A DNA stretch of 64,000 nucleotides, from positions 661 through 64,660 of the forward strand of contig CAYOCJ010000002.1 in NCBI GenBank assembly GCA_964402565.1, written 5' to 3'. Made by a program: the position numbers and the translations under genes. The DNA comes from an uncultured Gammaproteobacteria bacterium. Its GTDB lineage: Bacteria; Patescibacteriota; Patescibacteriia; UBA1558; 2-01-FULL-52-15. Below are positions 1 through 64,000 of this stretch, in pieces; positions within the stretch are counted from its first letter, which is position 1, and every line of letters begins with the position of its first letter. The notes under the pieces are model-generated. The model saw only the letters and a list, made by a program, of their open reading frames with translations, had not been told where the DNA came from and did no database searches.

Positions 1-1089
1 GGCGAATACCCAGAAGTACAAAAACCGCCTCACTCCCGTATCTCCGACATACTGACGAAGCATAATGATCCCGATGAGCACGAAGAGTACATCCCATGGA
101 TAGGCAAGCGTCGTATTATTCAGCCAGACTCCGGGAGAGAGCGTTCCGGGATGTGATTGGAATAAATACGCGAATGGCGTGAAGGATAACCCCAGAAAAG
201 CCTGAGCGCTCGAAACGGCGGCGGCTGGATTATAGGTAAGGAAGAGCGTTATGAAATGCAAAAAATAATTCAAGAGATAGTAACCGATCCGTTCATGCAT
301 CGTATGATACAGCGTAAAGACGCTCAGGTAGTCGAATCTACTCTTGGTCAATTGCGGCATGACGAGAGCCCCCATATGAGAAAGTAGGAGTATATGCTCC
401 TGTGACTGAACATAGACTAGCACTATAGGTACTGCGAGCAGAGCCGCGCAACCTATGATGCCAAACACTGATCGTATAGAAATTTGTTTTCTGAAAGACC
501 ACCAATAGCCAAGCAACATGAGCGGTACCCACAGCACTGATGCGCCATAGGTATAGAGCATCAAGGCGCACAGGATGCCGACACATATGATCTGCCAATC
601 TTTCGGATGCGCACGATGCTGCTCAAGTAGCACCAAAGTCCCCAAGCAGAGCGCTGGCGCAAGAAAAGCGTTAAATCCTATCGATGAAGCCATCACACTC
701 CATGGCCAGATGAGGCTATTAATGACTGCGATACAGGCGACGGTCCGGTTGACCCAGCGAGCTAATAGTATAGAGAGCAGCCACCAGCCACATACCTGTG
801 CTAGCAACACGATCATTCGAATAGCAATGAGCGGCTGCACTTTGCACCAGCGGATCAATGGCAATGCAAGATAGGCAAGTGTCACATTCTCTCCCCAACC
901 GAATCCAACGAACTGTACTGGAAGATACGAGAGGTGAATACGCGATGCTTCCTTAATCAACTCCAACTCATCGTCCAGGGCAGGGACCTGGGTAATGATC
1001 CAAAGACGGATACTCAGCGTCAGAATAAAAAAAGCTATGAGCACGATCAGCCCATAGACTTTGGGACGCGTGGGCTTGTCGAGGACCAT
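1..1089 (-). CDS. Partial CDS (3' end runs off the window): polytopic membrane protein, GT-C (PMT/ArnT-like) glycosyltransferase candidate
   Basis: Hand translation of the minus strand from ATG at 1087-1089 reads with no stop down to position 1. It begins MVLDKPTRPKVYGLIVLIAFFILTLSIRLWIITQVPALDDELELIKEASR and is followed by many hydrophobic segments. The R-x-W...DDE..L..EA pattern resembles the first-loop DE motif of GT39/GT83 enzymes. It is absent from the ORF track because there is no stop inside the window. Confidence 0.4.
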   Translation of the reverse strand, partial: MVLDKPTRPKVYGLIVLIAFFILTLSIRLWIITQVPALDDELELIKEASRIHLSYLPVQFVGFGWGENVTLAYLALPLIRWCKVQPLIAIRMIVLLAQVCGWWLLSILLARWVNRTVACIAVINSLIWPWSVMASSIGFNAFLAPALCLGTLVLLEQHRAHPKDWQIICVGILCALMLYTYGASVLWVPLMLLGYWWSFRKQISIRSVFGIIGCAALLAVPIVLVYVQSQEHILLLSHMGALVMPQLTKSRFDYLSVFTLYHTMHERIGYYLLNYFLHFITLFLTYNPAAAVSSAQAFLGLSFTPFAYLFQSHPGTLSPGVWLNNTTLAYPWDVLFVLIGIIMLRQYVGDTGVRRFLYFWVFA

Positions 1090-1096
1090 AGCCGAG

Positions 1097-1729
1097 CTAT
1101 GCCTTCACGGCATCATGCAGCTGTTGCAGTCGTTCGGCCACATGATCATTGTCGATGAAACTCCCGACCGCGAAGCGGCTTGCTCCAGCATTCATAAGCT
1201 GCTTGATACTTGTCGGTGTCACACCGCCATCGACCTCTATCTGAACCTCGGGATGCGCGCCGTGAAAGAGCGCGATGTGCTCGACGACATCATGGCGGAA
1301 CGGACTGCCATTGGCACCAGGCTCGACCGTCATGAACATCACGCCGGAACATTTACCAACGACCTTCGAGAGGAATTCGACCGGTGTGTCAGGATTGATC
1401 GCGGCGAAAGCCTTCTTACCCCAACTCAGTATGAGCGCCAATGCGTCATGCGTCCCTGATGATTCACAGTGGACGATGATACTTTCGACCCATGGCCTGT
1501 TCCATTGGGCGATAGCATACTTCTGCAGATCAACCATCAGATGCACTTCGAAATTGAGTGTAGTGTTCAGCGATTCGATCAATCGAGGATCCGCGATGCT
1601 TTCGCCGGCGATGAGCGAATTATCTATCACATCCAGTTGGGCAAGCTGAATATGCGGAGCTAATGCATGGATGCGATCAGTGAATGACTTGTTATCGCGT
1701 GCTAGTACTGAGGGCGCTATGGAGATCAT
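1097..1729 (-). CDS. rpe: Ribulose-phosphate 3-epimerase
   Basis: 210 aa. Motifs HLMVD, VDGGV and MTVEPG are typical of the RPE TIM-barrel. Confidence 0.85.
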   Translation of the reverse strand: MISIAPSVLARDNKSFTDRIHALAPHIQLAQLDVIDNSLIAGESIADPRLIESLNTTLNFEVHLMVDLQKYAIAQWNRPWVESIIVHCESSGTHDALALILSWGKKAFAAINPDTPVEFLSKVVGKCSGVMFMTVEPGANGSPFRHDVVEHIALFHGAHPEVQIEVDGGVTPTSIKQLMNAGASRFAVGSFIDNDHVAERLQQLHDAVKA

Positions 1730-2175
1730 CGTTCGATGCGTTGTATCTTCTTAATACGCCGGAGATGCCGTGATGCTTTCGATGGCTTGGTGGAAAGCCA
1801 TGCGGCGACGATACGCTTTGCCTTCTCGACGGCGGTTTCCCATGATGACAGGACCAGGACATTCGCATGATCATCCTCACGAGATTTTTTCGCAGAGAAG
1901 ATGGTCGTCACGAGAGCCGCGCGGATGCCTTTCACTTTATTCGCGGTGATGGCCATACCATGTCCGGAACCGCAGACCAAAATGCCCAGATCGCTCTCCC
2001 CTATTTTCCTCGCGACACGAAGCGCATAGTCAGGATAATCATCACCTTGGACATGATGCAAAGCTCCCAAATCCTTGAATGGGATTTTGTGCTTCTGTAG
2101 ATACGTCTTTAGCTCTTCTTTGAGCCAAAAACCATTATGGTCAGCGCCAAGATAGATCATGGAATTAGTATACAC
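1726..2175 (-). CDS. rpiB: Ribose-5-phosphate isomerase B (RpiB/LacAB family)
   Basis: Sequence IYLGADHNGF...VCGSGHGMAITANK. The true start may be the internal Met at 2160. It overlaps rpe by 4 nt. Confidence 0.85.
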   Translation of the reverse strand: MYTNSMIYLGADHNGFWLKEELKTYLQKHKIPFKDLGALHHVQGDDYPDYALRVARKIGESDLGILVCGSGHGMAITANKVKGIRAALVTTIFSAKKSREDDHANVLVLSSWETAVEKAKRIVAAWLSTKPSKASRHLRRIKKIQRIER

Positions 2176-2214
2176 GAGCTGTAAAAAGGTGTCTAAAGAC
2201 CATCGCAGCGAAAC

Positions 2215-4476
2215 TCAGCGGGACGACGGTATCTGGTATATCTGTATATACGGGCTACTCGAGACGAGGGGTAGCTTTTGCAGCACTTCGGCCAATCTAT
2301 AGTTCAAGTAGCTGAACACCGGATATGCATCGGGCGATCGCCGTATCTCCGAGGTAAAAGGAAGCAGAGTCGGCACAGCAATATGCGTCATACCATTCTG
2401 CTGCAAAGCAGTGATGAGGCTGTCTGTGGTAGAGTAGCGCATCGCATAGTCAAACCAATCATGATCATCCAGGTAATTATTAACATAGATATGTTGAGCA
2501 TTCCCATCGATAGCGGGATAGAAAGGATAGTTATCATTGGCCGCTATATTGAAAAGCACATAGTTCGAATCTTGTCGCTTCAATGCGTCAATCGTCTGAG
2601 CGACCTTGAATCCCTCTAGGTTATGTTGGCCCGCCAGATACTGCTGATCATTCGCGAGCATCAGTGTGGCATTCCGCACAGTTCCTGTGTGCAATGTCTG
2701 GACATAGGCGATCAGTAGTAAGAGCAACACCAGATAAGCCAGGCCACTATACTTGAGCTGGTCGAGATAATAAGCAAGCATCAGTACCAGCAGCGGAAAA
2801 AGAAAGTATAAGTAATGCAGCCAGCTCACCTGCATGAAATGCCATGCAAGATATGATGCTGTCGCAGCGAGAGCCAATTGTACAACAAAAGCATTCCGCT
2901 TCTTCAGAAGCGCGGCGGCACCAATAAGCAAGACTATCGGCCCCAGATAATCGACTGGCCAGCTACGCGTGACCAGGCTCGGCATCAGTAGCTGCGTCAG
3001 CCCACTCTGATCAATGTGTACTGTCAGATAATTCAGGGATTGCAATTCAGCGTAATAGTTCTTCTTTACAGCCGCGAACGCCTGACTGCTAGGCGCGGCG
3101 GCTTGCTGCGAGATCGAAAGAAATGGATACATGGGGCTGCCATACCGCAGCATATTGTATATACCCCATGGTGCGAAAGCTATGGCAGCGAAAAAACACA
3201 TAATAACAATGCCTCTTACTTTCTGCTTGATGGTGTCTGATTGAAAAAGTAGGAGCACTATAAGCGCCGGGATGAGAAGAAGAGCGCTATATTTTACCGC
3301 GAAGGCACTGCCTACAAAGAAGCCAGCGACAGCGAACGATCGACTGGAACGCTCATGACTCACAGTGAGTACAAGCGCTAGAGCTACGGTGGTGAACAAC
3401 AAGAGCAAAGCATCAGGACGGACGCTATAGAGCATGAAATCATTCATCAAGAGAATGGTGAGCAAGATACATGACCAGAAAGCTGCGCGCGGTTTCAAAC
3501 GCGAGACCGCGATACAAGCGAGAACGGCTGTCGTAAGTAAGAACAAATAGCTATTGAGTATCGCTATGGCCGGACGATACAGCTGCGCTATTGGAAGTAT
3601 CAGATAGGTGCTGGCAAAGGAGATTTGATTCACCGGAGAGATAAACTGCGTATAGCCACCATTCGTTAGGAATGTCAGCGGCACATTGAGATAGGTCTGC
3701 CAATCATCGAGCGAAAGGCTTGGATAGGTATAGTATCTGAACAGCAAGAGCGGCCCGAAGAGAACTGCAAGTAATCCTACTGTATACCACAGCGCTCGAG
3801 CATCTCCTATCTGTGATGACAAAGTGACCGTATGTATTTTTAACAGTAACGATTGCAGCCTAAGGCGATCCATCCAGATGAAATAGAGCGTGAGTACGGC
3901 GAGTATGATTGGAGCGATTGACAGTATGTGCAACAGGGAAAGAATAAAATATAGGAGTATGAGCATATACAAGCCGATGCCAAGCGTGACAAAAAATCCC
4001 ATCGCTCTATCTAATTCCAGACCGATCCTGCGTGTGGCCCGCAGACCGAGCGCATAGGCGAAGAGAGTAAGCCAAAGGTAGAGCAGATGCACTATACACA
4101 CATTGCATATGATGGCGACCACTCCTCCCACCATGGTATACAGATCACGTGAAACTGAACCGACTATCAATATATACAGATACACTGCTGCGTAGAATGA
4201 CACTGTATACGCGACACTGAAGCCGATCAATCGCCCTACATTGATCTTAATGGTTACGGCTCGATCCATCCCACGAAAGGCCGAACGAATGATCGCATAT
4301 AGTATCAAAAAAACGAGCAGCAACATCCCGATGCTGACGCAGATAACCTTGAATTGGAGCAGATCAGGTGGCCGCGCTCCACTCAATCCGAAGTACACAA
4401 TAAAAAAAACAAGCGCGACGCCAGCAAAAATGAACTCCTTGAAATCTTCTGGAGATAGACGGATCTTTCTCAACAT
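2215..4476 (-). CDS. Large polytopic membrane protein with C-terminal soluble domain (possible GT-C-type glycosyltransferase)
   Basis: 753 aa. About 14 hydrophobic helices in the N-terminal ~480 aa, then a ~250-aa hydrophilic domain. No diagnostic motif recognised. Confidence 0.35.
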   Translation of the reverse strand: MLRKIRLSPEDFKEFIFAGVALVFFIVYFGLSGARPPDLLQFKVICVSIGMLLLVFLILYAIIRSAFRGMDRAVTIKINVGRLIGFSVAYTVSFYAAVYLYILIVGSVSRDLYTMVGGVVAIICNVCIVHLLYLWLTLFAYALGLRATRRIGLELDRAMGFFVTLGIGLYMLILLYFILSLLHILSIAPIILAVLTLYFIWMDRLRLQSLLLKIHTVTLSSQIGDARALWYTVGLLAVLFGPLLLFRYYTYPSLSLDDWQTYLNVPLTFLTNGGYTQFISPVNQISFASTYLILPIAQLYRPAIAILNSYLFLLTTAVLACIAVSRLKPRAAFWSCILLTILLMNDFMLYSVRPDALLLLFTTVALALVLTVSHERSSRSFAVAGFFVGSAFAVKYSALLLIPALIVLLLFQSDTIKQKVRGIVIMCFFAAIAFAPWGIYNMLRYGSPMYPFLSISQQAAAPSSQAFAAVKKNYYAELQSLNYLTVHIDQSGLTQLLMPSLVTRSWPVDYLGPIVLLIGAAALLKKRNAFVVQLALAATASYLAWHFMQVSWLHYLYFLFPLLVLMLAYYLDQLKYSGLAYLVLLLLLIAYVQTLHTGTVRNATLMLANDQQYLAGQHNLEGFKVAQTIDALKRQDSNYVLFNIAANDNYPFYPAIDGNAQHIYVNNYLDDHDWFDYAMRYSTTDSLITALQQNGMTHIAVPTLLPFTSEIRRSPDAYPVFSYLNYRLAEVLQKLPLVSSSPYIQIYQIPSSR

Positions 4477-4483
4477 ACAAAGA

Positions 4484-5161
4484 CTAGTTCTCTACAACAC
4501 TTCTACGCCGAGCATGCTTCGCGCGCCACGCCGCTATGTTCCGATGATCGCCCGAAACCAATACCTTCGGTACGCGGTACTTTTTCAGATATACTTCCGG
4601 CTTCGTATAGTGCGGATGCTCTATATTCGTGGCGCCTTGGCGGAAATCAGCGAATGATTCATGCAGGATAGATTCTTCTTTACCGACCACACCCGGCAGC
4701 ATGCGCGCTACCGAATCAACGACGCATGCCGCTGCTAATTCACCGCCGGTCAAAACAAAATTACCAAGCGACAGCTTCTCATCAATGAAATGATCGATCC
4801 GCGCATCAATGGCCTCATAACGACCGGCAATAAGAATAAGTCTGTTGTATTTTGAAAGCCGTTTGACAGCCCGTTGATCGAAGGTCTTCCCGCGTGGCGT
4901 CAGTAAGATAACGCGCGTATCTTTTGCTCTACGTTTATAGAGAGCTTTGAGGGCACGATGCACGACATCCACGCGAATGACCATTCCTGCTCCACCGCCA
5001 TAGGGCGTATCGTCGACGCGATTATGTTTGTTCTGCGCCCACGCGCGAAGATCATAGTTAGTAATCTTGATCTTCTTATTGTTCTGAGCGCGACCAAGGA
5101 TGGAAGACTGATAGTATGTCTCCAGAGCATTCGGAAATAAACTTATAATATCAAAACGCAT
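4484..5161 (-). CDS. trmD: tRNA (guanine37-N1)-methyltransferase
   Basis: MRFDIISLFP...IAGRYEAIDARI...LSLGNFVLTGGE (SPOUT-knot motifs). Classic rpsP-KH-trmD neighbourhood. Confidence 0.9.
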   Translation of the reverse strand: MRFDIISLFPNALETYYQSSILGRAQNNKKIKITNYDLRAWAQNKHNRVDDTPYGGGAGMVIRVDVVHRALKALYKRRAKDTRVILLTPRGKTFDQRAVKRLSKYNRLILIAGRYEAIDARIDHFIDEKLSLGNFVLTGGELAAACVVDSVARMLPGVVGKEESILHESFADFRQGATNIEHPHYTKPEVYLKKYRVPKVLVSGDHRNIAAWRAKHARRRSVVEN

Positions 5162-5238
5162 ACGTGTAGTATACTATGGCCGGACACAAAAACAATGCCG
5201 CCCCGCACTACTGTGCGGGGCGGCCTGCTCTATATACC

Positions 5239-5589
5239 TTACAATTTGAGATCTGCGACTGCTTCATCGACGGATGACGCACGGTCCTGTCGTGGTTCGC
5301 GAGGCTCACGTGGTTCACGTCGCTCGCCCATTCGTTTTGAACCCTCTGGTTCGAAAATCTTCAGATTAACACGAGCATTATTCTTGGCGCCAATGACGCG
5401 AAGCAATGTTCGGAGGCTTCGTGCAGTCTGACCTTCACGGCCAATGATCTGGCCCATGTCGGTCGGATTCACCTTAAGGATTAAGAGAACACCCATCTCA
5501 TCGATCGTCCGCTCGACCTGTACGTCATTCGGGTTGTCAACCAACCGTTTGACAACGTACTCGAGGAACTCTTTGTCTTGTTCGGGCAT
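5239..5589 (-). CDS. KH-domain RNA-binding protein (YlqC/UPF0109-like)
   Basis: LILKVNPTDMGQIIGREGQTARSLRTLL carries the KH GxxG loop. Sits between rpsP and trmD. C-terminal PREPREPR repeats. Confidence 0.75.
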   Translation of the reverse strand: MPEQDKEFLEYVVKRLVDNPNDVQVERTIDEMGVLLILKVNPTDMGQIIGREGQTARSLRTLLRVIGAKNNARVNLKIFEPEGSKRMGERREPREPREPRQDRASSVDEAVADLKL

Positions 5590-5713
5590 CTGATTCGTAA
5601 CGTTAATACTTATGGTATAAGGTACTGCGCAGTAGTATCCGTATGACCTGTACGGGCATCACTGCGTGGTGACTTTAGTATAGCAAGTACTACTCCACTG
5701 TCAAAAAACGAGC

Positions 5714-6109
5714 TTAAGCAGCCGACGCCTGTTCTGTCGGGGCAGCTTCTTCTGAGGCTGGCGCCTCAGCAGCAGGAGCTGCGGGCTGATCCGCTTTTTC
5801 CTTCTCAGCCTTCTTCTCATCCAACTTGGCCTTGCGCTTCGTCGAAATATGAACGACTTTACGTCCAGCATCAGCTTGAATGATCTTATGCTTCAGGAGA
5901 AGATTATAGACCGTATCTGACGTGCCTGCGCCCAGCGTCAACCAATGGCTGATGCGATCAGCTTTCAGCACTGCCTCTTTCGTATGTGGATTATAGTGAC
6001 CAAGAAGCTCCAAGTAGTGGCCTTGGGTATCTTTCTGCTTCTCAGAAACTATGATGCGGAAGAATGGCTTCTTCCGTTTACCGACACGAGAAAATCGTAT
6101 TGTCAGCAT
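5714..6109 (-). CDS. rpsP: 30S ribosomal protein S16 with Ala/Pro/Glu-rich C-terminal tail
   Basis: MLTIRFSRVGKRKKPFFRIIV...HYLELLGHYNP is a textbook bS16 N-terminus. Confidence 0.9.
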   Translation of the reverse strand: MLTIRFSRVGKRKKPFFRIIVSEKQKDTQGHYLELLGHYNPHTKEAVLKADRISHWLTLGAGTSDTVYNLLLKHKIIQADAGRKVVHISTKRKAKLDEKKAEKEKADQPAAPAAEAPASEEAAPTEQASAA

Positions 6110-6376
6110 AGTAATTTATTACTGGTAATTCTCTCTTTTCACTTGCATCAAGTGCGCGCCGCATGAAAAGAATAATGTATCTTGTTGTACTTCTGGTTCG
6201 ACCGATGATTCGACTGTACCCACTGAGCAAAGGATTGTCATGAGTATATCGAAAGACCGAAGTTTCAGTATACTACCTGCTTTGACTCAGGCTGTCAACC
6301 CATTAAGGGTTTTAATTCTATATGCTAGCTAGCTATACAAAACACTAAGCCTCGTGTTATACTATAGCCATTCAGT

Positions 6377-7228
6377 ATGCAAAAAATCACGAAAGCTATC
6401 ATTGCTGTTGCTGGAGCTGGGACTCGCTTCCTGCCAGCGACAAAATCCATGCCTAAAGAGATGCTTCCGATCGTCGACCGACCGATTATTCAGTTGGTCG
6501 TTGAGGAATTGGTCGAGGCAGGCATTACTGACATCATACTCGTTACTAAATGGGACAAAAAGCCTCTCGAAGATTACTTCGACCGCAGCCTGGGGCTCGA
6601 ACAGGATCTGGCAAAAGCAAAGAAGACTGAGCTCTTAACTAAGGTCAAAAGGGTCTCTGAAATGGCGAATTTCATCTATATTCGGCAGAAAGGTCCCTAT
6701 GGCAATGGGACACCCGTGTTGTCTGCCGCGAGCCTTGTCGCCAATGAACCTTTCGTCTTCGCCTGGGGAGATGATCTGGTCAGATCGAAAGTATCTTTCA
6801 CGAAACAGATGATCGATGACTATAGCAAAACCGGCCATCTGATGATCGGAGTCCAGAAAGTGCCCAAGAAAGATGTGCATCGCTATGGCATCGTGAAACT
6901 ACATAAGAACAGCATGCAGCTTGCCGACATTGTCGAAAAACCATCCATCGAGGAAGCGCCATCACAATACGCGGACTTCGGCCGCATGATCCTGAATCAG
7001 GATATCATTTCAGTCTTGCAGAAAACGAGACTCGGCAAGGGCCGTGAACTGTGGATCGTCGACGCGATCCGTGGCTATATCAAGGCCGGCGGCGCGTTCT
7101 TCGCGAAAGCCATTACCAATGGTGAGTGGCTAACCACCGGAGATCCTCTGAACTTCATGAAAGCCTATCTCGAGTACGCCATGGACTATCCAGAGTTACG
7201 CGCCTATCTCAAAAAGAAAAAGTTCTAA
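6377..7228 (+). CDS. galU: UTP--glucose-1-phosphate uridylyltransferase
   Basis: KAIIAVAGAGTRFLPATKSMPKEMLPIVDRPIIQ, a GalU-type nucleotidyltransferase signature. Confidence 0.85.
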   Translation: MQKITKAIIAVAGAGTRFLPATKSMPKEMLPIVDRPIIQLVVEELVEAGITDIILVTKWDKKPLEDYFDRSLGLEQDLAKAKKTELLTKVKRVSEMANFIYIRQKGPYGNGTPVLSAASLVANEPFVFAWGDDLVRSKVSFTKQMIDDYSKTGHLMIGVQKVPKKDVHRYGIVKLHKNSMQLADIVEKPSIEEAPSQYADFGRMILNQDIISVLQKTRLGKGRELWIVDAIRGYIKAGGAFFAKAITNGEWLTTGDPLNFMKAYLEYAMDYPELRAYLKKKKF

Positions 7229-7240
7229 CAAACACAACAC

Positions 7241-8632
7241 ATGGATTCCAAATATATCCTAATTCCTGTCGCCATCGGGGGCCTCATCCTCGCGGTACTT
7301 GTATACTTTACGGTCGTCCAAATCACCAACAGCGGGAAAGCGAAAAACTATCCTCCGGTCGTCCTCCAGTATTGGGGCGTCAATGAAACACCCGAAGACA
7401 TCTCGCTCCTCACGAAAGCATATACAGCTCGCCATCCGAAGATCAGCATCAACTACCGAACATTCCGTGAGGATGAGTATAAGCAGAAATTGCTCGAGGC
7501 ATGGGCCTTGGGTCAGGGGCCGGATATGTTCATGATCCCTTCTACGAAGATCCGCGAATTCATGAAATTCATCACGCCGATGCCGGCGACCATGAACTCT
7601 CCGGTGCAATACCAAAAAGGTACCATCAAAAAAGAGACCGTCGATGAAGTTCGCGCCTACCCTGGGCTCACGCCAAGTGATATCAAAAATACCTTCCTCG
7701 ATGTTGTCTCGAATGACGTGGTCATTGACAACAAGATATGGGGACTTCCCTATAGCGTCGACACACTCTCGGTCTACTATAATCGTGAGATGCTGAAAAA
7801 CGCGAATATCCCACTTCCCGCCAAGAGCTGGGAAGAGTTGATCGCGCAAGCGCCCGCCATAACGAAGCTGGATTCCAATGACACTATTGTGCAGTCAGCT
7901 ATCGCGATGGGAACGACGAATAATATACCAACCGCCCTTGAGATCATCATCAACCTCATGATGCAGATAGGCGTGCATATCAGTGACGCTTCCGGTCCGC
8001 TCTTCCATACCAATCCAGACAGCCTGAAAGCTATTGATTTTTTCCTGACCTTTGCCCAAAAAGGTCTTTCAAATTACTCCTGGAACAAGGATCTCCCTGA
8101 TGCTTTTGATCAATTTACCTCAGGGAAATTGGCTTACTTCATCGGGTATCCTTACCACGCGAATCTCATTAAACAAGCTAATCCGCAGCTCGACTTCGAT
8201 GTCATACCGATGTTCCAGACAGCAGGGGCCGAAAATCCGCCAAGTTATGCGTCTTACTGGGTTACCGTGGTGACTAAACCTCGCGCCGGGGAATCTACCC
8301 AGAAATCCGAGCTTGCCTGGCAATATTTGCTTGAAAGCACGGCGAAAGATAATGTGAATACGTTCCTTACCAACCCAACCCATCCACGCACGACCGCGCT
8401 CCGAGCATTGGTCGATACCCAAAAATCCGATCTCTTCCTCGGCCCATTCGCTCAGAGTTTACTGAATAGCCAAAGCTGGTACCAAGGGTATAATTATGAT
8501 CTCGCGAAAAAATACTTCCTCGATATGATAAATAACCTCAGCACTACGACCCCTATGGGAGCTGCCGGGCCGCAACAATTCCTCAGTGCTGGCGCTGATC
8601 TCATACGACAAACCTATTCACCGACCGAATGA
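7241..8632 (+). CDS. Membrane-anchored extracellular solute-binding protein (ABC substrate-binding family 1-like)
   Basis: 463 aa. N-terminal TM/signal anchor followed by a periplasmic-binding-protein-like domain. Its stop overlaps the start of the next gene (ATGA). Confidence 0.45.
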   Translation: MDSKYILIPVAIGGLILAVLVYFTVVQITNSGKAKNYPPVVLQYWGVNETPEDISLLTKAYTARHPKISINYRTFREDEYKQKLLEAWALGQGPDMFMIPSTKIREFMKFITPMPATMNSPVQYQKGTIKKETVDEVRAYPGLTPSDIKNTFLDVVSNDVVIDNKIWGLPYSVDTLSVYYNREMLKNANIPLPAKSWEELIAQAPAITKLDSNDTIVQSAIAMGTTNNIPTALEIIINLMMQIGVHISDASGPLFHTNPDSLKAIDFFLTFAQKGLSNYSWNKDLPDAFDQFTSGKLAYFIGYPYHANLIKQANPQLDFDVIPMFQTAGAENPPSYASYWVTVVTKPRAGESTQKSELAWQYLLESTAKDNVNTFLTNPTHPRTTALRALVDTQKSDLFLGPFAQSLLNSQSWYQGYNYDLAKKYFLDMINNLSTTTPMGAAGPQQFLSAGADLIRQTYSPTE

Positions 8633-9321
8633 AATCATCGACTCGCCTCATGCTACTCTGTTGTATCGTCGTGAGCTTCGCGCTCAGCGCCGCATTGACC
8701 GCAGCGCAAGCTCAAACCAACCCCAATGCCATCCTTCGTGGAGAAGGAACGGCCGCAGGGATCGGCGCGGATGCGAATAACCCGGTCACGCTCGCTGACT
8801 GTACGAATACCGGCAACTGCAGCATCGAACATATACTGCTTCTCGCGAACAGCATCATACGCTGGGCAGTGGCGATCAGCGGATCGGTTGCTCTCCTCAT
8901 GTATGTCATCGGGGGCGTTTGGATGATCTTCTCACAGGGAAACTCGAGCCGGATCGAACACGGCAAAGATATTATCGTCGGCACCAGCATCTCGCTCATC
9001 TTCATTCTGGGAGGATGGCTCATTATTCAATTCGCTCTGCAGAGCGTGGGAGCGAAGAGTCAATTCCTCTTGAAACCGAACAACTGTGGTACGAGCGGTG
9101 AGTGCCCTTATGGACAAGTGTGCTCGAAGAATAAATGTGTCGAGCGCTGTGTCACTGACAAAGCCGAGAAAGATCCTGATCATCCATGGCAGTGTCAGGA
9201 TATGAACCAATGCGGCATAGCATCAGCGAATGACTGCTCAGCGCATTCCGGAAATTGCGCTCTCAATCTCTGCATCACACAACCAGCGAACATCGTCTGC
9301 TGCTGGAATCCGAATTTATAG
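8629..9321 (+). CDS. T4SS-pilin/TrbC-VirB2-like two-helix protein with Cys-rich C-terminal extension (paralog 1)
   Basis: Signal peptide, then helix-VIGGVWMIFSQGNSSRIEHGKD-helix, then a ~95-aa tail with 16 Cys. Confidence 0.5.
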   Translation: MKSSTRLMLLCCIVVSFALSAALTAAQAQTNPNAILRGEGTAAGIGADANNPVTLADCTNTGNCSIEHILLLANSIIRWAVAISGSVALLMYVIGGVWMIFSQGNSSRIEHGKDIIVGTSISLIFILGGWLIIQFALQSVGAKSQFLLKPNNCGTSGECPYGQVCSKNKCVERCVTDKAEKDPDHPWQCQDMNQCGIASANDCSAHSGNCALNLCITQPANIVCCWNPNL

Positions 9322-9353
9322 CATTTTTCCAAAAAAACAAGTACCATACATCT

Positions 9354-9797
9354 ATGCAATACAAAATAAAATCACGGACCATACTGTTCGGCATAGTGTT
9401 TGTGGCAATACTATCTCTGTCGTTGCTCTTCAGCGCTCAGAGTGTCCGAGCGCAAGGTTGCTATCCAAGTGATTTTGTCGGACCACTACCACCAGGCGCT
9501 GTACGTTGCGCTGCCACTGGTGGCGGAACTGGCATCCCCCTACAGAACCCTATCAACGCAACCAGCGTTCCTGAGCTGGTGAACTCAATAGTCAAAGCAA
9601 TCCTCGGTATGGTCGGTGCTCTCGCACTCTTCATGTTCGTCTATGGCGGTATGCTGTGGATGACTTCCGCTGGAAATGCTCAGCGGATCGAGAAAGGTAA
9701 AGAAACGTTGATCTGGGCGACCATAGGTCTGGTCATCATCTTCGCGAGCTATGCAATATTGAGCTTTATTTTCACCGCGCTCAGTGGGAAAAGCTAA
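9354..9797 (+). CDS. T4SS-pilin/TrbC-VirB2-like small membrane protein (paralog 2)
   Basis: Signal peptide; FVYGGMLWMTSAGNAQRIEKGKE lies between two hydrophobic helices. Start chosen at MQYKIKS rather than the upstream in-frame Met, which overlaps paralog 1. Confidence 0.5.
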   Translation: MQYKIKSRTILFGIVFVAILSLSLLFSAQSVRAQGCYPSDFVGPLPPGAVRCAATGGGTGIPLQNPINATSVPELVNSIVKAILGMVGALALFMFVYGGMLWMTSAGNAQRIEKGKETLIWATIGLVIIFASYAILSFIFTALSGKS

Positions 9798-9798
9798 C

Positions 9799-9826
9799 TT
9801 GCAAAATAAGCGTTTTGTGGTATAAT
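9799..9826 (+). promoter_or_regulatory. Sigma-70-type promoter with extended -10 (TTGCAA-16-TGgTATAAT)
   Basis: Read directly from the sequence. It is 57 bp upstream of the paralog-3 ATG. A GGGGGTG Shine-Dalgarno lies 6 nt before the ATG at 9884. Confidence 0.6.
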
Positions 9827-9883
9827 TGTCATAGTTCTTTCTGGCGTTTACCATCTTAAAGTAACATGAAAGGGGGTGAATAC

Positions 9884-10243
9884 ATGAAAAAACTACTCAC
9901 AAAGGCATATCGCGTGGCTTATCTAGCTCCTCTGGCCCTCGGTGCAACAGCCCACGCACAAGGAGTTTCCATTGACTTTCCAAGTTCATTCGCTGGTTTC
10001 AGTTCGCAAGACCTGAAGACCACGATCCAGAACATCATTCGGATCATCGTTGGTTTCCTTGGCATCATTACCATCTTGATTATTCTCGCTGGTGGCTTCA
10101 AATGGATGACCTCAGGCGGTAGCGAAGATAAGATCGGAGAAGCAAAGAAACTTATCAGCGCTGGCGTTGTCGGTCTCGTTGTTGTCCTCGCTGCTTACGC
10201 AATCGCAAGCTTCGTTGTCAACAGTCTGCAGAAAGCTGTCTAG
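9884..10243 (+). CDS. T4SS-pilin/TrbC-VirB2-like small membrane protein (paralog 3)
   Basis: MKKLLTK... signal peptide ...AGGFKWMTSGGSEDKIGEAKK... second helix. Start moved to the Met that has the Shine-Dalgarno. Confidence 0.55.
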   Translation: MKKLLTKAYRVAYLAPLALGATAHAQGVSIDFPSSFAGFSSQDLKTTIQNIIRIIVGFLGIITILIILAGGFKWMTSGGSEDKIGEAKKLISAGVVGLVVVLAAYAIASFVVNSLQKAV

Positions 10244-10264
10244 AAGCCTCAAGATACACAGAGC

Positions 10265-10300
10265 ACCAACCGCTGCGGTATTCCGCAGCGGTTGGTTTTT
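10265..10300 (+). terminator. Rho-independent terminator
   Basis: accaaccgctgcgg-tattc-ccgcagcggttggt followed by TTTTT. Confidence 0.7.
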
Positions 10301-10376
10301 ATATATTAGTGTTATGTCAGACCTAGAGACAACCATCTAGAGATACGCTTATACACTATCTCTATAATGATCCAAG

Positions 10377-10404
10377 TTGCAAAATAAGCGTTTTGTGGTA
10401 TAAT
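10377..10404 (+). promoter_or_regulatory. Duplicate copy of the extended -10 promoter
   Basis: Identical TTGCAA-16-TGgTATAAT, 578 bp downstream of the first copy. Confidence 0.6.
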
Positions 10405-10461
10405 TGTCATAGTTCTTTCTGGCGTTTACCATCTTAAAGTAACATGAAAGGGGGTGAATAC

Positions 10462-10821
10462 ATGAAAAAACTACTCACAAAGGCATATCGCGTGGCTTAT
10501 CTAGCTCCTCTGGCCCTCGGTGCAACAGCCCACGCACAAGGAGTTTCCATTGACTTTCCAAGTTCATTCGCTGGTTTCAGTTCGCAAGACCTGAAGACCA
10601 CGATCCAGAACATCATTCGGATCATCGTTGGTTTCCTTGGCATCATTACCATCTTGATTATTCTCGCTGGTGGCTTCAAATGGATGACCTCAGGCGGTAG
10701 CGAAGATAAGATCGGAGAAGCAAAGAAACTTATCAGCGCTGGCGTTGTCGGTCTCGTTGTTGTCCTCGCTGCTTACGCAATCGCAAGCTTCGTTGTCAAC
10801 TCATTACAGCAGGCCGTCTAA
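10462..10821 (+). CDS. T4SS-pilin/TrbC-VirB2-like small membrane protein (paralog 4, duplicate of paralog 3)
   Basis: Protein identical to paralog 3 except the C-terminal ...SLQQAV versus ...SLQKAV. Confidence 0.55.
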   Translation: MKKLLTKAYRVAYLAPLALGATAHAQGVSIDFPSSFAGFSSQDLKTTIQNIIRIIVGFLGIITILIILAGGFKWMTSGGSEDKIGEAKKLISAGVVGLVVVLAAYAIASFVVNSLQQAV

Positions 10822-10893
10822 TCTTTCTTACGACTTACAGTCTAAGCTATCCCTCCTCTTCTATGGGGAGGGGAAGTATATACTCTAAGATCC

Positions 10894-11301
10894 ATGCGAA
10901 AAATAATTACGCGTTCTATTCCCAGCACACTCAGTTTCTTATTTTTTTTTATTGTGGGGTCAAAAGCCCTCGCAGATGATCCGTTTGGACTCAAGGGAGC
11001 TGCGAGCGGCACCGGCGTTTCGACAGCAGAGCTAACGGGTCAGGGCTCTATCATTTCGGTCGTCATTTTCAATTTACTAGGTATAGTCGGCGTGATCTTC
11101 CTAATACTCATGATCTGGGGAGGGACCATGTGGATGACCTCAGGCGGTAATGAGAAGCGCGTCGGCACCGCGAAGAGCATACTCACGACCGCGGTCATAG
11201 GGCTGGTCATAGTGCTCATGGCCTATAGCATTACTTACTTCATCGTACAGAATCTAACAGCGGTACAAGGACCAGCAAGCGCTGGATCTGGCAGCCCTTA
11301 A
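10894..11301 (+). CDS. T4SS-pilin/TrbC-VirB2-like small membrane protein (paralog 5)
   Basis: IWGGTMWMTSGGNEKRVGTAKS lies between two hydrophobic helices. Gly/Ser/Ala tail. Confidence 0.5.
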   Translation: MRKIITRSIPSTLSFLFFFIVGSKALADDPFGLKGAASGTGVSTAELTGQGSIISVVIFNLLGIVGVIFLILMIWGGTMWMTSGGNEKRVGTAKSILTTAVIGLVIVLMAYSITYFIVQNLTAVQGPASAGSGSP

Positions 11302-11312
11302 CACAACCACCC

Positions 11313-11714
11313 ATGAAAAAAATATTTCAATATGTCTGGCTTCTTCTTCTCGGCTTACCAACACTCACACTTGCAGCAGTGCCACCAACGCTGCAAAATC
11401 TAGATCTCGTCGGCAAAGGAAGTGGCTACCAGCAAAGTGACATTAAGATGACCATCGTTGGTATCATACAAGTACTGCTTGGTTTTATTGGTATTGTCTT
11501 TTTCATACTCATCCTCTGGGGAGGTTTTCAATGGATGACCTCGGGGGGTAATGAGAAAAAAATAGAAGACGCCAAAAAACGCCTTACGAGCGCTACTATC
11601 GGTCTCGTTCTGGTGCTTATGTCATACGCCATAGCAAGATCTATCAACTTGTGGCTCGCAGCCGCAGTCGGTAATGGCGCTACTTCCAACGCAGCGGGCA
11701 GCGGCAGCCCTTAA
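11313..11714 (+). CDS. T4SS-pilin/TrbC-VirB2-like small membrane protein (paralog 6)
   Basis: Signal peptide; LWGGFQWMTSGGNEKKIEDAKK between helices. The tail ...NAAGSGSP matches paralog 5. Confidence 0.5.
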   Translation: MKKIFQYVWLLLLGLPTLTLAAVPPTLQNLDLVGKGSGYQQSDIKMTIVGIIQVLLGFIGIVFFILILWGGFQWMTSGGNEKKIEDAKKRLTSATIGLVLVLMSYAIARSINLWLAAAVGNGATSNAAGSGSP

Positions 11715-11742
11715 ATCCTAAAAATCATCGTATAACGAAAAA

Positions 11743-11772
11743 CTCCCTGGTCACCGTGAGGCGACCAGGGAG
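11743..11772. terminator. Stem-loop between convergent genes; better terminator for the minus-strand gene
   Basis: ctccctggtc-(10 nt)-gaccagggag. On the minus strand it is followed by TTTTTCGTT; on the plus strand the T-tract is weak. Confidence 0.5.
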
Positions 11773-11792
11773 TCCTGTTGCGATCGAACACA

Positions 11793-12440
11793 CTAGCTGA
11801 TGTCCCTACAATACGGGACGTTATCGTGTTGCTCCGGAAAGTAGCCGAAGACGAACGCGAAGTCAACGACCCGATTGCCGGGGCACACATGGTCTCGGCC
11901 GTACCAGTCGATGTCTTGCGATCCGGCATACTCGATCGTCATTCCGTGAGGCCCCGCCTTGTGCGCGATGAACTGGAAACTTCCGCCGGTCGTATACAGC
12001 TTGATCCAAGGACCAGGCGAACGCCTGCGAAGGGTCACGTCTTCGACGGCGCCGACAGGGAGCCAGCACGGATCGTTCGATGCTGGCTGTTCGATACGGT
12101 TCTCTGAGCCGTAACAGACCGAAACCATTGAGGTCAAGTAGGTGATCTCGAAGGGGAAGTAGTTGTCTACCACCCCAATCTGCTCCACCGTACCGTTCTC
12201 GCCGAGCTCCTTGAGCACCGGCTGTGGCCGCGGTTGCCCAGGGATCAACGAACTCGGCGACTGGGCCATGTAATGGACGCTCGGGCCTTCGCCGGCCGGG
12301 GGCAGCTGAACCTTGGAAGGCAACCACCGAGTGACCACGCTTCCATCGGGTTGCCGACGGGTCACGCAGCCGAAGCTGCCGAGGAGGAGGATGAAAACCA
12401 TCATGACCAGAGGGAAAAGAGACAGTTTTCTGGACCGCAC
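11793..12440 (-). CDS. Secreted hypothetical protein in a GC-rich patch
   Basis: 215 aa. N-terminal signal peptide (LSLFPLVMMVFILLLGSF). No recognised domain. Local G+C is clearly above the flanks. Confidence 0.45.
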   Translation of the reverse strand: MRSRKLSLFPLVMMVFILLLGSFGCVTRRQPDGSVVTRWLPSKVQLPPAGEGPSVHYMAQSPSSLIPGQPRPQPVLKELGENGTVEQIGVVDNYFPFEITYLTSMVSVCYGSENRIEQPASNDPCWLPVGAVEDVTLRRRSPGPWIKLYTTGGSFQFIAHKAGPHGMTIEYAGSQDIDWYGRDHVCPGNRVVDFAFVFGYFPEQHDNVPYCRDIS

Positions 12441-12611
12441 AGCGATCTCCTTCTTTAGGCCATAAGGCCTGATTGTTCGATCGTTTATTGTTCTGGTACG
12501 AAGGTGCTGCGTAATACTACTCAGACATCTTAACTATCTATTATACCTTTTATTGTATTTTTTGTCAATAGACTATCACCATCCCCTTTTTTGGGCTAAA
12601 ATGAGCACTAT

Positions 12612-14513
12612 ATGCTGGAGTTCAAACATACCAAAAAAATAGAACCACTATGGCTACTATGGTCAGCCATACTGTGCTATACGATCTTGTTCAGCATACT
12701 AGTCCTGTGGAAATACGCTCACTTCTACTATGACAATCTGGACCTGGCTATTTTCAATAATGTGTTCTGGAACACCTTGCATGGGCACTGGTTCCAGGCG
12801 AGCATACATCCGCCAAGCTACCTGGGTGACCACTTTTCGCCCTCCTTGTTTTTGCTCATGCCGTTCTATGCACTAGCGCCCACTCCTCAGACACTCCTCA
12901 TCCTGCAAACAGTAGCGCTTGGATTGTCAGCGCAACCCATCTATTTGATCAGTGAGTATATTGTTGGCAAGGAACGGAAATGGATGCCGCTGTTCATCAG
13001 CATGCTCTGGCTGGTGAATCCTCTGGTACATAATATGAATTTCTTTGAGTTCGAGCTTATGTCCTTTGCTGTGCTGGGGCTACTCTGGACGATCTGGGCC
13101 TATCTCAAAGAGAAACCAACCCTCTTCATCATTGCTTCTCTCTTCACTCTCGGCATGCGCGAAGACTTCGTCTGTATCTTTTTTGTATTCAGCATACTGG
13201 CCCTGCTGGATAAACGATCACTATTCTGGAAGCTCTATCCAATCCTTTCTTCGGCGGCATGGGGCATTCTTGCCTTCTGGACGATCAGTCTCTATGCGCC
13301 ACAGAATTCGTATAAATTTTTACGCTACTATGACTGGCTCGGGGGCACTACTCTCTGGTCCATCATCGCGAGTTTCGCCCTGCATCCGATCCAAGTACTC
13401 GCGCATCTCACCACCTGGTATAACCTGGAATTCGTGCTTGGGTTATTGTTCCCGTTCTTCTTCTTTGTCTCATTCCGGAATCGATACTCCCTGCTACTCA
13501 TTCCTCCTGCGGCGCAAATACTGCTGGCAGGTTTCGGAGGAAGCGGACTCATACTCGGCACCTACTATGCCGGTTACCTTGTTGCCATACTGTTCCTCTT
13601 ATTCGCGCTGCAGGTACGAGATTTCGACTTCACAAAACTTCCTGGATGGCTGCCGGTAGAACTCCGCTCACGACGCGTACTCTCTGCGATCATCGCTTGT
13701 GCCGCACTCTATGCTGCCGCGACCTATGGATCGATCTCGACCGCTCTTGCTTGGTGGCAGAAGCCGCATGAGCTAGTTGCTAAAGAGCATATGCTTGCTG
13801 CACTGCCTAGCGATGCTGCAGTCGCTACGACCTACTCCCTGCTACCGACCGTTTCTAGTCGACAGTATGTGTACTTATTCCCTTATGCCGCGATCGGTAA
13901 AAATCAATTCGCATTGAGTGAGTATGCGCTGCCGGAAAACACCGAGTATCTGCTTATTGATTGGGATGAAATGGTATTAGCGCAGATGCATTTCAGTCAA
14001 AACGCCGCTTTCAGTCCGTATGCAGATACGGTACCCAAAAATCTTCGAACTATACTATCTCAATTTTCTATCATTAGAGCAGAAGGTCCTATCTATGTAT
14101 TACAACGAGCTACTGATGCCGGCACAGTACAGCAGCTTGCCGCACTACGGCATACTTCTCAAACCGCGGACGCTGCAGCGACTATCACGCAAGTATCGCC
14201 AGATGCTGATCATATCGCCGTAACGATCGCTCTGCCGCAAAAGACAAACACCCAGAAATACTACTACCTTGAAGTGTCTGACGCTAGCGAAACATTCCGC
14301 CTACCGCTCGGGTACGATCTGTTTGGAATTGGCGAGCTCGACGGAGCGTCTACCGTACACATGCCTGTATTCATTGGTCCGGCCACGAAAAATATTATGC
14401 TGCGGCTCTATGCCTGGAGCAAAGGATCGATTGAGTTGAGCGGGATCAAGAGCATCCATCCGACGAGCGATGCCACAGAAATCAGTAGTTACAGTTACAA
14501 TACAACGCGATAG
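12612..14513 (+). CDS. Polytopic membrane protein (DUF2079-like / GT-C-like)
   Basis: 633 aa. N-terminal pattern YDNLDLAIFNNVFWNTLHGHWFQASIHPPSYLGDHFSP recalled as DUF2079-like. About 12 TM helices, then a soluble C-terminus. Confidence 0.4.
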   Translation: MLEFKHTKKIEPLWLLWSAILCYTILFSILVLWKYAHFYYDNLDLAIFNNVFWNTLHGHWFQASIHPPSYLGDHFSPSLFLLMPFYALAPTPQTLLILQTVALGLSAQPIYLISEYIVGKERKWMPLFISMLWLVNPLVHNMNFFEFELMSFAVLGLLWTIWAYLKEKPTLFIIASLFTLGMREDFVCIFFVFSILALLDKRSLFWKLYPILSSAAWGILAFWTISLYAPQNSYKFLRYYDWLGGTTLWSIIASFALHPIQVLAHLTTWYNLEFVLGLLFPFFFFVSFRNRYSLLLIPPAAQILLAGFGGSGLILGTYYAGYLVAILFLLFALQVRDFDFTKLPGWLPVELRSRRVLSAIIACAALYAAATYGSISTALAWWQKPHELVAKEHMLAALPSDAAVATTYSLLPTVSSRQYVYLFPYAAIGKNQFALSEYALPENTEYLLIDWDEMVLAQMHFSQNAAFSPYADTVPKNLRTILSQFSIIRAEGPIYVLQRATDAGTVQQLAALRHTSQTADAAATITQVSPDADHIAVTIALPQKTNTQKYYYLEVSDASETFRLPLGYDLFGIGELDGASTVHMPVFIGPATKNIMLRLYAWSKGSIELSGIKSIHPTSDATEISSYSYNTTR

Positions 14514-16147
14514 ACCGTGAGCGGCCCTGCGTTCATAACTTTCTTCACGAAAGGCGCTGTCTCAAGCCACTGCACTTCATGCCCTAACCGAAGTGAGCTA
14601 ACGACGATATAAGATATCGTCTCTTGTTGTAAAAAGTTCTTGCGCAACTCAAGACTCGCCGAGGTTTCCGGCTCTGAAAAGAACCAATCCATCTGCTGCT
14701 GTTTCAGCGGCGCCTGCGGTGTCTGATGATCATGTCCGCGAAAGACGAGCCGATTCAATTCGCTGGTGAGCGTGAACGATGTTTTCATGTCTGAAGTCAG
14801 CAGGTGATCATTCACCGTCGTTGCACCTCGCAGAAAATCTATCACCTGCTTCTCATCTGGCGTGATATAGTAGTAGCCATACCCATACGCGCTCGGTTCA
14901 AAATAGAGATTGATAACAAAATACAGACCAAGAGAACTGCCGAGCGCCACAGCAAGGATAAGCACGTAGATTACCCGAAGCCATTGCCTGTGTATCGCGC
15001 GGAAAAGGTAGCTGCATCCAGCATAGGCCGTTATCGCCAAAACAATATGCCAGCCATTGATGAAGCGCCTATTCACATCGAGCGGAAGATATAAGAGCAG
15101 CGGTATGATAGCGCACCAAATCAAGATCATCGCCCACCATGGATCATGCTTCTTCTGTGTGCCCATCATGAACAATCCCACGAGCGCTAAGGGTAGGAGC
15201 AATCCATATCCCCAGAGGTAGTTCGTTATGAGCGGCGAATACACCAGGTTCTGCTCATACCATGATCGCAAGACCGGCTCACTGAAAAGCGCGTAGAAAT
15301 TATAGGCAATAGTTATGAGCGCGGCGCAACCCAATAACATGAAACGCTTCAAGCTCAACCATGAGCCAGAAGTATAGATATGCCACACCGTCCATGAGCC
15401 TAAGACGGCGAAGACAATAGGCATATCATAGGGATGCATAGTACCGAGCACCAGTATGATGGCAGCGTTCACGCTATCCCAGAGCCAATTAACCTTCTCT
15501 CGATACCTGACAAAGATGAACGCGCTCGCGACTAAGGCGACCTGCGAAAAACTGAACAAAGGCGCTTGAGCGAAATTCAATAAGGTATTCCCCTCAGTAA
15601 CATACAGATCAACCGGCGAAAAGAAAAATTTTATCTGACTCGACGCCTGTAGGAGCCACGGATGCGTGATCAGATAGAGCCAGCCAAACCCTCCGGAAAA
15701 ATAGACGAAAAGACCGGCGATGACCCGCTCGACTTCATGAACAAAGAGCTGCGCCAAAAATAAATATAGCAGCCAGCAAAAGATAAGCGTGAAAAGAACT
15801 CGGTAGATCTGGTAAGCCGCATTGTTCGTCAGGTTGAACCAAGCCCCAGTCTGCCCTATCACATACCATACTGGCGAGAGCATACGTCCATGCTGCGGAT
15901 CGGTCGTATGCACATTGCGCATGAACAGTATCCCCTCCCTTCCCTGCTGTATCATATTCTTATAGACCATCTTGTCAGCAGCAGTGTAGGGATTCGCGCC
16001 AGTATACGCATACCCTGCCGGCGTATGCACGGCAAAGTTCAACTGTCCCATACTTGTGAGCAGCACGAATGTTACTGACGCTACACCATACAACCAATGC
16101 TCCCGCGTTACTCGCCTCACATACTGATAGGCTGATCGAATATTCAT
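14495..16147 (-). CDS. Polytopic membrane protein, GT-C-like (paralog B)
   Basis: 550 aa. Shares with the next ORF the N-terminal Y-x-YTGA...AAD-K-x-VY...MIQQG-x-EG-x-LFM-x-NVHT-x-x-PQ and C-terminal GH-x-HQT...MDWFF-x-EP-x-TS. Confidence 0.45.
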   Translation of the reverse strand: MNIRSAYQYVRRVTREHWLYGVASVTFVLLTSMGQLNFAVHTPAGYAYTGANPYTAADKMVYKNMIQQGREGILFMRNVHTTDPQHGRMLSPVWYVIGQTGAWFNLTNNAAYQIYRVLFTLIFCWLLYLFLAQLFVHEVERVIAGLFVYFSGGFGWLYLITHPWLLQASSQIKFFFSPVDLYVTEGNTLLNFAQAPLFSFSQVALVASAFIFVRYREKVNWLWDSVNAAIILVLGTMHPYDMPIVFAVLGSWTVWHIYTSGSWLSLKRFMLLGCAALITIAYNFYALFSEPVLRSWYEQNLVYSPLITNYLWGYGLLLPLALVGLFMMGTQKKHDPWWAMILIWCAIIPLLLYLPLDVNRRFINGWHIVLAITAYAGCSYLFRAIHRQWLRVIYVLILAVALGSSLGLYFVINLYFEPSAYGYGYYYITPDEKQVIDFLRGATTVNDHLLTSDMKTSFTLTSELNRLVFRGHDHQTPQAPLKQQQMDWFFSEPETSASLELRKNFLQQETISYIVVSSLRLGHEVQWLETAPFVKKVMNAGPLTVYRVVL

Positions 16148-17766
16148 GAACGTACCTTAAAAATTCTGACAGCGACCGAATCATAGACGCGCTGTACTCC
16201 TGGCAGTGTATCCAGCCAATCATACGAGGCTGTCATACTAGGTTTATAGATTATAATGCTGGTGATCTTGTTGTGAATGAGAAAATCCCTACGATTCGTA
16301 AAGGCTACTGATGTCTGAGGTTCGGCAAAGAACCAATCCATCTCATTCTTCTTCAGCTCATACTGTACCGTCTGATGCGCGTGCCCGACGAAGAGCCTCG
16401 TCGGCGCATATGCAGCTGAGAGTATGCCAATAAAACTAGTGCTCGGCAAGAGCACATCCTGATAGGTCAGCTGGTTGTGCAGCTGCGTCAAGGCATCGGT
16501 TATATACGGATCGAGATAGTAGTTATACTTCTCACTCAAGGTGGGCTGATAGAACAGCTGCTCAGCGATCTGATACAGCACTCCTGAAGAAAGCAGCATA
16601 GCACAGAAAATACCAACCGCGGCGCGTAGAGCAAAGGGTTTTACTGCACGCAGCAAATGCGTAAGCCCATACCAGCTAAGGAGACCCAAGGGTATCAACA
16701 AGGTATTCGCGAAACGCCGATTGATGGATGTCGGCTCATAGATCAATAGCAGTATCGCGAGCGCCCAAAACAAGACTAAGCGCCAATATTGGTCGTCCAA
16801 GGCTCGGTTACGCACCAAGTACCAAACACCGAGCAGCGCGAGCGGTCCAGTCATACCAATACCCCATAGATAATTACTGATGGAAGGCGAAAAGGCGATA
16901 TTCTGAGATAGCCAGCCAGATAATGCGGGCTCTCGAATAAGGCTGATGCCGTGGTAGATGCATGCTAGTGCCGCGCCCGTCACGAGTGGCCAGAGGCGAA
17001 TAACAATACTCGCGACGTCTTGTTGGAACACTTCGCTCAGAGCTAGAGCGGTAGTAACAATGATAAGCAGCGGTAGATCATAGGGATGCATCGCACCGAA
17101 GAGGGCAACGATGCACATGAGCGCCACACTCGACTTGAACGACCTCCGTTCTCGTAAAAACAAGAGCCACACTGCAAGTATCAACAGGTGTGAGAGTATG
17201 AATAGCGGCGACTGCAGCGTATTCGTGAAGGCGCTGAACTCTGTCACATACAGATCTATCGGTGTTTGATTAAAATGCTGCAACCAATGCACAGAGCTGT
17301 CGGCAATCTCAGGGTGAGCTATGAAATACAACCAGCCAAGGCCTGAGCTGAAAAGGACCAGGGCGAAAGCTCCGATCTGATCCCCTGTGTGAGCGAACAG
17401 TTTTCGGATAAAGCTATAGAGCAGCAATAAAAAACCAACTGTCGCTATCCAACGATAGAGATGATAGGCGAGCGGTATCGGCATATCGAGAAGTCGCGAA
17501 GTCATGCCGATAAGATACCAGTGCGGCGAGAAGAGTAGGCCGAGCTGCGGTTCGGACGTGTGCACATTCTGCATGAAGAGTCTGCCTTCCGCTCCCTGCT
17601 GTATCATCGAATAGTATACGAACTTATCAGCGACCGCTTCCAGGCCGGCGCCAGTATACTGATGCCCTGGCGGCGTTTCAAGATACAAACGTACAAAAAC
17701 GATATTCGTCGCAAGCAGAAAAAGCACTCCAATGCCGATGAACCATCGTTGCTTTCGTGTCTCCAT
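16144..17766 (-). CDS. Polytopic membrane protein, GT-C-like (paralog A), 4-nt overlap with paralog B
   Basis: 540 aa. Same conserved blocks as 14495-16147. The pair is a tandem duplication. Confidence 0.45.
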   Translation of the reverse strand: METRKQRWFIGIGVLFLLATNIVFVRLYLETPPGHQYTGAGLEAVADKFVYYSMIQQGAEGRLFMQNVHTSEPQLGLLFSPHWYLIGMTSRLLDMPIPLAYHLYRWIATVGFLLLLYSFIRKLFAHTGDQIGAFALVLFSSGLGWLYFIAHPEIADSSVHWLQHFNQTPIDLYVTEFSAFTNTLQSPLFILSHLLILAVWLLFLRERRSFKSSVALMCIVALFGAMHPYDLPLLIIVTTALALSEVFQQDVASIVIRLWPLVTGAALACIYHGISLIREPALSGWLSQNIAFSPSISNYLWGIGMTGPLALLGVWYLVRNRALDDQYWRLVLFWALAILLLIYEPTSINRRFANTLLIPLGLLSWYGLTHLLRAVKPFALRAAVGIFCAMLLSSGVLYQIAEQLFYQPTLSEKYNYYLDPYITDALTQLHNQLTYQDVLLPSTSFIGILSAAYAPTRLFVGHAHQTVQYELKKNEMDWFFAEPQTSVAFTNRRDFLIHNKITSIIIYKPSMTASYDWLDTLPGVQRVYDSVAVRIFKVRS

Positions 17767-17814
17767 ACTGAAAGTATTCTATCACAGCTCTGCCATCATA
17801 GACTATCATTGACG

Positions 17815-19413
17815 CTAGAGCGCTTGTGCTGGTGTGTATCGATAGAGCCACACCTCATCATCCTCATACACGAGCCTGAAATAAATGTTCGAGGCTACTG
17901 TTTTCTGAAATGCAGCATGGTCTTTATCAACCAGTACATAGCGGGCGTGAAAATCCTGGTCTACTACTTGTACCAAATTATCAGTGCTGCCATTCGCGGT
18001 AAGATCAGCCCATTCCGCATAGAGCTTCGGGCTATAGTTATACATGAATGTCGGATCAAGCCCTACGAGATAATAGTTCCTCTGATTATAGTAGAAAAGC
18101 ATCGGCCAATCATCCCAGTCACTCTGCAGCACGATTGTTTCCGGCAACGTGTTCTGCGCCAACCAGTTGGATACCTTCTGATACTGATGCAATGGGATAC
18201 CTTGCGCAACCTCAGCGCGTACTTGTTCGATACGACCCCATAGTCCAGCTCGCGGCAGGGCGACGAGCATGGCTATGACAACTAAGGCAACGATAGTGAG
18301 ATTCTGCTTCATTCGGCGATGCATATGCCAGGATCGCCACAGGTGTTCGAAGATATGATACTGGAACACGTCGGCCCATGCGGAAGATGCCGCAATGATC
18401 ATCGAAGGCGCCGCAAGCTCTATGTAGCGACGCGACTTATACATGAACACCGAGAACAAGAGCGTGAGAGCGAACAGTACCCAGGTACGAAATGTAATAC
18501 GTCGCACCTCAAGTATGATCAAGGTACAGAGTAGCGCGCCAGCAATGGCCGTCAGTCCTAAGTTATTTACGAATTCATATGGCGAGAGACTGCTCCACTC
18601 ACCACCGACATTCACCACACTTCCTTGATTAACGATAGCTATCTGCCAAATTTGCTGCCAGTAGAACCGCACATTGTGCGGCCAATACGGATTCACTATC
18701 AGGCCGACCAAAGACCCCCCGACCGTAGCGAGCACTGGCTTCAGCATCGGTATGCGGCGCAATCCCCGCAATCTACTCAAGAAGCGATGACGCCTGAAAC
18801 CTCGGGCTAAGAATACCCAATACCAAAAGGCGACGAAGCTATAGACAAAGGCAGCGACCCACGCCACGATCCATCCACCGTAGAGCCACACGAATATAGT
18901 ATTGAGCATGGCAAGCAGCCACCAACGCCGTTCGAATAAGCATATCAAAATACACAAGAGTAGTATCAGCGAAACACTGTTCGCTTTAACCAGACTCAGG
19001 CGAAAGAGGAACCCGCTTGAGAAGAATAGCGTCAGTGTCGCGAGCAGCGGACCGGCGAAACGTAACCTGCGCAAGGTCCCATAGAGTGTGACGAAAAAGG
19101 CGGCTCCGAACGCAGCGGTCGCGAGCTTTACCCCTAAGAGCGGATTGCCGAGTATGACGAACGGTATGAGCAATGCATGGTAGAGCAAATGATGATCCGT
19201 AAAATACATCCGCAGAGTCGTTGCCTGCATCCAGGGCATATCCTTCAAGATCACCCCGCGTGAAAGAAATTGCGCCATCGCGGCATGATAGAAGCCGTCT
19301 GGATCGCCCATCACCTGATTGTATTGAATATATACTGCTATCGCGAAAAATCCGACGAATAAAAAAAGGTAGTCGAGCCTCCTCGCCCGTATCGCTCGCC
19401 AGAGTTCACCCAT
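17815..19413 (-). CDS. Polytopic membrane protein, GT-C-like
   Basis: 532 aa. DPDGFYHAAMAQ in the first loop region. About 12 TM helices and a C-terminal soluble domain. Confidence 0.4.
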   Translation of the reverse strand: MGELWRAIRARRLDYLFLFVGFFAIAVYIQYNQVMGDPDGFYHAAMAQFLSRGVILKDMPWMQATTLRMYFTDHHLLYHALLIPFVILGNPLLGVKLATAAFGAAFFVTLYGTLRRLRFAGPLLATLTLFFSSGFLFRLSLVKANSVSLILLLCILICLFERRWWLLAMLNTIFVWLYGGWIVAWVAAFVYSFVAFWYWVFLARGFRRHRFLSRLRGLRRIPMLKPVLATVGGSLVGLIVNPYWPHNVRFYWQQIWQIAIVNQGSVVNVGGEWSSLSPYEFVNNLGLTAIAGALLCTLIILEVRRITFRTWVLFALTLLFSVFMYKSRRYIELAAPSMIIAASSAWADVFQYHIFEHLWRSWHMHRRMKQNLTIVALVVIAMLVALPRAGLWGRIEQVRAEVAQGIPLHQYQKVSNWLAQNTLPETIVLQSDWDDWPMLFYYNQRNYYLVGLDPTFMYNYSPKLYAEWADLTANGSTDNLVQVVDQDFHARYVLVDKDHAAFQKTVASNIYFRLVYEDDEVWLYRYTPAQAL

Positions 19414-19416
19414 AGT

Positions 19417-20448
19417 TTATGCTAAACGCTTCTTGAAATAATCAACCCACGGAATTGCAGCTGGATTTTTTTTCGCGAGAATACCAGAGTAAAAGGTAAA
19501 AAATCCACTGAATGACAACATCTTCAAACACTGCGCCACACGAGATCCATTGAATGAAATAGTTTTAGTGTTGAAACCTTGCTTCTCTATTACCTGACGA
19601 GTAATAGCAAGTCGCTTCCGCGTACGAGGCGTATATTCCTTTGACTCAAGAAACAGGAATGTCCAGTGTTTTCGGGCTTCTCTCAAACTGCCTAAACCTT
19701 CAAGTAGATGATGATTCAATTCTGACAAGAAAAAGGCGGGCGCGAATGCTTTGGCAGTTTCATTTAGCTGATTACTTATAACATGAGCATTGCCAACTAG
19801 GTGCTCTGCGGCAATAATCACAAATGACTGTCCGAGGAGTTCTTCCGCGAAACGAAATGGTACTGCGGTATCGATCGTCATGTGCTTGGTCGCGGCGATC
19901 AGATCCGGCGCGCTCGCTGCTAACAAGCCTTCTTTCTTCAGCACCTCATACATTGCCGTCATAGTATACCCGGTACCGATGCGCGGCTGCTTGGAAGGAT
20001 TATTATCAGGATGAAAAGTAAAGTGCGGTATGCGGAATTTCTTTGCAGCGGTACTAAGCGCTCCACCTTCGGCGATCACAAAGGAAGGCAATTTTCGTTC
20101 ACGAGCTTCCGAAAGGCAAGAAATGATTTCCTCAGTAGTACCTGAATAGCTACATAATAGTACCAGGGTGTTTTTATCAGCAAAGTGAGGGAGCGAGTAT
20201 CCGTTCACAATGACGAAAGGAACTTTGAGATAATGTTTATAGAGTGATCGTAGCACATCCGCTCCTAAAGCCGAGCCACCCATAGCGCAGACAACGACTG
20301 CATTCCAGCGACGTTTTGGAAGACTCGTTTTTTTAGGAAAGTCGCGATGTGCCTGCAGTATCTGTTCTTTCAATAGCGCGACTGAAAGTCCCACTTGCGA
20401 TTTATCGAGGCGCCGAATAAGTAATTCAATGGATTGTTTTTTTTGCAT
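19417..20448 (-). CDS. Bifunctional phosphoglucose/phosphomannose isomerase (SIS-domain, archaeal-type PGI/PMI)
   Basis: 343 aa. VVCAMGGSALGADV...LLCSYSGTTEE is an SIS fold of the PGI/PMI family. Confidence 0.7.
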   Translation of the reverse strand: MQKKQSIELLIRRLDKSQVGLSVALLKEQILQAHRDFPKKTSLPKRRWNAVVVCAMGGSALGADVLRSLYKHYLKVPFVIVNGYSLPHFADKNTLVLLCSYSGTTEEIISCLSEARERKLPSFVIAEGGALSTAAKKFRIPHFTFHPDNNPSKQPRIGTGYTMTAMYEVLKKEGLLAASAPDLIAATKHMTIDTAVPFRFAEELLGQSFVIIAAEHLVGNAHVISNQLNETAKAFAPAFFLSELNHHLLEGLGSLREARKHWTFLFLESKEYTPRTRKRLAITRQVIEKQGFNTKTISFNGSRVAQCLKMLSFSGFFTFYSGILAKKNPAAIPWVDYFKKRLA

Positions 20449-20512
20449 GCACTAACTGTATAAAAAAAATGAAAGCACGTCAAACTTTCATCCGCGTCTC
20501 ACTATGAGAACC

Positions 20513-21367
20513 TTACCCCAGCCTCGGTCCTACATATTTCTTTACTGCAAAACCAAGGATGAGGAGTATCGGTATAGCTGCGACTACATACCATTGCGCT
20601 CCTGTGGGAGTACTACTAACCACGCCCTGGATCACCCGCTCCGGCGGCGTAGTTGTTGGCAGCGTAGAAGCTCCTACCGCAGCAGGCGCTTTTGCGAGGA
20701 CCGCAATATGTTTAAGATCGGGCGCATACAGCACCGGATCATTCGCTTCATACTTCAAAAAGCCGCTGACTCGAATGCGCGAGCCTTTGGCCATGCTTTT
20801 GGGAAATAGCTTACCGCTCTGCATCAGGCGAATAGCCACTTGAGCATCACCTTGAGCCATGAGCAATGACTTCTGAGCATAGTGGGTTATCTGACCTTCG
20901 ACTTGAATCAATGAAAAAGCGTTATCCGGACTTATCTCAGATACGCTCATCTGAGTACTGCTCGGCATCGCGCCGGATGCAAGGGTTTGTATATTCGCTT
21001 TTGAAACGATCTTCAAGCGAGATGGATCATAGTCAGAGGAGAGAATACCTGTTGCTTCGACCGAACTTCCGAATGACATTTTCGGGAATGTTCCTTTCGC
21101 ACTATACAGTTCGATGATTTCATCGCTGCCAACTTGTATATATGCTTTCTGCTTATACAATGTATGCGGGGGTACGATGACAATGCCCCGCACTGTCTGA
21201 GAAGGCGGCACATTGATGGTGCTCTTCTTAGCTCGATGCTGCATAGTGTCTGTCGAGGTGGGCGTCGTCGAAAGAGTCTGAGCCGCCGCCAGTAATGGCA
21301 GTAGTAAGCTGATCACGATATACCAACCAGATGCAATGATGTATTTTGAAAAAAAGTTAAAGCGCAT
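20513..21367 (-). CDS. Secreted protein with two internally repeated beta-rich modules and C-terminal TM anchor
   Basis: Signal peptide MRFNFFSKYIIASGWYIVISLLLPLLAAA. Repeats around YIQVGSDEIIELYSAKGTFPK and AQVAIRLMQSGKLFPK. C-terminal WYVVAAIPILLILGFAV. Confidence 0.4.
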   Translation of the reverse strand: MRFNFFSKYIIASGWYIVISLLLPLLAAAQTLSTTPTSTDTMQHRAKKSTINVPPSQTVRGIVIVPPHTLYKQKAYIQVGSDEIIELYSAKGTFPKMSFGSSVEATGILSSDYDPSRLKIVSKANIQTLASGAMPSSTQMSVSEISPDNAFSLIQVEGQITHYAQKSLLMAQGDAQVAIRLMQSGKLFPKSMAKGSRIRVSGFLKYEANDPVLYAPDLKHIAVLAKAPAAVGASTLPTTTPPERVIQGVVSSTPTGAQWYVVAAIPILLILGFAVKKYVGPRLG

Positions 21368-21443
21368 AGTACTAGTACAACCATGTGGAGCGACACGGAA
21401 ACAGGGCATTGTTTAAAACCGCATCGCTCCACGTTGGTTCACA

Positions 21444-21872
21444 TTAAACTTCCTCGACCACTAACTCCTTTTCACCAGGACCTTCTTTCACAAACGCTGC
21501 TTCTGATGAGGAAGATTTCTTTGAACTGCCGTTATGCCCGAGCATGATGAGCTCATCAGCGATGACATCGGTACCATAACGCTTCTTACCTTCTGTATCC
21601 TGCCACTCACGATACTGGAGCCTGCCTTCCAGATAGACACGTGAGGCCTTATCAAGGTAGGTCGAGGCAATATCCGCGAGCTTGCCCCAGACAATAACCC
21701 GATGGAACTGGGTTGTATCATGCTTCTCCTTCGTCTTATAATCCCTCCACATATAGTTGGTCGCGACACTGAAACTCGCGACCTTCTGCCCAGAAGCGGT
21801 TTCCCGAAGCTGGGGCTTTTTTGTCAGACGCCCAATGAGCGTGACTTTATTCACATCCATATCACTATTCAA
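21444..21872 (-). CDS. ssb: Single-stranded DNA-binding protein
   Basis: VNKVTLIGRLTKKPQLRETASGQKVASFSVATN...RVIVWGKLA OB-fold. Acidic C-terminal tail. Confidence 0.85.
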   Translation of the reverse strand: MNSDMDVNKVTLIGRLTKKPQLRETASGQKVASFSVATNYMWRDYKTKEKHDTTQFHRVIVWGKLADIASTYLDKASRVYLEGRLQYREWQDTEGKKRYGTDVIADELIMLGHNGSSKKSSSSEAAFVKEGPGEKELVVEEV

Positions 21873-21958
21873 TTACAGCGCTGCCACGGATCGTCACCCA
21901 TGACATCGCCACTAATTAGCAAAAAAATGATCGCACAAGCGATCACCCGTTGTAGTAG

Positions 21959-21988
21959 TTGACAATTCAAAAACTGCAGTGGTACTAT
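21959..21988 (+). promoter_or_regulatory. Candidate sigma-70 promoter (TTGACA-18-TACTAT)
   Basis: Consensus -35, near-consensus -10. Precedes a short hairpin-rich transcript that ends at the terminator-like hairpin at 22038-22065. Confidence 0.35.
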
Positions 21989-22037
21989 ATCGGTGATGCC
22001 GTTCCACCAAATGTACGGCATCGAAATCGCTTTTCGC

Positions 22038-22065
22038 CAAAAGTCCCTTCGGGGATTTTTGGTTT
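22038..22065 (+). terminator. Terminator-like hairpin with UUCG tetraloop
   Basis: caaaagtccc-ttcg-gggatttttgg, followed by TTT. Confidence 0.4.
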
Positions 22066-22384
22066 ATCCAACAGTAGCATATTCCGAGCCGAGACCCAGG
22101 AAGCATCCACTGAAGACGAACCATCCCGTGAGAACTGTTAGTCACTTTTTCTTAAGCTGTCGACTGCTGCGGACGGCATACTCATTCACTCAGACTATTC
22201 CACCAAAGAATATTCTTTTTTTCATATCAACGAGACACTTCGACGGCTTATTTTTCTCTCAAGGTACTTACTGACCTAAGTATCCTAACAAAGACTCGCT
22301 CACAGTTCAATATTTTTCTGCAAACAAAAACGCCCACCGTGCACACTACGCACGGCAGGCAACTGTTTTCGTTCAAGGCAGGCC

Positions 22385-22909
22385 TTACGACCGTCTTTCC
22401 ACCGCAACTCGCGAGAAACGATACTCGGCCTTCTTGCGCTCCTGCAGCACCCGCACTTCGTGACGAAGCAGCAGCGCGGGGTGCTCTCGCTTCAGGGAAT
22501 GCACATCGATGAAGTGCAGATGCGTGACCAGAATTTCGGCGAGCGTCTCGAACGGATTGTTTCCGCCGGGATGCTGGGCGATCACGGCGTCGATCAGAGG
22601 ATTGTCCGTGTCGATGCCGTCCAGGCTGAACTGCGTGAAAAGGATGAAGATCCCTTTCGGGTACTTCGCCTTGAAACGCTGAGCGAAGGCCGTGCCGGAA
22701 CCGCCGTCGAGCAGACGCTCACCGGCGATCATACAGACCTCCTGGTTGTTCGCAAAAAACGAGATCTCGCTCATCGCGATGCCGAACTCGTCGTAAGCGT
22801 CAGTGAGATTGGTGTGCAGACGCTCGTCCTTGCGACGAAGTTTAGCAGCCAAGGCTTCCTTGAGGTGACCGCGACTATCAGGGCGACTCAAAACGACGCA
22901 GTAATACAC
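22385..22909 (-). CDS. Hypothetical protein, possibly nucleoside 2-deoxyribosyltransferase-like fold; first gene of the GC-rich island
   Basis: 174 aa. YYCVVLSRPDSRG...LLDGGSGTAFAQRF...KGIFILF loosely resembles the NDT/Rcl family from memory. The expected catalytic Glu after GTAF is Ala. Confidence 0.25.
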   Translation of the reverse strand: MYYCVVLSRPDSRGHLKEALAAKLRRKDERLHTNLTDAYDEFGIAMSEISFFANNQEVCMIAGERLLDGGSGTAFAQRFKAKYPKGIFILFTQFSLDGIDTDNPLIDAVIAQHPGGNNPFETLAEILVTHLHFIDVHSLKREHPALLLRHEVRVLQERKKAEYRFSRVAVERRS

Positions 22910-23050
22910 GTTTCTTCTCCTATGCCTTGAAAGGAAACATTAAATGAACCCGCGCCCTACTCGCACTATGCGAGCAGAACAAACTAAACACCTACTATAC
23001 ATAATCTACTTTAAAAAGTCAAGTACCAGAAAATTTCAACCTACTCAGCA

Positions 23051-23080
23051 AAAGCAAAAAGGTTAGCCATAGCTAACCTT
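23051..23080 (-). terminator. Rho-independent terminator closing the minus-strand pyrF-PRTase-microORF unit
   Basis: aaggttagc-cata-gctaacctt. On the minus strand it is followed by TTTTTGCTTTT. Confidence 0.6.
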
Positions 23081-23141
23081 TGCCTCCTCCGCAGCCTCCT
23101 ATTCTGCGGTTTGTTATGAGTGAATGAGCGGCCGCGCTCGC

Positions 23142-23267
23142 TCAGCGGCGACCGGAGTGCGGCCAGTAGTTATGATAGCAGGCTTTGACTTTGCGGCCTT
23201 GCTTGAAGTACTGACCGCCCTTACGCGCGCGTCTTCGACGCCGGCGGGCATTTCGGCTACTTGCCAT
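23142..23267 (-). CDS. 41-aa arginine-rich micro-protein, translationally coupled to the upstream PRTase gene
   Basis: MASSRNARRRRRARKGGQYFKQGRKVKACYHNYWPHSGRR. AGGAG lies 7-8 nt upstream of the ATG. The start overlaps the PRTase stop by 11 nt. Below the ORF-track size cut-off. Confidence 0.45.
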   Translation of the reverse strand: MASSRNARRRRRRARKGGQYFKQGRKVKACYHNYWPHSGRR

Positions 23268-24027
23268 GGGGAGTCTCCTGACCCGATGCGTTCATCGCTG
23301 TCATGAGTCGTTCCCAGTCGACCTTCGGCTTCCACACGATGTTGCCATCCCTGACGTCTTCCCAGACCTCGAGATCCTTCTGCCTGAACTGCGGCGAAGG
23401 AATGTGGATGACGGATCGAACGGGCAGATGATCGCCCAGAGGCGCCGAGGGCGGATGGTAGCAACTCATCTCCGAACGATTCAAGGCGCAGCCGATGGCG
23501 CAAACGGTGGCGCCGGAGGCCTGAACGAGGTTGATTAGCTGCTCAGTCGTGGAGAAGTTGTTACAGACATCTTCGATGATGACGACTCGATCGTCGGGAT
23601 CGAGTTCATGCCGCGCGATGACGAGCGAAGATTGCTCTCGCTCCGATCCCGGAGCAAGAACTTTCTTCTCTGCGAAGACGACACGAACGTCTTCGAAGAA
23701 GTCACCAAGCGCGAACGCAAGGCCGATGCCACCCATCGGAGCGCCGAGAAAGACAGAGATGTCCCCCTCCTGCTCCAATTGCAGCATCAGAAGTTGAGCG
23801 AAACGACGCAATGGCCGAGGGTACTGTTCGACCGCGGCGAAGTTGAAGTATACTTCGCCGACATAGTGCTTGTTCAAGTCAAGATCGTCCTGGTAAGTCC
23901 CCGCGTAACCGACGAGCGGGCCGAGGCGCTTACCATCAGCGTCTTTCGGGCACTGGTAGAAGCCACCGGCCGCTTTCCAGAGTTCGATCGGGTCGATGTG
24001 TGGCGGAATGTCACGACGAATGGTCAT
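23257..24027 (-). CDS. Type-I phosphoribosyltransferase, probably orotate PRTase-like, with atypical PRPP-binding loop
   Basis: 256 aa. VVIIEDVCNNFSTTEQ replaces the usual V-x-DV-x-TTGGT/S. Sits downstream of pyrF in the same operon. Confidence 0.45.
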   Translation of the reverse strand: MTIRRDIPPHIDPIELWKAAGGFYQCPKDADGKRLGPLVGYAGTYQDDLDLNKHYVGEVYFNFAAVEQYPRPLRRFAQLLMLQLEQEGDISVFLGAPMGGIGLAFALGDFFEDVRVVFAEKKVLAPGSEREQSSLVIARHELDPDDRVVIIEDVCNNFSTTEQLINLVQASGATVCAIGCALNRSEMSCYHPPSAPLGDHLPVRSVIHIPSPQFRQKDLEVWEDVRDGNIVWKPKVDWERLMTAMNASGQETPHGK

Positions 24028-24073
24028 GGTCCCTCCTTAGGGCAGAAAAAGTATTGGTGTGGGAAGCACGGAT

Positions 24074-24850
24074 TCAGACAGCCTGCGCTGCTTCAATCTC
24101 GGCAGCGATGGCGATCGCTGCCGCAACAGGATCCGCTGCTCCGGTGATGGGTCGTCCGATCACCAGATGCGTTGCTCCCGCTTTGATAGCCATAGCCGGC
24201 GTGCCAACCCGCTTCTGATCGTCGAGCGAAGTGCCTGCGGGTCTGATACCCGGATTCACGATGCAGAAGTCATCGCCGCAACTGCCGCGCACCATCTCTG
24301 TTTCCTTCGGAGAACAAATCACCCCGTTGAGCCCGCAGTCTTTGGCAAGAACTGCCAGATGGTTCACGATGGCGCTGAGCTTGACCTCCGCTATCTCCTG
24401 CCGCTGTTGCGGGCCCTGCATCCGATCCAGCGAGTCGACGAAGCCCAGGCGCTGCAAGGTGCCGTAATCCTGACTCGTCAGAAGCGTGACACCGAGAACC
24501 AAGGAGTGACTTCCAGTCTCCTGTGCAACCTCGCGCGCTGCTTGCGCAGCCGCGCGCATCATCTCCTCGCCGCCCAAACAATGAACATTGAGCATCGCGA
24601 CCCTCTTCTGCGCGATGACCCGCACTGTCGCTGCGACCGTGTTCGGGATGTCATTCTCCTTACCATCCAGGAAGATGTCGCCGCCGGCAGCGTGAACGAA
24701 ATCGATCGCTTGCGGAAGGCCGAATGCGGCCTGCATCTCACGGCCGATCTTGAAGTAGCCCACATGCGACGCCAGAGATTTGATGAGCGAGGTCGCTCGC
24801 TTCGGGTTGTCAACATCCAATGCCACGATAATCCGGTGCTTTGCCAGCAT
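24074..24850 (-). CDS. pyrF: Orotidine-5'-phosphate decarboxylase
   Basis: IIVALDV...YFKIGREM...DGKENDIPNTV...VIGRPI match the OMPdecase signature regions. Confidence 0.8.
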   Translation of the reverse strand: MLAKHRIIVALDVDNPKRATSLIKSLASHVGYFKIGREMQAAFGLPQAIDFVHAAGGDIFLDGKENDIPNTVAATVRVIAQKRVAMLNVHCLGGEEMMRAAAQAAREVAQETGSHSLVLGVTLLTSQDYGTLQRLGFVDSLDRMQGPQQRQEIAEVKLSAIVNHLAVLAKDCGLNGVICSPKETEMVRGSCGDDFCIVNPGIRPAGTSLDDQKRVGTPAMAIKAGATHLVIGRPITGAADPVAAAIAIAAEIEAAQAV

Positions 24851-25065
24851 GCTATCTGTCTCCTTTAGTGCGACCTAGTAGTCGCGACGATGTTGTTCGG
24901 CCAAAGAAAATTATCAATTCACTCAGTTTTCGAAGAACATACAAGCCAGGCCTCCTGGTCTGACTCGTCTATCTGCATACTAGATGATGTACTATAAAAA
25001 ACAAGACGATTCAAAACCCCACCGAGTCGGCCGAGCCTATGCTCAGCAAACCCGATGGGGCGTCC

Positions 25066-25395
25066 TTACCTCTTGAAGCGTGTTCGCGTGATGGGAATCA
25101 TAGGCGACTCCCAGACGCGCTTAGCGCTAGCTAACTTCCAACTGCCGTTGAGCAGATGACGAACTTCGGCTGCCCGATAGAAACGAAGAGCGACCGCTCC
25201 CTCAGGAAACTGCATCGCTGCAGGATCCGTCGTCTCCGTTACCTGAGCCTCGCCACACCGAAGCTTGTCAGTAGATTCCCCTTCAGCTTCTTCTGCTTCA
25301 GGGAAAAAGTACTCAACGTAGTTGAGCTCACGTTGAGCAATGGTTGGCTCTGCTGAATCATCTGCGTTCAGATTACCACTTGGATCTCCTAGCAT
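25066..25395 (-). CDS. Hypothetical acidic protein
   Basis: 109 aa, no recognised motif. Island context. Confidence 0.3.
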   Translation of the reverse strand: MLGDPSGNLNADDSAEPTIAQRELNYVEYFFPEAEEAEGESTDKLRCGEAQVTETTDPAAMQFPEGAVALRFYRAAEVRHLLNGSWKLASAKRVWESPMIPITRTRFKR

Positions 25396-25420
25396 GACTA
25401 TCTCCTCTCTGTCAGCGTGG

Positions 25421-26698
25421 TTATGCTGCTACCTCGCCGATGTCCAGACGGTACTGCATACCGTCGAAGTGAATCAAGGCAACCGCGGCGTAGGCGCGCG
25501 CACGGGCTTCGGCAAGTGTTGCGCCGACTGCAGTGACGTTCAGCACGCGACCACCATTGGTCCAGTACACACCCTTCTCGAGTCGGGTACCCGCGTGAAA
25601 TATCTCCACGCCAGGCACCTTCATGGCTTCTCGCAAGCCACTGATCGGCATCGACGGATACTCTGAGGACGGGCAGAGAGCACCCGGCACGCCGTAGCCC
25701 GCCGAAGCCAGCACCACGCACACGGCAGGTTCAGCGTTCCAGTGCAATGGAGTGGTGTCCAGGTTGTCGTCAGCGCATGACTCGAGAAGTAGCAAAAGAT
25801 CGCTCTCATTTCCAAGTCTGCGCATGAACACCTGCGCCTCAGGGTCGCCGAAGCGACAGTTGTACTCGATCACCATGATCCCTTCGGCAGTTACCATGAG
25901 TCCCGGGTACAAACAACCATCGAATGGAGTGCCAGCTTTCGCGAGCATCCGAAGTAGCGGATCGATAGCGACCTGCCTGACCTGCGCCAAGAAGGCATCG
26001 TCGATGTCGGGTACCGGAGAGTAGGCACCCATACCGCCGGTATTCCTGCCGTTGAGCGTTTTGTAATCACGTGCCCCCTGAAACATGAGGACTCGATTTC
26101 CACTGCAGAGCGCATGGGTAGACACCTCATGCCCCACGAGGAAATCTTCGATCAGGATGGCCTCTCTCGGGTTCTTCTGATAGTACCCTGAGAGAACTGC
26201 GATGCCCGCCGAATAGGAATGCACGGGCGTAGCGCCGGTACCTCGAGCGAGGCGATCCAGCTTGATCACGCACGGGAATGAGCGTCGACCCAGAATGTCG
26301 AGCGCCTCACTCATCGAATAGGCAACCTCGAAGGCCGCCGTAGGTATGCCCAGACGTTGCATCTGGCGCTTGGCGAACACCTTCGAGGATTCGACGCGCG
26401 CGGCCGCCTGAGTAGGCCCGACAATCCGGAGCTTGGCCGCGCGAAATGCGTCCGCGATCCCCGCGGCGAACACCACATCCGGACCAGGGACCGTGAGCTC
26501 GATGTGATGCTTCTTCGCGAATGCGACGATCCCAAGGATATCGTCCTGGGCGATGCCGGTATTCAAAACGCCCATCTCATGCGCATTACCGATCCCGGGT
26601 GAGCAGAACAGCTTCTTCTTGTGCGGCGATCCGCTCAACTTATGCAACAGCGACCCTTCACGGCCGCCGCTGCCGACGACCATGACATTGCGGCTCAT
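25421..26698 (-). CDS. purD: Phosphoribosylamine--glycine ligase (PurD-type ATP-grasp), somewhat divergent
   Basis: VMVVGSGGREGSLLHKL...GRNTGGMGA...EYNCRFGDPEAQ. The canonical ADGLAAGKG block is replaced by LDRLARGTG. Confidence 0.7.
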   Translation of the reverse strand: MSRNVMVVGSGGREGSLLHKLSGSPHKKKLFCSPGIGNAHEMGVLNTGIAQDDILGIVAFAKKHHIELTVPGPDVVFAAGIADAFRAAKLRIVGPTQAAARVESSKVFAKRQMQRLGIPTAAFEVAYSMSEALDILGRRSFPCVIKLDRLARGTGATPVHSYSAGIAVLSGYYQKNPREAILIEDFLVGHEVSTHALCSGNRVLMFQGARDYKTLNGRNTGGMGAYSPVPDIDDAFLAQVRQVAIDPLLRMLAKAGTPFDGCLYPGLMVTAEGIMVIEYNCRFGDPEAQVFMRRLGNESDLLLLLESCADDNLDTTPLHWNAEPAVCVVLASAGYGVPGALCPSSEYPSMPISGLREAMKVPGVEIFHAGTRLEKGVYWTNGGRVLNVTAVGATLAEARARAYAAVALIHFDGMQYRLDIGEVAA

Positions 26699-26725
26699 GC
26701 GATCCTCCCGCTGACAGCACTGCTG

Positions 26726-27073
26726 TCAGACTGATGAAGACTCTTGAATGTCCACCAAGATGATGAACTTACGAAAGCCACCGTTTTCCTTCTTCTTGCG
26801 TCGACGTTCGGCGCCGAGAAACTTCTTGTCGAATTTTTTTTCGAATTCGATCCGGAGCAGCCGCACGACGTCGAGAACATCAGCGTATTCCTTAGCATCG
26901 GGATTGTCATGGAGCTCGCGCGCTTCCTCACAGAGCTTTGCCACCACAAAACCCAGACGCTCCTCCGGCAAGGCCTCCCGCGTCACCGGGATACGCTGAT
27001 CTCTACGTATCCTATCGGGGATCTTATCTCGGACGAGTTTCGGATGCATCACATCAGTCAGGTTGCGCTTCAT
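26726..27073 (-). CDS. MazG/HisE-like nucleoside-triphosphate pyrophosphohydrolase
   Basis: HPKLVRDKIPDRI... is the hallmark KLVRDKIP motif of the all-alpha NTP-PPase family. Confidence 0.6.
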   Translation of the reverse strand: MKRNLTDVMHPKLVRDKIPDRIRRDQRIPVTREALPEERLGFVVAKLCEEARELHDNPDAKEYADVLDVVRLLRIEFEKKFDKKFLGAERRRKKKENGGFRKFIILVDIQESSSV

Positions 27074-27219
27074 GGGTAACCCTTCTCTACGTAGTTACAC
27101 GTGTTAATGAACTTCGCCAAAAAATCAGAAAAGCGGGAGTATTCCCGCCCTCCTACTATTAGGCAACTGACAGCCCAACCTTACTGAAAATAGCCTTATA
27201 ACGCAAGGCGTCTCGAGTA

Positions 27220-27981
27220 TCAGCTCCTCAGCTTATAACCGATTTTAAAAAGATACAGAGTGAACCAGATCATGGCAACTGTCATGATGACCAGCACACT
27301 CACCGCGAACACAGGAGCAACATCAGAGATGCTATAGAAACCATAGCGCATGCCGTTGATCATATAGAGCAGCGGATTATACACCGCTATCATCTGCGCG
27401 AGCTTCGGCAGCATTGTCGTCGAATAAAAAACGCCACCCAAAAAGCTCAATGGCGTTAGGAGGAAGGTGGGGATGATGCTGAGCTTTTCAAAATCATCCG
27501 CCCAGATGCCGATCACCAGTCCTATCAAAGAAAAGATCAGACAGACTAAGATACAAAATCCGATGAGAAAGAACGGATGATCAACGCGGAATGGTATGAA
27601 AAATAATGCCGTGCCGTAGAGGATTGTTCCGGTGATCATGGTACGAATGGTCGATGAAGCCACGAAGCCTAAGATAATTTCGCCATAGGACATTGGACTT
27701 ACCAAAATATCCGTCATCGTATTCATGAATTTCGTGAGCATAATGCCTGACGCAATGCCCTCGAATGCCGTCATAACCAAGTTCATCATGAGCAGTCCCG
27801 GCATGATGAATTCTCCATATCTTAGACCCTGCACTGAACCAATACGACTACCGATCGATGTGCTGAACACCGCGAAATACAGCACCGTCGTAATGACCGG
27901 CGTGGCGATCGTTTGCAGCGGCACGCGGATGAAGCGCACCAGCTCTTTCTTCATGAGTGTCTTGACGCCAATGAGATTCAT
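27220..27981 (-). CDS. ABC-2 type transporter permease
   Basis: 253 aa, six TM helices, ABC-2 architecture. Immediately downstream of the ATPase gene (1-nt gap). Confidence 0.7.
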   Translation of the reverse strand: MNLIGVKTLMKKELVRFIRVPLQTIATPVITTVLYFAVFSTSIGSRIGSVQGLRYGEFIMPGLLMMNLVMTAFEGIASGIMLTKFMNTMTDILVSPMSYGEIILGFVASSTIRTMITGTILYGTALFFIPFRVDHPFFLIGFCILVCLIFSLIGLVIGIWADDFEKLSIIPTFLLTPLSFLGGVFYSTTMLPKLAQMIAVYNPLLYMINGMRYGFYSISDVAPVFAVSVLVIMTVAMIWFTLYLFKIGYKLRS

Positions 27982-27982
27982 C

Positions 27983-28774
27983 TTATTTCACTCCTTTCTG
28001 TATCACCTCAAGGTATATATCCTGCAGCTTCGTGCCGTAGCGCTGCATCAATGTTTTCTTATCCTCGACTAATTGCAGCTCTCCTCCGCTGATAATGCCG
28101 ATGCGATCAGCCAAGTCTTCCGCTTCTTCGAGATAATGCGTAGTGAGAATGATCGTTTTCCCGAGTGACTTCATCTCACGTATCGTGTCCCACAAGTCAG
28201 CGCGCAACTCGACATCAACGCCAGCCGTTGGTTCATCCAGAAAAATGATCTCAGGATCGTGGATCAACGCTTTCGCTATCATGATCCGTCGCTTCATACC
28301 GCCAGATAAGAATCTTCCTGGCTGATCTTTTTTATCCCAGAAATGCAGTTTCTTCAGGATCTCTTCGACGCGTGCGTCAAGATCCGTTTTGCCATAGTAG
28401 CCGCCCTGATACTTAATCACTTCGAAAATTTTCAAAAAGAAATCGGTATTCACCTCTTGCTGCACCAAGCCGATCTTCGAACGCGTGAAGCGATAGTCTT
28501 TCTCAACATCTTTTCCTTGGACCAGAACTTCGCCTGAGGTTTTCCGCGTAAGACCAGCAATAATATTAATGATGGTAGTCTTGCCAGCGCCATTCGGCCC
28601 TAATAAAGCGAAAATCTCTCCTTTGTAAATATCCAGAGAGATGCCTTTCAATGCCTGAAAGCCATTCTTATACGTTTTCGTAACCTTGTCTAAATGTATC
28701 TCGATGGGAGAACTCATGTTCAAAGGATTGTACACTATAGCAAGCCTTTCTTCAAGACTATACTCGTCTTTCAT
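27983..28774 (-). CDS. ABC transporter ATP-binding protein
   Basis: Walker A LLGPNGAGKTT, signature LSGGMKRR, Walker B IIFLDEPTAGVD. Confidence 0.85.
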   Translation of the reverse strand: MKDEYSLEERLAIVYNPLNMSSPIEIHLDKVTKTYKNGFQALKGISLDIYKGEIFALLGPNGAGKTTIINIIAGLTRKTSGEVLVQGKDVEKDYRFTRSKIGLVQQEVNTDFFLKIFEVIKYQGGYYGKTDLDARVEEILKKLHFWDKKDQPGRFLSGGMKRRIMIAKALIHDPEIIFLDEPTAGVDVELRADLWDTIREMKSLGKTIILTTHYLEEAEDLADRIGIISGGELQLVEDKKTLMQRYGTKLQDIYLEVIQKGVK

Positions 28775-28859
28775 AAAAAATAGAATGAAAAAATGAAAAG
28801 GGGCCGGACGCGATGTTGCTTTAGTCTGTCCGACCCCTTGTTAGTTGATGCTCTGCCCC

Positions 28860-30143
28860 TCATTGCAGTAACTCGTGAAGTGTCCGCAGCTCAGCGGTGT
28901 CAGTGTCCAAATACTCACGGATCTGATTCATCGCTAATGTTTCAAGCTGGCGTATCCGTTCGCGGGAGAGATATAACTTCCGACCGATATCCTCGAGGGT
29001 CATCGGCGTACCACTGCTAATCCCGAAGCGCAAGTCGAGTATGTACCGATCCCGCGGTTCCTTGATCTGGTGCAGCAAGGCACGCACGCGCTCTCGGAAC
29101 TGCTGCTGCTCATACTGTTCCTCGCCATCGACAGCTTGCGGATCAGCAACAAGCATGTGGAAGTTTTGCTCATGCGAATCGTCGATGAAATCATCGAGGT
29201 TCATTGGCTCCTCGACGACCAGCATGAGCGACTCGACCTGACCCAAGGCCCACCGGAGCCGTTTCGCGACCTCGGCCGCTCTTTCCGTGCGACTCAAGCC
29301 ATCCGGCAGTTCGCGCAACACGCGCTGCATCTTCTTGATCTTCTCTTGCTTATGCACTGGAACACGGATGAGTCGTCCCTTGTCCGCGATGGCCCGCTCG
29401 ATCGACTGCTTGATCCACCAGTACGAGTACGTAGAGAACTTGTTGCCTCGCTTGTACTCGAACTTTTCGACGGCCTTCATGAGACCGACATTACCCTCCT
29501 GGATCAGGTCCATGAACGGAACGCCGTGCGTCAGGTACTTCTTCGCGATGTGAATGACCAGACGCAAGTTCGCGTGGATCATCTCATCCCGAGCAGCCCT
29601 GATGGCATTGAGGTGGCTCCGCGCCTCAGCAAAGACCTCGTCAGAGACCCGAGGCTCCCCATGGTAGAACCTGAGGCGTCCCACGAAACTCTCTATGTCA
29701 GTGAAACGCCACTCCTCATTCGCCATCTCGAACTCAGACTCCTTCTCGCAGAACGCGCGACAGTGCTCGGACAAACCGCCAGCCAAGAGCTGCAACTTGA
29801 CCCGATGCTCTCCGAGACGCGTGAACGTCTCCTGCTCCTTGTCATAGTCGATCAGACTGTGCCGGCTCATCTCGTGCAGATACTGCGTGAACGGGACCAC
29901 CGAGTAAGGATCCTTTTTCTTGAGCCTTGCCAGTGTTGCCTGCTGTTTAGAAGTCGAGCTCGGCTGACCCTTGGCCGATCGAGGCTTACGTTCAGCGATC
30001 GGCCTCAAAGCCCGAGACGGTTCTTCGATCACCGGATCAGTACCTGTATCGAGTTGCGCGTGAAGCTCTTCTGCCTCGCGCGCAAACTGAGCAGCCTCTG
30101 CCAACTCTTCGGGGCTCAACTCAATCTGTTTACGAGACATAAT
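28860..30143 (-). CDS. RNA polymerase sigma-70 factor (RpoD/HrdB-like)
   Basis: Region 2: ANLRLVIHIAKKY...DLIQEGNVGLMKAVEKFEYKRGNKFSTYSYWWIKQSI. Region 4: TLEDIGRKLYLSRERIRQLE. Start preferred at MIMSRKQ (AAGGGAGA Shine-Dalgarno); the track ORF start at 30329 would overlap the ParB-like gene. Confidence 0.8.
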   Translation of the reverse strand: MMSRKQIELSPEELAEAAQFAREAEELHAQLDTGTDPVIEEPSRALRPIAERKPRSAKGQPSSTSKQQATLARLKKKDPYSVVPFTQYLHEMSRHSLIDYDKEQETFTRLGEHRVKLQLLAGGLSEHCRAFCEKESEFEMANEEWRFTDIESFVGRLRFYHGEPRVSDEVFAEARSHLNAIRAARDEMIHANLRLVIHIAKKYLTHGVPFMDLIQEGNVGLMKAVEKFEYKRGNKFSTYSYWWIKQSIERAIADKGRLIRVPVHKQEKIKKMQRVLRELPDGLSRTERAAEVAKRLRWALGQVESLMLVVEEPMNLDDFIDDSHEQNFHMLVADPQAVDGEEQYEQQQFRERVRALLHQIKEPRDRYILDLRFGISSGTPMTLEDIGRKLYLSRERIRQLETLAMNQIREYLDTDTAELRTLHELLQ

Positions 30144-30187
30144 CATCTCCCTTGTGCCGCGTGTAGGAAGGAACGGGTGCGTACTGA

Positions 30188-31114
30188 CTACTTCAAATCC
30201 TGGATCTTCTTCATCAGACGGCCATAGATGATGGCCGCGTTCGCCGATGCTTTGAGCAACCGCCGATAGTCCATCTCCGGACGGTTCTCGAACATCTTCG
30301 CGAGCGCCACAGGAGTCATGGAGAGCCACAGCTGCGCATCAGCAGTAGATCTCCGATAGAACGTAGTAATCGACTTGTAGTCATCGCCGGGGGTACGAAT
30401 ACGCCTCGTACCATGTCGGTAGCCGGTCTTGTTCTGGAAACGGCGAACGGCGTGGCGCATATCGGATAAACGCATCTCGTCATGCACGGCCTTCACCGCC
30501 ATCTGATACTGCTTAGTCGCTGGCACCTTGGTCAGCTCGACCGCCATCAGAACGGGCAGCTCGCCCAACTTCGAGGATGAGGGCTCGATCATCGCCTGCA
30601 CCCGCTTATCCAGCTGGAGCAGCGGGATACGAGACTGTGTCACCCATGTGAGAGACTTGCCGAGCGTGGCCGCAACCTCCGGCCATGACATCTCATAGAT
30701 CTCAGCAAGCCGACGACAGGTCTCAGCATCCTCGAGGGCTGTATGCGGCTCGCGATGGTAGTTCGCGATCGCCGACCTGAGAAGCTGTTCTCTCGAATCC
30801 GTGACCGTTACCACTTCAGCGCGGAAGATCTTCGTGTCGGCCATCTTACAAGCGATGAAACGACGTTCACCATCGACCAGTTCGTAACGGTACACCTCGC
30901 CCGGAGGGAGTTCGATGACCATCCCCGGCGTGATCTGACGGTGCTTCTTGATACTCGTAGCAAGCTCGGCCAAACGTGCCTGGTTGAAATGTTTCCTGGG
31001 CTGTCCGACGAAATTACGGATCAATCCCAAGGGGATCTCGAGAACGACCCCGGACGAGGGAGCGGTCGGCTTGCGGACAGACTTCAGGCTCTTCGCAGCG
31101 GCCGGAGTGGTCAT
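30188..31114 (-). CDS. ParB/Sulfiredoxin-domain protein (ParB-like nuclease/partition-type N-terminal domain)
   Basis: 308 aa. IPLGLIRNFVGQPRKHF...YELVDGERRFIACKMA is ParB-box-II-like. Confidence 0.55.
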   Translation of the reverse strand: MTTPAAAKSLKSVRKPTAPSSGVVLEIPLGLIRNFVGQPRKHFNQARLAELATSIKKHRQITPGMVIELPPGEVYRYELVDGERRFIACKMADTKIFRAEVVTVTDSREQLLRSAIANYHREPHTALEDAETCRRLAEIYEMSWPEVAATLGKSLTWVTQSRIPLLQLDKRVQAMIEPSSSKLGELPVLMAVELTKVPATKQYQMAVKAVHDEMRLSDMRHAVRRFQNKTGYRHGTRRIRTPGDDYKSITTFYRRSTADAQLWLSMTPVALAKMFENRPEMDYRRLLKASANAAIIYGRLMKKIQDLK

Positions 31115-31249
31115 TCAGTCTCCTCCTTGATCAGCCATCTTGGCTGAGAAAAGAAACAATTAGTGTTAGAAATGAACGATCCGTAAATTTTACGGAATCT
31201 TGCACGATACTATCATAGGCGATAAAAAATGCAATCAGAAATCTTAGGA

Positions 31250-31990
31250 AAATAAAAGGGGGACCAACGAACGTTCTTGCGAACGCCCGAAGGTCCCCCA
31301 GGGACAGAAACTGCACAGGTTGACCTGTGCACCCACCGCTTGATGCGGTCTCACTATCGCCGGCCGGCGGACGTTCGCGCGACCTGGTAGGGTCGGCATT
31401 ACGCGCCCATCGCGTGGGGTTGAGTGGCGCTACAGAGGCCGCCGCTCGCTGCGATGAATGAGGTGAGGTTTGGGAGTCCTCACAAACGTAGGGTCGATCG
31501 GGTGCGGCTCACCATGGGGTCTTGTGCTGGCGCGGGCACGACCTGTTGGGAGGGAAGGATATAATCCTTGTGCTACCCGGTTGGTCTGCCGCATGTGCGA
31601 GCTCTACCCCCTCTTAGCAGAGGCAACTGTTGGTCTTTCGACCGTGATGATGTCAGCGACGCTGCGCGTCGAACGCGGGAACCGCGCCCCCCTTCTTGAC
31701 GTTTAGCTGCATCTTCGCATGCTCCTCTGCCGACCACCTGTCGGCTGACAGTTGTGGCGTCGAGCGCCTGTGTGCCGACCTACTGAACGCGGACCGTAAC
31801 CGCGCGTACGTCGACGTACATGCGCTTCAGGAAGTCGCGGAGGTCGGCTGAGTCTGGCCCGAGCCGGCGCCGACGGCCTTGGTCGTGGTCACGGAGTCGC
31901 TACGCAACTGGTCTTTCATGATGGTGTGGAAAAAATCTCCCGGACCGAGCCTCAAGCAGCACCTCTCTTCCTTGACCATGCCGAAACGTC
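31250..31990. other. GC-rich ~740-bp stretch without any long ORF, rich in stable hairpins; candidate structured ncRNA or gene remnant
   Basis: Examples: gggggacc...ggtccccc at 31256-31297; gagctctaccccctcttagcagaggc. Every frame is broken, which is unusual for GC-rich sequence. The longest ORFs are 78 and 61 aa. Confidence 0.3.
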
Positions 31991-32392
31991 CCATACGTCT
32001 ATCGATGGCCAAGAAAAGACTAACTTGCTCTATTCCTTATACTTTCCGTTAACAAGTAAGTATCGGCTGAGCTTGCTATCCTCAAGATGCTCGTCATTAC
32101 GAGTCTGGATAGCAGCTTTCATTAGACAGCATGGCTGCCTACTTGATACAAAATTAGCCTTTTCTTGGCCACTATTTCAAAGATAAAAAGATCAAAATAT
32201 GTAACAATCAAGTACTATATCAGGTTATTGAAAACCTGTCAAGTGGAACAAAAAATGATCTTGCGCCTATCACTATTTTTTCGTAAGGTAGCTCTGCATC
32301 CCACAGAAAGCCTAAGTGGGATTTCATGTCCTTTGACAGAACGAAACTACTTACCCCCACCGTACATCTCACGACTTGAGGAGGAATACACA

Positions 32393-35424
<3,032 letters not shown>

Positions 35425-35440
35425 TTTCGAAAAAAGCAGT

Positions 35441-35486
35441 AACCCCGCCCATCAAGCAGCGACTTGGTCGGCGGGGTTTTTTTATT
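35441..35486. terminator. Bidirectional rho-independent terminator
   Basis: aaccccgcc-(loop)-ggcggggtt with T-runs on both sides. Lies between convergent purA and the hydrolase gene. Confidence 0.65.
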
Positions 35487-36048
35487 CAATGACTGCCTGC
35501 AACACACTAGGCAATACCGTAATGCCATGTTCAGTGCTGAGATGGCCCTTTGCATGTTCGATGACAATCTTCGATTGAAGTTTCTCCGAAAAAATATCCT
35601 TATCTATCAATGGAACGAAGGGGTCGTCATCAGAAAAAATGGCAGTGTTTTCCTGAATATGCGCACGAACTTTTTCTAGGTTAATCGGTTGCTCAAGCCA
35701 GGGTTCAGCAATTCTTTCTTCGTCTTTTGTTTCTAAACCCTGCAAAGTAAACCAACCTGCGACAAAAACCGCTTTTGCAACTCTCACGTTCTCAGGCAGA
35801 CGCTCAAGGTATCTGAGTATTGCCTGACAACCAATACTATGTCCGATGAGATACGTTTTTTCGTCAAGATCACCAATGAGTTTACTCAAAAACGAAACCC
35901 ATGTTTCGATCACCGGAGTATCTGAATCCGGCATAGCCGGAACCTGCACTTCAAAACCACGCGACTCTAGTTCTTGTTTCAACCAAGGAAACCAGGCTTC
36001 CTCAGGATAACCTCCCCAACCATGAATAATGAAAGCTCTTTTTTTCAT
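35482..36048 (-). CDS. Serine hydrolase of the RBBP9/YdeN alpha/beta-hydrolase family
   Basis: AFIIHGWGGYPEEAWFPWL...LIGHSIGC (GxSxG). Confidence 0.65.
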   Translation of the reverse strand: MKKRAFIIHGWGGYPEEAWFPWLKQELESRGFEVQVPAMPDSDTPVIETWVSFLSKLIGDLDEKTYLIGHSIGCQAILRYLERLPENVRVAKAVFVAGWFTLQGLETKDEERIAEPWLEQPINLEKVRAHIQENTAIFSDDDPFVPLIDKDIFSEKLQSKIVIEHAKGHLSTEHGITVLPSVLQAVIE

Positions 36049-36054
36049 GAAGAG

Positions 36055-36474
36055 TTATTGCCAGAGGGCAAGTATCACTCCCATGATACACAAACTCACC
36101 AAATAATGCGCATTATTCAAAAGCCACAACTTCCATGATTTCTGTTCCCAGAGTACTGAACCGAGTGTCACCGGAGCCACGAAGCCGATCCAATTCCAGA
36201 AACCAGTTTGCAATCCAGCAGAAACACCACTCTCATGTAAGTAGGTTGCTGCGAAAATCAATGCATGGGACAAGACAAAAGCCATGATCAACGAGGCAAC
36301 TGCTTGTATGGCATAGAGCTTGCCCATATTCACCTTTGCTCCGGCCATGCTTTCTTTCGTAACCCCCATCAATGCCATCCATTGCTTTCCAAAGAGCGGA
36401 CCATACCACAGAGAACCAATAACCATACTGGCGACCGCAGCGACAATGACTGCAAGATAATTAACAGGGACCAT
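36055..36474 (-). CDS. DUF1761-like small membrane protein
   Basis: VIGSLWYGPLFGKQWMALMG is a family-typical N-terminus. Four TM segments. Confidence 0.5.
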   Translation of the reverse strand: MVPVNYLAVIVAAVASMVIGSLWYGPLFGKQWMALMGVTKESMAGAKVNMGKLYAIQAVASLIMAFVLSHALIFAATYLHESGVSAGLQTGFWNWIGFVAPVTLGSVLWEQKSWKLWLLNNAHYLVSLCIMGVILALWQ

Positions 36475-36593
36475 AGAGTATATAGTTAGTTTTTAGAAAA
36501 ACCTAGTACTAGTCTAGCACATTTTTTAGCGGTTGGTTGAGACCCTACTGGGCCGAAACCATGAGCGAACTACGCGAAGCGTAGTAAGTCGAA

Positions 36594-36677
36594 TGGTACC
36601 CGGGGCGGGACTCGAACCCGCAAGGCTTGCGCCAAAGGATTTTAAGTCCTTCGTGTATACCATTCCACCACCCGGGC
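36594..36677 (-). tRNA. tRNA-Leu (anticodon UAA), CCA encoded
   Basis: Hand-folded cloverleaf: 7-bp acceptor, anticodon stem aagga/tcctt with loop cTTAAaa, long variable arm, T-loop TTCGAGT, discriminator A. Confidence 0.8.
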
Positions 36678-36759
36678 AAGCGATACTACTGTAGCAATAC
36701 TTTTCATAAACGACAACAACCCTAGTACAGGGTTGTGTCTTGGACGAGTTCTCACTCGA

Positions 36760-36835
36760 TGGAGCGGGAGACGGGAATTGAACCCGCCGCCTCTTCCTTG
36801 GCAAGGAAGCGTTCTACCGATGAACTACTCCCGCT
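36760..36835 (-). tRNA. tRNA-Gly (anticodon GCC), CCA encoded
   Basis: Acceptor gcgggag/ctcccgc, anticodon loop tTGCCaa, T-loop TTCAATT, discriminator U. Confidence 0.8.
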
Positions 36836-36915
36836 CGAAAACTAACTACTGACTCTCACTACTCAAACATGCTTCTCAACCGATGTCACCCACGGGGTGA
36901 TCGCCCGGTGGGCGA

Positions 36916-36931
36916 AACTACTCCCGCTCGA
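36916..36931. repeat. 16-bp direct repeat of the tRNA-Gly 5' end (aactactcccgctcga), second copy
   Basis: Exact match to 36823-36838. Followed by an imperfect hairpin at 36886-36913. Confidence 0.6.
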
Positions 36932-36977
36932 TTTCAAAGCGTTACCACTATAGCAAGCTTTGAAAATAAATCAACCC

Positions 36978-37985
36978 TTATGCTCTCTGTAGTAACTCTT
37001 TTAGAAGTGAAATGCTTTTTTCAGCACGAACCAAATATTTTTGATCCTTCTTGCTTTTATCCAACATGTAAAAATAGGGCGTTACTATCAGTCCAGCATA
37101 TAGAAGATAAAAATGTGACGTACTTCGATCCAAGCGATCGCCAGCAACTGTGCGCACACCTTCTAAAAAAGCATCATACGACTCTTTCCCAGCAAAAGTG
37201 TATATATCATAGCCAACCCTGAAAATATCAACATTAAAGGCGCTGATTCTCCAATCATCCTTTGGAGGGTATGCATCTAGGAACCGAAGTTTATGATTCG
37301 TATAAATAAGATTTTCAGAGTTGCAATCTATCGACACGAAAAGGCTATCTTTTGTAATTAACCTAAAGTTATTTTTATTTTCTTCCAGTTCTCTGGATAA
37401 TATTGCCAAGGCCTTGTCAGCTAGATCTTTGGGGAAATCTTTTTCACTCAATGCCCATGTCTTTACGTCTTTCACTCTTTCACACATAAGTTCATACCAA
37501 TTAGCTTCTGTGGCAGGCAAAAACTTCTCTGGTAGCGCTAATTTAATTTTCGCGAAAGCCTCTCCCATAGACCTATACTCTGCTACTGACAAAGTATTCT
37601 GATACAAGACCTCGGTCAGTGTTCCCTGAATATCCTCCTTATGCATTATAATGACTAACTCATCATCGCCAGACTTCGGATTTACTAACTTCACTTTCCC
37701 ATCCTCAGCGATCGCCTGCTTGAGATCAATGTATACAGTGGGGTTTAAAAAATGATTAAACTCAAAGTCATTACGAATAAAATCTATTCTCGAATTCCCT
37801 CCTGACAAATCTTTCATGTCAGTGTTCCACCACTCATTGTCCCTCTTATAAAACTTAAGTACTCTGTTTTCTGTATCAAAAATGAAAACACGAGAGATGA
37901 CCGTTTCTATAACTGTTGGGGTAGAAGAAAAACCATCGACCATGCCGCGCTGAAGGAGAGTAGATAGTTGATTATTCATTTGCAT
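36978..37985 (-). CDS. Hypothetical protein with protein-kinase-like/APH-type fold features, low-GC
   Basis: 335 aa. VLKFYKRD (beta3-Lys-like), FVSIDCNSENLIY (HxDxxxxN-like catalytic loop), LRFLDAYP (DFG-like). Noticeably AT-rich. Confidence 0.3.
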   Translation of the reverse strand: MQMNNQLSTLLQRGMVDGFSSTPTVIETVISRVFIFDTENRVLKFYKRDNEWWNTDMKDLSGGNSRIDFIRNDFEFNHFLNPTVYIDLKQAIAEDGKVKLVNPKSGDDELVIIMHKEDIQGTLTEVLYQNTLSVAEYRSMGEAFAKIKLALPEKFLPATEANWYELMCERVKDVKTWALSEKDFPKDLADKALAILSRELEENKNNFRLITKDSLFVSIDCNSENLIYTNHKLRFLDAYPPKDDWRISAFNVDIFRVGYDIYTFAGKESYDAFLEGVRTVAGDRLDRSTSHFYLLYAGLIVTPYFYMLDKSKKDQKYLVRAEKSISLLKELLQRA

Positions 37986-38737
37986 TAATTGTCTCTCTGC
38001 TCAATCTCTCGCGTTGCTCTATTGAAAAGTACCTCTTTTTCAAACTCTCGAAACGAAACCTTCAATGAAATGATATCAGGGTTATCAGTTTGAAATGCAA
38101 CAATTTTTACCTGTTCGCCGAAAGCTGGAGCATTATACGCTCCGAGATTTTCTATACCAAAAACATCATTCACAATGTGCGTTACTACCTCAAAATGTGA
38201 AACCGCTAAAATCTGAGGGGTCGAATCCTCGCTTTGATTAACATCTGAAAGAATTGATCTTATAAGATACTCCAAAGAACGATACAACCGTTCTTTCTTC
38301 TTTGAGTGGGGCTCAATGATATCTGGACGGTTTTGATGCATCTCATGAGTATAGTGGTCCTTTGCAATCAACTCCTGATCAGAGCCCAACTCTTTGACGC
38401 GCTCCATAAACGCATCACGATCAGCAAATTTACTTTGTCCCAATGCGTTTATTGATCTTTTGATGCCAGCGGATAATTGCGCTCCTTCTGCAACAAAATC
38501 TAAGGTGCCCTCTGCGCGCGGTTTCGGAGAGTGAAGGAGCAACACTGGATCATCATCAGAAAAAAATCCTTCTTCCCTCAATTTCTTTCCAGTTTCTAGA
38601 GCACCAGCAACGCCTTTATCTGTTAAATCATGACCCTCGTCCTTATAGTTCGTCTCCTCATGCCTCATTAAAACAGCCCTAAATAAGGGCTTTGGCTCAT
38701 GCTCATTTTCACTGTGTTCTGGTCTCTCTCTATTCAT
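37985..38737 (-). CDS. Histidine-phosphatase superfamily protein (phosphoglycerate-mutase-like)
   Basis: RAVLMRHEETNY (RHG-type motif with E for G) and later ILAVSHFEVV (second catalytic His). Start overlaps the upstream gene by 1 nt. Confidence 0.45.
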   Translation of the reverse strand: MNRERPEHSENEHEPKPLFRAVLMRHEETNYKDEGHDLTDKGVAGALETGKKLREEGFFSDDDPVLLLHSPKPRAEGTLDFVAEGAQLSAGIKRSINALGQSKFADRDAFMERVKELGSDQELIAKDHYTHEMHQNRPDIIEPHSKKKERLYRSLEYLIRSILSDVNQSEDSTPQILAVSHFEVVTHIVNDVFGIENLGAYNAPAFGEQVKIVAFQTDNPDIISLKVSFREFEKEVLFNRATREIEQRDN

Positions 38738-38778
38738 ATCTTGGATAGTAACACAGCCACAGCTATGAGGGTAGTATT

Positions 38779-40059
38779 TTAACTAGCTAGTTTCTCTATC
38801 AGTACATCAATCACTTTCCTATTCGTCAAGGTCACTGCTACATAGCGCCGGAATTCTCTGGTCGTGAGATTCTTCAGGACCTCTTCATTCCCCGCATAAC
38901 TATCCCGCTGCTGCAGCAGCTCCGCTTCTATCTCGGGCTCAGTCGCCTGCAGCTTCAGCTCATCAGCCAAGATACGCAACACCAGTCCAGCTTTCGCGCG
39001 CAGGATCGCCTGCGGTTCGAATTCTTTCTCGATCTGCTCCTTGGTTTTCTTCATGCTCGACAAATACTTCTCCCACTCCATGCCGCGATGTTTCACATCA
39101 TCCTCGAGTTCATAGAGCATCTTTTCAACTTCAGAATGTACCATGTTCTCCGGAATGTCGGAGAAGGTGGCGCCCTTGACGATAGCTTCGACGATCTCTT
39201 GTTCGAGGCGATTCTTTTCCTTCTGCTCCTTCTCACTCTTCAGATTTTCTTTCAAGAGAGTGGCTAGCTCAGGATAGGATCGGCCCATCATCGACCGAGC
39301 CCATTCGTCATTCTTCTCGGGCAAGTTACGTTCATACACACCAAGCAATTCTACCTTGAAGGTCGCCTGTTTGCCGGCGAGCGATTCCTGAAAATATGGA
39401 TTAGGGAATGTCAGCATGAATTCCTTGGTAGCGCCTGCTGTCGCGCCAAGTATCTCTTCTTCGAAACCCGGGATCATAGAACCTTTGCCAAGGATCAAAG
39501 GATACTTCGTTCCGGTACCACCCTCGATAACCGCGCCATTATGCTTCACCTCGAAGTTCACTTCTACTTTATCACCATTCTGGGCAGCGCGCTGTACTAA
39601 TGCTTCCGTTGCCTGCATGCCACGTAGATTATCTATCATCTCTTCAACTTCAGCATCAGTGACGGTGATCTCCTTTTTCGCTACACGCACTTTCTGCCAC
39701 TCATTGAGCTTCACCTCTGGCAAAACGGAAACGATCGCCGTATACACAATGGGATTGCCCGGGGCCATTTTCTCGACATTAATCTGCGGCTGCCCCACCG
39801 AATCAATTTTTTGTTCCTTGAGAGCAGTCCACAAAGTCTGCGTCACGATATCTTGCAGCGCTTCTTCATACAAAGCCATGTCGCCATAGCGCTGTTTGAT
39901 GACATTGACCGGCGCTTTGCCCGGACGAAAACCCGGAATAGATGTTTTCTGTGAAAGCCGATCAGCCGCGCGCTTCAGATACGCCTCTGTCTCATCGACA
40001 GGGATCTCTATGGTCAGGGTTACCTGGCCTTTCACTTTATCACTTACTGTGGATTTCAT
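38779..40059 (-). CDS. tig: Trigger factor
   Basis: N-terminal ribosome-binding GFRPGKAP motif, central PPIase-like region, C-terminal arm. Confidence 0.85.
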   Translation of the reverse strand: MKSTVSDKVKGQVTLTIEIPVDETEAYLKRAADRLSQKTSIPGFRPGKAPVNVIKQRYGDMALYEEALQDIVTQTLWTALKEQKIDSVGQPQINVEKMAPGNPIVYTAIVSVLPEVKLNEWQKVRVAKKEITVTDAEVEEMIDNLRGMQATEALVQRAAQNGDKVEVNFEVKHNGAVIEGGTGTKYPLILGKGSMIPGFEEEILGATAGATKEFMLTFPNPYFQESLAGKQATFKVELLGVYERNLPEKNDEWARSMMGRSYPELATLLKENLKSEKEQKEKNRLEQEIVEAIVKGATFSDIPENMVHSEVEKMLYELEDDVKHRGMEWEKYLSSMKKTKEQIEKEFEPQAILRAKAGLVLRILADELKLQATEPEIEAELLQQRDSYAGNEEVLKNLTTREFRRYVAVTLTNRKVIDVLIEKLAS

Positions 40060-42107
40060 TATTTGAAGATGATGTAGATAAGGAGCAGCGCTACGATGTT
40101 CAAAATTTTGATCATCGGGTTGATAGCAGGGCCCGCAGTGTCCTTATAGGGATCACCGACCGTATCGCCGGTCACAGCAGCTTTATGCGCATCAGATCCT
40201 TTACCGCCGAAATTTCCTTGCTCAATATACTTCTTCGCATTATCCCAAGCGCCGCCGCCAGACGTCATAGACACCGCGAGGAATAATCCGGTCACGATAC
40301 TACCGATCAATGCTCCGCCCAACACCAGAGCGATGGTATTTCTGCCATCAGGCGCGAATGAGAACAGCAGAGCAATGATGACCGGCACCAGAACGGGGAT
40401 CAGCGCTGGAACGATCATCTGCTTGATAGCGCCCTTGGTAACAATGTCTACCGTACTAGAATAATCAGGTTTCTCCGTTCCTTGCATGATGCCCGGCTTG
40501 TCCTTGAATTGTTTGCGCACATCTTCGACGACCAAGCCTGCGACCTTACCGACTGCTTCCATAGAAAGCGCGCTGAATATGAACGGCAATAATCCTCCGA
40601 CGAATAATCCTATCAGGACCAAATGGTCGCTTAACAGGAAATTCGTCGAGATATTCCTATCCTGCAATTCGATGATATAGGCATTGAAGAGCACCAGGGT
40701 CGCGAGACCCGCTGAACCGATCGCATAGCCCTTGGTGACCGCCTTGGTCGTATTACCGACCGCGTCGAGCGGATCAGTAACCTCATCGCGGACCTGCTTA
40801 TCCATCTCGCTCATCTCTGCGATACCACCAGCGTTATCCGTGATAGGACCATACGCGTCGATCGTGACGATCATGCCGGCAAGCGACAACATACTCATCG
40901 CGGCGACTGCGACGCCGTAGATCCCCGCGAATGAAAAACTGACGAAGATACCGAGGACGATCGTCAGTACCGGCAATGCCGTTGCTTTCATACTGACCGC
41001 AAGGCCTGCGATAACATTGGTTCCATGTCCGGTTGTCGAAGCCTTCGCGATAGATTTAACTGGGCTGTATTTCGTGGAAGTATAATACTCAGTAATCACG
41101 ACCATAAGACCAGTAACAATCAGACCGACGAGCGCGGAAAAATAAATGTTCGAGGCGCTGATCGTCTTCAGATCAGTCATCAAATACTTCGTAGCAGGAT
41201 ACAAGAGCGCCGCCGAGATAATGCCCGACGCGATCAATCCTTTGTACAGCGCATTCATAATATTCTTTTTGGCGCCCAATCGTACGAAGAACAACCCAAT
41301 GATCGAAGCAATGATGCCGACCGCGCCAATGACGAGCGGGAAAATAACCGCGTTCGTATTATCTTTGAATGTCAGGAACGCGAGCAGCATGGCCGCGACC
41401 GACGTGACCGCATAGGTCTCGAAGAGGTCAGCCGCCATACCCGCGCAGTCACCCACATTGTCACCCACATTATCCGCAATGACCGCCGGATTCCGTGGAT
41501 CATCTTCCGGAATATTTGCTTCTACTTTACCCACCAGATCAGCACCGACATCAGCAGCCTTGGTGAAAATACCACCACCCAAACGCGCAAAAACCGAGAT
41601 CAAGCTACCGCCGAATGAGAGACCGACCAGTACTTTCGGGGAGAAAAACACCGGGTTTAGAAAATACAATCCTGTCACTCCAAAAAGTGCCAAGCCGGCG
41701 ACGAGAAAACCGGTTACGGCGCCGCCTTTGACCGCGACATCGAGCGCCGCGGCAAGGCCTGAGCGAGCAGCCTCAGCCGTACGCACATTGGCACGAACCG
41801 AGACATTCATACCGATGATACCCGCTGCAGCTGATAGCGCCGCGCCAATCAAGAACGCTATTGCGGTACCCCAGCTGATAGCAAATCCAACGATCAGGAA
41901 AAGCGGCGCGGCGATATACGCGATCGTAGTATACTGGCGTTTCAGATACGCTTTTGCTCCCTGCTGTATCGCTTTCGCGATTTCCTGCATGCGTTCATTA
42001 CCGGCAGATTTCTTGAAAATCATCTGCGCCAAGAATAAACCGTAAATAATAGCAATCGCAGCTGCAGCGAGCGACATAAGAACTACCATGGTGAGTTGTG
42101 GTGTCAT
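40059..42107 (-). CDS. hppA: Membrane-bound ion-translocating pyrophosphatase
   Basis: [29 protein letters not shown], about 16 TM helices. Confidence 0.9.
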
Positions 42108-42135
42108 AGTCTTTAGTTAGTACACTAGTAAAAAA

Positions 42136-43338
42136 TTATTCATTAGTTTCAGTTGCCGCTGCGGCTGCTGGCGTTTCGCCCTCAGTAGCAACTTCATCAG
42201 CTTGTATCGTGCCGTCTTCTTTCGCTATATCGATACGCATGCCAACCATCTTCGAAGCAAGACGCACATTCTGTCCGCCACGACCGATCGCGAGGGACAG
42301 CTGATCCTCTTTCACTTTGATAATAGCCGCCTTCTGCTCTTGATGCACGGTCACACTCATAACCTTCGCTGGCGCAATAGCGTTCTCTATCAACGTTTCG
42401 ATGCTGTCACTCCATTCCACGATATCAATCTTCTCGCCGCTCAATTCCTGAATGACGGTCTGCACGCGAGTGCCACGCTGTCCGACGCAGGAACCGACCG
42501 GATCGATATTCGCCTCTTCTGAAGCAACCGCTATCTTCGTCCGCTCGCCCGCTTCACGAGCAATGGCCTTGATGGTGACCAAGCCCGAACTGATCTCAGG
42601 CACTTCATGCGCGAAAAGTTTCGCTACCAATTGCTCAGACGAACGCGAAACGATTATTTGAGGTCCTTTCGCAGTCATGCCAACATTGAGCAACAACACT
42701 TTCATGCGGCGACCTGATTCATAGTGCTCTTTGCGCACCTGCTGTTCAGGCGGCATCACGGCCGTTGCCTGACCGATGTCGAACAGTACCATATACCCTT
42801 CTTGGCGCTGCACAGTCGCGACGAGCACTTCGCCTTCACGGTCCTTATACTCATTGAAAATCTTCTCACGCTCAGCTTCTCGTAAGCGCTGAATGATGAC
42901 CTGCTTCGCAGTTTGTGCTGCCATACGGCCATACTCTGCTGGTACGGTGAGACGCGTCTTCATCTGATCACCTACTTCGACGGTTTTCTTGATTGCCTTT
43001 GCGTCAGTGAGCATGATCTCGCTCTTCGGATTGAAACGCTTCACTTCCTGATCCTCCGGAATCTCTTCGCCGGCTTCTTTACGAACTTTCTGCTCTTCCA
43101 ATTGCTTTTCTAACTCTTCCAGATCTATATCAGGCACAACGGTTTTCACATCATAGACCTTCGAACCGCCATTCTCGGCGTCGAACTCAACTACGATATT
43201 CTGGCTCTTATCACCGAAATCTTTACGATAGGCGGCTGCCAAAGCTGCCTCGATCGTTGTGATAACCGAATCTATAGAGATGTTTTTCTCATCACAGACT
43301 TGGCGTATCGCTTGAATTATCTCATTACTATCTGCCAT
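42136..43338 (-). CDS. nusA: Transcription termination/antitermination factor NusA
   Basis: N-terminal domain, S1 (EGEVLVATVQRQEG), tandem KH domains. Confidence 0.85.
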   Translation of the reverse strand: MADSNEIIQAIRQVCDEKNISIDSVITTIEAALAAAYRKDFGDKSQNIVVEFDAENGGSKVYDVKTVVPDIDLEELEKQLEEQKVRKEAGEEIPEDQEVKRFNPKSEIMLTDAKAIKKTVEVGDQMKTRLTVPAEYGRMAAQTAKQVIIQRLREAEREKIFNEYKDREGEVLVATVQRQEGYMVLFDIGQATAVMPPEQQVRKEHYESGRRMKVLLLNVGMTAKGPQIIVSRSSEQLVAKLFAHEVPEISSGLVTIKAIAREAGERTKIAVASEEANIDPVGSCVGQRGTRVQTVIQELSGEKIDIVEWSDSIETLIENAIAPAKVMSVTVHQEQKAAIIKVKEDQLSLAIGRGGQNVRLASKMVGMRIDIAKEDGTIQADEVATEGETPAAAAATETNE

Positions 43339-43474
43339 AGACGACTCTTAGTCAATAAAAAGCGCTAGTTTTAAATAAACTAGCGTACTGGCACTATAGC
43401 GGTTTTTTCTGGAAAAAGCAAGAAACCTAGCCCCGTCTGCCTCAGCGCCCGGGAGCTTCTACATTTCTAAATAA

Positions 43475-44242
43475 TCATGAGCCATCCGGCGGCCCCTGAT
43501 CCTTCTTCTCCTCGTCATAGGGTAATGGCTCTTCATAGCGCGGCTTGAAGAAATAGAACCCTGCATAGCTTAGCCCTGCTATACCTAGCAGAACCATAAG
43601 CTCACGGCCTAAATCAGTGCCGAAGAATGGCATCGTGCTCGATGCGGTAGTAGCAAGCGGATTATTCTGTTTATTGAAAAACCAATCAAGTACCGAATTT
43701 GCATTCTGATTGTTCACAGCCTCAGGCTCAGTAGTAGTCGAGATCGAGCTTACTTTGGGCCGTGTGCCCTCAGGCAACAGCACCGTTGCTGGCTTGGGCG
43801 CTGGTACGACAAAACTAACTTCAGGAGACTCTGGGCTCCTCTCCTTTTCGCTGAGATTACGAGCGACCGTATAGACACTGTGCGTCCCGGGTGTCAACGG
43901 CAAGAACGGCCTATAGAAAAAATTGCCTATGTCGCTCGGATCAGTACGGAGTGTAGCGCGTCCGTTATACACACCGTCAATATACACATCCACTTTGGTT
44001 TGATTCCAACTTAAGCCAGTGATGAGCACCGACCGGGGCGAATAGAATCTTTTTTCAAAAGTCGGCTGGATGAGTGTCGGCGCAGGCACAAGGCAATCGA
44101 ATGGATTTCCGCAGGGGCGCTCACGCGCGAATACCGGATGCGCAGATAACAAAAAAAGGAGGGCACACCCTCCAATAGATATGCAGGACAAAAAACGTAG
44201 CCGGGGAATACGCATAGATATAGTCGCATTAAACCCTCCCAA
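43475..44242 (-). CDS. Secreted Ig-like/beta-sandwich protein with C-terminal TM anchor
   Basis: Signal peptide, Thr/Pro/Ser-rich linker, C-terminal LMVLLGIAGLSYAGFYFF. Confidence 0.35.
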   Translation of the reverse strand: MGGFNATISMRIPRLRFLSCISIGGCALLFLLSAHPVFARERPCGNPFDCLVPAPTLIQPTFEKRFYSPRSVLITGLSWNQTKVDVYIDGVYNGRATLRTDPSDIGNFFYRPFLPLTPGTHSVYTVARNLSEKERSPESPEVSFVVPAPKPATVLLPEGTRPKVSSISTTTEPEAVNNQNANSVLDWFFNKQNNPLATTASSTMPFFGTDLGRELMVLLGIAGLSYAGFYFFKPRYEEPLPYDEEKKDQGPPDGS

Positions 44243-44300
44243 CTACTAAGCGTCAACGAATACTTTGTGCATACCGAGTGGACAATGAGCGGGTACTTCC

Positions 44301-44690
44301 TTATGAAATCGTGTATATCTTGAGCATAACCCGCTGCTCCGTAACGACAACAGCACAGACTTGGATCCGGATCGCCCTATAGCTTTCCTTGCGCGATTCG
44401 AGAAAAGCCGCCGTTAACCTCATCAACCGAGCCTGTTTTGTGTGGCTAATGGATTCTTCAGGAAATCCGAAAGTCAATGATCGTCGTGTCTTTACTTCAA
44501 TACTATAGAGTACGCCATCCTTCGAACAAATAAGGTCCAGTTCCCCGGAGGAATATCTGACATTCCTGGCAACAATGCTATAACCCGATCTTCTGTAGTG
44601 CTTCGCCACCAGATCCTCGCCCCAGGCACCTAAACGTTGTTGTGCAGTTTTCACAAAAAGACAGTACCAAAAGTAATGCCCTGTTCTCAA
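44301..44690 (-). CDS. yraN: YraN-family (UPF0102) endonuclease
   Basis: GAWGEDLVAKHYRRSGYSIVARNVRYSSGELDLIC...IEVKTR. Confidence 0.75.
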   Translation of the reverse strand: MRTGHYFWYCLFVKTAQQRLGAWGEDLVAKHYRRSGYSIVARNVRYSSGELDLICSKDGVLYSIEVKTRRSLTFGFPEESISHTKQARLMRLTAAFLESRKESYRAIRIQVCAVVVTEQRVMLKIYTIS

Positions 44691-44702
44691 AGCTGCTTGA
44701 AA

Positions 44703-45110
44703 CTATTTCTTCTTATGCGGCAAATACTGCTCGAAGAAGGCCTTCTCATCCCTGGCGCGCAGCCTCTTCGGATACTTCCACATATGGAATACTGCGATGC
44801 GCAGGATCCACAGAGCGGAAAGTGCGACCCACACGAATATCAGCGCACGCATGCTCAGGAGATAGGCATTCTGCAGACGGAAAAAAGCAAGGATCAAGGA
44901 TACTAGACCAAAGGTAAGGCCCCATGCCATATATCGCTGCCAAAGATGTCGGCGTAAACCATCATGAGGATATCTGCGAGATATGAAGAAAGCCACCATG
45001 CTAAAGATAATAGCAGCCATCGACACCATCATTACCGGCTGCCAAAAAACACTATTGTAACTGCCCGGCTGCACTGAGAAAAGATAATTGAGATCAAACA
45101 GTTTATTCAT
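44703..45110 (-). CDS. Small integral membrane protein
   Basis: 135 aa, four hydrophobic helices, basic C-terminus. Confidence 0.4.
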   Translation of the reverse strand: MNKLFDLNYLFSVQPGSYNSVFWQPVMMVSMAAIIFSMVAFFISRRYPHDGLRRHLWQRYMAWGLTFGLVSLILAFFRLQNAYLLSMRALIFVWVALSALWILRIAVFHMWKYPKRLRARDEKAFFEQYLPHKKK

Positions 45111-45221
45111 AACAGAGGGTATTTAATCCTATTGGCCGACAAAAGTCAACGATATCCCTTTGACAAAAACTATACCCCCGATCTACAATGATCTTGTAGT
45201 CAGCTCGATACGTCGTCGTCT

Positions 45222-45340
45222 GATCCGCTCCCCCTCCTGTTGCGCCGGCGGTCGCCTACCGCCACACCAAGGGCCCCTCACGAATTTCCGTACGTGGGGG
45301 GCCCGCTACTTTTATTAAAAAATCCCCGCGGGATTTTTTT
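45222..45340 (+). ncRNA. Candidate small structured RNA ending in a bidirectional terminator
   Basis: GC-rich hairpins ggcggtcgcctaccgcc and gggcccctcacgaatttccgtacgtggggggccc. Then AAAAATCCCCGCGGGATTTTTTT (45313-45340), which also terminates the convergent methyltransferase gene. Confidence 0.25.
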
Positions 45341-45355
45341 ATGGTGAGCGTAAGG

Positions 45356-45919
45356 CTAAATCCTTGTAAAAACGATGCCAAAATGATACTGACCGGCTTG
45401 GAAAAACTTCTCCTCCATATACCCGAGCGGCGGCACGACCTCACGCAGATACTCAGGACGTACCCTATCGGCCGCAGGTGGTCCGAATGATACCGATACA
45501 TCATTCCAGTCCACGATCAGCAATTTACCACCCGGCTTTATCAAACGAGTTACTTCTTTCAAAATATCCGCGTGCTTCTTCGATTGAAATAACGTGTTCA
45601 CGAGAAGACCATGGTCCAGGCTTTGTTCAGGAATGGTCATAGCACCATAGATCTCCAGATCGCTCCATACTGTTTTTACATTATACAACCCCTGCAGCTT
45701 TGCTTTACCATCAACACTAGAAAGCACATTCTTCACGATATCGACAGCATAGACCTGACCATGCTCACCGACGAGACGTGCTGAAGCCAATACAAAAAAA
45801 CCGGCTCCGCCACAACCAAAATCAGCAACGATCTGATTCGGTCGTATGCCTAAATGGTCTTTCAGTATTGCGATAGGATTGAGCAGCTCATTCCCTCCTG
45901 AAACGATGGTGGTAGCCAT
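45356..45919 (-). CDS. Class I SAM-dependent methyltransferase
   Basis: VADFGCGGAGF (motif I) ... IKPGGKLLIVDW (post-motif II). Confidence 0.7.
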   Translation of the reverse strand: MATTIVSGGNELLNPIAILKDHLGIRPNQIVADFGCGGAGFFVLASARLVGEHGQVYAVDIVKNVLSSVDGKAKLQGLYNVKTVWSDLEIYGAMTIPEQSLDHGLLVNTLFQSKKHADILKEVTRLIKPGGKLLIVDWNDVSVSFGPPAADRVRPEYLREVVPPLGYMEEKFFQAGQYHFGIVFTRI

Positions 45920-45953
45920 ATAGCATAGTATACACTATTTGACCCTGCTAGGA

Positions 45954-47666
45954 CTAGTTAGTGACGGACGCATGATAGACGCGAAACGCTTCTGTGCCCG
46001 CATGATTTTTGATGCTAATCGGCTGTATACCATTATTGCGCATCTGCAGCTCGAGCGCTTCGCCATACCCGGTAATTCGATCCGGCATATTCGGCAATAC
46101 TGCATCAGTATTCTGTATGAAATACAGATCCGTGAAACCATTCTTCACATAATACTCCTGGCCCTCTTGTTTCAAAGTCGTCAAATATTTTTCAGCGGTA
46201 ATGATAGGCCACGCCGCATACAACGCCTGCCTATTCAATACCCAGAGCGAGGCAAGATTCGACATATTGTCATTATAGACAAACAGATACGCTGCAGGAC
46301 TTTCGCCTGCAGCCTGCGCCGCTGTGAGAGCCTTGCTCTTCACATCCTCAAGAAATGGGTAGGTATACGGAATAGTCAGTTTCGGATACTTGCCACGAAT
46401 AGTCTCGCTCAACCACTCATCGAGATCATTGTAGCCCCAGGCGTGCATATCCCAATGAATGCGTGAATAGCTGAGCACCTCTTGGCCGATCGGTTGATAC
46501 GGTATGGCTGAATTATAGGCATAGGCATATTCCCAGCCGAAGAACAGAAACAATATGACCAGAGCTGCATAAGATGCTTTTTGAACTATTGGAACATCGA
46601 GTACGGCGCTGAGTAGGTAACTTATCGCAATACATAACCAGGGGATAAGCATAGTCAGAAAACGCGGGGACGGGCCAATGGCTAGATACAATATAAGGTT
46701 CACTACTATACTACTGTTCAACAATACCAGGGAGCGTTTCTGTTCTGACTGAACACTGACAACTCGCGCGAGACACCAGAGCAGAGCACCCGCTGCGACC
46801 GAAATGAAAAGCCATGAGCCATACTGCCAAAGATTTACTGGTATGCCAGCGATGCGATCAGCGAGGCTACCGATATCTTTACCAGGTGTCACTGTCCAAT
46901 ATGGCACATGCTGCCCAAAGATATAAAATAGCTGAAAATCGAAATGCCCGAATGTCCGATACAAAAATATATTGTAGACAACAAAAGGGAGAGATAGCAC
47001 GAAGGCGCAGAACAATCCAAGATACAGCCACATGCTTCGAAAGACGCTCCGTTGATAGAGCACCAGATAGATACACAGCGGCACGGCGATGAACCCGACT
47101 GTATATTTCGAAAGAAGTCCTAACCCGAATGCTATGCCACAAGCTATATACCACCGCCTCTCATCTTGGGCTTGTAAGAAACAATAGACGCTCAGCAACA
47201 TGAAAAAAATGACTTGTGATTCTTGTACTGCGACACGTGCCACGTAGACCATGAGCACATTCGAAGCCATGAGCGCTGCCGCGATGAGCCCTGCTTTCTC
47301 TGAAAATAATTTCTTCGCTATCAAATACACCAGTGCTATAGAAGCGATGCCGAAAAAGGATGAGGGCAGACGAAGTCCCCAAAGATTCACGCCAACAAGT
47401 CCCATGGAGACATGCTGGACGAGGAAGACGAGCAGCGGATGATCATGGAAGGAGAGATGAACCCACCATGGTGCCGCAGCATTGAACAGCTGCAGTGTCG
47501 TTGGCTGCGCTACAGCAAAATCAAAATCTAGCATACCGATGGCGCGGAAGCCATAGAGCACCTCATCGGAAATAGCATCTCCTCTGCTCAACGCATAGAG
47601 ACGAAGAAAGGCGCCAGCTACTAGAACAGCCATAAGCAGGTAGGTCGTGCGAGAAGCTCGCTTCAT
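45954..47666 (-). CDS. GT-C glycosyltransferase of the PMT/ArnT (GT39/GT83) family
   Basis: LRLYALSRGDAISDEVLYGFRAIGM carries the DE motif in loop 1. About 12 TM helices and a C-terminal periplasmic-type domain. Confidence 0.65.
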   Translation of the reverse strand: MKRASRTTYLLMAVLVAGAFLRLYALSRGDAISDEVLYGFRAIGMLDFDFAVAQPTTLQLFNAAAPWWVHLSFHDHPLLVFLVQHVSMGLVGVNLWGLRLPSSFFGIASIALVYLIAKKLFSEKAGLIAAALMASNVLMVYVARVAVQESQVIFFMLLSVYCFLQAQDERRWYIACGIAFGLGLLSKYTVGFIAVPLCIYLVLYQRSVFRSMWLYLGLFCAFVLSLPFVVYNIFLYRTFGHFDFQLFYIFGQHVPYWTVTPGKDIGSLADRIAGIPVNLWQYGSWLFISVAAGALLWCLARVVSVQSEQKRSLVLLNSSIVVNLILYLAIGPSPRFLTMLIPWLCIAISYLLSAVLDVPIVQKASYAALVILFLFFGWEYAYAYNSAIPYQPIGQEVLSYSRIHWDMHAWGYNDLDEWLSETIRGKYPKLTIPYTYPFLEDVKSKALTAAQAAGESPAAYLFVYNDNMSNLASLWVLNRQALYAAWPIITAEKYLTTLKQEGQEYYVKNGFTDLYFIQNTDAVLPNMPDRITGYGEALELQMRNNGIQPISIKNHAGTEAFRVYHASVTN

Positions 47667-48223
47667 AGAGATATGAATGTTATACGATGAAGAAATAGTG
47701 GGCCGTACTGCTGTATCGCTGCGCGATGCGCTTCGGTGCCATAGCCCTTATGCTGAGCGAATCCATACTGAGGATACCTAGCGCCGAACGCGATCATCAT
47801 ATCATCTCTATACACTTTCGCGAGTATTGAAGCTGCCGCTATTTCAGGGAATTTAGATTCGCCGTGCGTATGGAACTCTATGTTCCGCGGGGGACTGGTA
47901 TACTGCTCGAAGCCGCCAACATGGTCTGCTCGGACGCGTGATGACCGAGGAAAAGCGAGCAATGCCAGATCGAAAGCCAATACATTCGCCGCTTGAATAC
48001 CACTACGATCGATCACATTATTACTTACGATACCATAGGACCATGCGCAGGACGTCTGCAATAACGGCATAAGAGCGCGGCGCTCGCTATCAGTTAACAG
48101 CTTTGAATCTTTCACCCGCTTGAAAGGAAATCGTCTCTCATTGACAATGCGCGCCGCGCAGGCAATAAGTGGGCCGGCCAGCGCTCCTCTCCCAACTTCA
48201 TCTACACCGATACTCCTAGACAT
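47663..48223 (-). CDS. rnhB: Ribonuclease HII
   Basis: IGVDEVGRGALAGPLI...DSK...GYGTEAH. Confidence 0.85.
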   Translation of the reverse strand: MSRSIGVDEVGRGALAGPLIACAARIVNERRFPFKRVKDSKLLTDSERRALMPLLQTSCAWSYGIVSNNVIDRSGIQAANVLAFDLALLAFPRSSRVRADHVGGFEQYTSPPRNIEFHTHGESKFPEIAAASILAKVYRDDMMIAFGARYPQYGFAQHKGYGTEAHRAAIQQYGPLFLHRITFISL

Positions 48224-48311
48224 TGCTTCAGCGTAGCGAAATGAAGGGAAAATGAAAAGCAGCCCCGCCTCAGCCGGTTGCCTGAGGCGGGGCTGCGCTG
48301 GTCAGCATCTA

Positions 48312-48533
48312 CTACTCCTCAGGCCAGATCTTTTTCCCTGTTTCATCATAAACCAAAATGGCATTCGTCGGGCAATTCTTCGCTGCCTGCAAGATCAACT
48401 CATCAGAATCGCCATTCTGTTTCTTGACGGTCGAGAATCCATCCTTATCTAATTCGAACGTATTGGTAGCGATAGCAACGCAGGATGCAATACTCGTGCA
48501 CAAATCTTTATCAACTGTTACTTTATACGCCAT
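48312..48533 (-). CDS. Small single-cluster ferredoxin
   Basis: 73 aa. DKDLCTSIASC ... NCP Cys spacing of mono-cluster Fe-S ferredoxins. Confidence 0.6.
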   Translation of the reverse strand: MAYKVTVDKDLCTSIASCVAIATNTFELDKDGFSTVKKQNGDSDELILQAAKNCPTNAILVYDETGKKIWPEE

Positions 48534-48600
48534 AGTACCTTAGTACCTTTTAACAAAGCCATTGTATCAGTAGCTCCTGGTAAAGTAAATGTCATCGCTC

Positions 48601-49431
48601 TTACTGCGAACTTTCTGTTCTTGGGAATGTCGCTGTGGTAAAGATCCCGGCGTCATAGAGCTCTTCCACAAGCTCAGTTTGATCAGGGTTCATCTGCAGC
48701 ATCTGTTCCTTCACCTTGTCTCCTGAGAACGCCTCCCTGCCACCGAACTTCTCGTTGATGCGGTGCAATGCGTCATACACGTCAGCCAGAGCGAGCATAC
48801 GTCCGCCGCTCTCTATTTTCTTCTTTGTGTCATCAGTATAGGGATGCAGCGGCTCTGGCACTTTCTCCGGGTATGGCCGTGATTGAAAGCGATGATGCAG
48901 CTTCACAATCTCAGCGGAAAAATCAAAGGTATCCCGCAAGAGCTCATAGCTCTTCAGGACATGCTCATCCATAGCGGCCGTATCATCAGCGGTCCAGCCC
49001 TCTGTTTTACTTAAGGTGGACAGAGGCACCATGCTTTTGCCAATATCATGCAATAGGCCGGCATACAAAAGTGCCTTCTCATCCATGTTCAAATGCTTGG
49101 CAATGCCTCGGGCCGCAAGGCCGACTCGGATAGAGTGATAGAATGTTTCTGTATGCTTCAACTCGAGGAGCTTCAAATACGCTAAGATTTTATCCTGCTG
49201 CTCTTGGCTAATCTGCAGCTCGCCAAAAGCCGTAGCAAGTCTCTCCTCGAGGGGAATCTCGGGATCCAAATAATCAACAAAGTACGGCTGTTGCGCCTCT
49301 CGATCATGCTCTATGTTCAAGACTCGAGCCTGTGCTTGCGCAGCCTCTGGTGGCAGCTCCTCCATGCCCATCGGAGCGTGTTCTGGGCTTTCTTGTGGTC
49401 GTGGTTCTATTCCGCTTACTTCTTTTTTCAT
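48601..49431 (-). CDS. HD-domain phosphohydrolase
   Basis: HSIRVG...LLHDIGK. Confidence 0.65.
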   Translation of the reverse strand: MKKEVSGIEPRPQESPEHAPMGMEELPPEAAQAQARVLNIEHDREAQQPYFVDYLDPEIPLEERLATAFGELQISQEQQDKILAYLKLLELKHTETFYHSIRVGLAARGIAKHLNMDEKALLYAGLLHDIGKSMVPLSTLSKTEGWTADDTAAMDEHVLKSYELLRDTFDFSAEIVKLHHRFQSRPYPEKVPEPLHPYTDDTKKKIESGGRMLALADVYDALHRINEKFGGREAFSGDKVKEQMLQMNPDQTELVEELYDAGIFTTATFPRTESSQ

Positions 49432-49480
49432 ACTCTCTACAGTAGAGATATCCTACCAAAACAGCGGCCAGCTGCACAGG

Positions 49481-50893
49481 TCACTCTATATCAAAGCTCT
49501 CCCCTGCTTTCGGCGTCACGACCTGCAGCGCAGGCATCCGCTCGTTCAATACTGCGGAGAATGCCGCTGCTTGCGGCATTTCTGTGTGTACCAGAAACAC
49601 TCTCTTAAGCCCTTTGATCTTCGAGACGAAATCATAGAGCCCTTGCTGATCCGCATGCGCGCTGAACTCACTGACCGTTATCACGCGAGCCCGCACAGCA
49701 TATGCTCGATCGTAGATCATAACCGGCGACACACCTTCCTGCAATTTCCTCCCCAGAGTATTTTCAGCTTGGAAACCGGTCAATATGATAACCGAGTCTG
49801 GGTTCGATACATTGTGTTCCAGATGATGCAGCACTTTACCTCCTTCGCACATCCCTGACGAAGCGATCACCATAAACGGCCCCGGCTTCGTATTGAGCGC
49901 TTTTGACTCTTCGGTGGTGCGTATCGTCATCAGATTGGTGAAGGCGAATGGCGATTCATGCTTGCTGCCGAAATCTGTCCATGTCTCCTGATCATAGTCC
50001 TCGGTATGCTTCATGAATACCTCCGTGATCTCATTACCAAGCGGACTATCCACATAGATAGGTATCACCGGTATTTCTCCAGCATCATAGAGTTTATGTA
50101 AGGTATAGAGTAGTTCCTGCGTGCGGCCGAGCGCAAATGCCGGCACGATGATCTTTCGCTTGTTCTTGACCGCGTCAGTGATAATTTCTTTCAGATGCAA
50201 ATCGACCTCGCTCATAGGCCGGTGCAGCTTATCACCATAGGTACATTCGATGAGTAAGGTTTCTATCTCTTCGGTCGGGACTTCTGGCTCACGAAGCAAG
50301 GGGACATTCGTATTCCCGAGATCGCCGGTGAATGCGATCCTCTTGGTCATACCGGCAACAGTGTTTTCAATAACAGTGATAGCTGAGCCCAAGATATGGC
50401 CTGCATCATAGAGCTTCACGCGGGTCTGCGGATTGAAGTTGAACCATATGTCACTCCCGCGAGAACATTCGATTGTTTTGAAATCAGCGCTGACCGCTTC
50501 GACATCATCGACTGAATAAAGAGGTGGTATCGGCGCTTCGCCACCCACAGGATTCTCCTGCATATACTGAAAATCATGCAGCTGCAATTTAGCAGAATCC
50601 AGCATGATAAGGCGAGCCAGGTCTGCTGTTGTCGATGTGGTATAGATCGAGCCTTGATACCCAGCCATCTTCAGCATCGGAAGCATGCCGCAATGGTCCG
50701 CATGCGCATGAGATAGCATGACCGCAGTAAGTGCTTTGGCGTCGAAAGGAAACTCCCGATTCAAGGCATCGGCTTCATGCCGCTTGCCTTGATGTAAACC
50801 ACAGTCAAGCAGCAGCCTCACTCCATCATCCGTGGTAATGAGATGTTTTGAGCCGGTGACTGCGCCTGCTGCGCCATAAAAGGTTATCTGCAT
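49481..50893 (-). CDS. MBL-fold beta-CASP ribonuclease (RNase J / CPSF-like)
   Basis: LSHAHADHCG (HxHxDH), beta-CASP region, 470 aa. Confidence 0.7.
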   Translation of the reverse strand: MQITFYGAAGAVTGSKHLITTDDGVRLLLDCGLHQGKRHEADALNREFPFDAKALTAVMLSHAHADHCGMLPMLKMAGYQGSIYTTSTTADLARLIMLDSAKLQLHDFQYMQENPVGGEAPIPPLYSVDDVEAVSADFKTIECSRGSDIWFNFNPQTRVKLYDAGHILGSAITVIENTVAGMTKRIAFTGDLGNTNVPLLREPEVPTEEIETLLIECTYGDKLHRPMSEVDLHLKEIITDAVKNKRKIIVPAFALGRTQELLYTLHKLYDAGEIPVIPIYVDSPLGNEITEVFMKHTEDYDQETWTDFGSKHESPFAFTNLMTIRTTEESKALNTKPGPFMVIASSGMCEGGKVLHHLEHNVSNPDSVIILTGFQAENTLGRKLQEGVSPVMIYDRAYAVRARVITVSEFSAHADQQGLYDFVSKIKGLKRVFLVHTEMPQAAAFSAVLNERMPALQVVTPKAGESFDIE

Positions 50894-50937
50894 GCAGCAA
50901 GTATAGTTAAAAATAAAGAATGCGCAACAGTAAAACT

Positions 50938-52188
50938 CTAACGCATCGCGTGTGCAATCCTCTCAATCGCGATCGCGAACGCCGCGGTCCGCAGATCAAC
51001 CTTTTCTACTTGAGCGCGTTCATAGATCGCCTCAAAGGCCGGGACAATATGTTTTCGCAATTCCTCCTGCACTTTCTCCTCAGTCCATTTCTCACCAGCT
51101 AAGTTCTGTTGCCATTCAAAACAAGAAACAATCACGCCGCCAGAATTAGCAAGTACATCGGGGATCACGACGATGCCTTTCTTGAACAATATTTGATCCG
51201 CTTCAGATGCTATCGGGCCATTAGCAAGTTCGAGTATATATCTTGCTCTAATATGATCAGCATTCTCGGCGGTGATCTGGTCTTCCAAAGCAGCTGGTAT
51301 CAAGATATCGACTTCGAGCTTCAATAGATCTTCCTGCGAGATATGCTTCAGGTCATTGAAATCTTGCACCGAGCCAGTCGCATCCTTATGCCCCGCAAGT
51401 TTCGGTATATCCAAGCCCTTCGGATCATAGATGCCACCCGATGAATCTGAAACTGCGACAACTTTGTAGCCCGCTTCACTCGCAAGCGCTGCCATATGCT
51501 TGCCTGCATTACCAAAACCCTGGATCGCTATCATTGCTCCTTGTGGAACATGCTGTTTTTGAGCGAATGCCTCAAGCACATAGTACCCCCCTTGCGCTGT
51601 CGAGTTACCGCGACCCAATGAGCCTCCAGTATCGATAGGTTTACCGGTGAATGTCGCGATGCCTTTCGGATCGCCGGTCAATCGTACATACTCATCTGCC
51701 ATCCATGCCATGATCTGCGGTGTGGTATAGACATCTGGCGCAGGCACATCGATCTGAGGTCCTAATACATGGTGAAAAGCCTTTACGAAGGCTCGTGCTA
51801 ATCTCTCTATTTCTCCTTCAGACAACTTTTTCGGATCAACGATGACGCCGCCTTTGCCTCCGCCCAAAGGAATATCTGCAACCGCGCATTTGATCGACAT
51901 CCAGAATCCAAGTGCTTTCACCTCGTTCAGATCAACGTTCGGATGAAAACGAATACCACCTTTATAGGGCCCACGCGCTGAATTATATTGCACCCGAAAT
52001 CCGGTGAATATTTTTTCTTCGCCAGAATCTAACGTCACTGGGATGGCAGCCTCGATATGTCGCTCTGGTTGCTGCAAGCGAGTAATAACTTTCTCATCGA
52101 CTTTCGCGATCTTTGCGGCGCGCGATAGCTGCTGCATGGCTGATTCAAAAGCGTTCATGGTTACACAGTAAATTCTTGATTGCTCCAC
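50938..52188 (-). CDS. Glutamate dehydrogenase (Glu/Leu/Phe/Val dehydrogenase family)
   Basis: DIPLGGGKGG, GFGNAGK Rossmann motif. Confidence 0.85.
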   Translation of the reverse strand: MEQSRIYCVTMNAFESAMQQLSRAAKIAKVDEKVITRLQQPERHIEAAIPVTLDSGEEKIFTGFRVQYNSARGPYKGGIRFHPNVDLNEVKALGFWMSIKCAVADIPLGGGKGGVIVDPKKLSEGEIERLARAFVKAFHHVLGPQIDVPAPDVYTTPQIMAWMADEYVRLTGDPKGIATFTGKPIDTGGSLGRGNSTAQGGYYVLEAFAQKQHVPQGAMIAIQGFGNAGKHMAALASEAGYKVVAVSDSSGGIYDPKGLDIPKLAGHKDATGSVQDFNDLKHISQEDLLKLEVDILIPAALEDQITAENADHIRARYILELANGPIASEADQILFKKGIVVIPDVLANSGGVIVSCFEWQQNLAGEKWTEEKVQEELRKHIVPAFEAIYERAQVEKVDLRTAAFAIAIERIAHAMR

Positions 52189-52796
52189 AAAGGCTTAAAG
52201 TCAATACCAGCCGGTTCAAGAAATTGTTTTGGCAAACGGTGATAGAGACCCGGTTCTTTCAGCGTTGCGTCGTGGACTGGAAAGCAAACTTTTGGCTTGA
52301 ATGTTTTTGCATAATCAATGGTGTTTCGCAGCGTACCCCATGGAGCCGTGACCGGTAACGCAAGCACAGGAGCTGAATTTTTCAATACATGATACGCATC
52401 TCCAGGATGATACAATGTTCCATCAAGCACATAGCCCGTATTGATCACCTCTGGAACTCCCTGATAAATGAATTCATGTTTACTACCATATGCTTCAATG
52501 GAAATATTTTTAAGAGTCATTGATCCGCCATCCTCGATTTGTTCAAATGGAATACCAAGCTCAGTGAGCAAAGCGCCAACCTCGTGATTTGTCACAAAAA
52601 TCGCATTGGGGTTTTTAATTCGAATTTGTTTAATCGAATCAACATCATAATGATCCGCATGAACATGCGTGATAATAACCGCATCAAGACCAGTCAGCTC
52701 GTTTTGCTCTTTACTGAAAACACCAGGGTCAAAAAGAAATCGAACACCCTTTGTCTCAACCACGATACAGCTGTGGCCTATTTTTTTAATGGTCAT
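52161..52796 (-). CDS. MBL-fold metal-dependent hydrolase
   Basis: VIITHVHADHYD. Confidence 0.65.
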   Translation of the reverse strand: MTIKKIGHSCIVVETKGVRFLFDPGVFSKEQNELTGLDAVIITHVHADHYDVDSIKQIRIKNPNAIFVTNHEVGALLTELGIPFEQIEDGGSMTLKNISIEAYGSKHEFIYQGVPEVINTGYVLDGTLYHPGDAYHVLKNSAPVLALPVTAPWGTLRNTIDYAKTFKPKVCFPVHDATLKEPGLYHRLPKQFLEPAGIDFKPLWSNQEFTV

Positions 52797-52800
52797 AGTA

Positions 52801-53523
52801 TTACTTCATCAATGTCGGCGCGTAGAATTTCCATCGATCGATACGAATCCTGTCTTCAGTCACGCCTTTTTCTTTCAAAATCTTTTCTGCAGCATCGATA
52901 AATGGCGGCGGTCCGCAAATATAAAATACTTGTTGGTAATCTTTGCCGGCAAACTCTTCGTCGAATAAAAACTCGCTCACAAGTCCCCTATGTACTTTCA
53001 GTTCAGGCGGCGCTTCAGTATAAAGAATGGTTGTCGTAAATTGCGGATACTGCTTTGGTAATTCCTCTAGTTCTTTTTGGTAGATAATCTCTTTTTCATT
53101 CAACACACTGAAGAGCAAATGCACGGCATTCTTCATTCCTTTGGTGAGCACGTGATCATAAATCGCCCGAAGAACTGAAATCCCAGTGCCGCCAGCAATT
53201 AACACAATATCTCTCGTATCAGTATCATCGAAAATAAATTTCCCAAATGGCCCCGATACCTGCACTGTATCTCCTGACTTCAGTGCCGGGACACAGGAGG
53301 AAACCATACCTTCAGGCATGATGCGGAACGTAAACATCATTTCGCGGATAGCGTCGCCACCGGCATTAGCCATAGAAAATAGCCTGCCGCCTTTTTTATC
53401 AGGCAGCATCGCTTCCCAGCGCATACACTGCCCCGTTTTGATGGATACCGGTTGCTCTAGCTCGATAACCACACTATACACTCGTGGCGTTTCTTGAATT
53501 ACTTTTTTAACTGTTGCTTTCAT
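52801..53523 (-). CDS. FAD/NAD(P)-binding oxidoreductase (ferredoxin-NADP-reductase-like module)
   Basis: GRLFSM (RxYS-type FAD site), IAGGTGISV (NAD site). No Fe-S cysteine tail. Confidence 0.6.
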   Translation of the reverse strand: MKATVKKVIQETPRVYSVVIELEQPVSIKTGQCMRWEAMLPDKKGGRLFSMANAGGDAIREMMFTFRIMPEGMVSSCVPALKSGDTVQVSGPFGKFIFDDTDTRDIVLIAGGTGISVLRAIYDHVLTKGMKNAVHLLFSVLNEKEIIYQKELEELPKQYPQFTTTILYTEAPPELKVHRGLVSEFLFDEEFAGKDYQQVFYICGPPPFIDAAEKILKEKGVTEDRIRIDRWKFYAPTLMK

Positions 53524-53690
53524 ATACTGTCTTGGTCATTCTGGTCATGAGCTTACATGAAGGTAAAGAGTCTCAAGTCTGCTTGCCTTCGGGGCACACG
53601 TCTCAAGCCCCGGCGCTCCGCGAGCGGCTTTCAACGTTTGCCCCTCGGCACTCATTCAACGTTAGAACAGTACGGATTACGGCGCCTCGA

Positions 53691-54617
53691 TTACTGTACA
53701 TTTGCATGCGTTTCACCCATGCCTTGTATCCAATGATAGACACTTTGTGCCGCGATAGAGCCTTCTGCTGCGGAGGTAATAAACTGCTTCAATTCTGTTG
53801 CGTTGGTTATGTCTCCTGCTGCATAGACGCCGGCAAGATTCGTCGCCTGCTTACGATCAACGATAATATACCCATGATCATTCGTCGCAACGCCGAGTTT
53901 TTTCGCAAGTTCAGACAATGGTAAATGCCCGATCTCAATAAATAGTCCGTCAAGATTTATCACACGACCAGTATCGAGCTTCAATTGCTTCACATGGTTG
54001 CCATCGCCGATAATCTCGACAATATTCGCCCTAGGAATTAATTCTACTTTTTCATGTTTCGAAACTTTCTCGACTGAAATAGGCTCAGCAGTCATCGTGT
54101 CTTTACGAAAAATGGTATAGAGCTTCGAGCCGTATTCCGCGAGAAACAGTGTCCCAAGCGCCGCGGAATCAGAACCTCCGGCAACCGCTAACACTTTATT
54201 TTTATACAAAGGCCCATCGCAAGTATAACAATAGTGCACTCCTCTGCCCGCATACTCTTCTTCACCAGGCACACCCAATTTTTTATGTTGCATACCATTG
54301 GCAAAAAGTATTGCCTTAGCTTCGTGACGTGCTCCATCCTCAAGAACCACTGCGTAACCGCCAGATGTTTTTTCAACAGACATAATCGTCGACTGAATCA
54401 TCGGTACTTGATACTGCTCGACATGCTTGATAAATTTCTGCATCAAATCATAGCCGCCGACACCTGGATCGCCGATCCAATTGTCGACTAGGTGCGCGAT
54501 GTTGCCTGTGCCACCAAATTCTTTCGCGATGATGGACACACTTAATTTAAAACGTGCGGCATATAACCCTGCGCCAAGGCCTGCTGCTCCGCCCCCTATG
54601 ATTATTAAATCCTGCAT
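53691..54617 (-). CDS. trxB: Thioredoxin-disulfide reductase
   Basis: IIIGGGAAGLGAG...CYTCDG redox-active disulfide...GDITN. Confidence 0.8.
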   Translation of the reverse strand: MQDLIIIGGGAAGLGAGLYAARFKLSVSIIAKEFGGTGNIAHLVDNWIGDPGVGGYDLMQKFIKHVEQYQVPMIQSTIMSVEKTSGGYAVVLEDGARHEAKAILFANGMQHKKLGVPGEEEYAGRGVHYCYTCDGPLYKNKVLAVAGGSDSAALGTLFLAEYGSKLYTIFRKDTMTAEPISVEKVSKHEKVELIPRANIVEIIGDGNHVKQLKLDTGRVINLDGLFIEIGHLPLSELAKKLGVATNDHGYIIVDRKQATNLAGVYAAGDITNATELKQFITSAAEGSIAAQSVYHWIQGMGETHANVQ

Positions 54618-54727
54618 TACTTTGTTACTTACAGATTAACTTTCTGCCCGATGAGAAGGTTACAGGCGCCGCGTCCGAACGAAGTGAGTGATGCAGGGCG
54701 CCGATGATGATGAGATCGTACATATGA

Positions 54728-55057
54728 CTAGACTCCGACCTGACGATTCAGCTTACTTAAAATAGAAGCCTTCGATTGCAATCCGATTGCCTGATCAACT
54801 GGTTTACCATCTTTGAAAATAATGATCGTAGGAATGCTGAACACCTGAAACTGCTGTGAAAGATTCGGATTCTCATCCACATTGGTCTTGCCAATCTTCA
54901 CCTGTGGCTTGCCAGCGAATTCTTTCGCAATATCTTCAACAATCGGTCCCTGCATCTTACAGGGGCCACACCATGGCGCCCAAAAATCTATCAACACAAC
55001 CCCTTTAGACTGCTCTACTTCGGTTGCAAAATTACTATCAGTAAATTCGACGGCCAT
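54728..55057 (-). CDS. trxA: Thioredoxin
   Basis: WAPWCGPCKM. Confidence 0.9.
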   Translation of the reverse strand: MAVEFTDSNFATEVEQSKGVVLIDFWAPWCGPCKMQGPIVEDIAKEFAGKPQVKIGKTNVDENPNLSQQFQVFSIPTIIIFKDGKPVDQAIGLQSKASILSKLNRQVGV

Positions 55058-55118
55058 ATATTTGAAAAGTTAATTAATAGGTTTCAATTATAGTTAAGCT
55101 CTATCTCTATGGCAAGTT

Positions 55119-55367
55119 CTAAGAGATCTTAAACAAAGTATCAACCAATTGAGCAACAGGCGCCGATGACTGATCTGACGGCAGACAACCTTTCACCTCT
55201 GCCTCAACTACTAGTTTTGCTAAAGATGAGAGTGATGAACGTACGGCAACGATCTGCTGAACTATGTCCTGGGCAGTTCGTTTATCATCATACATAGTCT
55301 CAAGGGCGGCAATTTGCCCAGCTATTCTATGTGTTCTGTCTAAAAACTGTTTATTATCACATTTCAT
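55119..55367 (-). CDS. CsoR/RcnR-family metal-sensing transcriptional repressor
   Basis: HRIAGQIAALETM...VRSSLSSLAKLVVE with candidate ligand Cys/His positions. Confidence 0.6.
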   Translation of the reverse strand: MKCDNKQFLDRTHRIAGQIAALETMYDDKRTAQDIVQQIVAVRSSLSSLAKLVVEAEVKGCLPSDQSSAPVAQLVDTLFKIS

Positions 55368-55430
55368 ATACTATATACCAGTATAGAGTATATAGATCAA
55401 TAAGTCAAATGATCCTACTATTTATAGCTA

Positions 55431-55459
55431 TTGACAAATACTTTATTAAATGTTAATAT
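55431..55459 (+). promoter_or_regulatory. Sigma-70 promoter (TTGACA-17-TAATAT)
   Basis: Read directly. Upstream of the small membrane ORF at 55513. Confidence 0.45.
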
Positions 55460-55512
55460 TATATATTAAGCTCTTCAAACTGCAGTTAACCCTCCTCTTA
55501 GGAGTCTAAGTC

Positions 55513-55827
55513 ATGCCCGAAAAGAAGAAGGCTTCTTTGTTCAGAAAGGTGGTGATGGGCTTTATCGTCTTCTCGTTTCTGCTCATCGCTTACCCGGCCT
55601 TGCTCATCATTCTTGCGAAAGGCCCCTCAGCCCTTCTGCAGAAGTACGGGTCGCATCAGCCCCTTTCCCCGCAGGCAGTCGGAGTCATCTTCGGCGCCCT
55701 GCCGAGCATGACGATCATCCTAGGCTTCTTTGCCATGGTACTCCTCGCTGTTTTCTGGGACCTGGCAAAGGCCTTCGTCGTCCTCTGCTACCGAATGGTG
55801 GTCCCGAAAGAAAACGGCGAACAATGA
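55513..55827 (+). CDS. Small membrane protein, hypothetical
   Basis: 104 aa, three hydrophobic segments, GGAG Shine-Dalgarno upstream. Confidence 0.4.
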   Translation: MPEKKKASLFRKVVMGFIVFSFLLIAYPALLIILAKGPSALLQKYGSHQPLSPQAVGVIFGALPSMTIILGFFAMVLLAVFWDLAKAFVVLCYRMVVPKENGEQ

Positions 55828-55934
55828 GAACTAGGCAAGAACACTGAAAGCCCGAAACGCATCAGCGGATCGGGCTTTCAAACTATATAGCATGTTCCGC
55901 GAGGAACTTTTTTTTAATATATCCAAAGTATAGC

Positions 55935-56009
55935 TGGTGCCCCTGGAGGGAATTGAACCCCCATCTCATCCTTAGGACGGATTTGCTCTATCCGTTGAGC
56001 TACAAGGGC
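55935..56009 (-). tRNA. tRNA-Arg (anticodon CCU), CCA encoded
   Basis: Acceptor gcccttg/caggggc, D-arm gctc-aacggata-gagc, anticodon loop gtCCTaa, T-loop TTCAATT. Confidence 0.7.
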
Positions 56010-56197
56010 TTATGTTTTTGTTCCTTGTGGAACATTCCAAAGGATTTATTAAAATTAAATATAGATATTTATTTTATATTAGCTAATTAAATGCGTCATA
56101 AAATAAATCATACCTACATACATTGACCCTGAGTCAACTAAAAAGCATTACAATAGTATATGAGGGCTATTTTTTTGTCTATCTAAAGGAATTAGTT

Positions 56198-56226
56198 TTG
56201 ACATTTACCTAGAAACTAACTACTAT
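56198..56226 (+). promoter_or_regulatory. Sigma-70 promoter (TTGACA-17-TACTAT) for the bactofilin-DAGK operon
   Basis: Read directly. 35 nt upstream of the ATG at 56262. Confidence 0.45.
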
Positions 56227-56261
56227 TCAAGCGTTAAAACTTAATGTTAACCTGAAAAACT

Positions 56262-56693
56262 ATGGCTATGTTTAGCAATAATCCACGGGAGGGCTCGCAG
56301 GGCGCTGCTACAGAAACATTTATAGGACCTTCGGTAAAAATGGAAGGTAATTTCTCTGGTGATGGCGATGTTGTTATTGAGGGTATTTTAGTCGGGACTT
56401 TAGCCACAAAAGGGGATGTTCGTATTGGTCAACAGGCTCTTATTGAGGCTGAGATTAGGGCAAAAAATGCTCAAATCGCAGGAAAGGTGAAGGGAAATTT
56501 GAATATATCTGGATTACTCAAGCTCGCGGGAACAGCTGTTATTCAGGGCGATGTCAAAACTCAGGCAATAGGAATAGAAGAGGGCGCAGTCCTGAATGGT
56601 AAGGTCAATATGAGCAAAGAAAAGATGGCTAAAGAAGGTACCGCGGCTGAGCGCCCGTCCACAGAAGAGCATACTGAGAAGAGCAAGGCTTAA
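56262..56693 (+). CDS. Bactofilin (DUF583) cytoskeletal protein
   Basis: Repetitive beta-helix pattern G-x-V-x-I-x-G / GKVKGNLNISG. Confidence 0.7.
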   Translation: MAMFSNNPREGSQGAATETFIGPSVKMEGNFSGDGDVVIEGILVGTLATKGDVRIGQQALIEAEIRAKNAQIAGKVKGNLNISGLLKLAGTAVIQGDVKTQAIGIEEGAVLNGKVNMSKEKMAKEGTAAERPSTEEHTEKSKA

Positions 56694-56700
56694 TTACTGA

Positions 56701-57483
56701 TTGCTGCTCTCTGCGGCAGCTCTTCTTCTACCTGCTATGTATCTCTACATCTATGACTCATTGCTGAGTCATCAAAAATACAGCTCATTCCTCACGAATG
56801 TCGAGCGTCGTTGTACTGATCTTGGTATCAATGGAAAAATAGTTCGACTGACCATTTTGAAGAATATCAAAGAAGTGGTGACCGATGCTGTGAAGCGAGG
56901 CGTTACGACGATTGTTGCGGTTGGCGATGATCAAACGTTTGCAAAAATTATCAATACCATAGCGCCGCTCGATGTAACACTCGGACTCATTCCTTCAGAC
57001 AATTCGAGTCGGATCGCTCGCGTCTTGGGTATTCCCCCAAAAGAATTGGCCTGCGACGTAATCGCGGGACGCATCGTGAAAAAACTCGATCTGGGAAGAA
57101 TCAACAATTATTATTTCTTGAATGCCGCGGAAATAACAAATGCGAAGGTTCAGATAACATGCAATGGTTATTCGCTGGCGCCTCTCACCGAGTTAAACAC
57201 GGTTCGTATCTGCAATGTAGGCTCCTATGGCGGTCCGATCCGTTCAAACCCAATGGATGGCAGACTAGAAGCTATTATCACCCCGATACAGGGCGGCTGG
57301 CTTTCAAAAAAAGAATTGCAACCAACCGTGTTGCCTTTCACGAAGATACGCATCCAGGCAACAGGGGAGGATGTTGTATCCATCCTTACTGACGAGCAGA
57401 TCATATTAAAAACACCTGCTGATGTAGAAATAGCGCCTGGGAAACTCAAGGTTATCGTCGGGACGAATAGAATGTTTGAATAA
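56701..57483 (+). CDS. DAGK-catalytic-domain lipid kinase (YegS/BmrU-like), divergent
   Basis: TTIVAVGDDQTF where GGDGT is expected. LGLIPSDNSSRIARVLGIP. Confidence 0.5.
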   Translation: MLLSAAALLLPAMYLYIYDSLLSHQKYSSFLTNVERRCTDLGINGKIVRLTILKNIKEVVTDAVKRGVTTIVAVGDDQTFAKIINTIAPLDVTLGLIPSDNSSRIARVLGIPPKELACDVIAGRIVKKLDLGRINNYYFLNAAEITNAKVQITCNGYSLAPLTELNTVRICNVGSYGGPIRSNPMDGRLEAIITPIQGGWLSKKELQPTVLPFTKIRIQATGEDVVSILTDEQIILKTPADVEIAPGKLKVIVGTNRMFE

Positions 57484-57516
57484 ATAGTCCCATCTCATGA
57501 AAACAGAGTAGCCGAA

Positions 57517-57545
57517 ACCGCCCTCCTGCAGTGCAGGAGGGCGGT
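57517..57545. terminator. Strong palindromic hairpin between convergent genes
   Basis: accgccctcctgca-g-tgcaggagggcggt. Confidence 0.45.
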
Positions 57546-57573
57546 GTATATACATACTCACTGTTAGCACCCA

Positions 57574-58263
57574 CTAAGCGGTTTTTTTCCTGAACATCCA
57601 CATCTGCTGGAGTACTGAGAAAAAAGTAGTCGAGAACCAATAGAGTGCCAGGCCGGCCGGAAAACGAGATCCAATAATAACAGTCATTACCGGCATCATA
57701 TAGAGCATCTGGGAATTCATGGCTGAAGTCATGGAACCGGCCTTTTTATTCTTGGCCATAAGCATTTTCGTCTGCCAGAATTGGGCGAGCCCTGCCATGA
57801 GCGCGAGTATAAGATTCGGCTTCAAAAGATCAAGGAAGCCAAAAGCGAAGGTGCTCAAAGAGCCTGGACTCGCTATACCCGGGTACAGCAGTTCGAAGCT
57901 TTGATTCTTGAGACCATGTATAAACACCTGATAGACAGCGATGAGTATCGGTAGCTGTATCAAGAGCGGCAAACAGGAAGAAAAAGGATTTATTTTCTCT
58001 TGCTTATACAACTGCATCATCTCCGTACCAAGCTTTTCGCGATCATCCTTATACCTCTCTTTCAACTCTTCAACTTTCGGCTGTATGGTCTGCAGCGCTT
58101 TCTGGGATATGATGGCGCGCCGGTTCAGTGGATACAGCACCAACTTGATGATCAGCGTCAGCACGATGATAGTAACACCCAGGTCATGACCTGGGATGGT
58201 GTTATACAAAAAGATCAATAGGTTAAAAAGTGGCTTGTATAATACTTCGGTATAAATAAACAT
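57574..58263 (-). CDS. yidC: Membrane protein insertase YidC (short form)
   Basis: LGVTIIVLTLIIKLVLYPL...LPLLIQLPILIAVY. Confidence 0.85.
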   Translation of the reverse strand: MFIYTEVLYKPLFNLLIFLYNTIPGHDLGVTIIVLTLIIKLVLYPLNRRAIISQKALQTIQPKVEELKERYKDDREKLGTEMMQLYKQEKINPFSSCLPLLIQLPILIAVYQVFIHGLKNQSFELLYPGIASPGSLSTFAFGFLDLLKPNLILALMAGLAQFWQTKMLMAKNKKAGSMTSAMNSQMLYMMPVMTVIIGSRFPAGLALYWFSTTFFSVLQQMWMFRKKTA

Positions 58264-58272
58264 ACTGTGGTG

Positions 58273-58536
58273 TTAGGTTATAGGGTCAATGCCGCCTGTA
58301 TTCCAGGGATTACAGCGAATAATACGGTAGACGCCCTTCAGACTGCCTCGTACTATACCATACCGTTCGATAGCTTGGTATGTATATTCTGAGCAGGTTG
58401 GATGAAAACGGCAATAACCATGTGGGAAAAGGGCCGCAACTATGCCTGTATCCGGAGATACCGTCCTCTGATAGAGCCGTATCAGCTGCAGAACAGCTCT
58501 GCGTGGAAGTAGGAGCACGCTAGTACTTATAGCCAT
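58273..58536 (-). CDS. yidD: Membrane protein insertion efficiency factor YidD
   Basis: CRFHPTCSEY. Confidence 0.85.
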   Translation of the reverse strand: MAISTSVLLLPRRAVLQLIRLYQRTVSPDTGIVAALFPHGYCRFHPTCSEYTYQAIERYGIVRGSLKGVYRIIRCNPWNTGGIDPIT

Positions 58537-58877
58537 AGGCGAGACTTTGTGAGTAAGGCTTCGACTTCTTGTTTCAAAGCTTGAAAATCAAGCTGCCGTG
58601 CCTGGGGACGCGCAATGATCAAGACTTCAAGGCCTGTTTTTAATTGAGGAAGTTCTGCCCGGATAATTTCTCGAAGCCTTCTGCGCAATAAGTTGCGCTC
58701 AACTGCCTTCTTGCTCACCTTTGTGGAGACTACGAAGGCAAAACGGGTTGGCAGTGAGCGATCTGTTCCTTGTGGAGCAATGCGAAAGGTCAATGAAGTA
58801 CCAAAAAAAGGTTGCCCAATGCGCGCAAGCCTCTTAAATACCGGATCACCGCGCAAACGATGAGCACGGGAAAGCAT
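58527..58877 (-). CDS. rnpA: Ribonuclease P protein component
   Basis: FAFVVSTKVSKKAVERNLLRRRLRE. Confidence 0.85.
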   Translation of the reverse strand: MLSRAHRLRGDPVFKRLARIGQPFFGTSLTFRIAPQGTDRSLPTRFAFVVSTKVSKKAVERNLLRRRLREIIRAELPQLKTGLEVLIIARPQARQLDFQALKQEVEALLTKSRLWL

Positions 58878-58883
58878 ACAGAC

Positions 58884-59024
58884 TTAGACTGTTAGTTTTT
58901 TTCGTCCCTTGGCTTTTCTGCGACGAATAACCTTGCGGCCACCGGCGGTCGCCATACGAGCCCTAAATCCATGCGCTCGCACACGCTTTCGTTTTTTCGG
59001 TTGATAGGTTCGTTTTGTTGCCAT
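58884..59024 (-). CDS. rpmH: 50S ribosomal protein L34
   Basis: Hand translation: [46 protein letters not shown]. Below the track cut-off. Confidence 0.9.
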
Positions 59025-59169
59025 AGATACTAGAAAAAAGTATCACATATACCTTGCTTTGTAAATGCATAGGTCGCGGAGTGTACTAGTACAATGATTT
59101 TTGAGCAGCATTGCCACAAGTAGAGGGCTGGACAGAATAAAAAATATGAGGTACTACGACATACACAGA

Positions 59170-59178
59170 TTATCAACA
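59170..59178. promoter_or_regulatory. DnaA-box-like 9-mer TTATCAACA in the rpmH/dnaA divergent intergenic region
   Basis: 8/9 match to TTATCCACA. Confidence 0.35.
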
Positions 59179-59259
59179 GTATGTGCACGATAAGGGCGTT
59201 TCTGTGAATATCCTTTTGTGCTATTCTAGGACCTATCAAAAGCTTGTATACAAAAACCC

Positions 59260-60636
59260 ATGGATACTAATCAACTCTGGCACGCTGTTCTCGGTGAGCT
59301 CGAGATATTGATAAGCAAGGTCAACTTCACGACCTGGTTCAAGAACACTTTTATAATCGAACATGGTCCGCGTGAAACAGTGATCGGGGTGCCCAACGCT
59401 TTTACCAAGGCTTGGTTGGAAAAAAAATATAATGACCAGATAGCGACTGCCATAGGGAATATCACTGGTGAGAAAAATTTGACTATTTCGTATCGCGTCT
59501 CCGCAAAACAAGAGGGTGAGAAACCATCACCGAGCTCAGGACAAAAAACAGCTAAACACACTCCATCTGCTGAGGCACCTTTCCCGCTTGATCGCTCTGA
59601 TTCTGAGAATGGGAAGCTTGGTTTGAACCAAAAATATACCTTCGATACCTTTATCGTTGGCTCTGGTAATGAGCTGGCCCATGCGGCAGCAAAGGCTGTT
59701 GTCACAAGGCCGGGGGAAATTTATAACCCGCTCTTTATCTATGGCGGCGTTGGCCTCGGCAAGACGCACTTAATCCAGGCTGTCGGGAATCATTTTGCAA
59801 GTACGAACCCAAAGCTAAAGGTGCTCTACGTAAATAGCGAGCGGTTCACGAATGATTTCGTAAGCGCCATCAAACAAGGAACGACTGAGAAATTTAAGAA
59901 GACCTACCGATCGGTCGATGTATTATTGATTGATGATATACAATTCATCGCCGGCAAAGAACAGACCCAAGAGGAATTTTTCCACACTTTCAACGCCCTG
60001 CACCAAACAAACAAGCAGATCGTTCTGAGTTCAGATAGGCCTCCAAAATCAATACCTTCTATTGAAAACCGGCTTGTTTCAAGATTTGAGTGGGGGATGA
60101 TAGCTGATATCAGCGCGCCCGACCTTGAGACTCGCATCGCTATTCTTGAATCAAAGTGCCAAGAACGAGGTCTCTTATTAGACCCTGATATCATTAGGTC
60201 GATCGCTGAAACCGTTTCTGAAAATATTCGTGAGCTTGAGGGCGCTTTAAATAGAATCGTGGCCTACCATCAACTTTCTAATTCAACGCCAACAAAAGAA
60301 TCCACCAAAACACTCTTGGTTTCCACGAGCTCAAAGCCTCAAAAAGGCGGTCTGACCAGTAAAAAGCTCATTCAGCTGGTCGCCGACTTCTTTGACATAT
60401 CACTGAAAGATCTGGCCGGGCCGGTTAGAAGAAAAGAGCTGGTCATACCTCGACAGATCACGATGTATTTATTGCGCGAAGAAATGTCCTGTTCATATCC
60501 GCATATTGGCCAGCAGCTTGGTGGCAGGGATCACACAACCGCCATGCACGCTTGCGGTAAGATAGAAGAGTATTTGAATTCGAATGAAAAAATTAGGAAT
60601 GATGTGGCCCTGCTGCGTCAAAAAATGTATGAGTAA
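59260..60636 (+). CDS. dnaA: Chromosomal replication initiator DnaA
   Basis: GGVGLGKTHL Walker A. C-terminal DNA-binding signature ...ITMYLLREEM...GGRDHTTAMHA. Confidence 0.9.
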   Translation: MDTNQLWHAVLGELEILISKVNFTTWFKNTFIIEHGPRETVIGVPNAFTKAWLEKKYNDQIATAIGNITGEKNLTISYRVSAKQEGEKPSPSSGQKTAKHTPSAEAPFPLDRSDSENGKLGLNQKYTFDTFIVGSGNELAHAAAKAVVTRPGEIYNPLFIYGGVGLGKTHLIQAVGNHFASTNPKLKVLYVNSERFTNDFVSAIKQGTTEKFKKTYRSVDVLLIDDIQFIAGKEQTQEEFFHTFNALHQTNKQIVLSSDRPPKSIPSIENRLVSRFEWGMIADISAPDLETRIAILESKCQERGLLLDPDIIRSIAETVSENIRELEGALNRIVAYHQLSNSTPTKESTKTLLVSTSSKPQKGGLTSKKLIQLVADFFDISLKDLAGPVRRKELVIPRQITMYLLREEMSCSYPHIGQQLGGRDHTTAMHACGKIEEYLNSNEKIRNDVALLRQKMYE

Positions 60637-60718
60637 AAAATGTGTTTAACTGTTTCTCATATTCTGAATATCTAAACCTTATACACAAAAACAAAAAACT
60701 TACTTTTTTCTTCACCCA

Positions 60719-60866
60719 AACATCCACAACAACATACCCAGCCTCATCCAAAATTTGTACACACACAGCACCTCATTTTTTACTACATAATCAAGCCAAA
60801 ACCCACCCCCCAACACTTACCCACCTATCCACACACCCTATTATTATAACTATCAATAGTATATAA
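60719..60866. promoter_or_regulatory. Candidate oriC segment in the dnaA-dnaN spacer: DnaA boxes plus AT-rich element
   Basis: aCATCCACA (60719-60727), cTATCCACA (60825-60833), then the AT-rich run ttattataactatcaatagtatataaaa. Confidence 0.4.
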
Positions 60867-60885
60867 AACCCCTAATAAGAGTTGT

Positions 60886-61992
60886 ATGAAATTAACCTGC
60901 ACACAAGAAAATTTTTCCAGAGGATTAAATATTGTCGCGCGATTAAGTGATAAAAACACAAACCTGCCCATTTTAAATAATGTGCTTTTGCAGGCAAGAA
61001 AAGATGGTTTACTGTTGGTTTCAACAAACTTAGAGATAGGCATAAAAACAAAGGTGCGTGGTAAGATCGAGTCTGAGGGAGACTTTACGGTACAAGCGAA
61101 GCTTCTCTCCGAATTTGTTAACACATTGAAAAAAGAGAATGTCGAGGTTGAGTTGGTGGACAAAACACTGCACTTACGCGGCGAGAACCACCAAACAACT
61201 ATTCGTGGCCTTGAATCATCCGACTTTCCGGTAATCCCAGAGGTAGAGGCAAAAACCACAATCACCCTGCCAACAGCAACACTCATCGAGGCGCTTAATC
61301 AAACTGTTTTCGCGGTGTCAAACGACGAGTCTCGGCCAGAACTCACTGGTGTGTATATCATCCTTGAAGACAAACACTGTATATTTGTGGCGACAGACGG
61401 CTATCGCCTCGTTGAAAAAAAGGTTTCGCTCGCAACAAAAACCCCACATCCCCGAGCAATAATCATTCCCTCAAAGACATTGCAGGAGTTAGTTCGAGTG
61501 TTGCCGCTCTCGGAAGAGGAAAATACAACAATCACCATCAATGATACCCAGATACTTTTTGTATGTGGCCAAACACAACTAGTTTCCCGCATTATCACCG
61601 GCGACTATCCGGACTATAAACAAATAATCCCAACCACATTCAAGAATATCGTGGAGTTCAAGGTATATGATATGGCGCAGGCGATCAAAACAACCTCTCT
61701 GTTTTGTAAGCAAGGTATCAATGACGTACGAATCTCTCTCGACAAGCGCTTCTCAGACATTGCCATCAACGCTGAGAACAGTACATTCGGCAAGAACATT
61801 TCGAATGTGCCAAGTTTGGTCAAAGAACAGGAGCTTGATATAGTTTTTAACTATAAATTTTTACTTGATGGTCTCGCGCATATTTCAAGCGACCGCGCGA
61901 CACTAAGGACCAATGAGCCAACCACGCCCGCCGTACTTACTGCGCCGAAGGAGGATGGGTTTGTGTATGTCATCATGCCCATTAAACAGTAG
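60886..61992 (+). CDS. dnaN: DNA polymerase III beta sliding clamp
   Basis: MKLTCTQENFSRGLNIVARL... with three-domain length and order. Confidence 0.85.
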   Translation: MKLTCTQENFSRGLNIVARLSDKNTNLPILNNVLLQARKDGLLLVSTNLEIGIKTKVRGKIESEGDFTVQAKLLSEFVNTLKKENVEVELVDKTLHLRGENHQTTIRGLESSDFPVIPEVEAKTTITLPTATLIEALNQTVFAVSNDESRPELTGVYIILEDKHCIFVATDGYRLVEKKVSLATKTPHPRAIIIPSKTLQELVRVLPLSEEENTTITINDTQILFVCGQTQLVSRIITGDYPDYKQIIPTTFKNIVEFKVYDMAQAIKTTSLFCKQGINDVRISLDKRFSDIAINAENSTFGKNISNVPSLVKEQELDIVFNYKFLLDGLAHISSDRATLRTNEPTTPAVLTAPKEDGFVYVIMPIKQ

Positions 61993-62702
61993 TGGCTGTG
62001 CTCGACGCAAAAACACTGGTAGTGATACCAACCTATAATGAGCGCGGAGCACTCCCGATCCTTATCGATGCGCTCAGGGGGCTGCCCTTGGATATACTCG
62101 TCATTGATGACGGGTCCCTCGATGGTACGGGGGAGTATATGCGGGAACAGTGCGCGCAGCACCCGTCGATACATCTTGTGCAGAGAGGCTCTAAACAAGG
62201 GCTTGGAAGCGCCTATCGTGATGGTTTTCGCTGGGCGCTCGAGCGGGGATATGATATCGTCGTCCAAATGGACGCTGATGGATCTCATGACCCTCATGCC
62301 CTGCGGGGGCTGCTAGAAAAAGCGCAGGACGCTGAGCTGGTCATTGGTAGTCGTTATGTCAAAGGCGGTTCCATTTCTCATTGGTCATACTTTCGTTTGC
62401 TAGTAAGCCGTATAGCGAACATATATATTAACGCCATCCTTCGCTTCAAAGATCCGCAGTATCATATTAAAGACTCGACCAGCGGCTATAAGATCTGGAA
62501 AACTTCTTTGCTTGAGCGCATTGGTATAACAGCTACACGATCAGATGGGTATGCTTTTCAAATAGAAACAAGCTGGGCAGCTGTGAAAGCGCATGCGCGG
62601 ATTGAGGAGGTCGCTATTACCTTTCGAGATAGGACGATCGGGGCTTCGAAGATCGGCCGCTCGAATATCCTCGATACACTTCTCTTGCCCTGGCGCCTCT
62701 AA
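61992..62702 (+). CDS. GT2 glycosyltransferase, polyprenol-phosphate mannose/glucose synthase (DPM1-like)
   Basis: VVIPTYNERGAL...LVIDDGSLDGT...QMDADGSHDP. Confidence 0.7.
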   Translation: MAVLDAKTLVVIPTYNERGALPILIDALRGLPLDILVIDDGSLDGTGEYMREQCAQHPSIHLVQRGSKQGLGSAYRDGFRWALERGYDIVVQMDADGSHDPHALRGLLEKAQDAELVIGSRYVKGGSISHWSYFRLLVSRIANIYINAILRFKDPQYHIKDSTSGYKIWKTSLLERIGITATRSDGYAFQIETSWAAVKAHARIEEVAITFRDRTIGASKIGRSNILDTLLLPWRL

Positions 62703-62878
62703 ATTTTTGTAAAAGAAAAGCGCACCCCCCCCGTGTGGAGATGCGCCGTAGCCGAATTCTTCTGGCAAGGACGATAGGCATATCTGCCTCCAAAAAAAGG
62801 AGGGCGCGAGAACCGTGAGGTCCCCGCGCCCTGAAGACCGCGCTTGCGCGCGGGCTGGTTGTGGGAAGGAAGGTACGG

Positions 62879-63607
62879 CTAGAAAGCCGCCGGCGGGTCG
62901 ACCGCCGCCATCTTGAGGCCGTAGCCGCAACAGCCACGGCAACCGGTGTCGCAGTCGATGACGCTGCAACTCGTCCCGGTCGGGTCGGTGATGCAGATCT
63001 CCACCACGGTGAGGCACGTGCCCCGAGGACCGCAGCTGCCGTTCAGCTGCGCGTACTTGTTGGGGTCGATCTCCTGGCCCTTCCCGACGTTCCCGACGAG
63101 GGATGCGTTGGTCGGGTTGTTGCCGACGGTCGAAACCGGGCTTGGCGCCGGCGTTGCCAGCTGGTGGATCATGGTCGCGTTGATCCTGTCGATTTCGCGG
63201 CCTGCTCCGATCTGCGCGAGGTGAGCCTGCAAGGCGGTATTGATGTATCCGGTCACGTCGGATGCCTTGGCCGTTCTTGCCTCGGCGGCGAATCTGCCGA
63301 CGACGGCGTTCAGATGGTCCAGGTTGTCGTTGATCCAGACCTGCGTGGCTTCGTGCTTCGCGACCTTCTCGAGGTCCAGTGTCGGCTGGTTGGTCGCCGA
63401 GTCGATGGGTGGCGGGCTGATCAGCCGGCCGGTGTCGGTCACGTAGATCGAGATCTCGTTCTGCATCGGCGTAAGCGGAGCGTTCAGTCTCCCGTTGTGG
63501 GTCAGACTGACCGGGGGTGACGCGGACTTCTGCGCCGCGAACGAGGCGGGGGTCATGGCGGCGAACGCGATCAAGCCGAGGACGAGAGACGGTCTGTTCT
63601 TCATCAT
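62879..63607 (-). CDS. Secreted hypothetical protein with Cys-rich C-terminus, GC-rich patch
   Basis: Signal peptide MMKNRPSLVLGLIAFAAMTPASFAA. C-terminal CGPRGTCLTVVEICITDPTGTSCSVIDCDTGCRGCCGYG. Confidence 0.4.
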   Translation of the reverse strand: MMKNRPSLVLGLIAFAAMTPASFAAQKSASPPVSLTHNGRLNAPLTPMQNEISIYVTDTGRLISPPPIDSATNQPTLDLEKVAKHEATQVWINDNLDHLNAVVGRFAAEARTAKASDVTGYINTALQAHLAQIGAGREIDRINATMIHQLATPAPSPVSTVGNNPTNASLVGNVGKGQEIDPNKYAQLNGSCGPRGTCLTVVEICITDPTGTSCSVIDCDTGCRGCCGYGLKMAAVDPPAAF

Positions 63608-63652
63608 TCCAGACTCCTTCTTTCGAAGTGACCCTCCTCCTGGAGAGGTCGG

Positions 63653-64000
63653 TTATTGGGACGCGGTCAGCAGTGGCCGCACGAGCTCGTTGAGCTTAGC
63701 GGTGCGGTCGTCGATCGACGCGTTGGGGTGTTCGGCTTCGAAGTTCTTGAAAGCGACGAGAGCCTCGTCGTAGCGTGGTGTCTTCATCGCTTGCTCAAGC
63801 TTCGGGAAGTCGGGGTCGTTGTGATTGACGGAGATGTTGCCTTCGGCACCCGGACAGAACCGGACGAGGGGGAGAGCGGTGCGTTTCGCTCCGCTCAACT
63901 GCATCGCCATGAGGGCGACTTGCTGGTTGTCTGCCTGCAGGCTCGCGAGCTGGTCTCGAAGACCATGTTTCTGGAGTACGTCTGCGACGCGCTGCCGCAA
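63653..64000 (-). CDS. Hypothetical protein, N-terminus truncated by window edge
   Basis: ORF runs to the last base of the window. GC-rich. Confidence 0.3.
   Translation of the reverse strand: MRQRVADVLQKHGLRDQLASLQADNQQVALMAMQLSGAKRTALPLVRFCPGAEGNISVNHNDPDFPKLEQAMKTPRYDEALVAFKNFEAEHPNASIDDRTAKLNELVRPLLTASQ

What the first reader, a model, noticed from the sequence alone, without database searches (positions are those of the whole stretch)
31250..31990. 740 bp of GC-rich, hairpin-dense, ORF-free DNA between the ParB-like gene and guaB
In about 60 % GC sequence, random frames are normally open for hundreds of codons, yet all six frames here are short. The region contains many strong helices, for example gggggacc-...-ggtccccc with a nested cgttc/gaacg. 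Hand searches for bacterial RNase P (GGAAAGUCCGG / ACAGAA-CCGGCUUA) and tmRNA (tRNA-like ends, tag ORF) motifs were negative. It could be a large structured ncRNA of unknown class, a cluster of regulatory elements or a decayed gene.
Basis: seen in the sequence. Interest (0 to 1): 0.55.

Follow-up and report, generated by a model that had tools for sequence, protein, structure and literature searches.

The report
Orphan GC-rich noncoding transcription unit
A 0.74-kb GC-rich, gene-free stretch in an unsampled Patescibacteria (CPR) genome is real and lies inside a promoter-to-terminator unit of about 0.95 kb on the minus strand, but no related sequence could be found in the collections searched, so a functional RNA cannot be told apart from a dead gene.

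Summary
The block is real. It is the longest ORF-free run in the window (778 bp) and has the highest G+C of any such run (0.58, against 0.28-0.50 for the others). Its longest stop-free stretch (86 codons) is shorter than in shuffles (145±35, p≈0.009).

"Hairpin-dense" holds only at the left end (31250-31400). The 650-nt body folds no better than shuffled sequence on either strand.

The block sits in a 1278-bp spacer between a ParB-like gene and guaB (true start 32393). Minus-strand signals bracket it:
- the best sigma-70-like promoter in 20 kb (32242-32214);
- two tandem intrinsic terminators (31331-31312 and 31299-31247).

There is no Rfam, Pfam or NCBIfam hit and no protein or DNA homologue. 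Codon usage shows no coding signal. A weak 3-base periodicity appears at 31690-31930 (family-wise p≈0.03).

The organism has no close relative in any collection searched (nearest guaB 60% identical), so covariation cannot be tested.

Best reading (0.4): an independently transcribed RNA of about 0.95 kb with no ORF. Main rival (0.3): a transcribed, decayed orphan gene. Interest is modest.

The parts
32214..32242 (-). Sigma-70-type promoter: TTGACA (32242-32237), 17-nt spacer, TGnTATAGT (-10 at 32219-32214). The inferred start site is near 32207. It lies back-to-back with the weaker guaB promoter-like site at 32228-32256 (+).
   Evidence: 11 of 12 matches plus an extended -10 TG, the best site in 20 kb. 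The sequence was read. Transcription itself is inferred, not shown.
32006..32171 (-). AT-rich 5' domain. A 21-22 bp closing stem (arms 32171-32151 and 32026-32006) encloses three hairpins, giving a four-way junction.
   Evidence: I1: 21-nt arms, 90% complementary, 124 nt apart; minus strand -76.7 kcal/mol, z -5.8; plus strand -57.6 kcal/mol, z -4.2. G-U pairs therefore favour the minus strand.
31340..31990 (-). GC-rich body (62-63% G+C) with no ORF, no codon-usage signal, and no folding signal beyond composition.
   Evidence: frameshift-tolerant codon score z 0.6-1.8, against 16-18 for control genes. (fold z -0.6 to -1.7). (dinucleotide signature typical of this genome).
31691..31930 (.). Sub-segment with weak 3-base periodicity. 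Codon-like phases are +1/-0, then +0/-2. The strand is not resolved.
   Evidence: maximum chi2 25.0, family-wise p=0.026 against 500 shuffles.
31312..31331 (-). First terminator-like hairpin (UGCACAGGU-CAAC-... 8 bp) followed by GUUUCUGU. It is preceded by a small hairpin, ACCGC-AUCAA-GCGGU.
31247..31299 (-). Main intrinsic terminator: an 8-bp and a 9-bp stem with a GCAA tetraloop (31299-31258, -34.4 kcal/mol, z -6.6), then UUUUAUUUU (31257-31249).
   Evidence: The sequence was read. The U-tract is present only on the minus strand.
31141..31154 (-). Copy of the motif TCTTTTCTYRGCCA in the ParB-like 5'UTR, where it pairs with the AAGGAGG ribosome-binding site. The other two copies are the arms of the 5' domain (32006-32019 minus, 32158-32171 plus).
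   Evidence: 3 matches, all in this spacer, against 0.11 expected. The motif was defined after seeing the sites.
31806..31819 (.). Perfect 14-nt palindrome GTACGTCGACGTAC inside the periodic segment.
   Evidence: (I7) and 63: single copy in the window. About 0.04 such palindromes are expected per 740 nt by my own arithmetic.

Best explanation
The GC-rich block is the body of a self-contained minus-strand transcription unit of about 0.95 kb that produces an RNA with no protein-coding capacity.

Transcription would start at the near-consensus sigma-70 promoter at 32242-32214, which diverges from the guaB promoter. It would first copy a 166-nt AT-rich four-way-junction domain (32171-32006), then about 650 nt of 62% G+C sequence. 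It would stop at two tandem intrinsic terminators (31331-31312 and 31299-31247), which also shield the downstream ParB-like/sigma-70 operon from read-through.

Shown: the sequence signals, their common orientation, the absence of ORFs and codon signal, and the stable structure of the two end domains.

Inferred: that the unit is transcribed, and that the RNA itself is the product, with its high G+C held by selection against a roughly 40-45% G+C intergenic background. The end domains would then give stability, and the body would carry an unknown binding or scaffolding role.

It is not demonstrably a large, highly structured RNA.
For: - The promoter is the top-scoring site in 20 kb (11/12 plus extended -10) and points into the block.
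- Two tandem terminators have U-tracts only on the minus strand, and the genome uses the same kind of terminator at real gene ends.
- The 5' domain has z -5.8 and the 3' hairpin cluster z -5.2 to -5.6. Both are more stable on the minus strand than on the plus strand.
- The block is the longest and most GC-rich ORF-free run in the window.
- No frame scores as coding: the frameshift-tolerant codon score gives z 0.6-1.8, against 16-18 for controls and 4-16.5 for four local genes without a Pfam hit (the atypical 62.9-kb ORF pair scores only 0.3-2.4).
- No ORF with a strong Shine-Dalgarno sequence and ATG is present, whereas both neighbouring genes have AGGAGG-type sites.
- No protein family or homologue matches any of the six frames.
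- Simulated decay of native GC-rich genes loses the codon signal only after at least 0.3 substitutions per site, by which point G+C has fallen to about 0.53. The block is still 0.62.
- Long GC-rich intergenic regions are the known hunting ground for bacterial ncRNAs (PMC6429828, PMC8632094, PMC11109978).
Against: - The 650-nt body shows no thermodynamic sign of defined structure on either strand.
- A weak 3-base periodicity at 31690-31930 (family-wise p=0.026), with codon-likelihood values near gene level, suggests coding ancestry for about 240 nt.
- No homologue was found, so there is neither conservation nor covariation.
- The nearest syntenic relative (guaB-purA...tig; L027/L028) has no such block upstream of guaB, so the element sits at a synteny breakpoint.
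- Several real genes in the window reach 60-68% G+C, so high G+C alone does not mean RNA.
- In the 50-genome GC-IGR survey, most of the IGRs selected for in-depth analysis ended as 'unnamed' or 'low-ranking' (PMC11109978).
Confidence: 0.4

Rival explanations
1. Transcribed relic of an orphan protein-coding gene on the minus strand. The promoter, a long 5'UTR, an ATG near 31994 and the terminators would be those of a former gene of about 220 codons. That gene has since collected several frameshifts and nonsense mutations, and the RNA has no function of its own.
For: - 3-base periodicity at 31690-31930 (chi2 25, family-wise p=0.026), with GC1/GC2/GC3-like phases that switch frame about every 100-200 nt.
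- Codon likelihoods of -5.73 to -5.79 bits per codon in frames +1/-0 at 31700-31800, close to the real-gene range of about -5.5 to -5.8.
- The ATG at 31994 is in the frame (-2) that scores best at 31850, and a gene caller called a 50-aa ORF there.
- The dinucleotide signature is native-like.
- G+C is within the range of the most GC-rich genes of the window.
- The block sits at a synteny breakpoint.
- Many neighbouring genes are orphans without Pfam hits.
Against: - The path through the frames needs at least 4 frameshifts and at least 5 stop codons (read), which is heavy decay.
- G+C is nevertheless still 62%, and the left 400 nt show no periodicity (p=0.31) and no codon signal.
- Simulated decay to this signal level drops G+C to about 0.53.
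- The promoter and both terminators are intact and strong.
- No homologue was found for any frame.
- The strand of the periodic signal cannot be told from its antisense shadow.
Confidence: 0.3
2. One or more real small proteins are encoded in the block. Candidates are the 50-55-aa minus-strand ORF from 31994/31979, the 51-aa plus-strand ORF 31696-31851, and the 78-aa plus-strand ORF 31470-31706.
For: - A gene caller called the 50-aa ORF on the Logan contig.
- The periodic segment overlaps the 51-aa and 50-aa ORFs.
- The 78-aa ORF has a GAGGT site 5 nt upstream of its TTG start.
Against: - None has an AGGAGG-type site with an ATG start like the neighbouring genes.
- Codon scores are below gene level except over about 150 nt.
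- The 50-aa ORF occurs on one contig only.
- The exhaustive search of the +0 frame (31800-32183) found nothing among 1.84 billion proteins. The other frames were not searched exhaustively.
Confidence: 0.08
3. The whole 1.1 kb is a long regulated leader of the ParB-like/sigma-70/ABC operon. The tandem terminators would act as conditional attenuators, and the 5' domain as a sensor.
For: - The orientation is the same as the operon.
- Only weak promoter-like sites (9/12) lie between the terminators and the ParB-like start.
- The 14-nt motif shared between the 5' domain arms and the ParB-like 5'UTR sits in a hairpin that hides the ribosome-binding site.
Against: - No alternative antiterminator pairing was identified.
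- RNA-RNA duplex energy between the RNA and the ParB-like 5'UTR is not better than for shuffled UTRs.
- Relatives that keep the ParB-like/sigma-70 pair have gaps of only about 150 nt upstream.
- By my own knowledge, a leader of this length would be exceptional in bacteria.
Confidence: 0.08
4. A DNA-level feature or inert DNA. Options are a cluster of protein-binding sites near the ParB-like gene, or a piece of non-coding DNA left by a rearrangement or transfer. In this reading the promoter and terminators belong to neighbouring functions.
For: - The perfect 14-nt palindrome at 31806-31819.
- Three copies of TCTTTTCTYRGCCA confined to this spacer.
- The synteny breakpoint.
- dnaA and dnaN lie 27 kb away, so the region is near the origin, where ParB sites often lie (the last point is my own knowledge).
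Against: - There are no iterated sites inside the GC block.
- The palindrome is single-copy.
- The motif statistic is post hoc.
- The dinucleotide signature is native, not foreign.
- There is no match in phage or plasmid collections.
Confidence: 0.07

Closest known systems
'Unnamed' or 'low-ranking' candidates from the GC-IGR pipeline for long, GC-rich bacterial intergenic regions (Stav 2019 PMC6429828; Brewer 2021 PMC8632094; Narunsky 2024 PMC11109978)
   Same: It is a long intergenic region whose G+C lies far above the genome's other intergenic regions. It has no known ORF and no known RNA family.
   Different: Those candidates are ranked by the number of homologues and by covariation. Here there are no homologues at all, so it cannot rise above 'unnamed' (for the categories).
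Large bacterial ncRNAs of unknown or emerging function (OLE, GOLLD, ROOL, HEARO, raiA)
   Same: The size class is similar (0.5-1 kb). It is a stand-alone unit with its own promoter and terminator, and it lacks ORFs.
   Different: There is no covariance-model match even at E<=10. The body shows no folding signal. It has no conserved ornate architecture, no multiple copies, and no phage or tRNA association.
Transcribed bacterial pseudogenes
   Same: It has an intact promoter and terminator around a body with stop codons in all frames, and traces of codon periodicity.
   Different: No intact homologue exists to define the parent gene. The decay needed is heavy, yet G+C stays high.
Invertible promoter switches and MITE-like hairpin elements (considered for the 32006-32171 domain only)
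   Same: It has 21-nt inverted repeats flanking a 124-nt AT-rich segment, and the Logan contigs break at the right arm.
   Different: No promoter-like site lies inside the segment. No recombinase gene is nearby. No second copy occurs in the window, the viral contigs or the metagenome contigs.

Membership tests
Any Rfam 15 family (including RNase P, tmRNA, 6S, OLE, GOLLD, ROOL, HEARO, raiA, group I/II introns, riboswitches) | Covariance-model score at or above the family's gathering threshold | tested here: not met
   the whole window yields only 3 tRNAs; at E<=10 over 31000-32500 there are only chance matches (best 20.5 bits against a threshold of 155). ARAGORN finds no tmRNA.
Large structured ncRNA (generic) | Secondary structure supported by covarying base pairs across homologues | not testable with these tools
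   No homologue was found in 29 fetched loci, the phage or plasmid collections, two metagenome scans or one viral scan. The nearest guaB is 60% identical and the nearest ParB-like protein 38%.
Large structured ncRNA (generic) | Folding more stable or better defined than composition-matched shuffles | tested here: inconclusive
   Met for the 5' domain (z -5.8) and the 3' hairpin cluster (z -5.2 to -6.6). Not met for the 650-nt body (z -0.6 to -1.7, entropy at null). By my own knowledge, known large RNAs can also give weak z-scores.
Independent transcription unit | Promoter and intrinsic terminator in the same orientation bracketing the element | tested here: met
   Promoter at 32242-32214 (11/12 plus TG). 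Terminators at 31331-31312 and 31299-31247, with U-tracts on the minus strand only. This is sequence evidence only.
Independent transcription unit | Detected transcript with mapped 5' and 3' ends | not testable with these tools
   No expression data are available. The run accession SRR12313479 appears in no searchable paper.
Pseudogene | Translated similarity to an intact gene, across frameshifts | tested here: not met
   Pfam and NCBIfam on all six frames. Concatenated six-frame query against 5.8 billion proteins (weak, because of the candidate cap). Exhaustive phmmer of one frame. tblastn against the window and the fetched loci.
Pseudogene | Residual codon periodicity or codon usage | tested here: inconclusive
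   Periodicity at 31690-31930 only (family-wise p=0.026), none at 31250-31650 (p=0.31). Codon score z 0.6-1.8.
GC-IGR ncRNA candidate | Intergenic region that is an outlier in both length and G+C within its genome | tested here: met
   778 bp at G+C 0.584, against at most 434 bp and at most 0.503 for every other ORF-free run in the window.

The most novel reading that the evidence does not exclude
The unit encodes the first seen representative of a new class of large (about 0.95 kb) noncoding RNA restricted to an unsampled Patescibacteria lineage. It would have a four-way-junction 5' domain and a GC-rich body kept by selection. It would be expressed from a strong promoter next to the origin-proximal ParB-like/sigma-70 operon.
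Probability: 0.25. Interest if true: 0.55.

Novelty: new member of a known kind. Interest (0 to 1): 0.3.

Why it matters
CPR/Patescibacteria genomes are small and tightly packed, so 1.3 kb without a gene is costly and calls for an explanation. To my knowledge, few noncoding RNAs specific to this group have been described. If the unit makes a functional RNA, it would add a large ncRNA to that list.

As it stands it is a single sequence from one sample, with no relatives. Its value is as a flagged target for RNA-seq and for re-searching once related genomes appear.

The informative signals lie at the edges of the block and outside it.

Tried and rejected
- **Known RNA families:** rejected.
- **Phage or plasmid origin:** blastn found no match.
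- **Paralogue of a neighbouring gene, or a second copy in the window:** none.
- **Homologue next to ParB-like relatives or guaB relatives:** none in 29 loci (213 kb). These include the syntenic Hainich groundwater MAG (GCA_964357225.1). A faint tblastn match to its guaB upstream spacer turned out to be chance on alignment.
- **Recoding of UGA:** rejected. TGA ends 8 of 36 genes, and the best minus frame also contains a TAA.
- **Foreign DNA:** the dinucleotide signature is native, at the 35th percentile.
- **Base-pairing of the RNA with the ParB-like 5'UTR:** not better than shuffled controls.
- **Inverton or MITE reading of the 32006-32171 inverted repeat:** no internal promoter, no recombinase, and no other copy in the window, metagenome contigs or viral contigs.
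- **Exact 22-mer of the palindrome region in metagenome contigs:** none.
- **Concatenated six-frame query to the exhaustive protein search:** Only the +0 frame 31800-32183 could be run. In hindsight the +1/-0 frames at 31650-31890 would have been the better choice.

Full report
**What is there.** The window is 49.5% G+C. Its genes average 51%, with G+C at codon positions 1/2/3 of 0.56/0.39/0.57. The stretch 31250-31990 is 61-65% G+C and is flanked by AT-rich spacers at 31115-31255 and 31990-32392.

The left neighbour is a ParB-like protein (ParB_N plus HTH_ParB, 30188-31114, minus strand). It is followed by a sigma-70 factor and an ABC transporter. The right neighbour is IMP dehydrogenase, followed by adenylosuccinate synthetase. 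The mechanical ORF for guaB starts at TTG 32165. The IMPDH profile begins at residue 93 of that ORF, and an ATG with a GAGGAGG site lies at 32393. The true spacer is therefore 31115-32392, or 1278 bp.

**Is the observation more than chance?** Among all runs not covered by an ORF of at least 80 aa, this one is the longest (778 bp; the next is 434 bp). It is also the most GC-rich (0.584; the others are 0.28-0.50).

- In 1000 dinucleotide shuffles of the block, the longest stop-free stretch over six frames averages 145 codons (5-95% range 99-211).
- The observed longest stretch is 86 codons, and only 0.9% of shuffles are that short.
- The total number of stops (38) matches expectation (36.5±4.4).

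The quoted helix is real (31258-31299).

"Hairpin-dense" is not supported for most of the block.
- In 150-nt windows, only 31175-31400 beats its shuffles (z -5.6 to -6.5 on the minus strand). All windows between 31325 and 31999 give z from +1.1 to -2.4, which is the same range as the flanking genes.
- The 591-nt body 31400-31990 has z -1.7 (minus) and -1.5 (plus).
- For 31340-31990, MFE, ensemble diversity and positional entropy all sit at the null mean.
- The z of -3.1/-4.5 for the full 741 nt is carried by the left-end hairpins.

**Signals around the block all point to the minus strand.**
- A TTGACA-17-TGnTATAGT promoter lies at 32242-32214. It is the best sigma-70-like site in 20 kb, with 11 of 12 matches plus an extended -10.
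- About 35 nt downstream of the inferred start lies a 166-nt AT-rich domain (32171-32006). It is closed by a 21-22-bp stem and contains three hairpins (I1). Its z is -5.8 on the minus strand (-76.7 kcal/mol) against -4.2 on the plus strand (-57.6 kcal/mol).
- At the other end there are three hairpins in a row. The last two are terminator-like: 31331-31312 followed by GUUUCUGU, and 31299-31258 followed by UUUUAUUUU. The second has 17 bp, a GCAA loop, -34.4 kcal/mol and z -6.6.
- On the plus strand the same hairpin is preceded by A's and not followed by T's, so it terminates minus-strand transcription only.
- The genome uses the same kind of terminator at real gene ends, for example 27155-27126, 25339-25310 and 22361-22331.
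- Together these signals define a unit of about 0.95 kb, 32207 to 31250, nested between the divergent ParB-like and guaB genes.

**Is it coding or a dead gene?**
- No frame reaches gene-like codon likelihood between 31250 and 31650.
- A frameshift-tolerant dynamic-programming codon score gives z 1.8 (plus) and 0.6 (minus) for the block. ParB-like and guaB controls give 18 and 16. Four local genes without any Pfam hit give 4-16.5; the atypical 62.9-kb ORF pair gives only 0.3-2.4.
- Six-frame translations hit nothing in Pfam (E<=10) or NCBIfam (E<=1).
- A concatenated six-frame query found nothing among 5.8 billion proteins. That test was weak because of the candidate cap.
- An exhaustive phmmer of the longest open frame (+0, 31800-32183) found nothing among 1.84 billion representatives.
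- tblastn against the rest of the window and all fetched loci found nothing.
- No ORF has the AGGAGG-plus-ATG start that both neighbouring genes show.

There is one positive hint. 3-base periodicity appears at 31690-31930, with maximum chi2 25.0 and family-wise p=0.026 against 500 shuffles. The G+C phases look like codon positions and change register about every 100-200 nt. Codon likelihoods at 31700-31800 are near gene level in frames +1/-0. The left 400 nt have no such signal (p=0.31).

A simulation argues against a simple relic. I applied AT-biased decay with indels to native GC-rich genes. The codon signal fell to the observed level only at 0.3 or more substitutions per site, by which point G+C had dropped to about 0.53. 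The block is still 0.62. The mutation model is my own and arbitrary, so this is only indicative. The dinucleotide signature of the block is typical of the genome (35th percentile), so it is not recent foreign DNA.

**Relatives.**
- The ParB-like protein has one exact match, in NCBI and Logan. A Logan contig from run SRR12313479 (L001) is 100% identical over 31115-32172. Otherwise there are only 31-38% identical homologues in Parcubacteria-type genomes.
- The nearest IMP dehydrogenases are 60% identical. The few that carry a source name are mostly from Patescibacteria, with some from DPANN archaea. The organism is therefore a Patescibacteria/CPR lineage with no close relative in the collections searched.
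- Loci that keep the ParB-like/sigma-70 pair have upstream gaps of only about 150 nt.
- The best syntenic relative (guaB-purA...trigger factor; GCA_964357225.1) has other genes upstream of guaB and no GC-rich ORF-free run.
- nhmmer and blastn of the whole spacer against 29 loci found nothing.
- Searches of phage and plasmid collections and exact-pattern scans of metagenome and viral contigs found nothing.
- Covariation, the decisive test for a structured RNA, cannot be done.

**Judgement.** What the sequence shows directly is a complete minus-strand promoter-to-terminator unit. Its ends are stably structured. Its 650-nt GC-rich body is neither coding nor detectably structured.

I rate "independently transcribed noncoding RNA" at 0.4. 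The points in its favour:
- the strong, intact signals;
- the end domains that prefer the minus strand;
- the high G+C kept in a genome whose other spacers are 28-50% G+C;
- the absence of any frame.

I rate "transcribed relic of an orphan gene" at 0.3. The points in its favour:
- the periodic 240 nt;
- the native signature;
- the synteny breakpoint;
- the unstructured body.

Small proteins, a giant leader of the ParB-like operon, and a DNA-level site cluster share the remainder.

In the terms of the GC-IGR surveys, this is an "unnamed" candidate with insufficient evidence to classify. That category and "low-ranking" together made up most of the IGRs taken to in-depth analysis in the 50-genome study (PMC11109978).

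**Novelty and interest.** The region matches no known family. But long GC-rich spacers with an unclassifiable putative RNA are a well-known kind of finding, and this one is a singleton. Interest is 0.3. If relatives or RNA-seq showed a conserved, expressed 0.95-kb RNA in a CPR lineage, it would deserve about 0.55.

Noticed in passing
window 59260-61992 and 55368-59235: dnaA (59260-60636) and dnaN (60886-61992) are in the window. The AT-rich stretches just upstream (G+C 0.28-0.43) probably hold oriC. The finding and the ParB-like gene lie about 27 kb from it.
   Followed up: partly
window 62861-63607: A 64-68% G+C stretch carries two overlapping ORFs on opposite strands (219 and 242 aa). There is no Pfam hit. 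The 3-base periodicity is very strong (chi2 91-115), but the score with the native codon model is poor. This may be an atypical, possibly acquired, orphan gene.
   Followed up: partly
window 9796-10095 and 10374-10673 (also 11131, 11532): A 300-nt direct repeat, 100% identical, is spaced 578 nt apart. Shorter related repeats lie further on. It looks like a tandem array of short paralogous units in a region without long ORFs.
   Followed up: no
window 14495-17766: Two adjacent genes (550 and 540 aa, minus strand) share 70-86% identical segments at a constant 1652-nt spacing, so they are tandem paralogues.
   Followed up: no
window 31124-31154 (minus strand): The 5'UTR of the ParB-like gene folds into a hairpin. 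In it, UCUUUUC pairs with the AAGGAGG ribosome-binding site. The same 14-nt motif forms the arms of the 32006-32171 domain.
   Followed up: partly
window 32144-32172; L001 and L032: Two Logan contigs from SRR12313479 overlap by 29 nt and both end here, exactly at the right arm of the 21-nt inverted repeat. This may be ordinary strain-level fragmentation, or heterogeneity at this site.
   Followed up: partly
window 28860-30329 vs 30188-31114: The mechanical sigma-70 ORF (489 aa, GTG start) overlaps the end of the ParB-like gene by 142 nt. The gene caller on the Logan contig starts it later (426 aa), so the long form is probably an artefact.
   Followed up: no
L017/L018 (GCA_964551765.1 and SRR12313479): A 31% identical ParB-like paralogue (P0005) occurs in the same sample, on a 333-kb NCBI contig, in a different gene context. 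It may belong to the same genome as the window or to a co-occurring relative.
   Followed up: no
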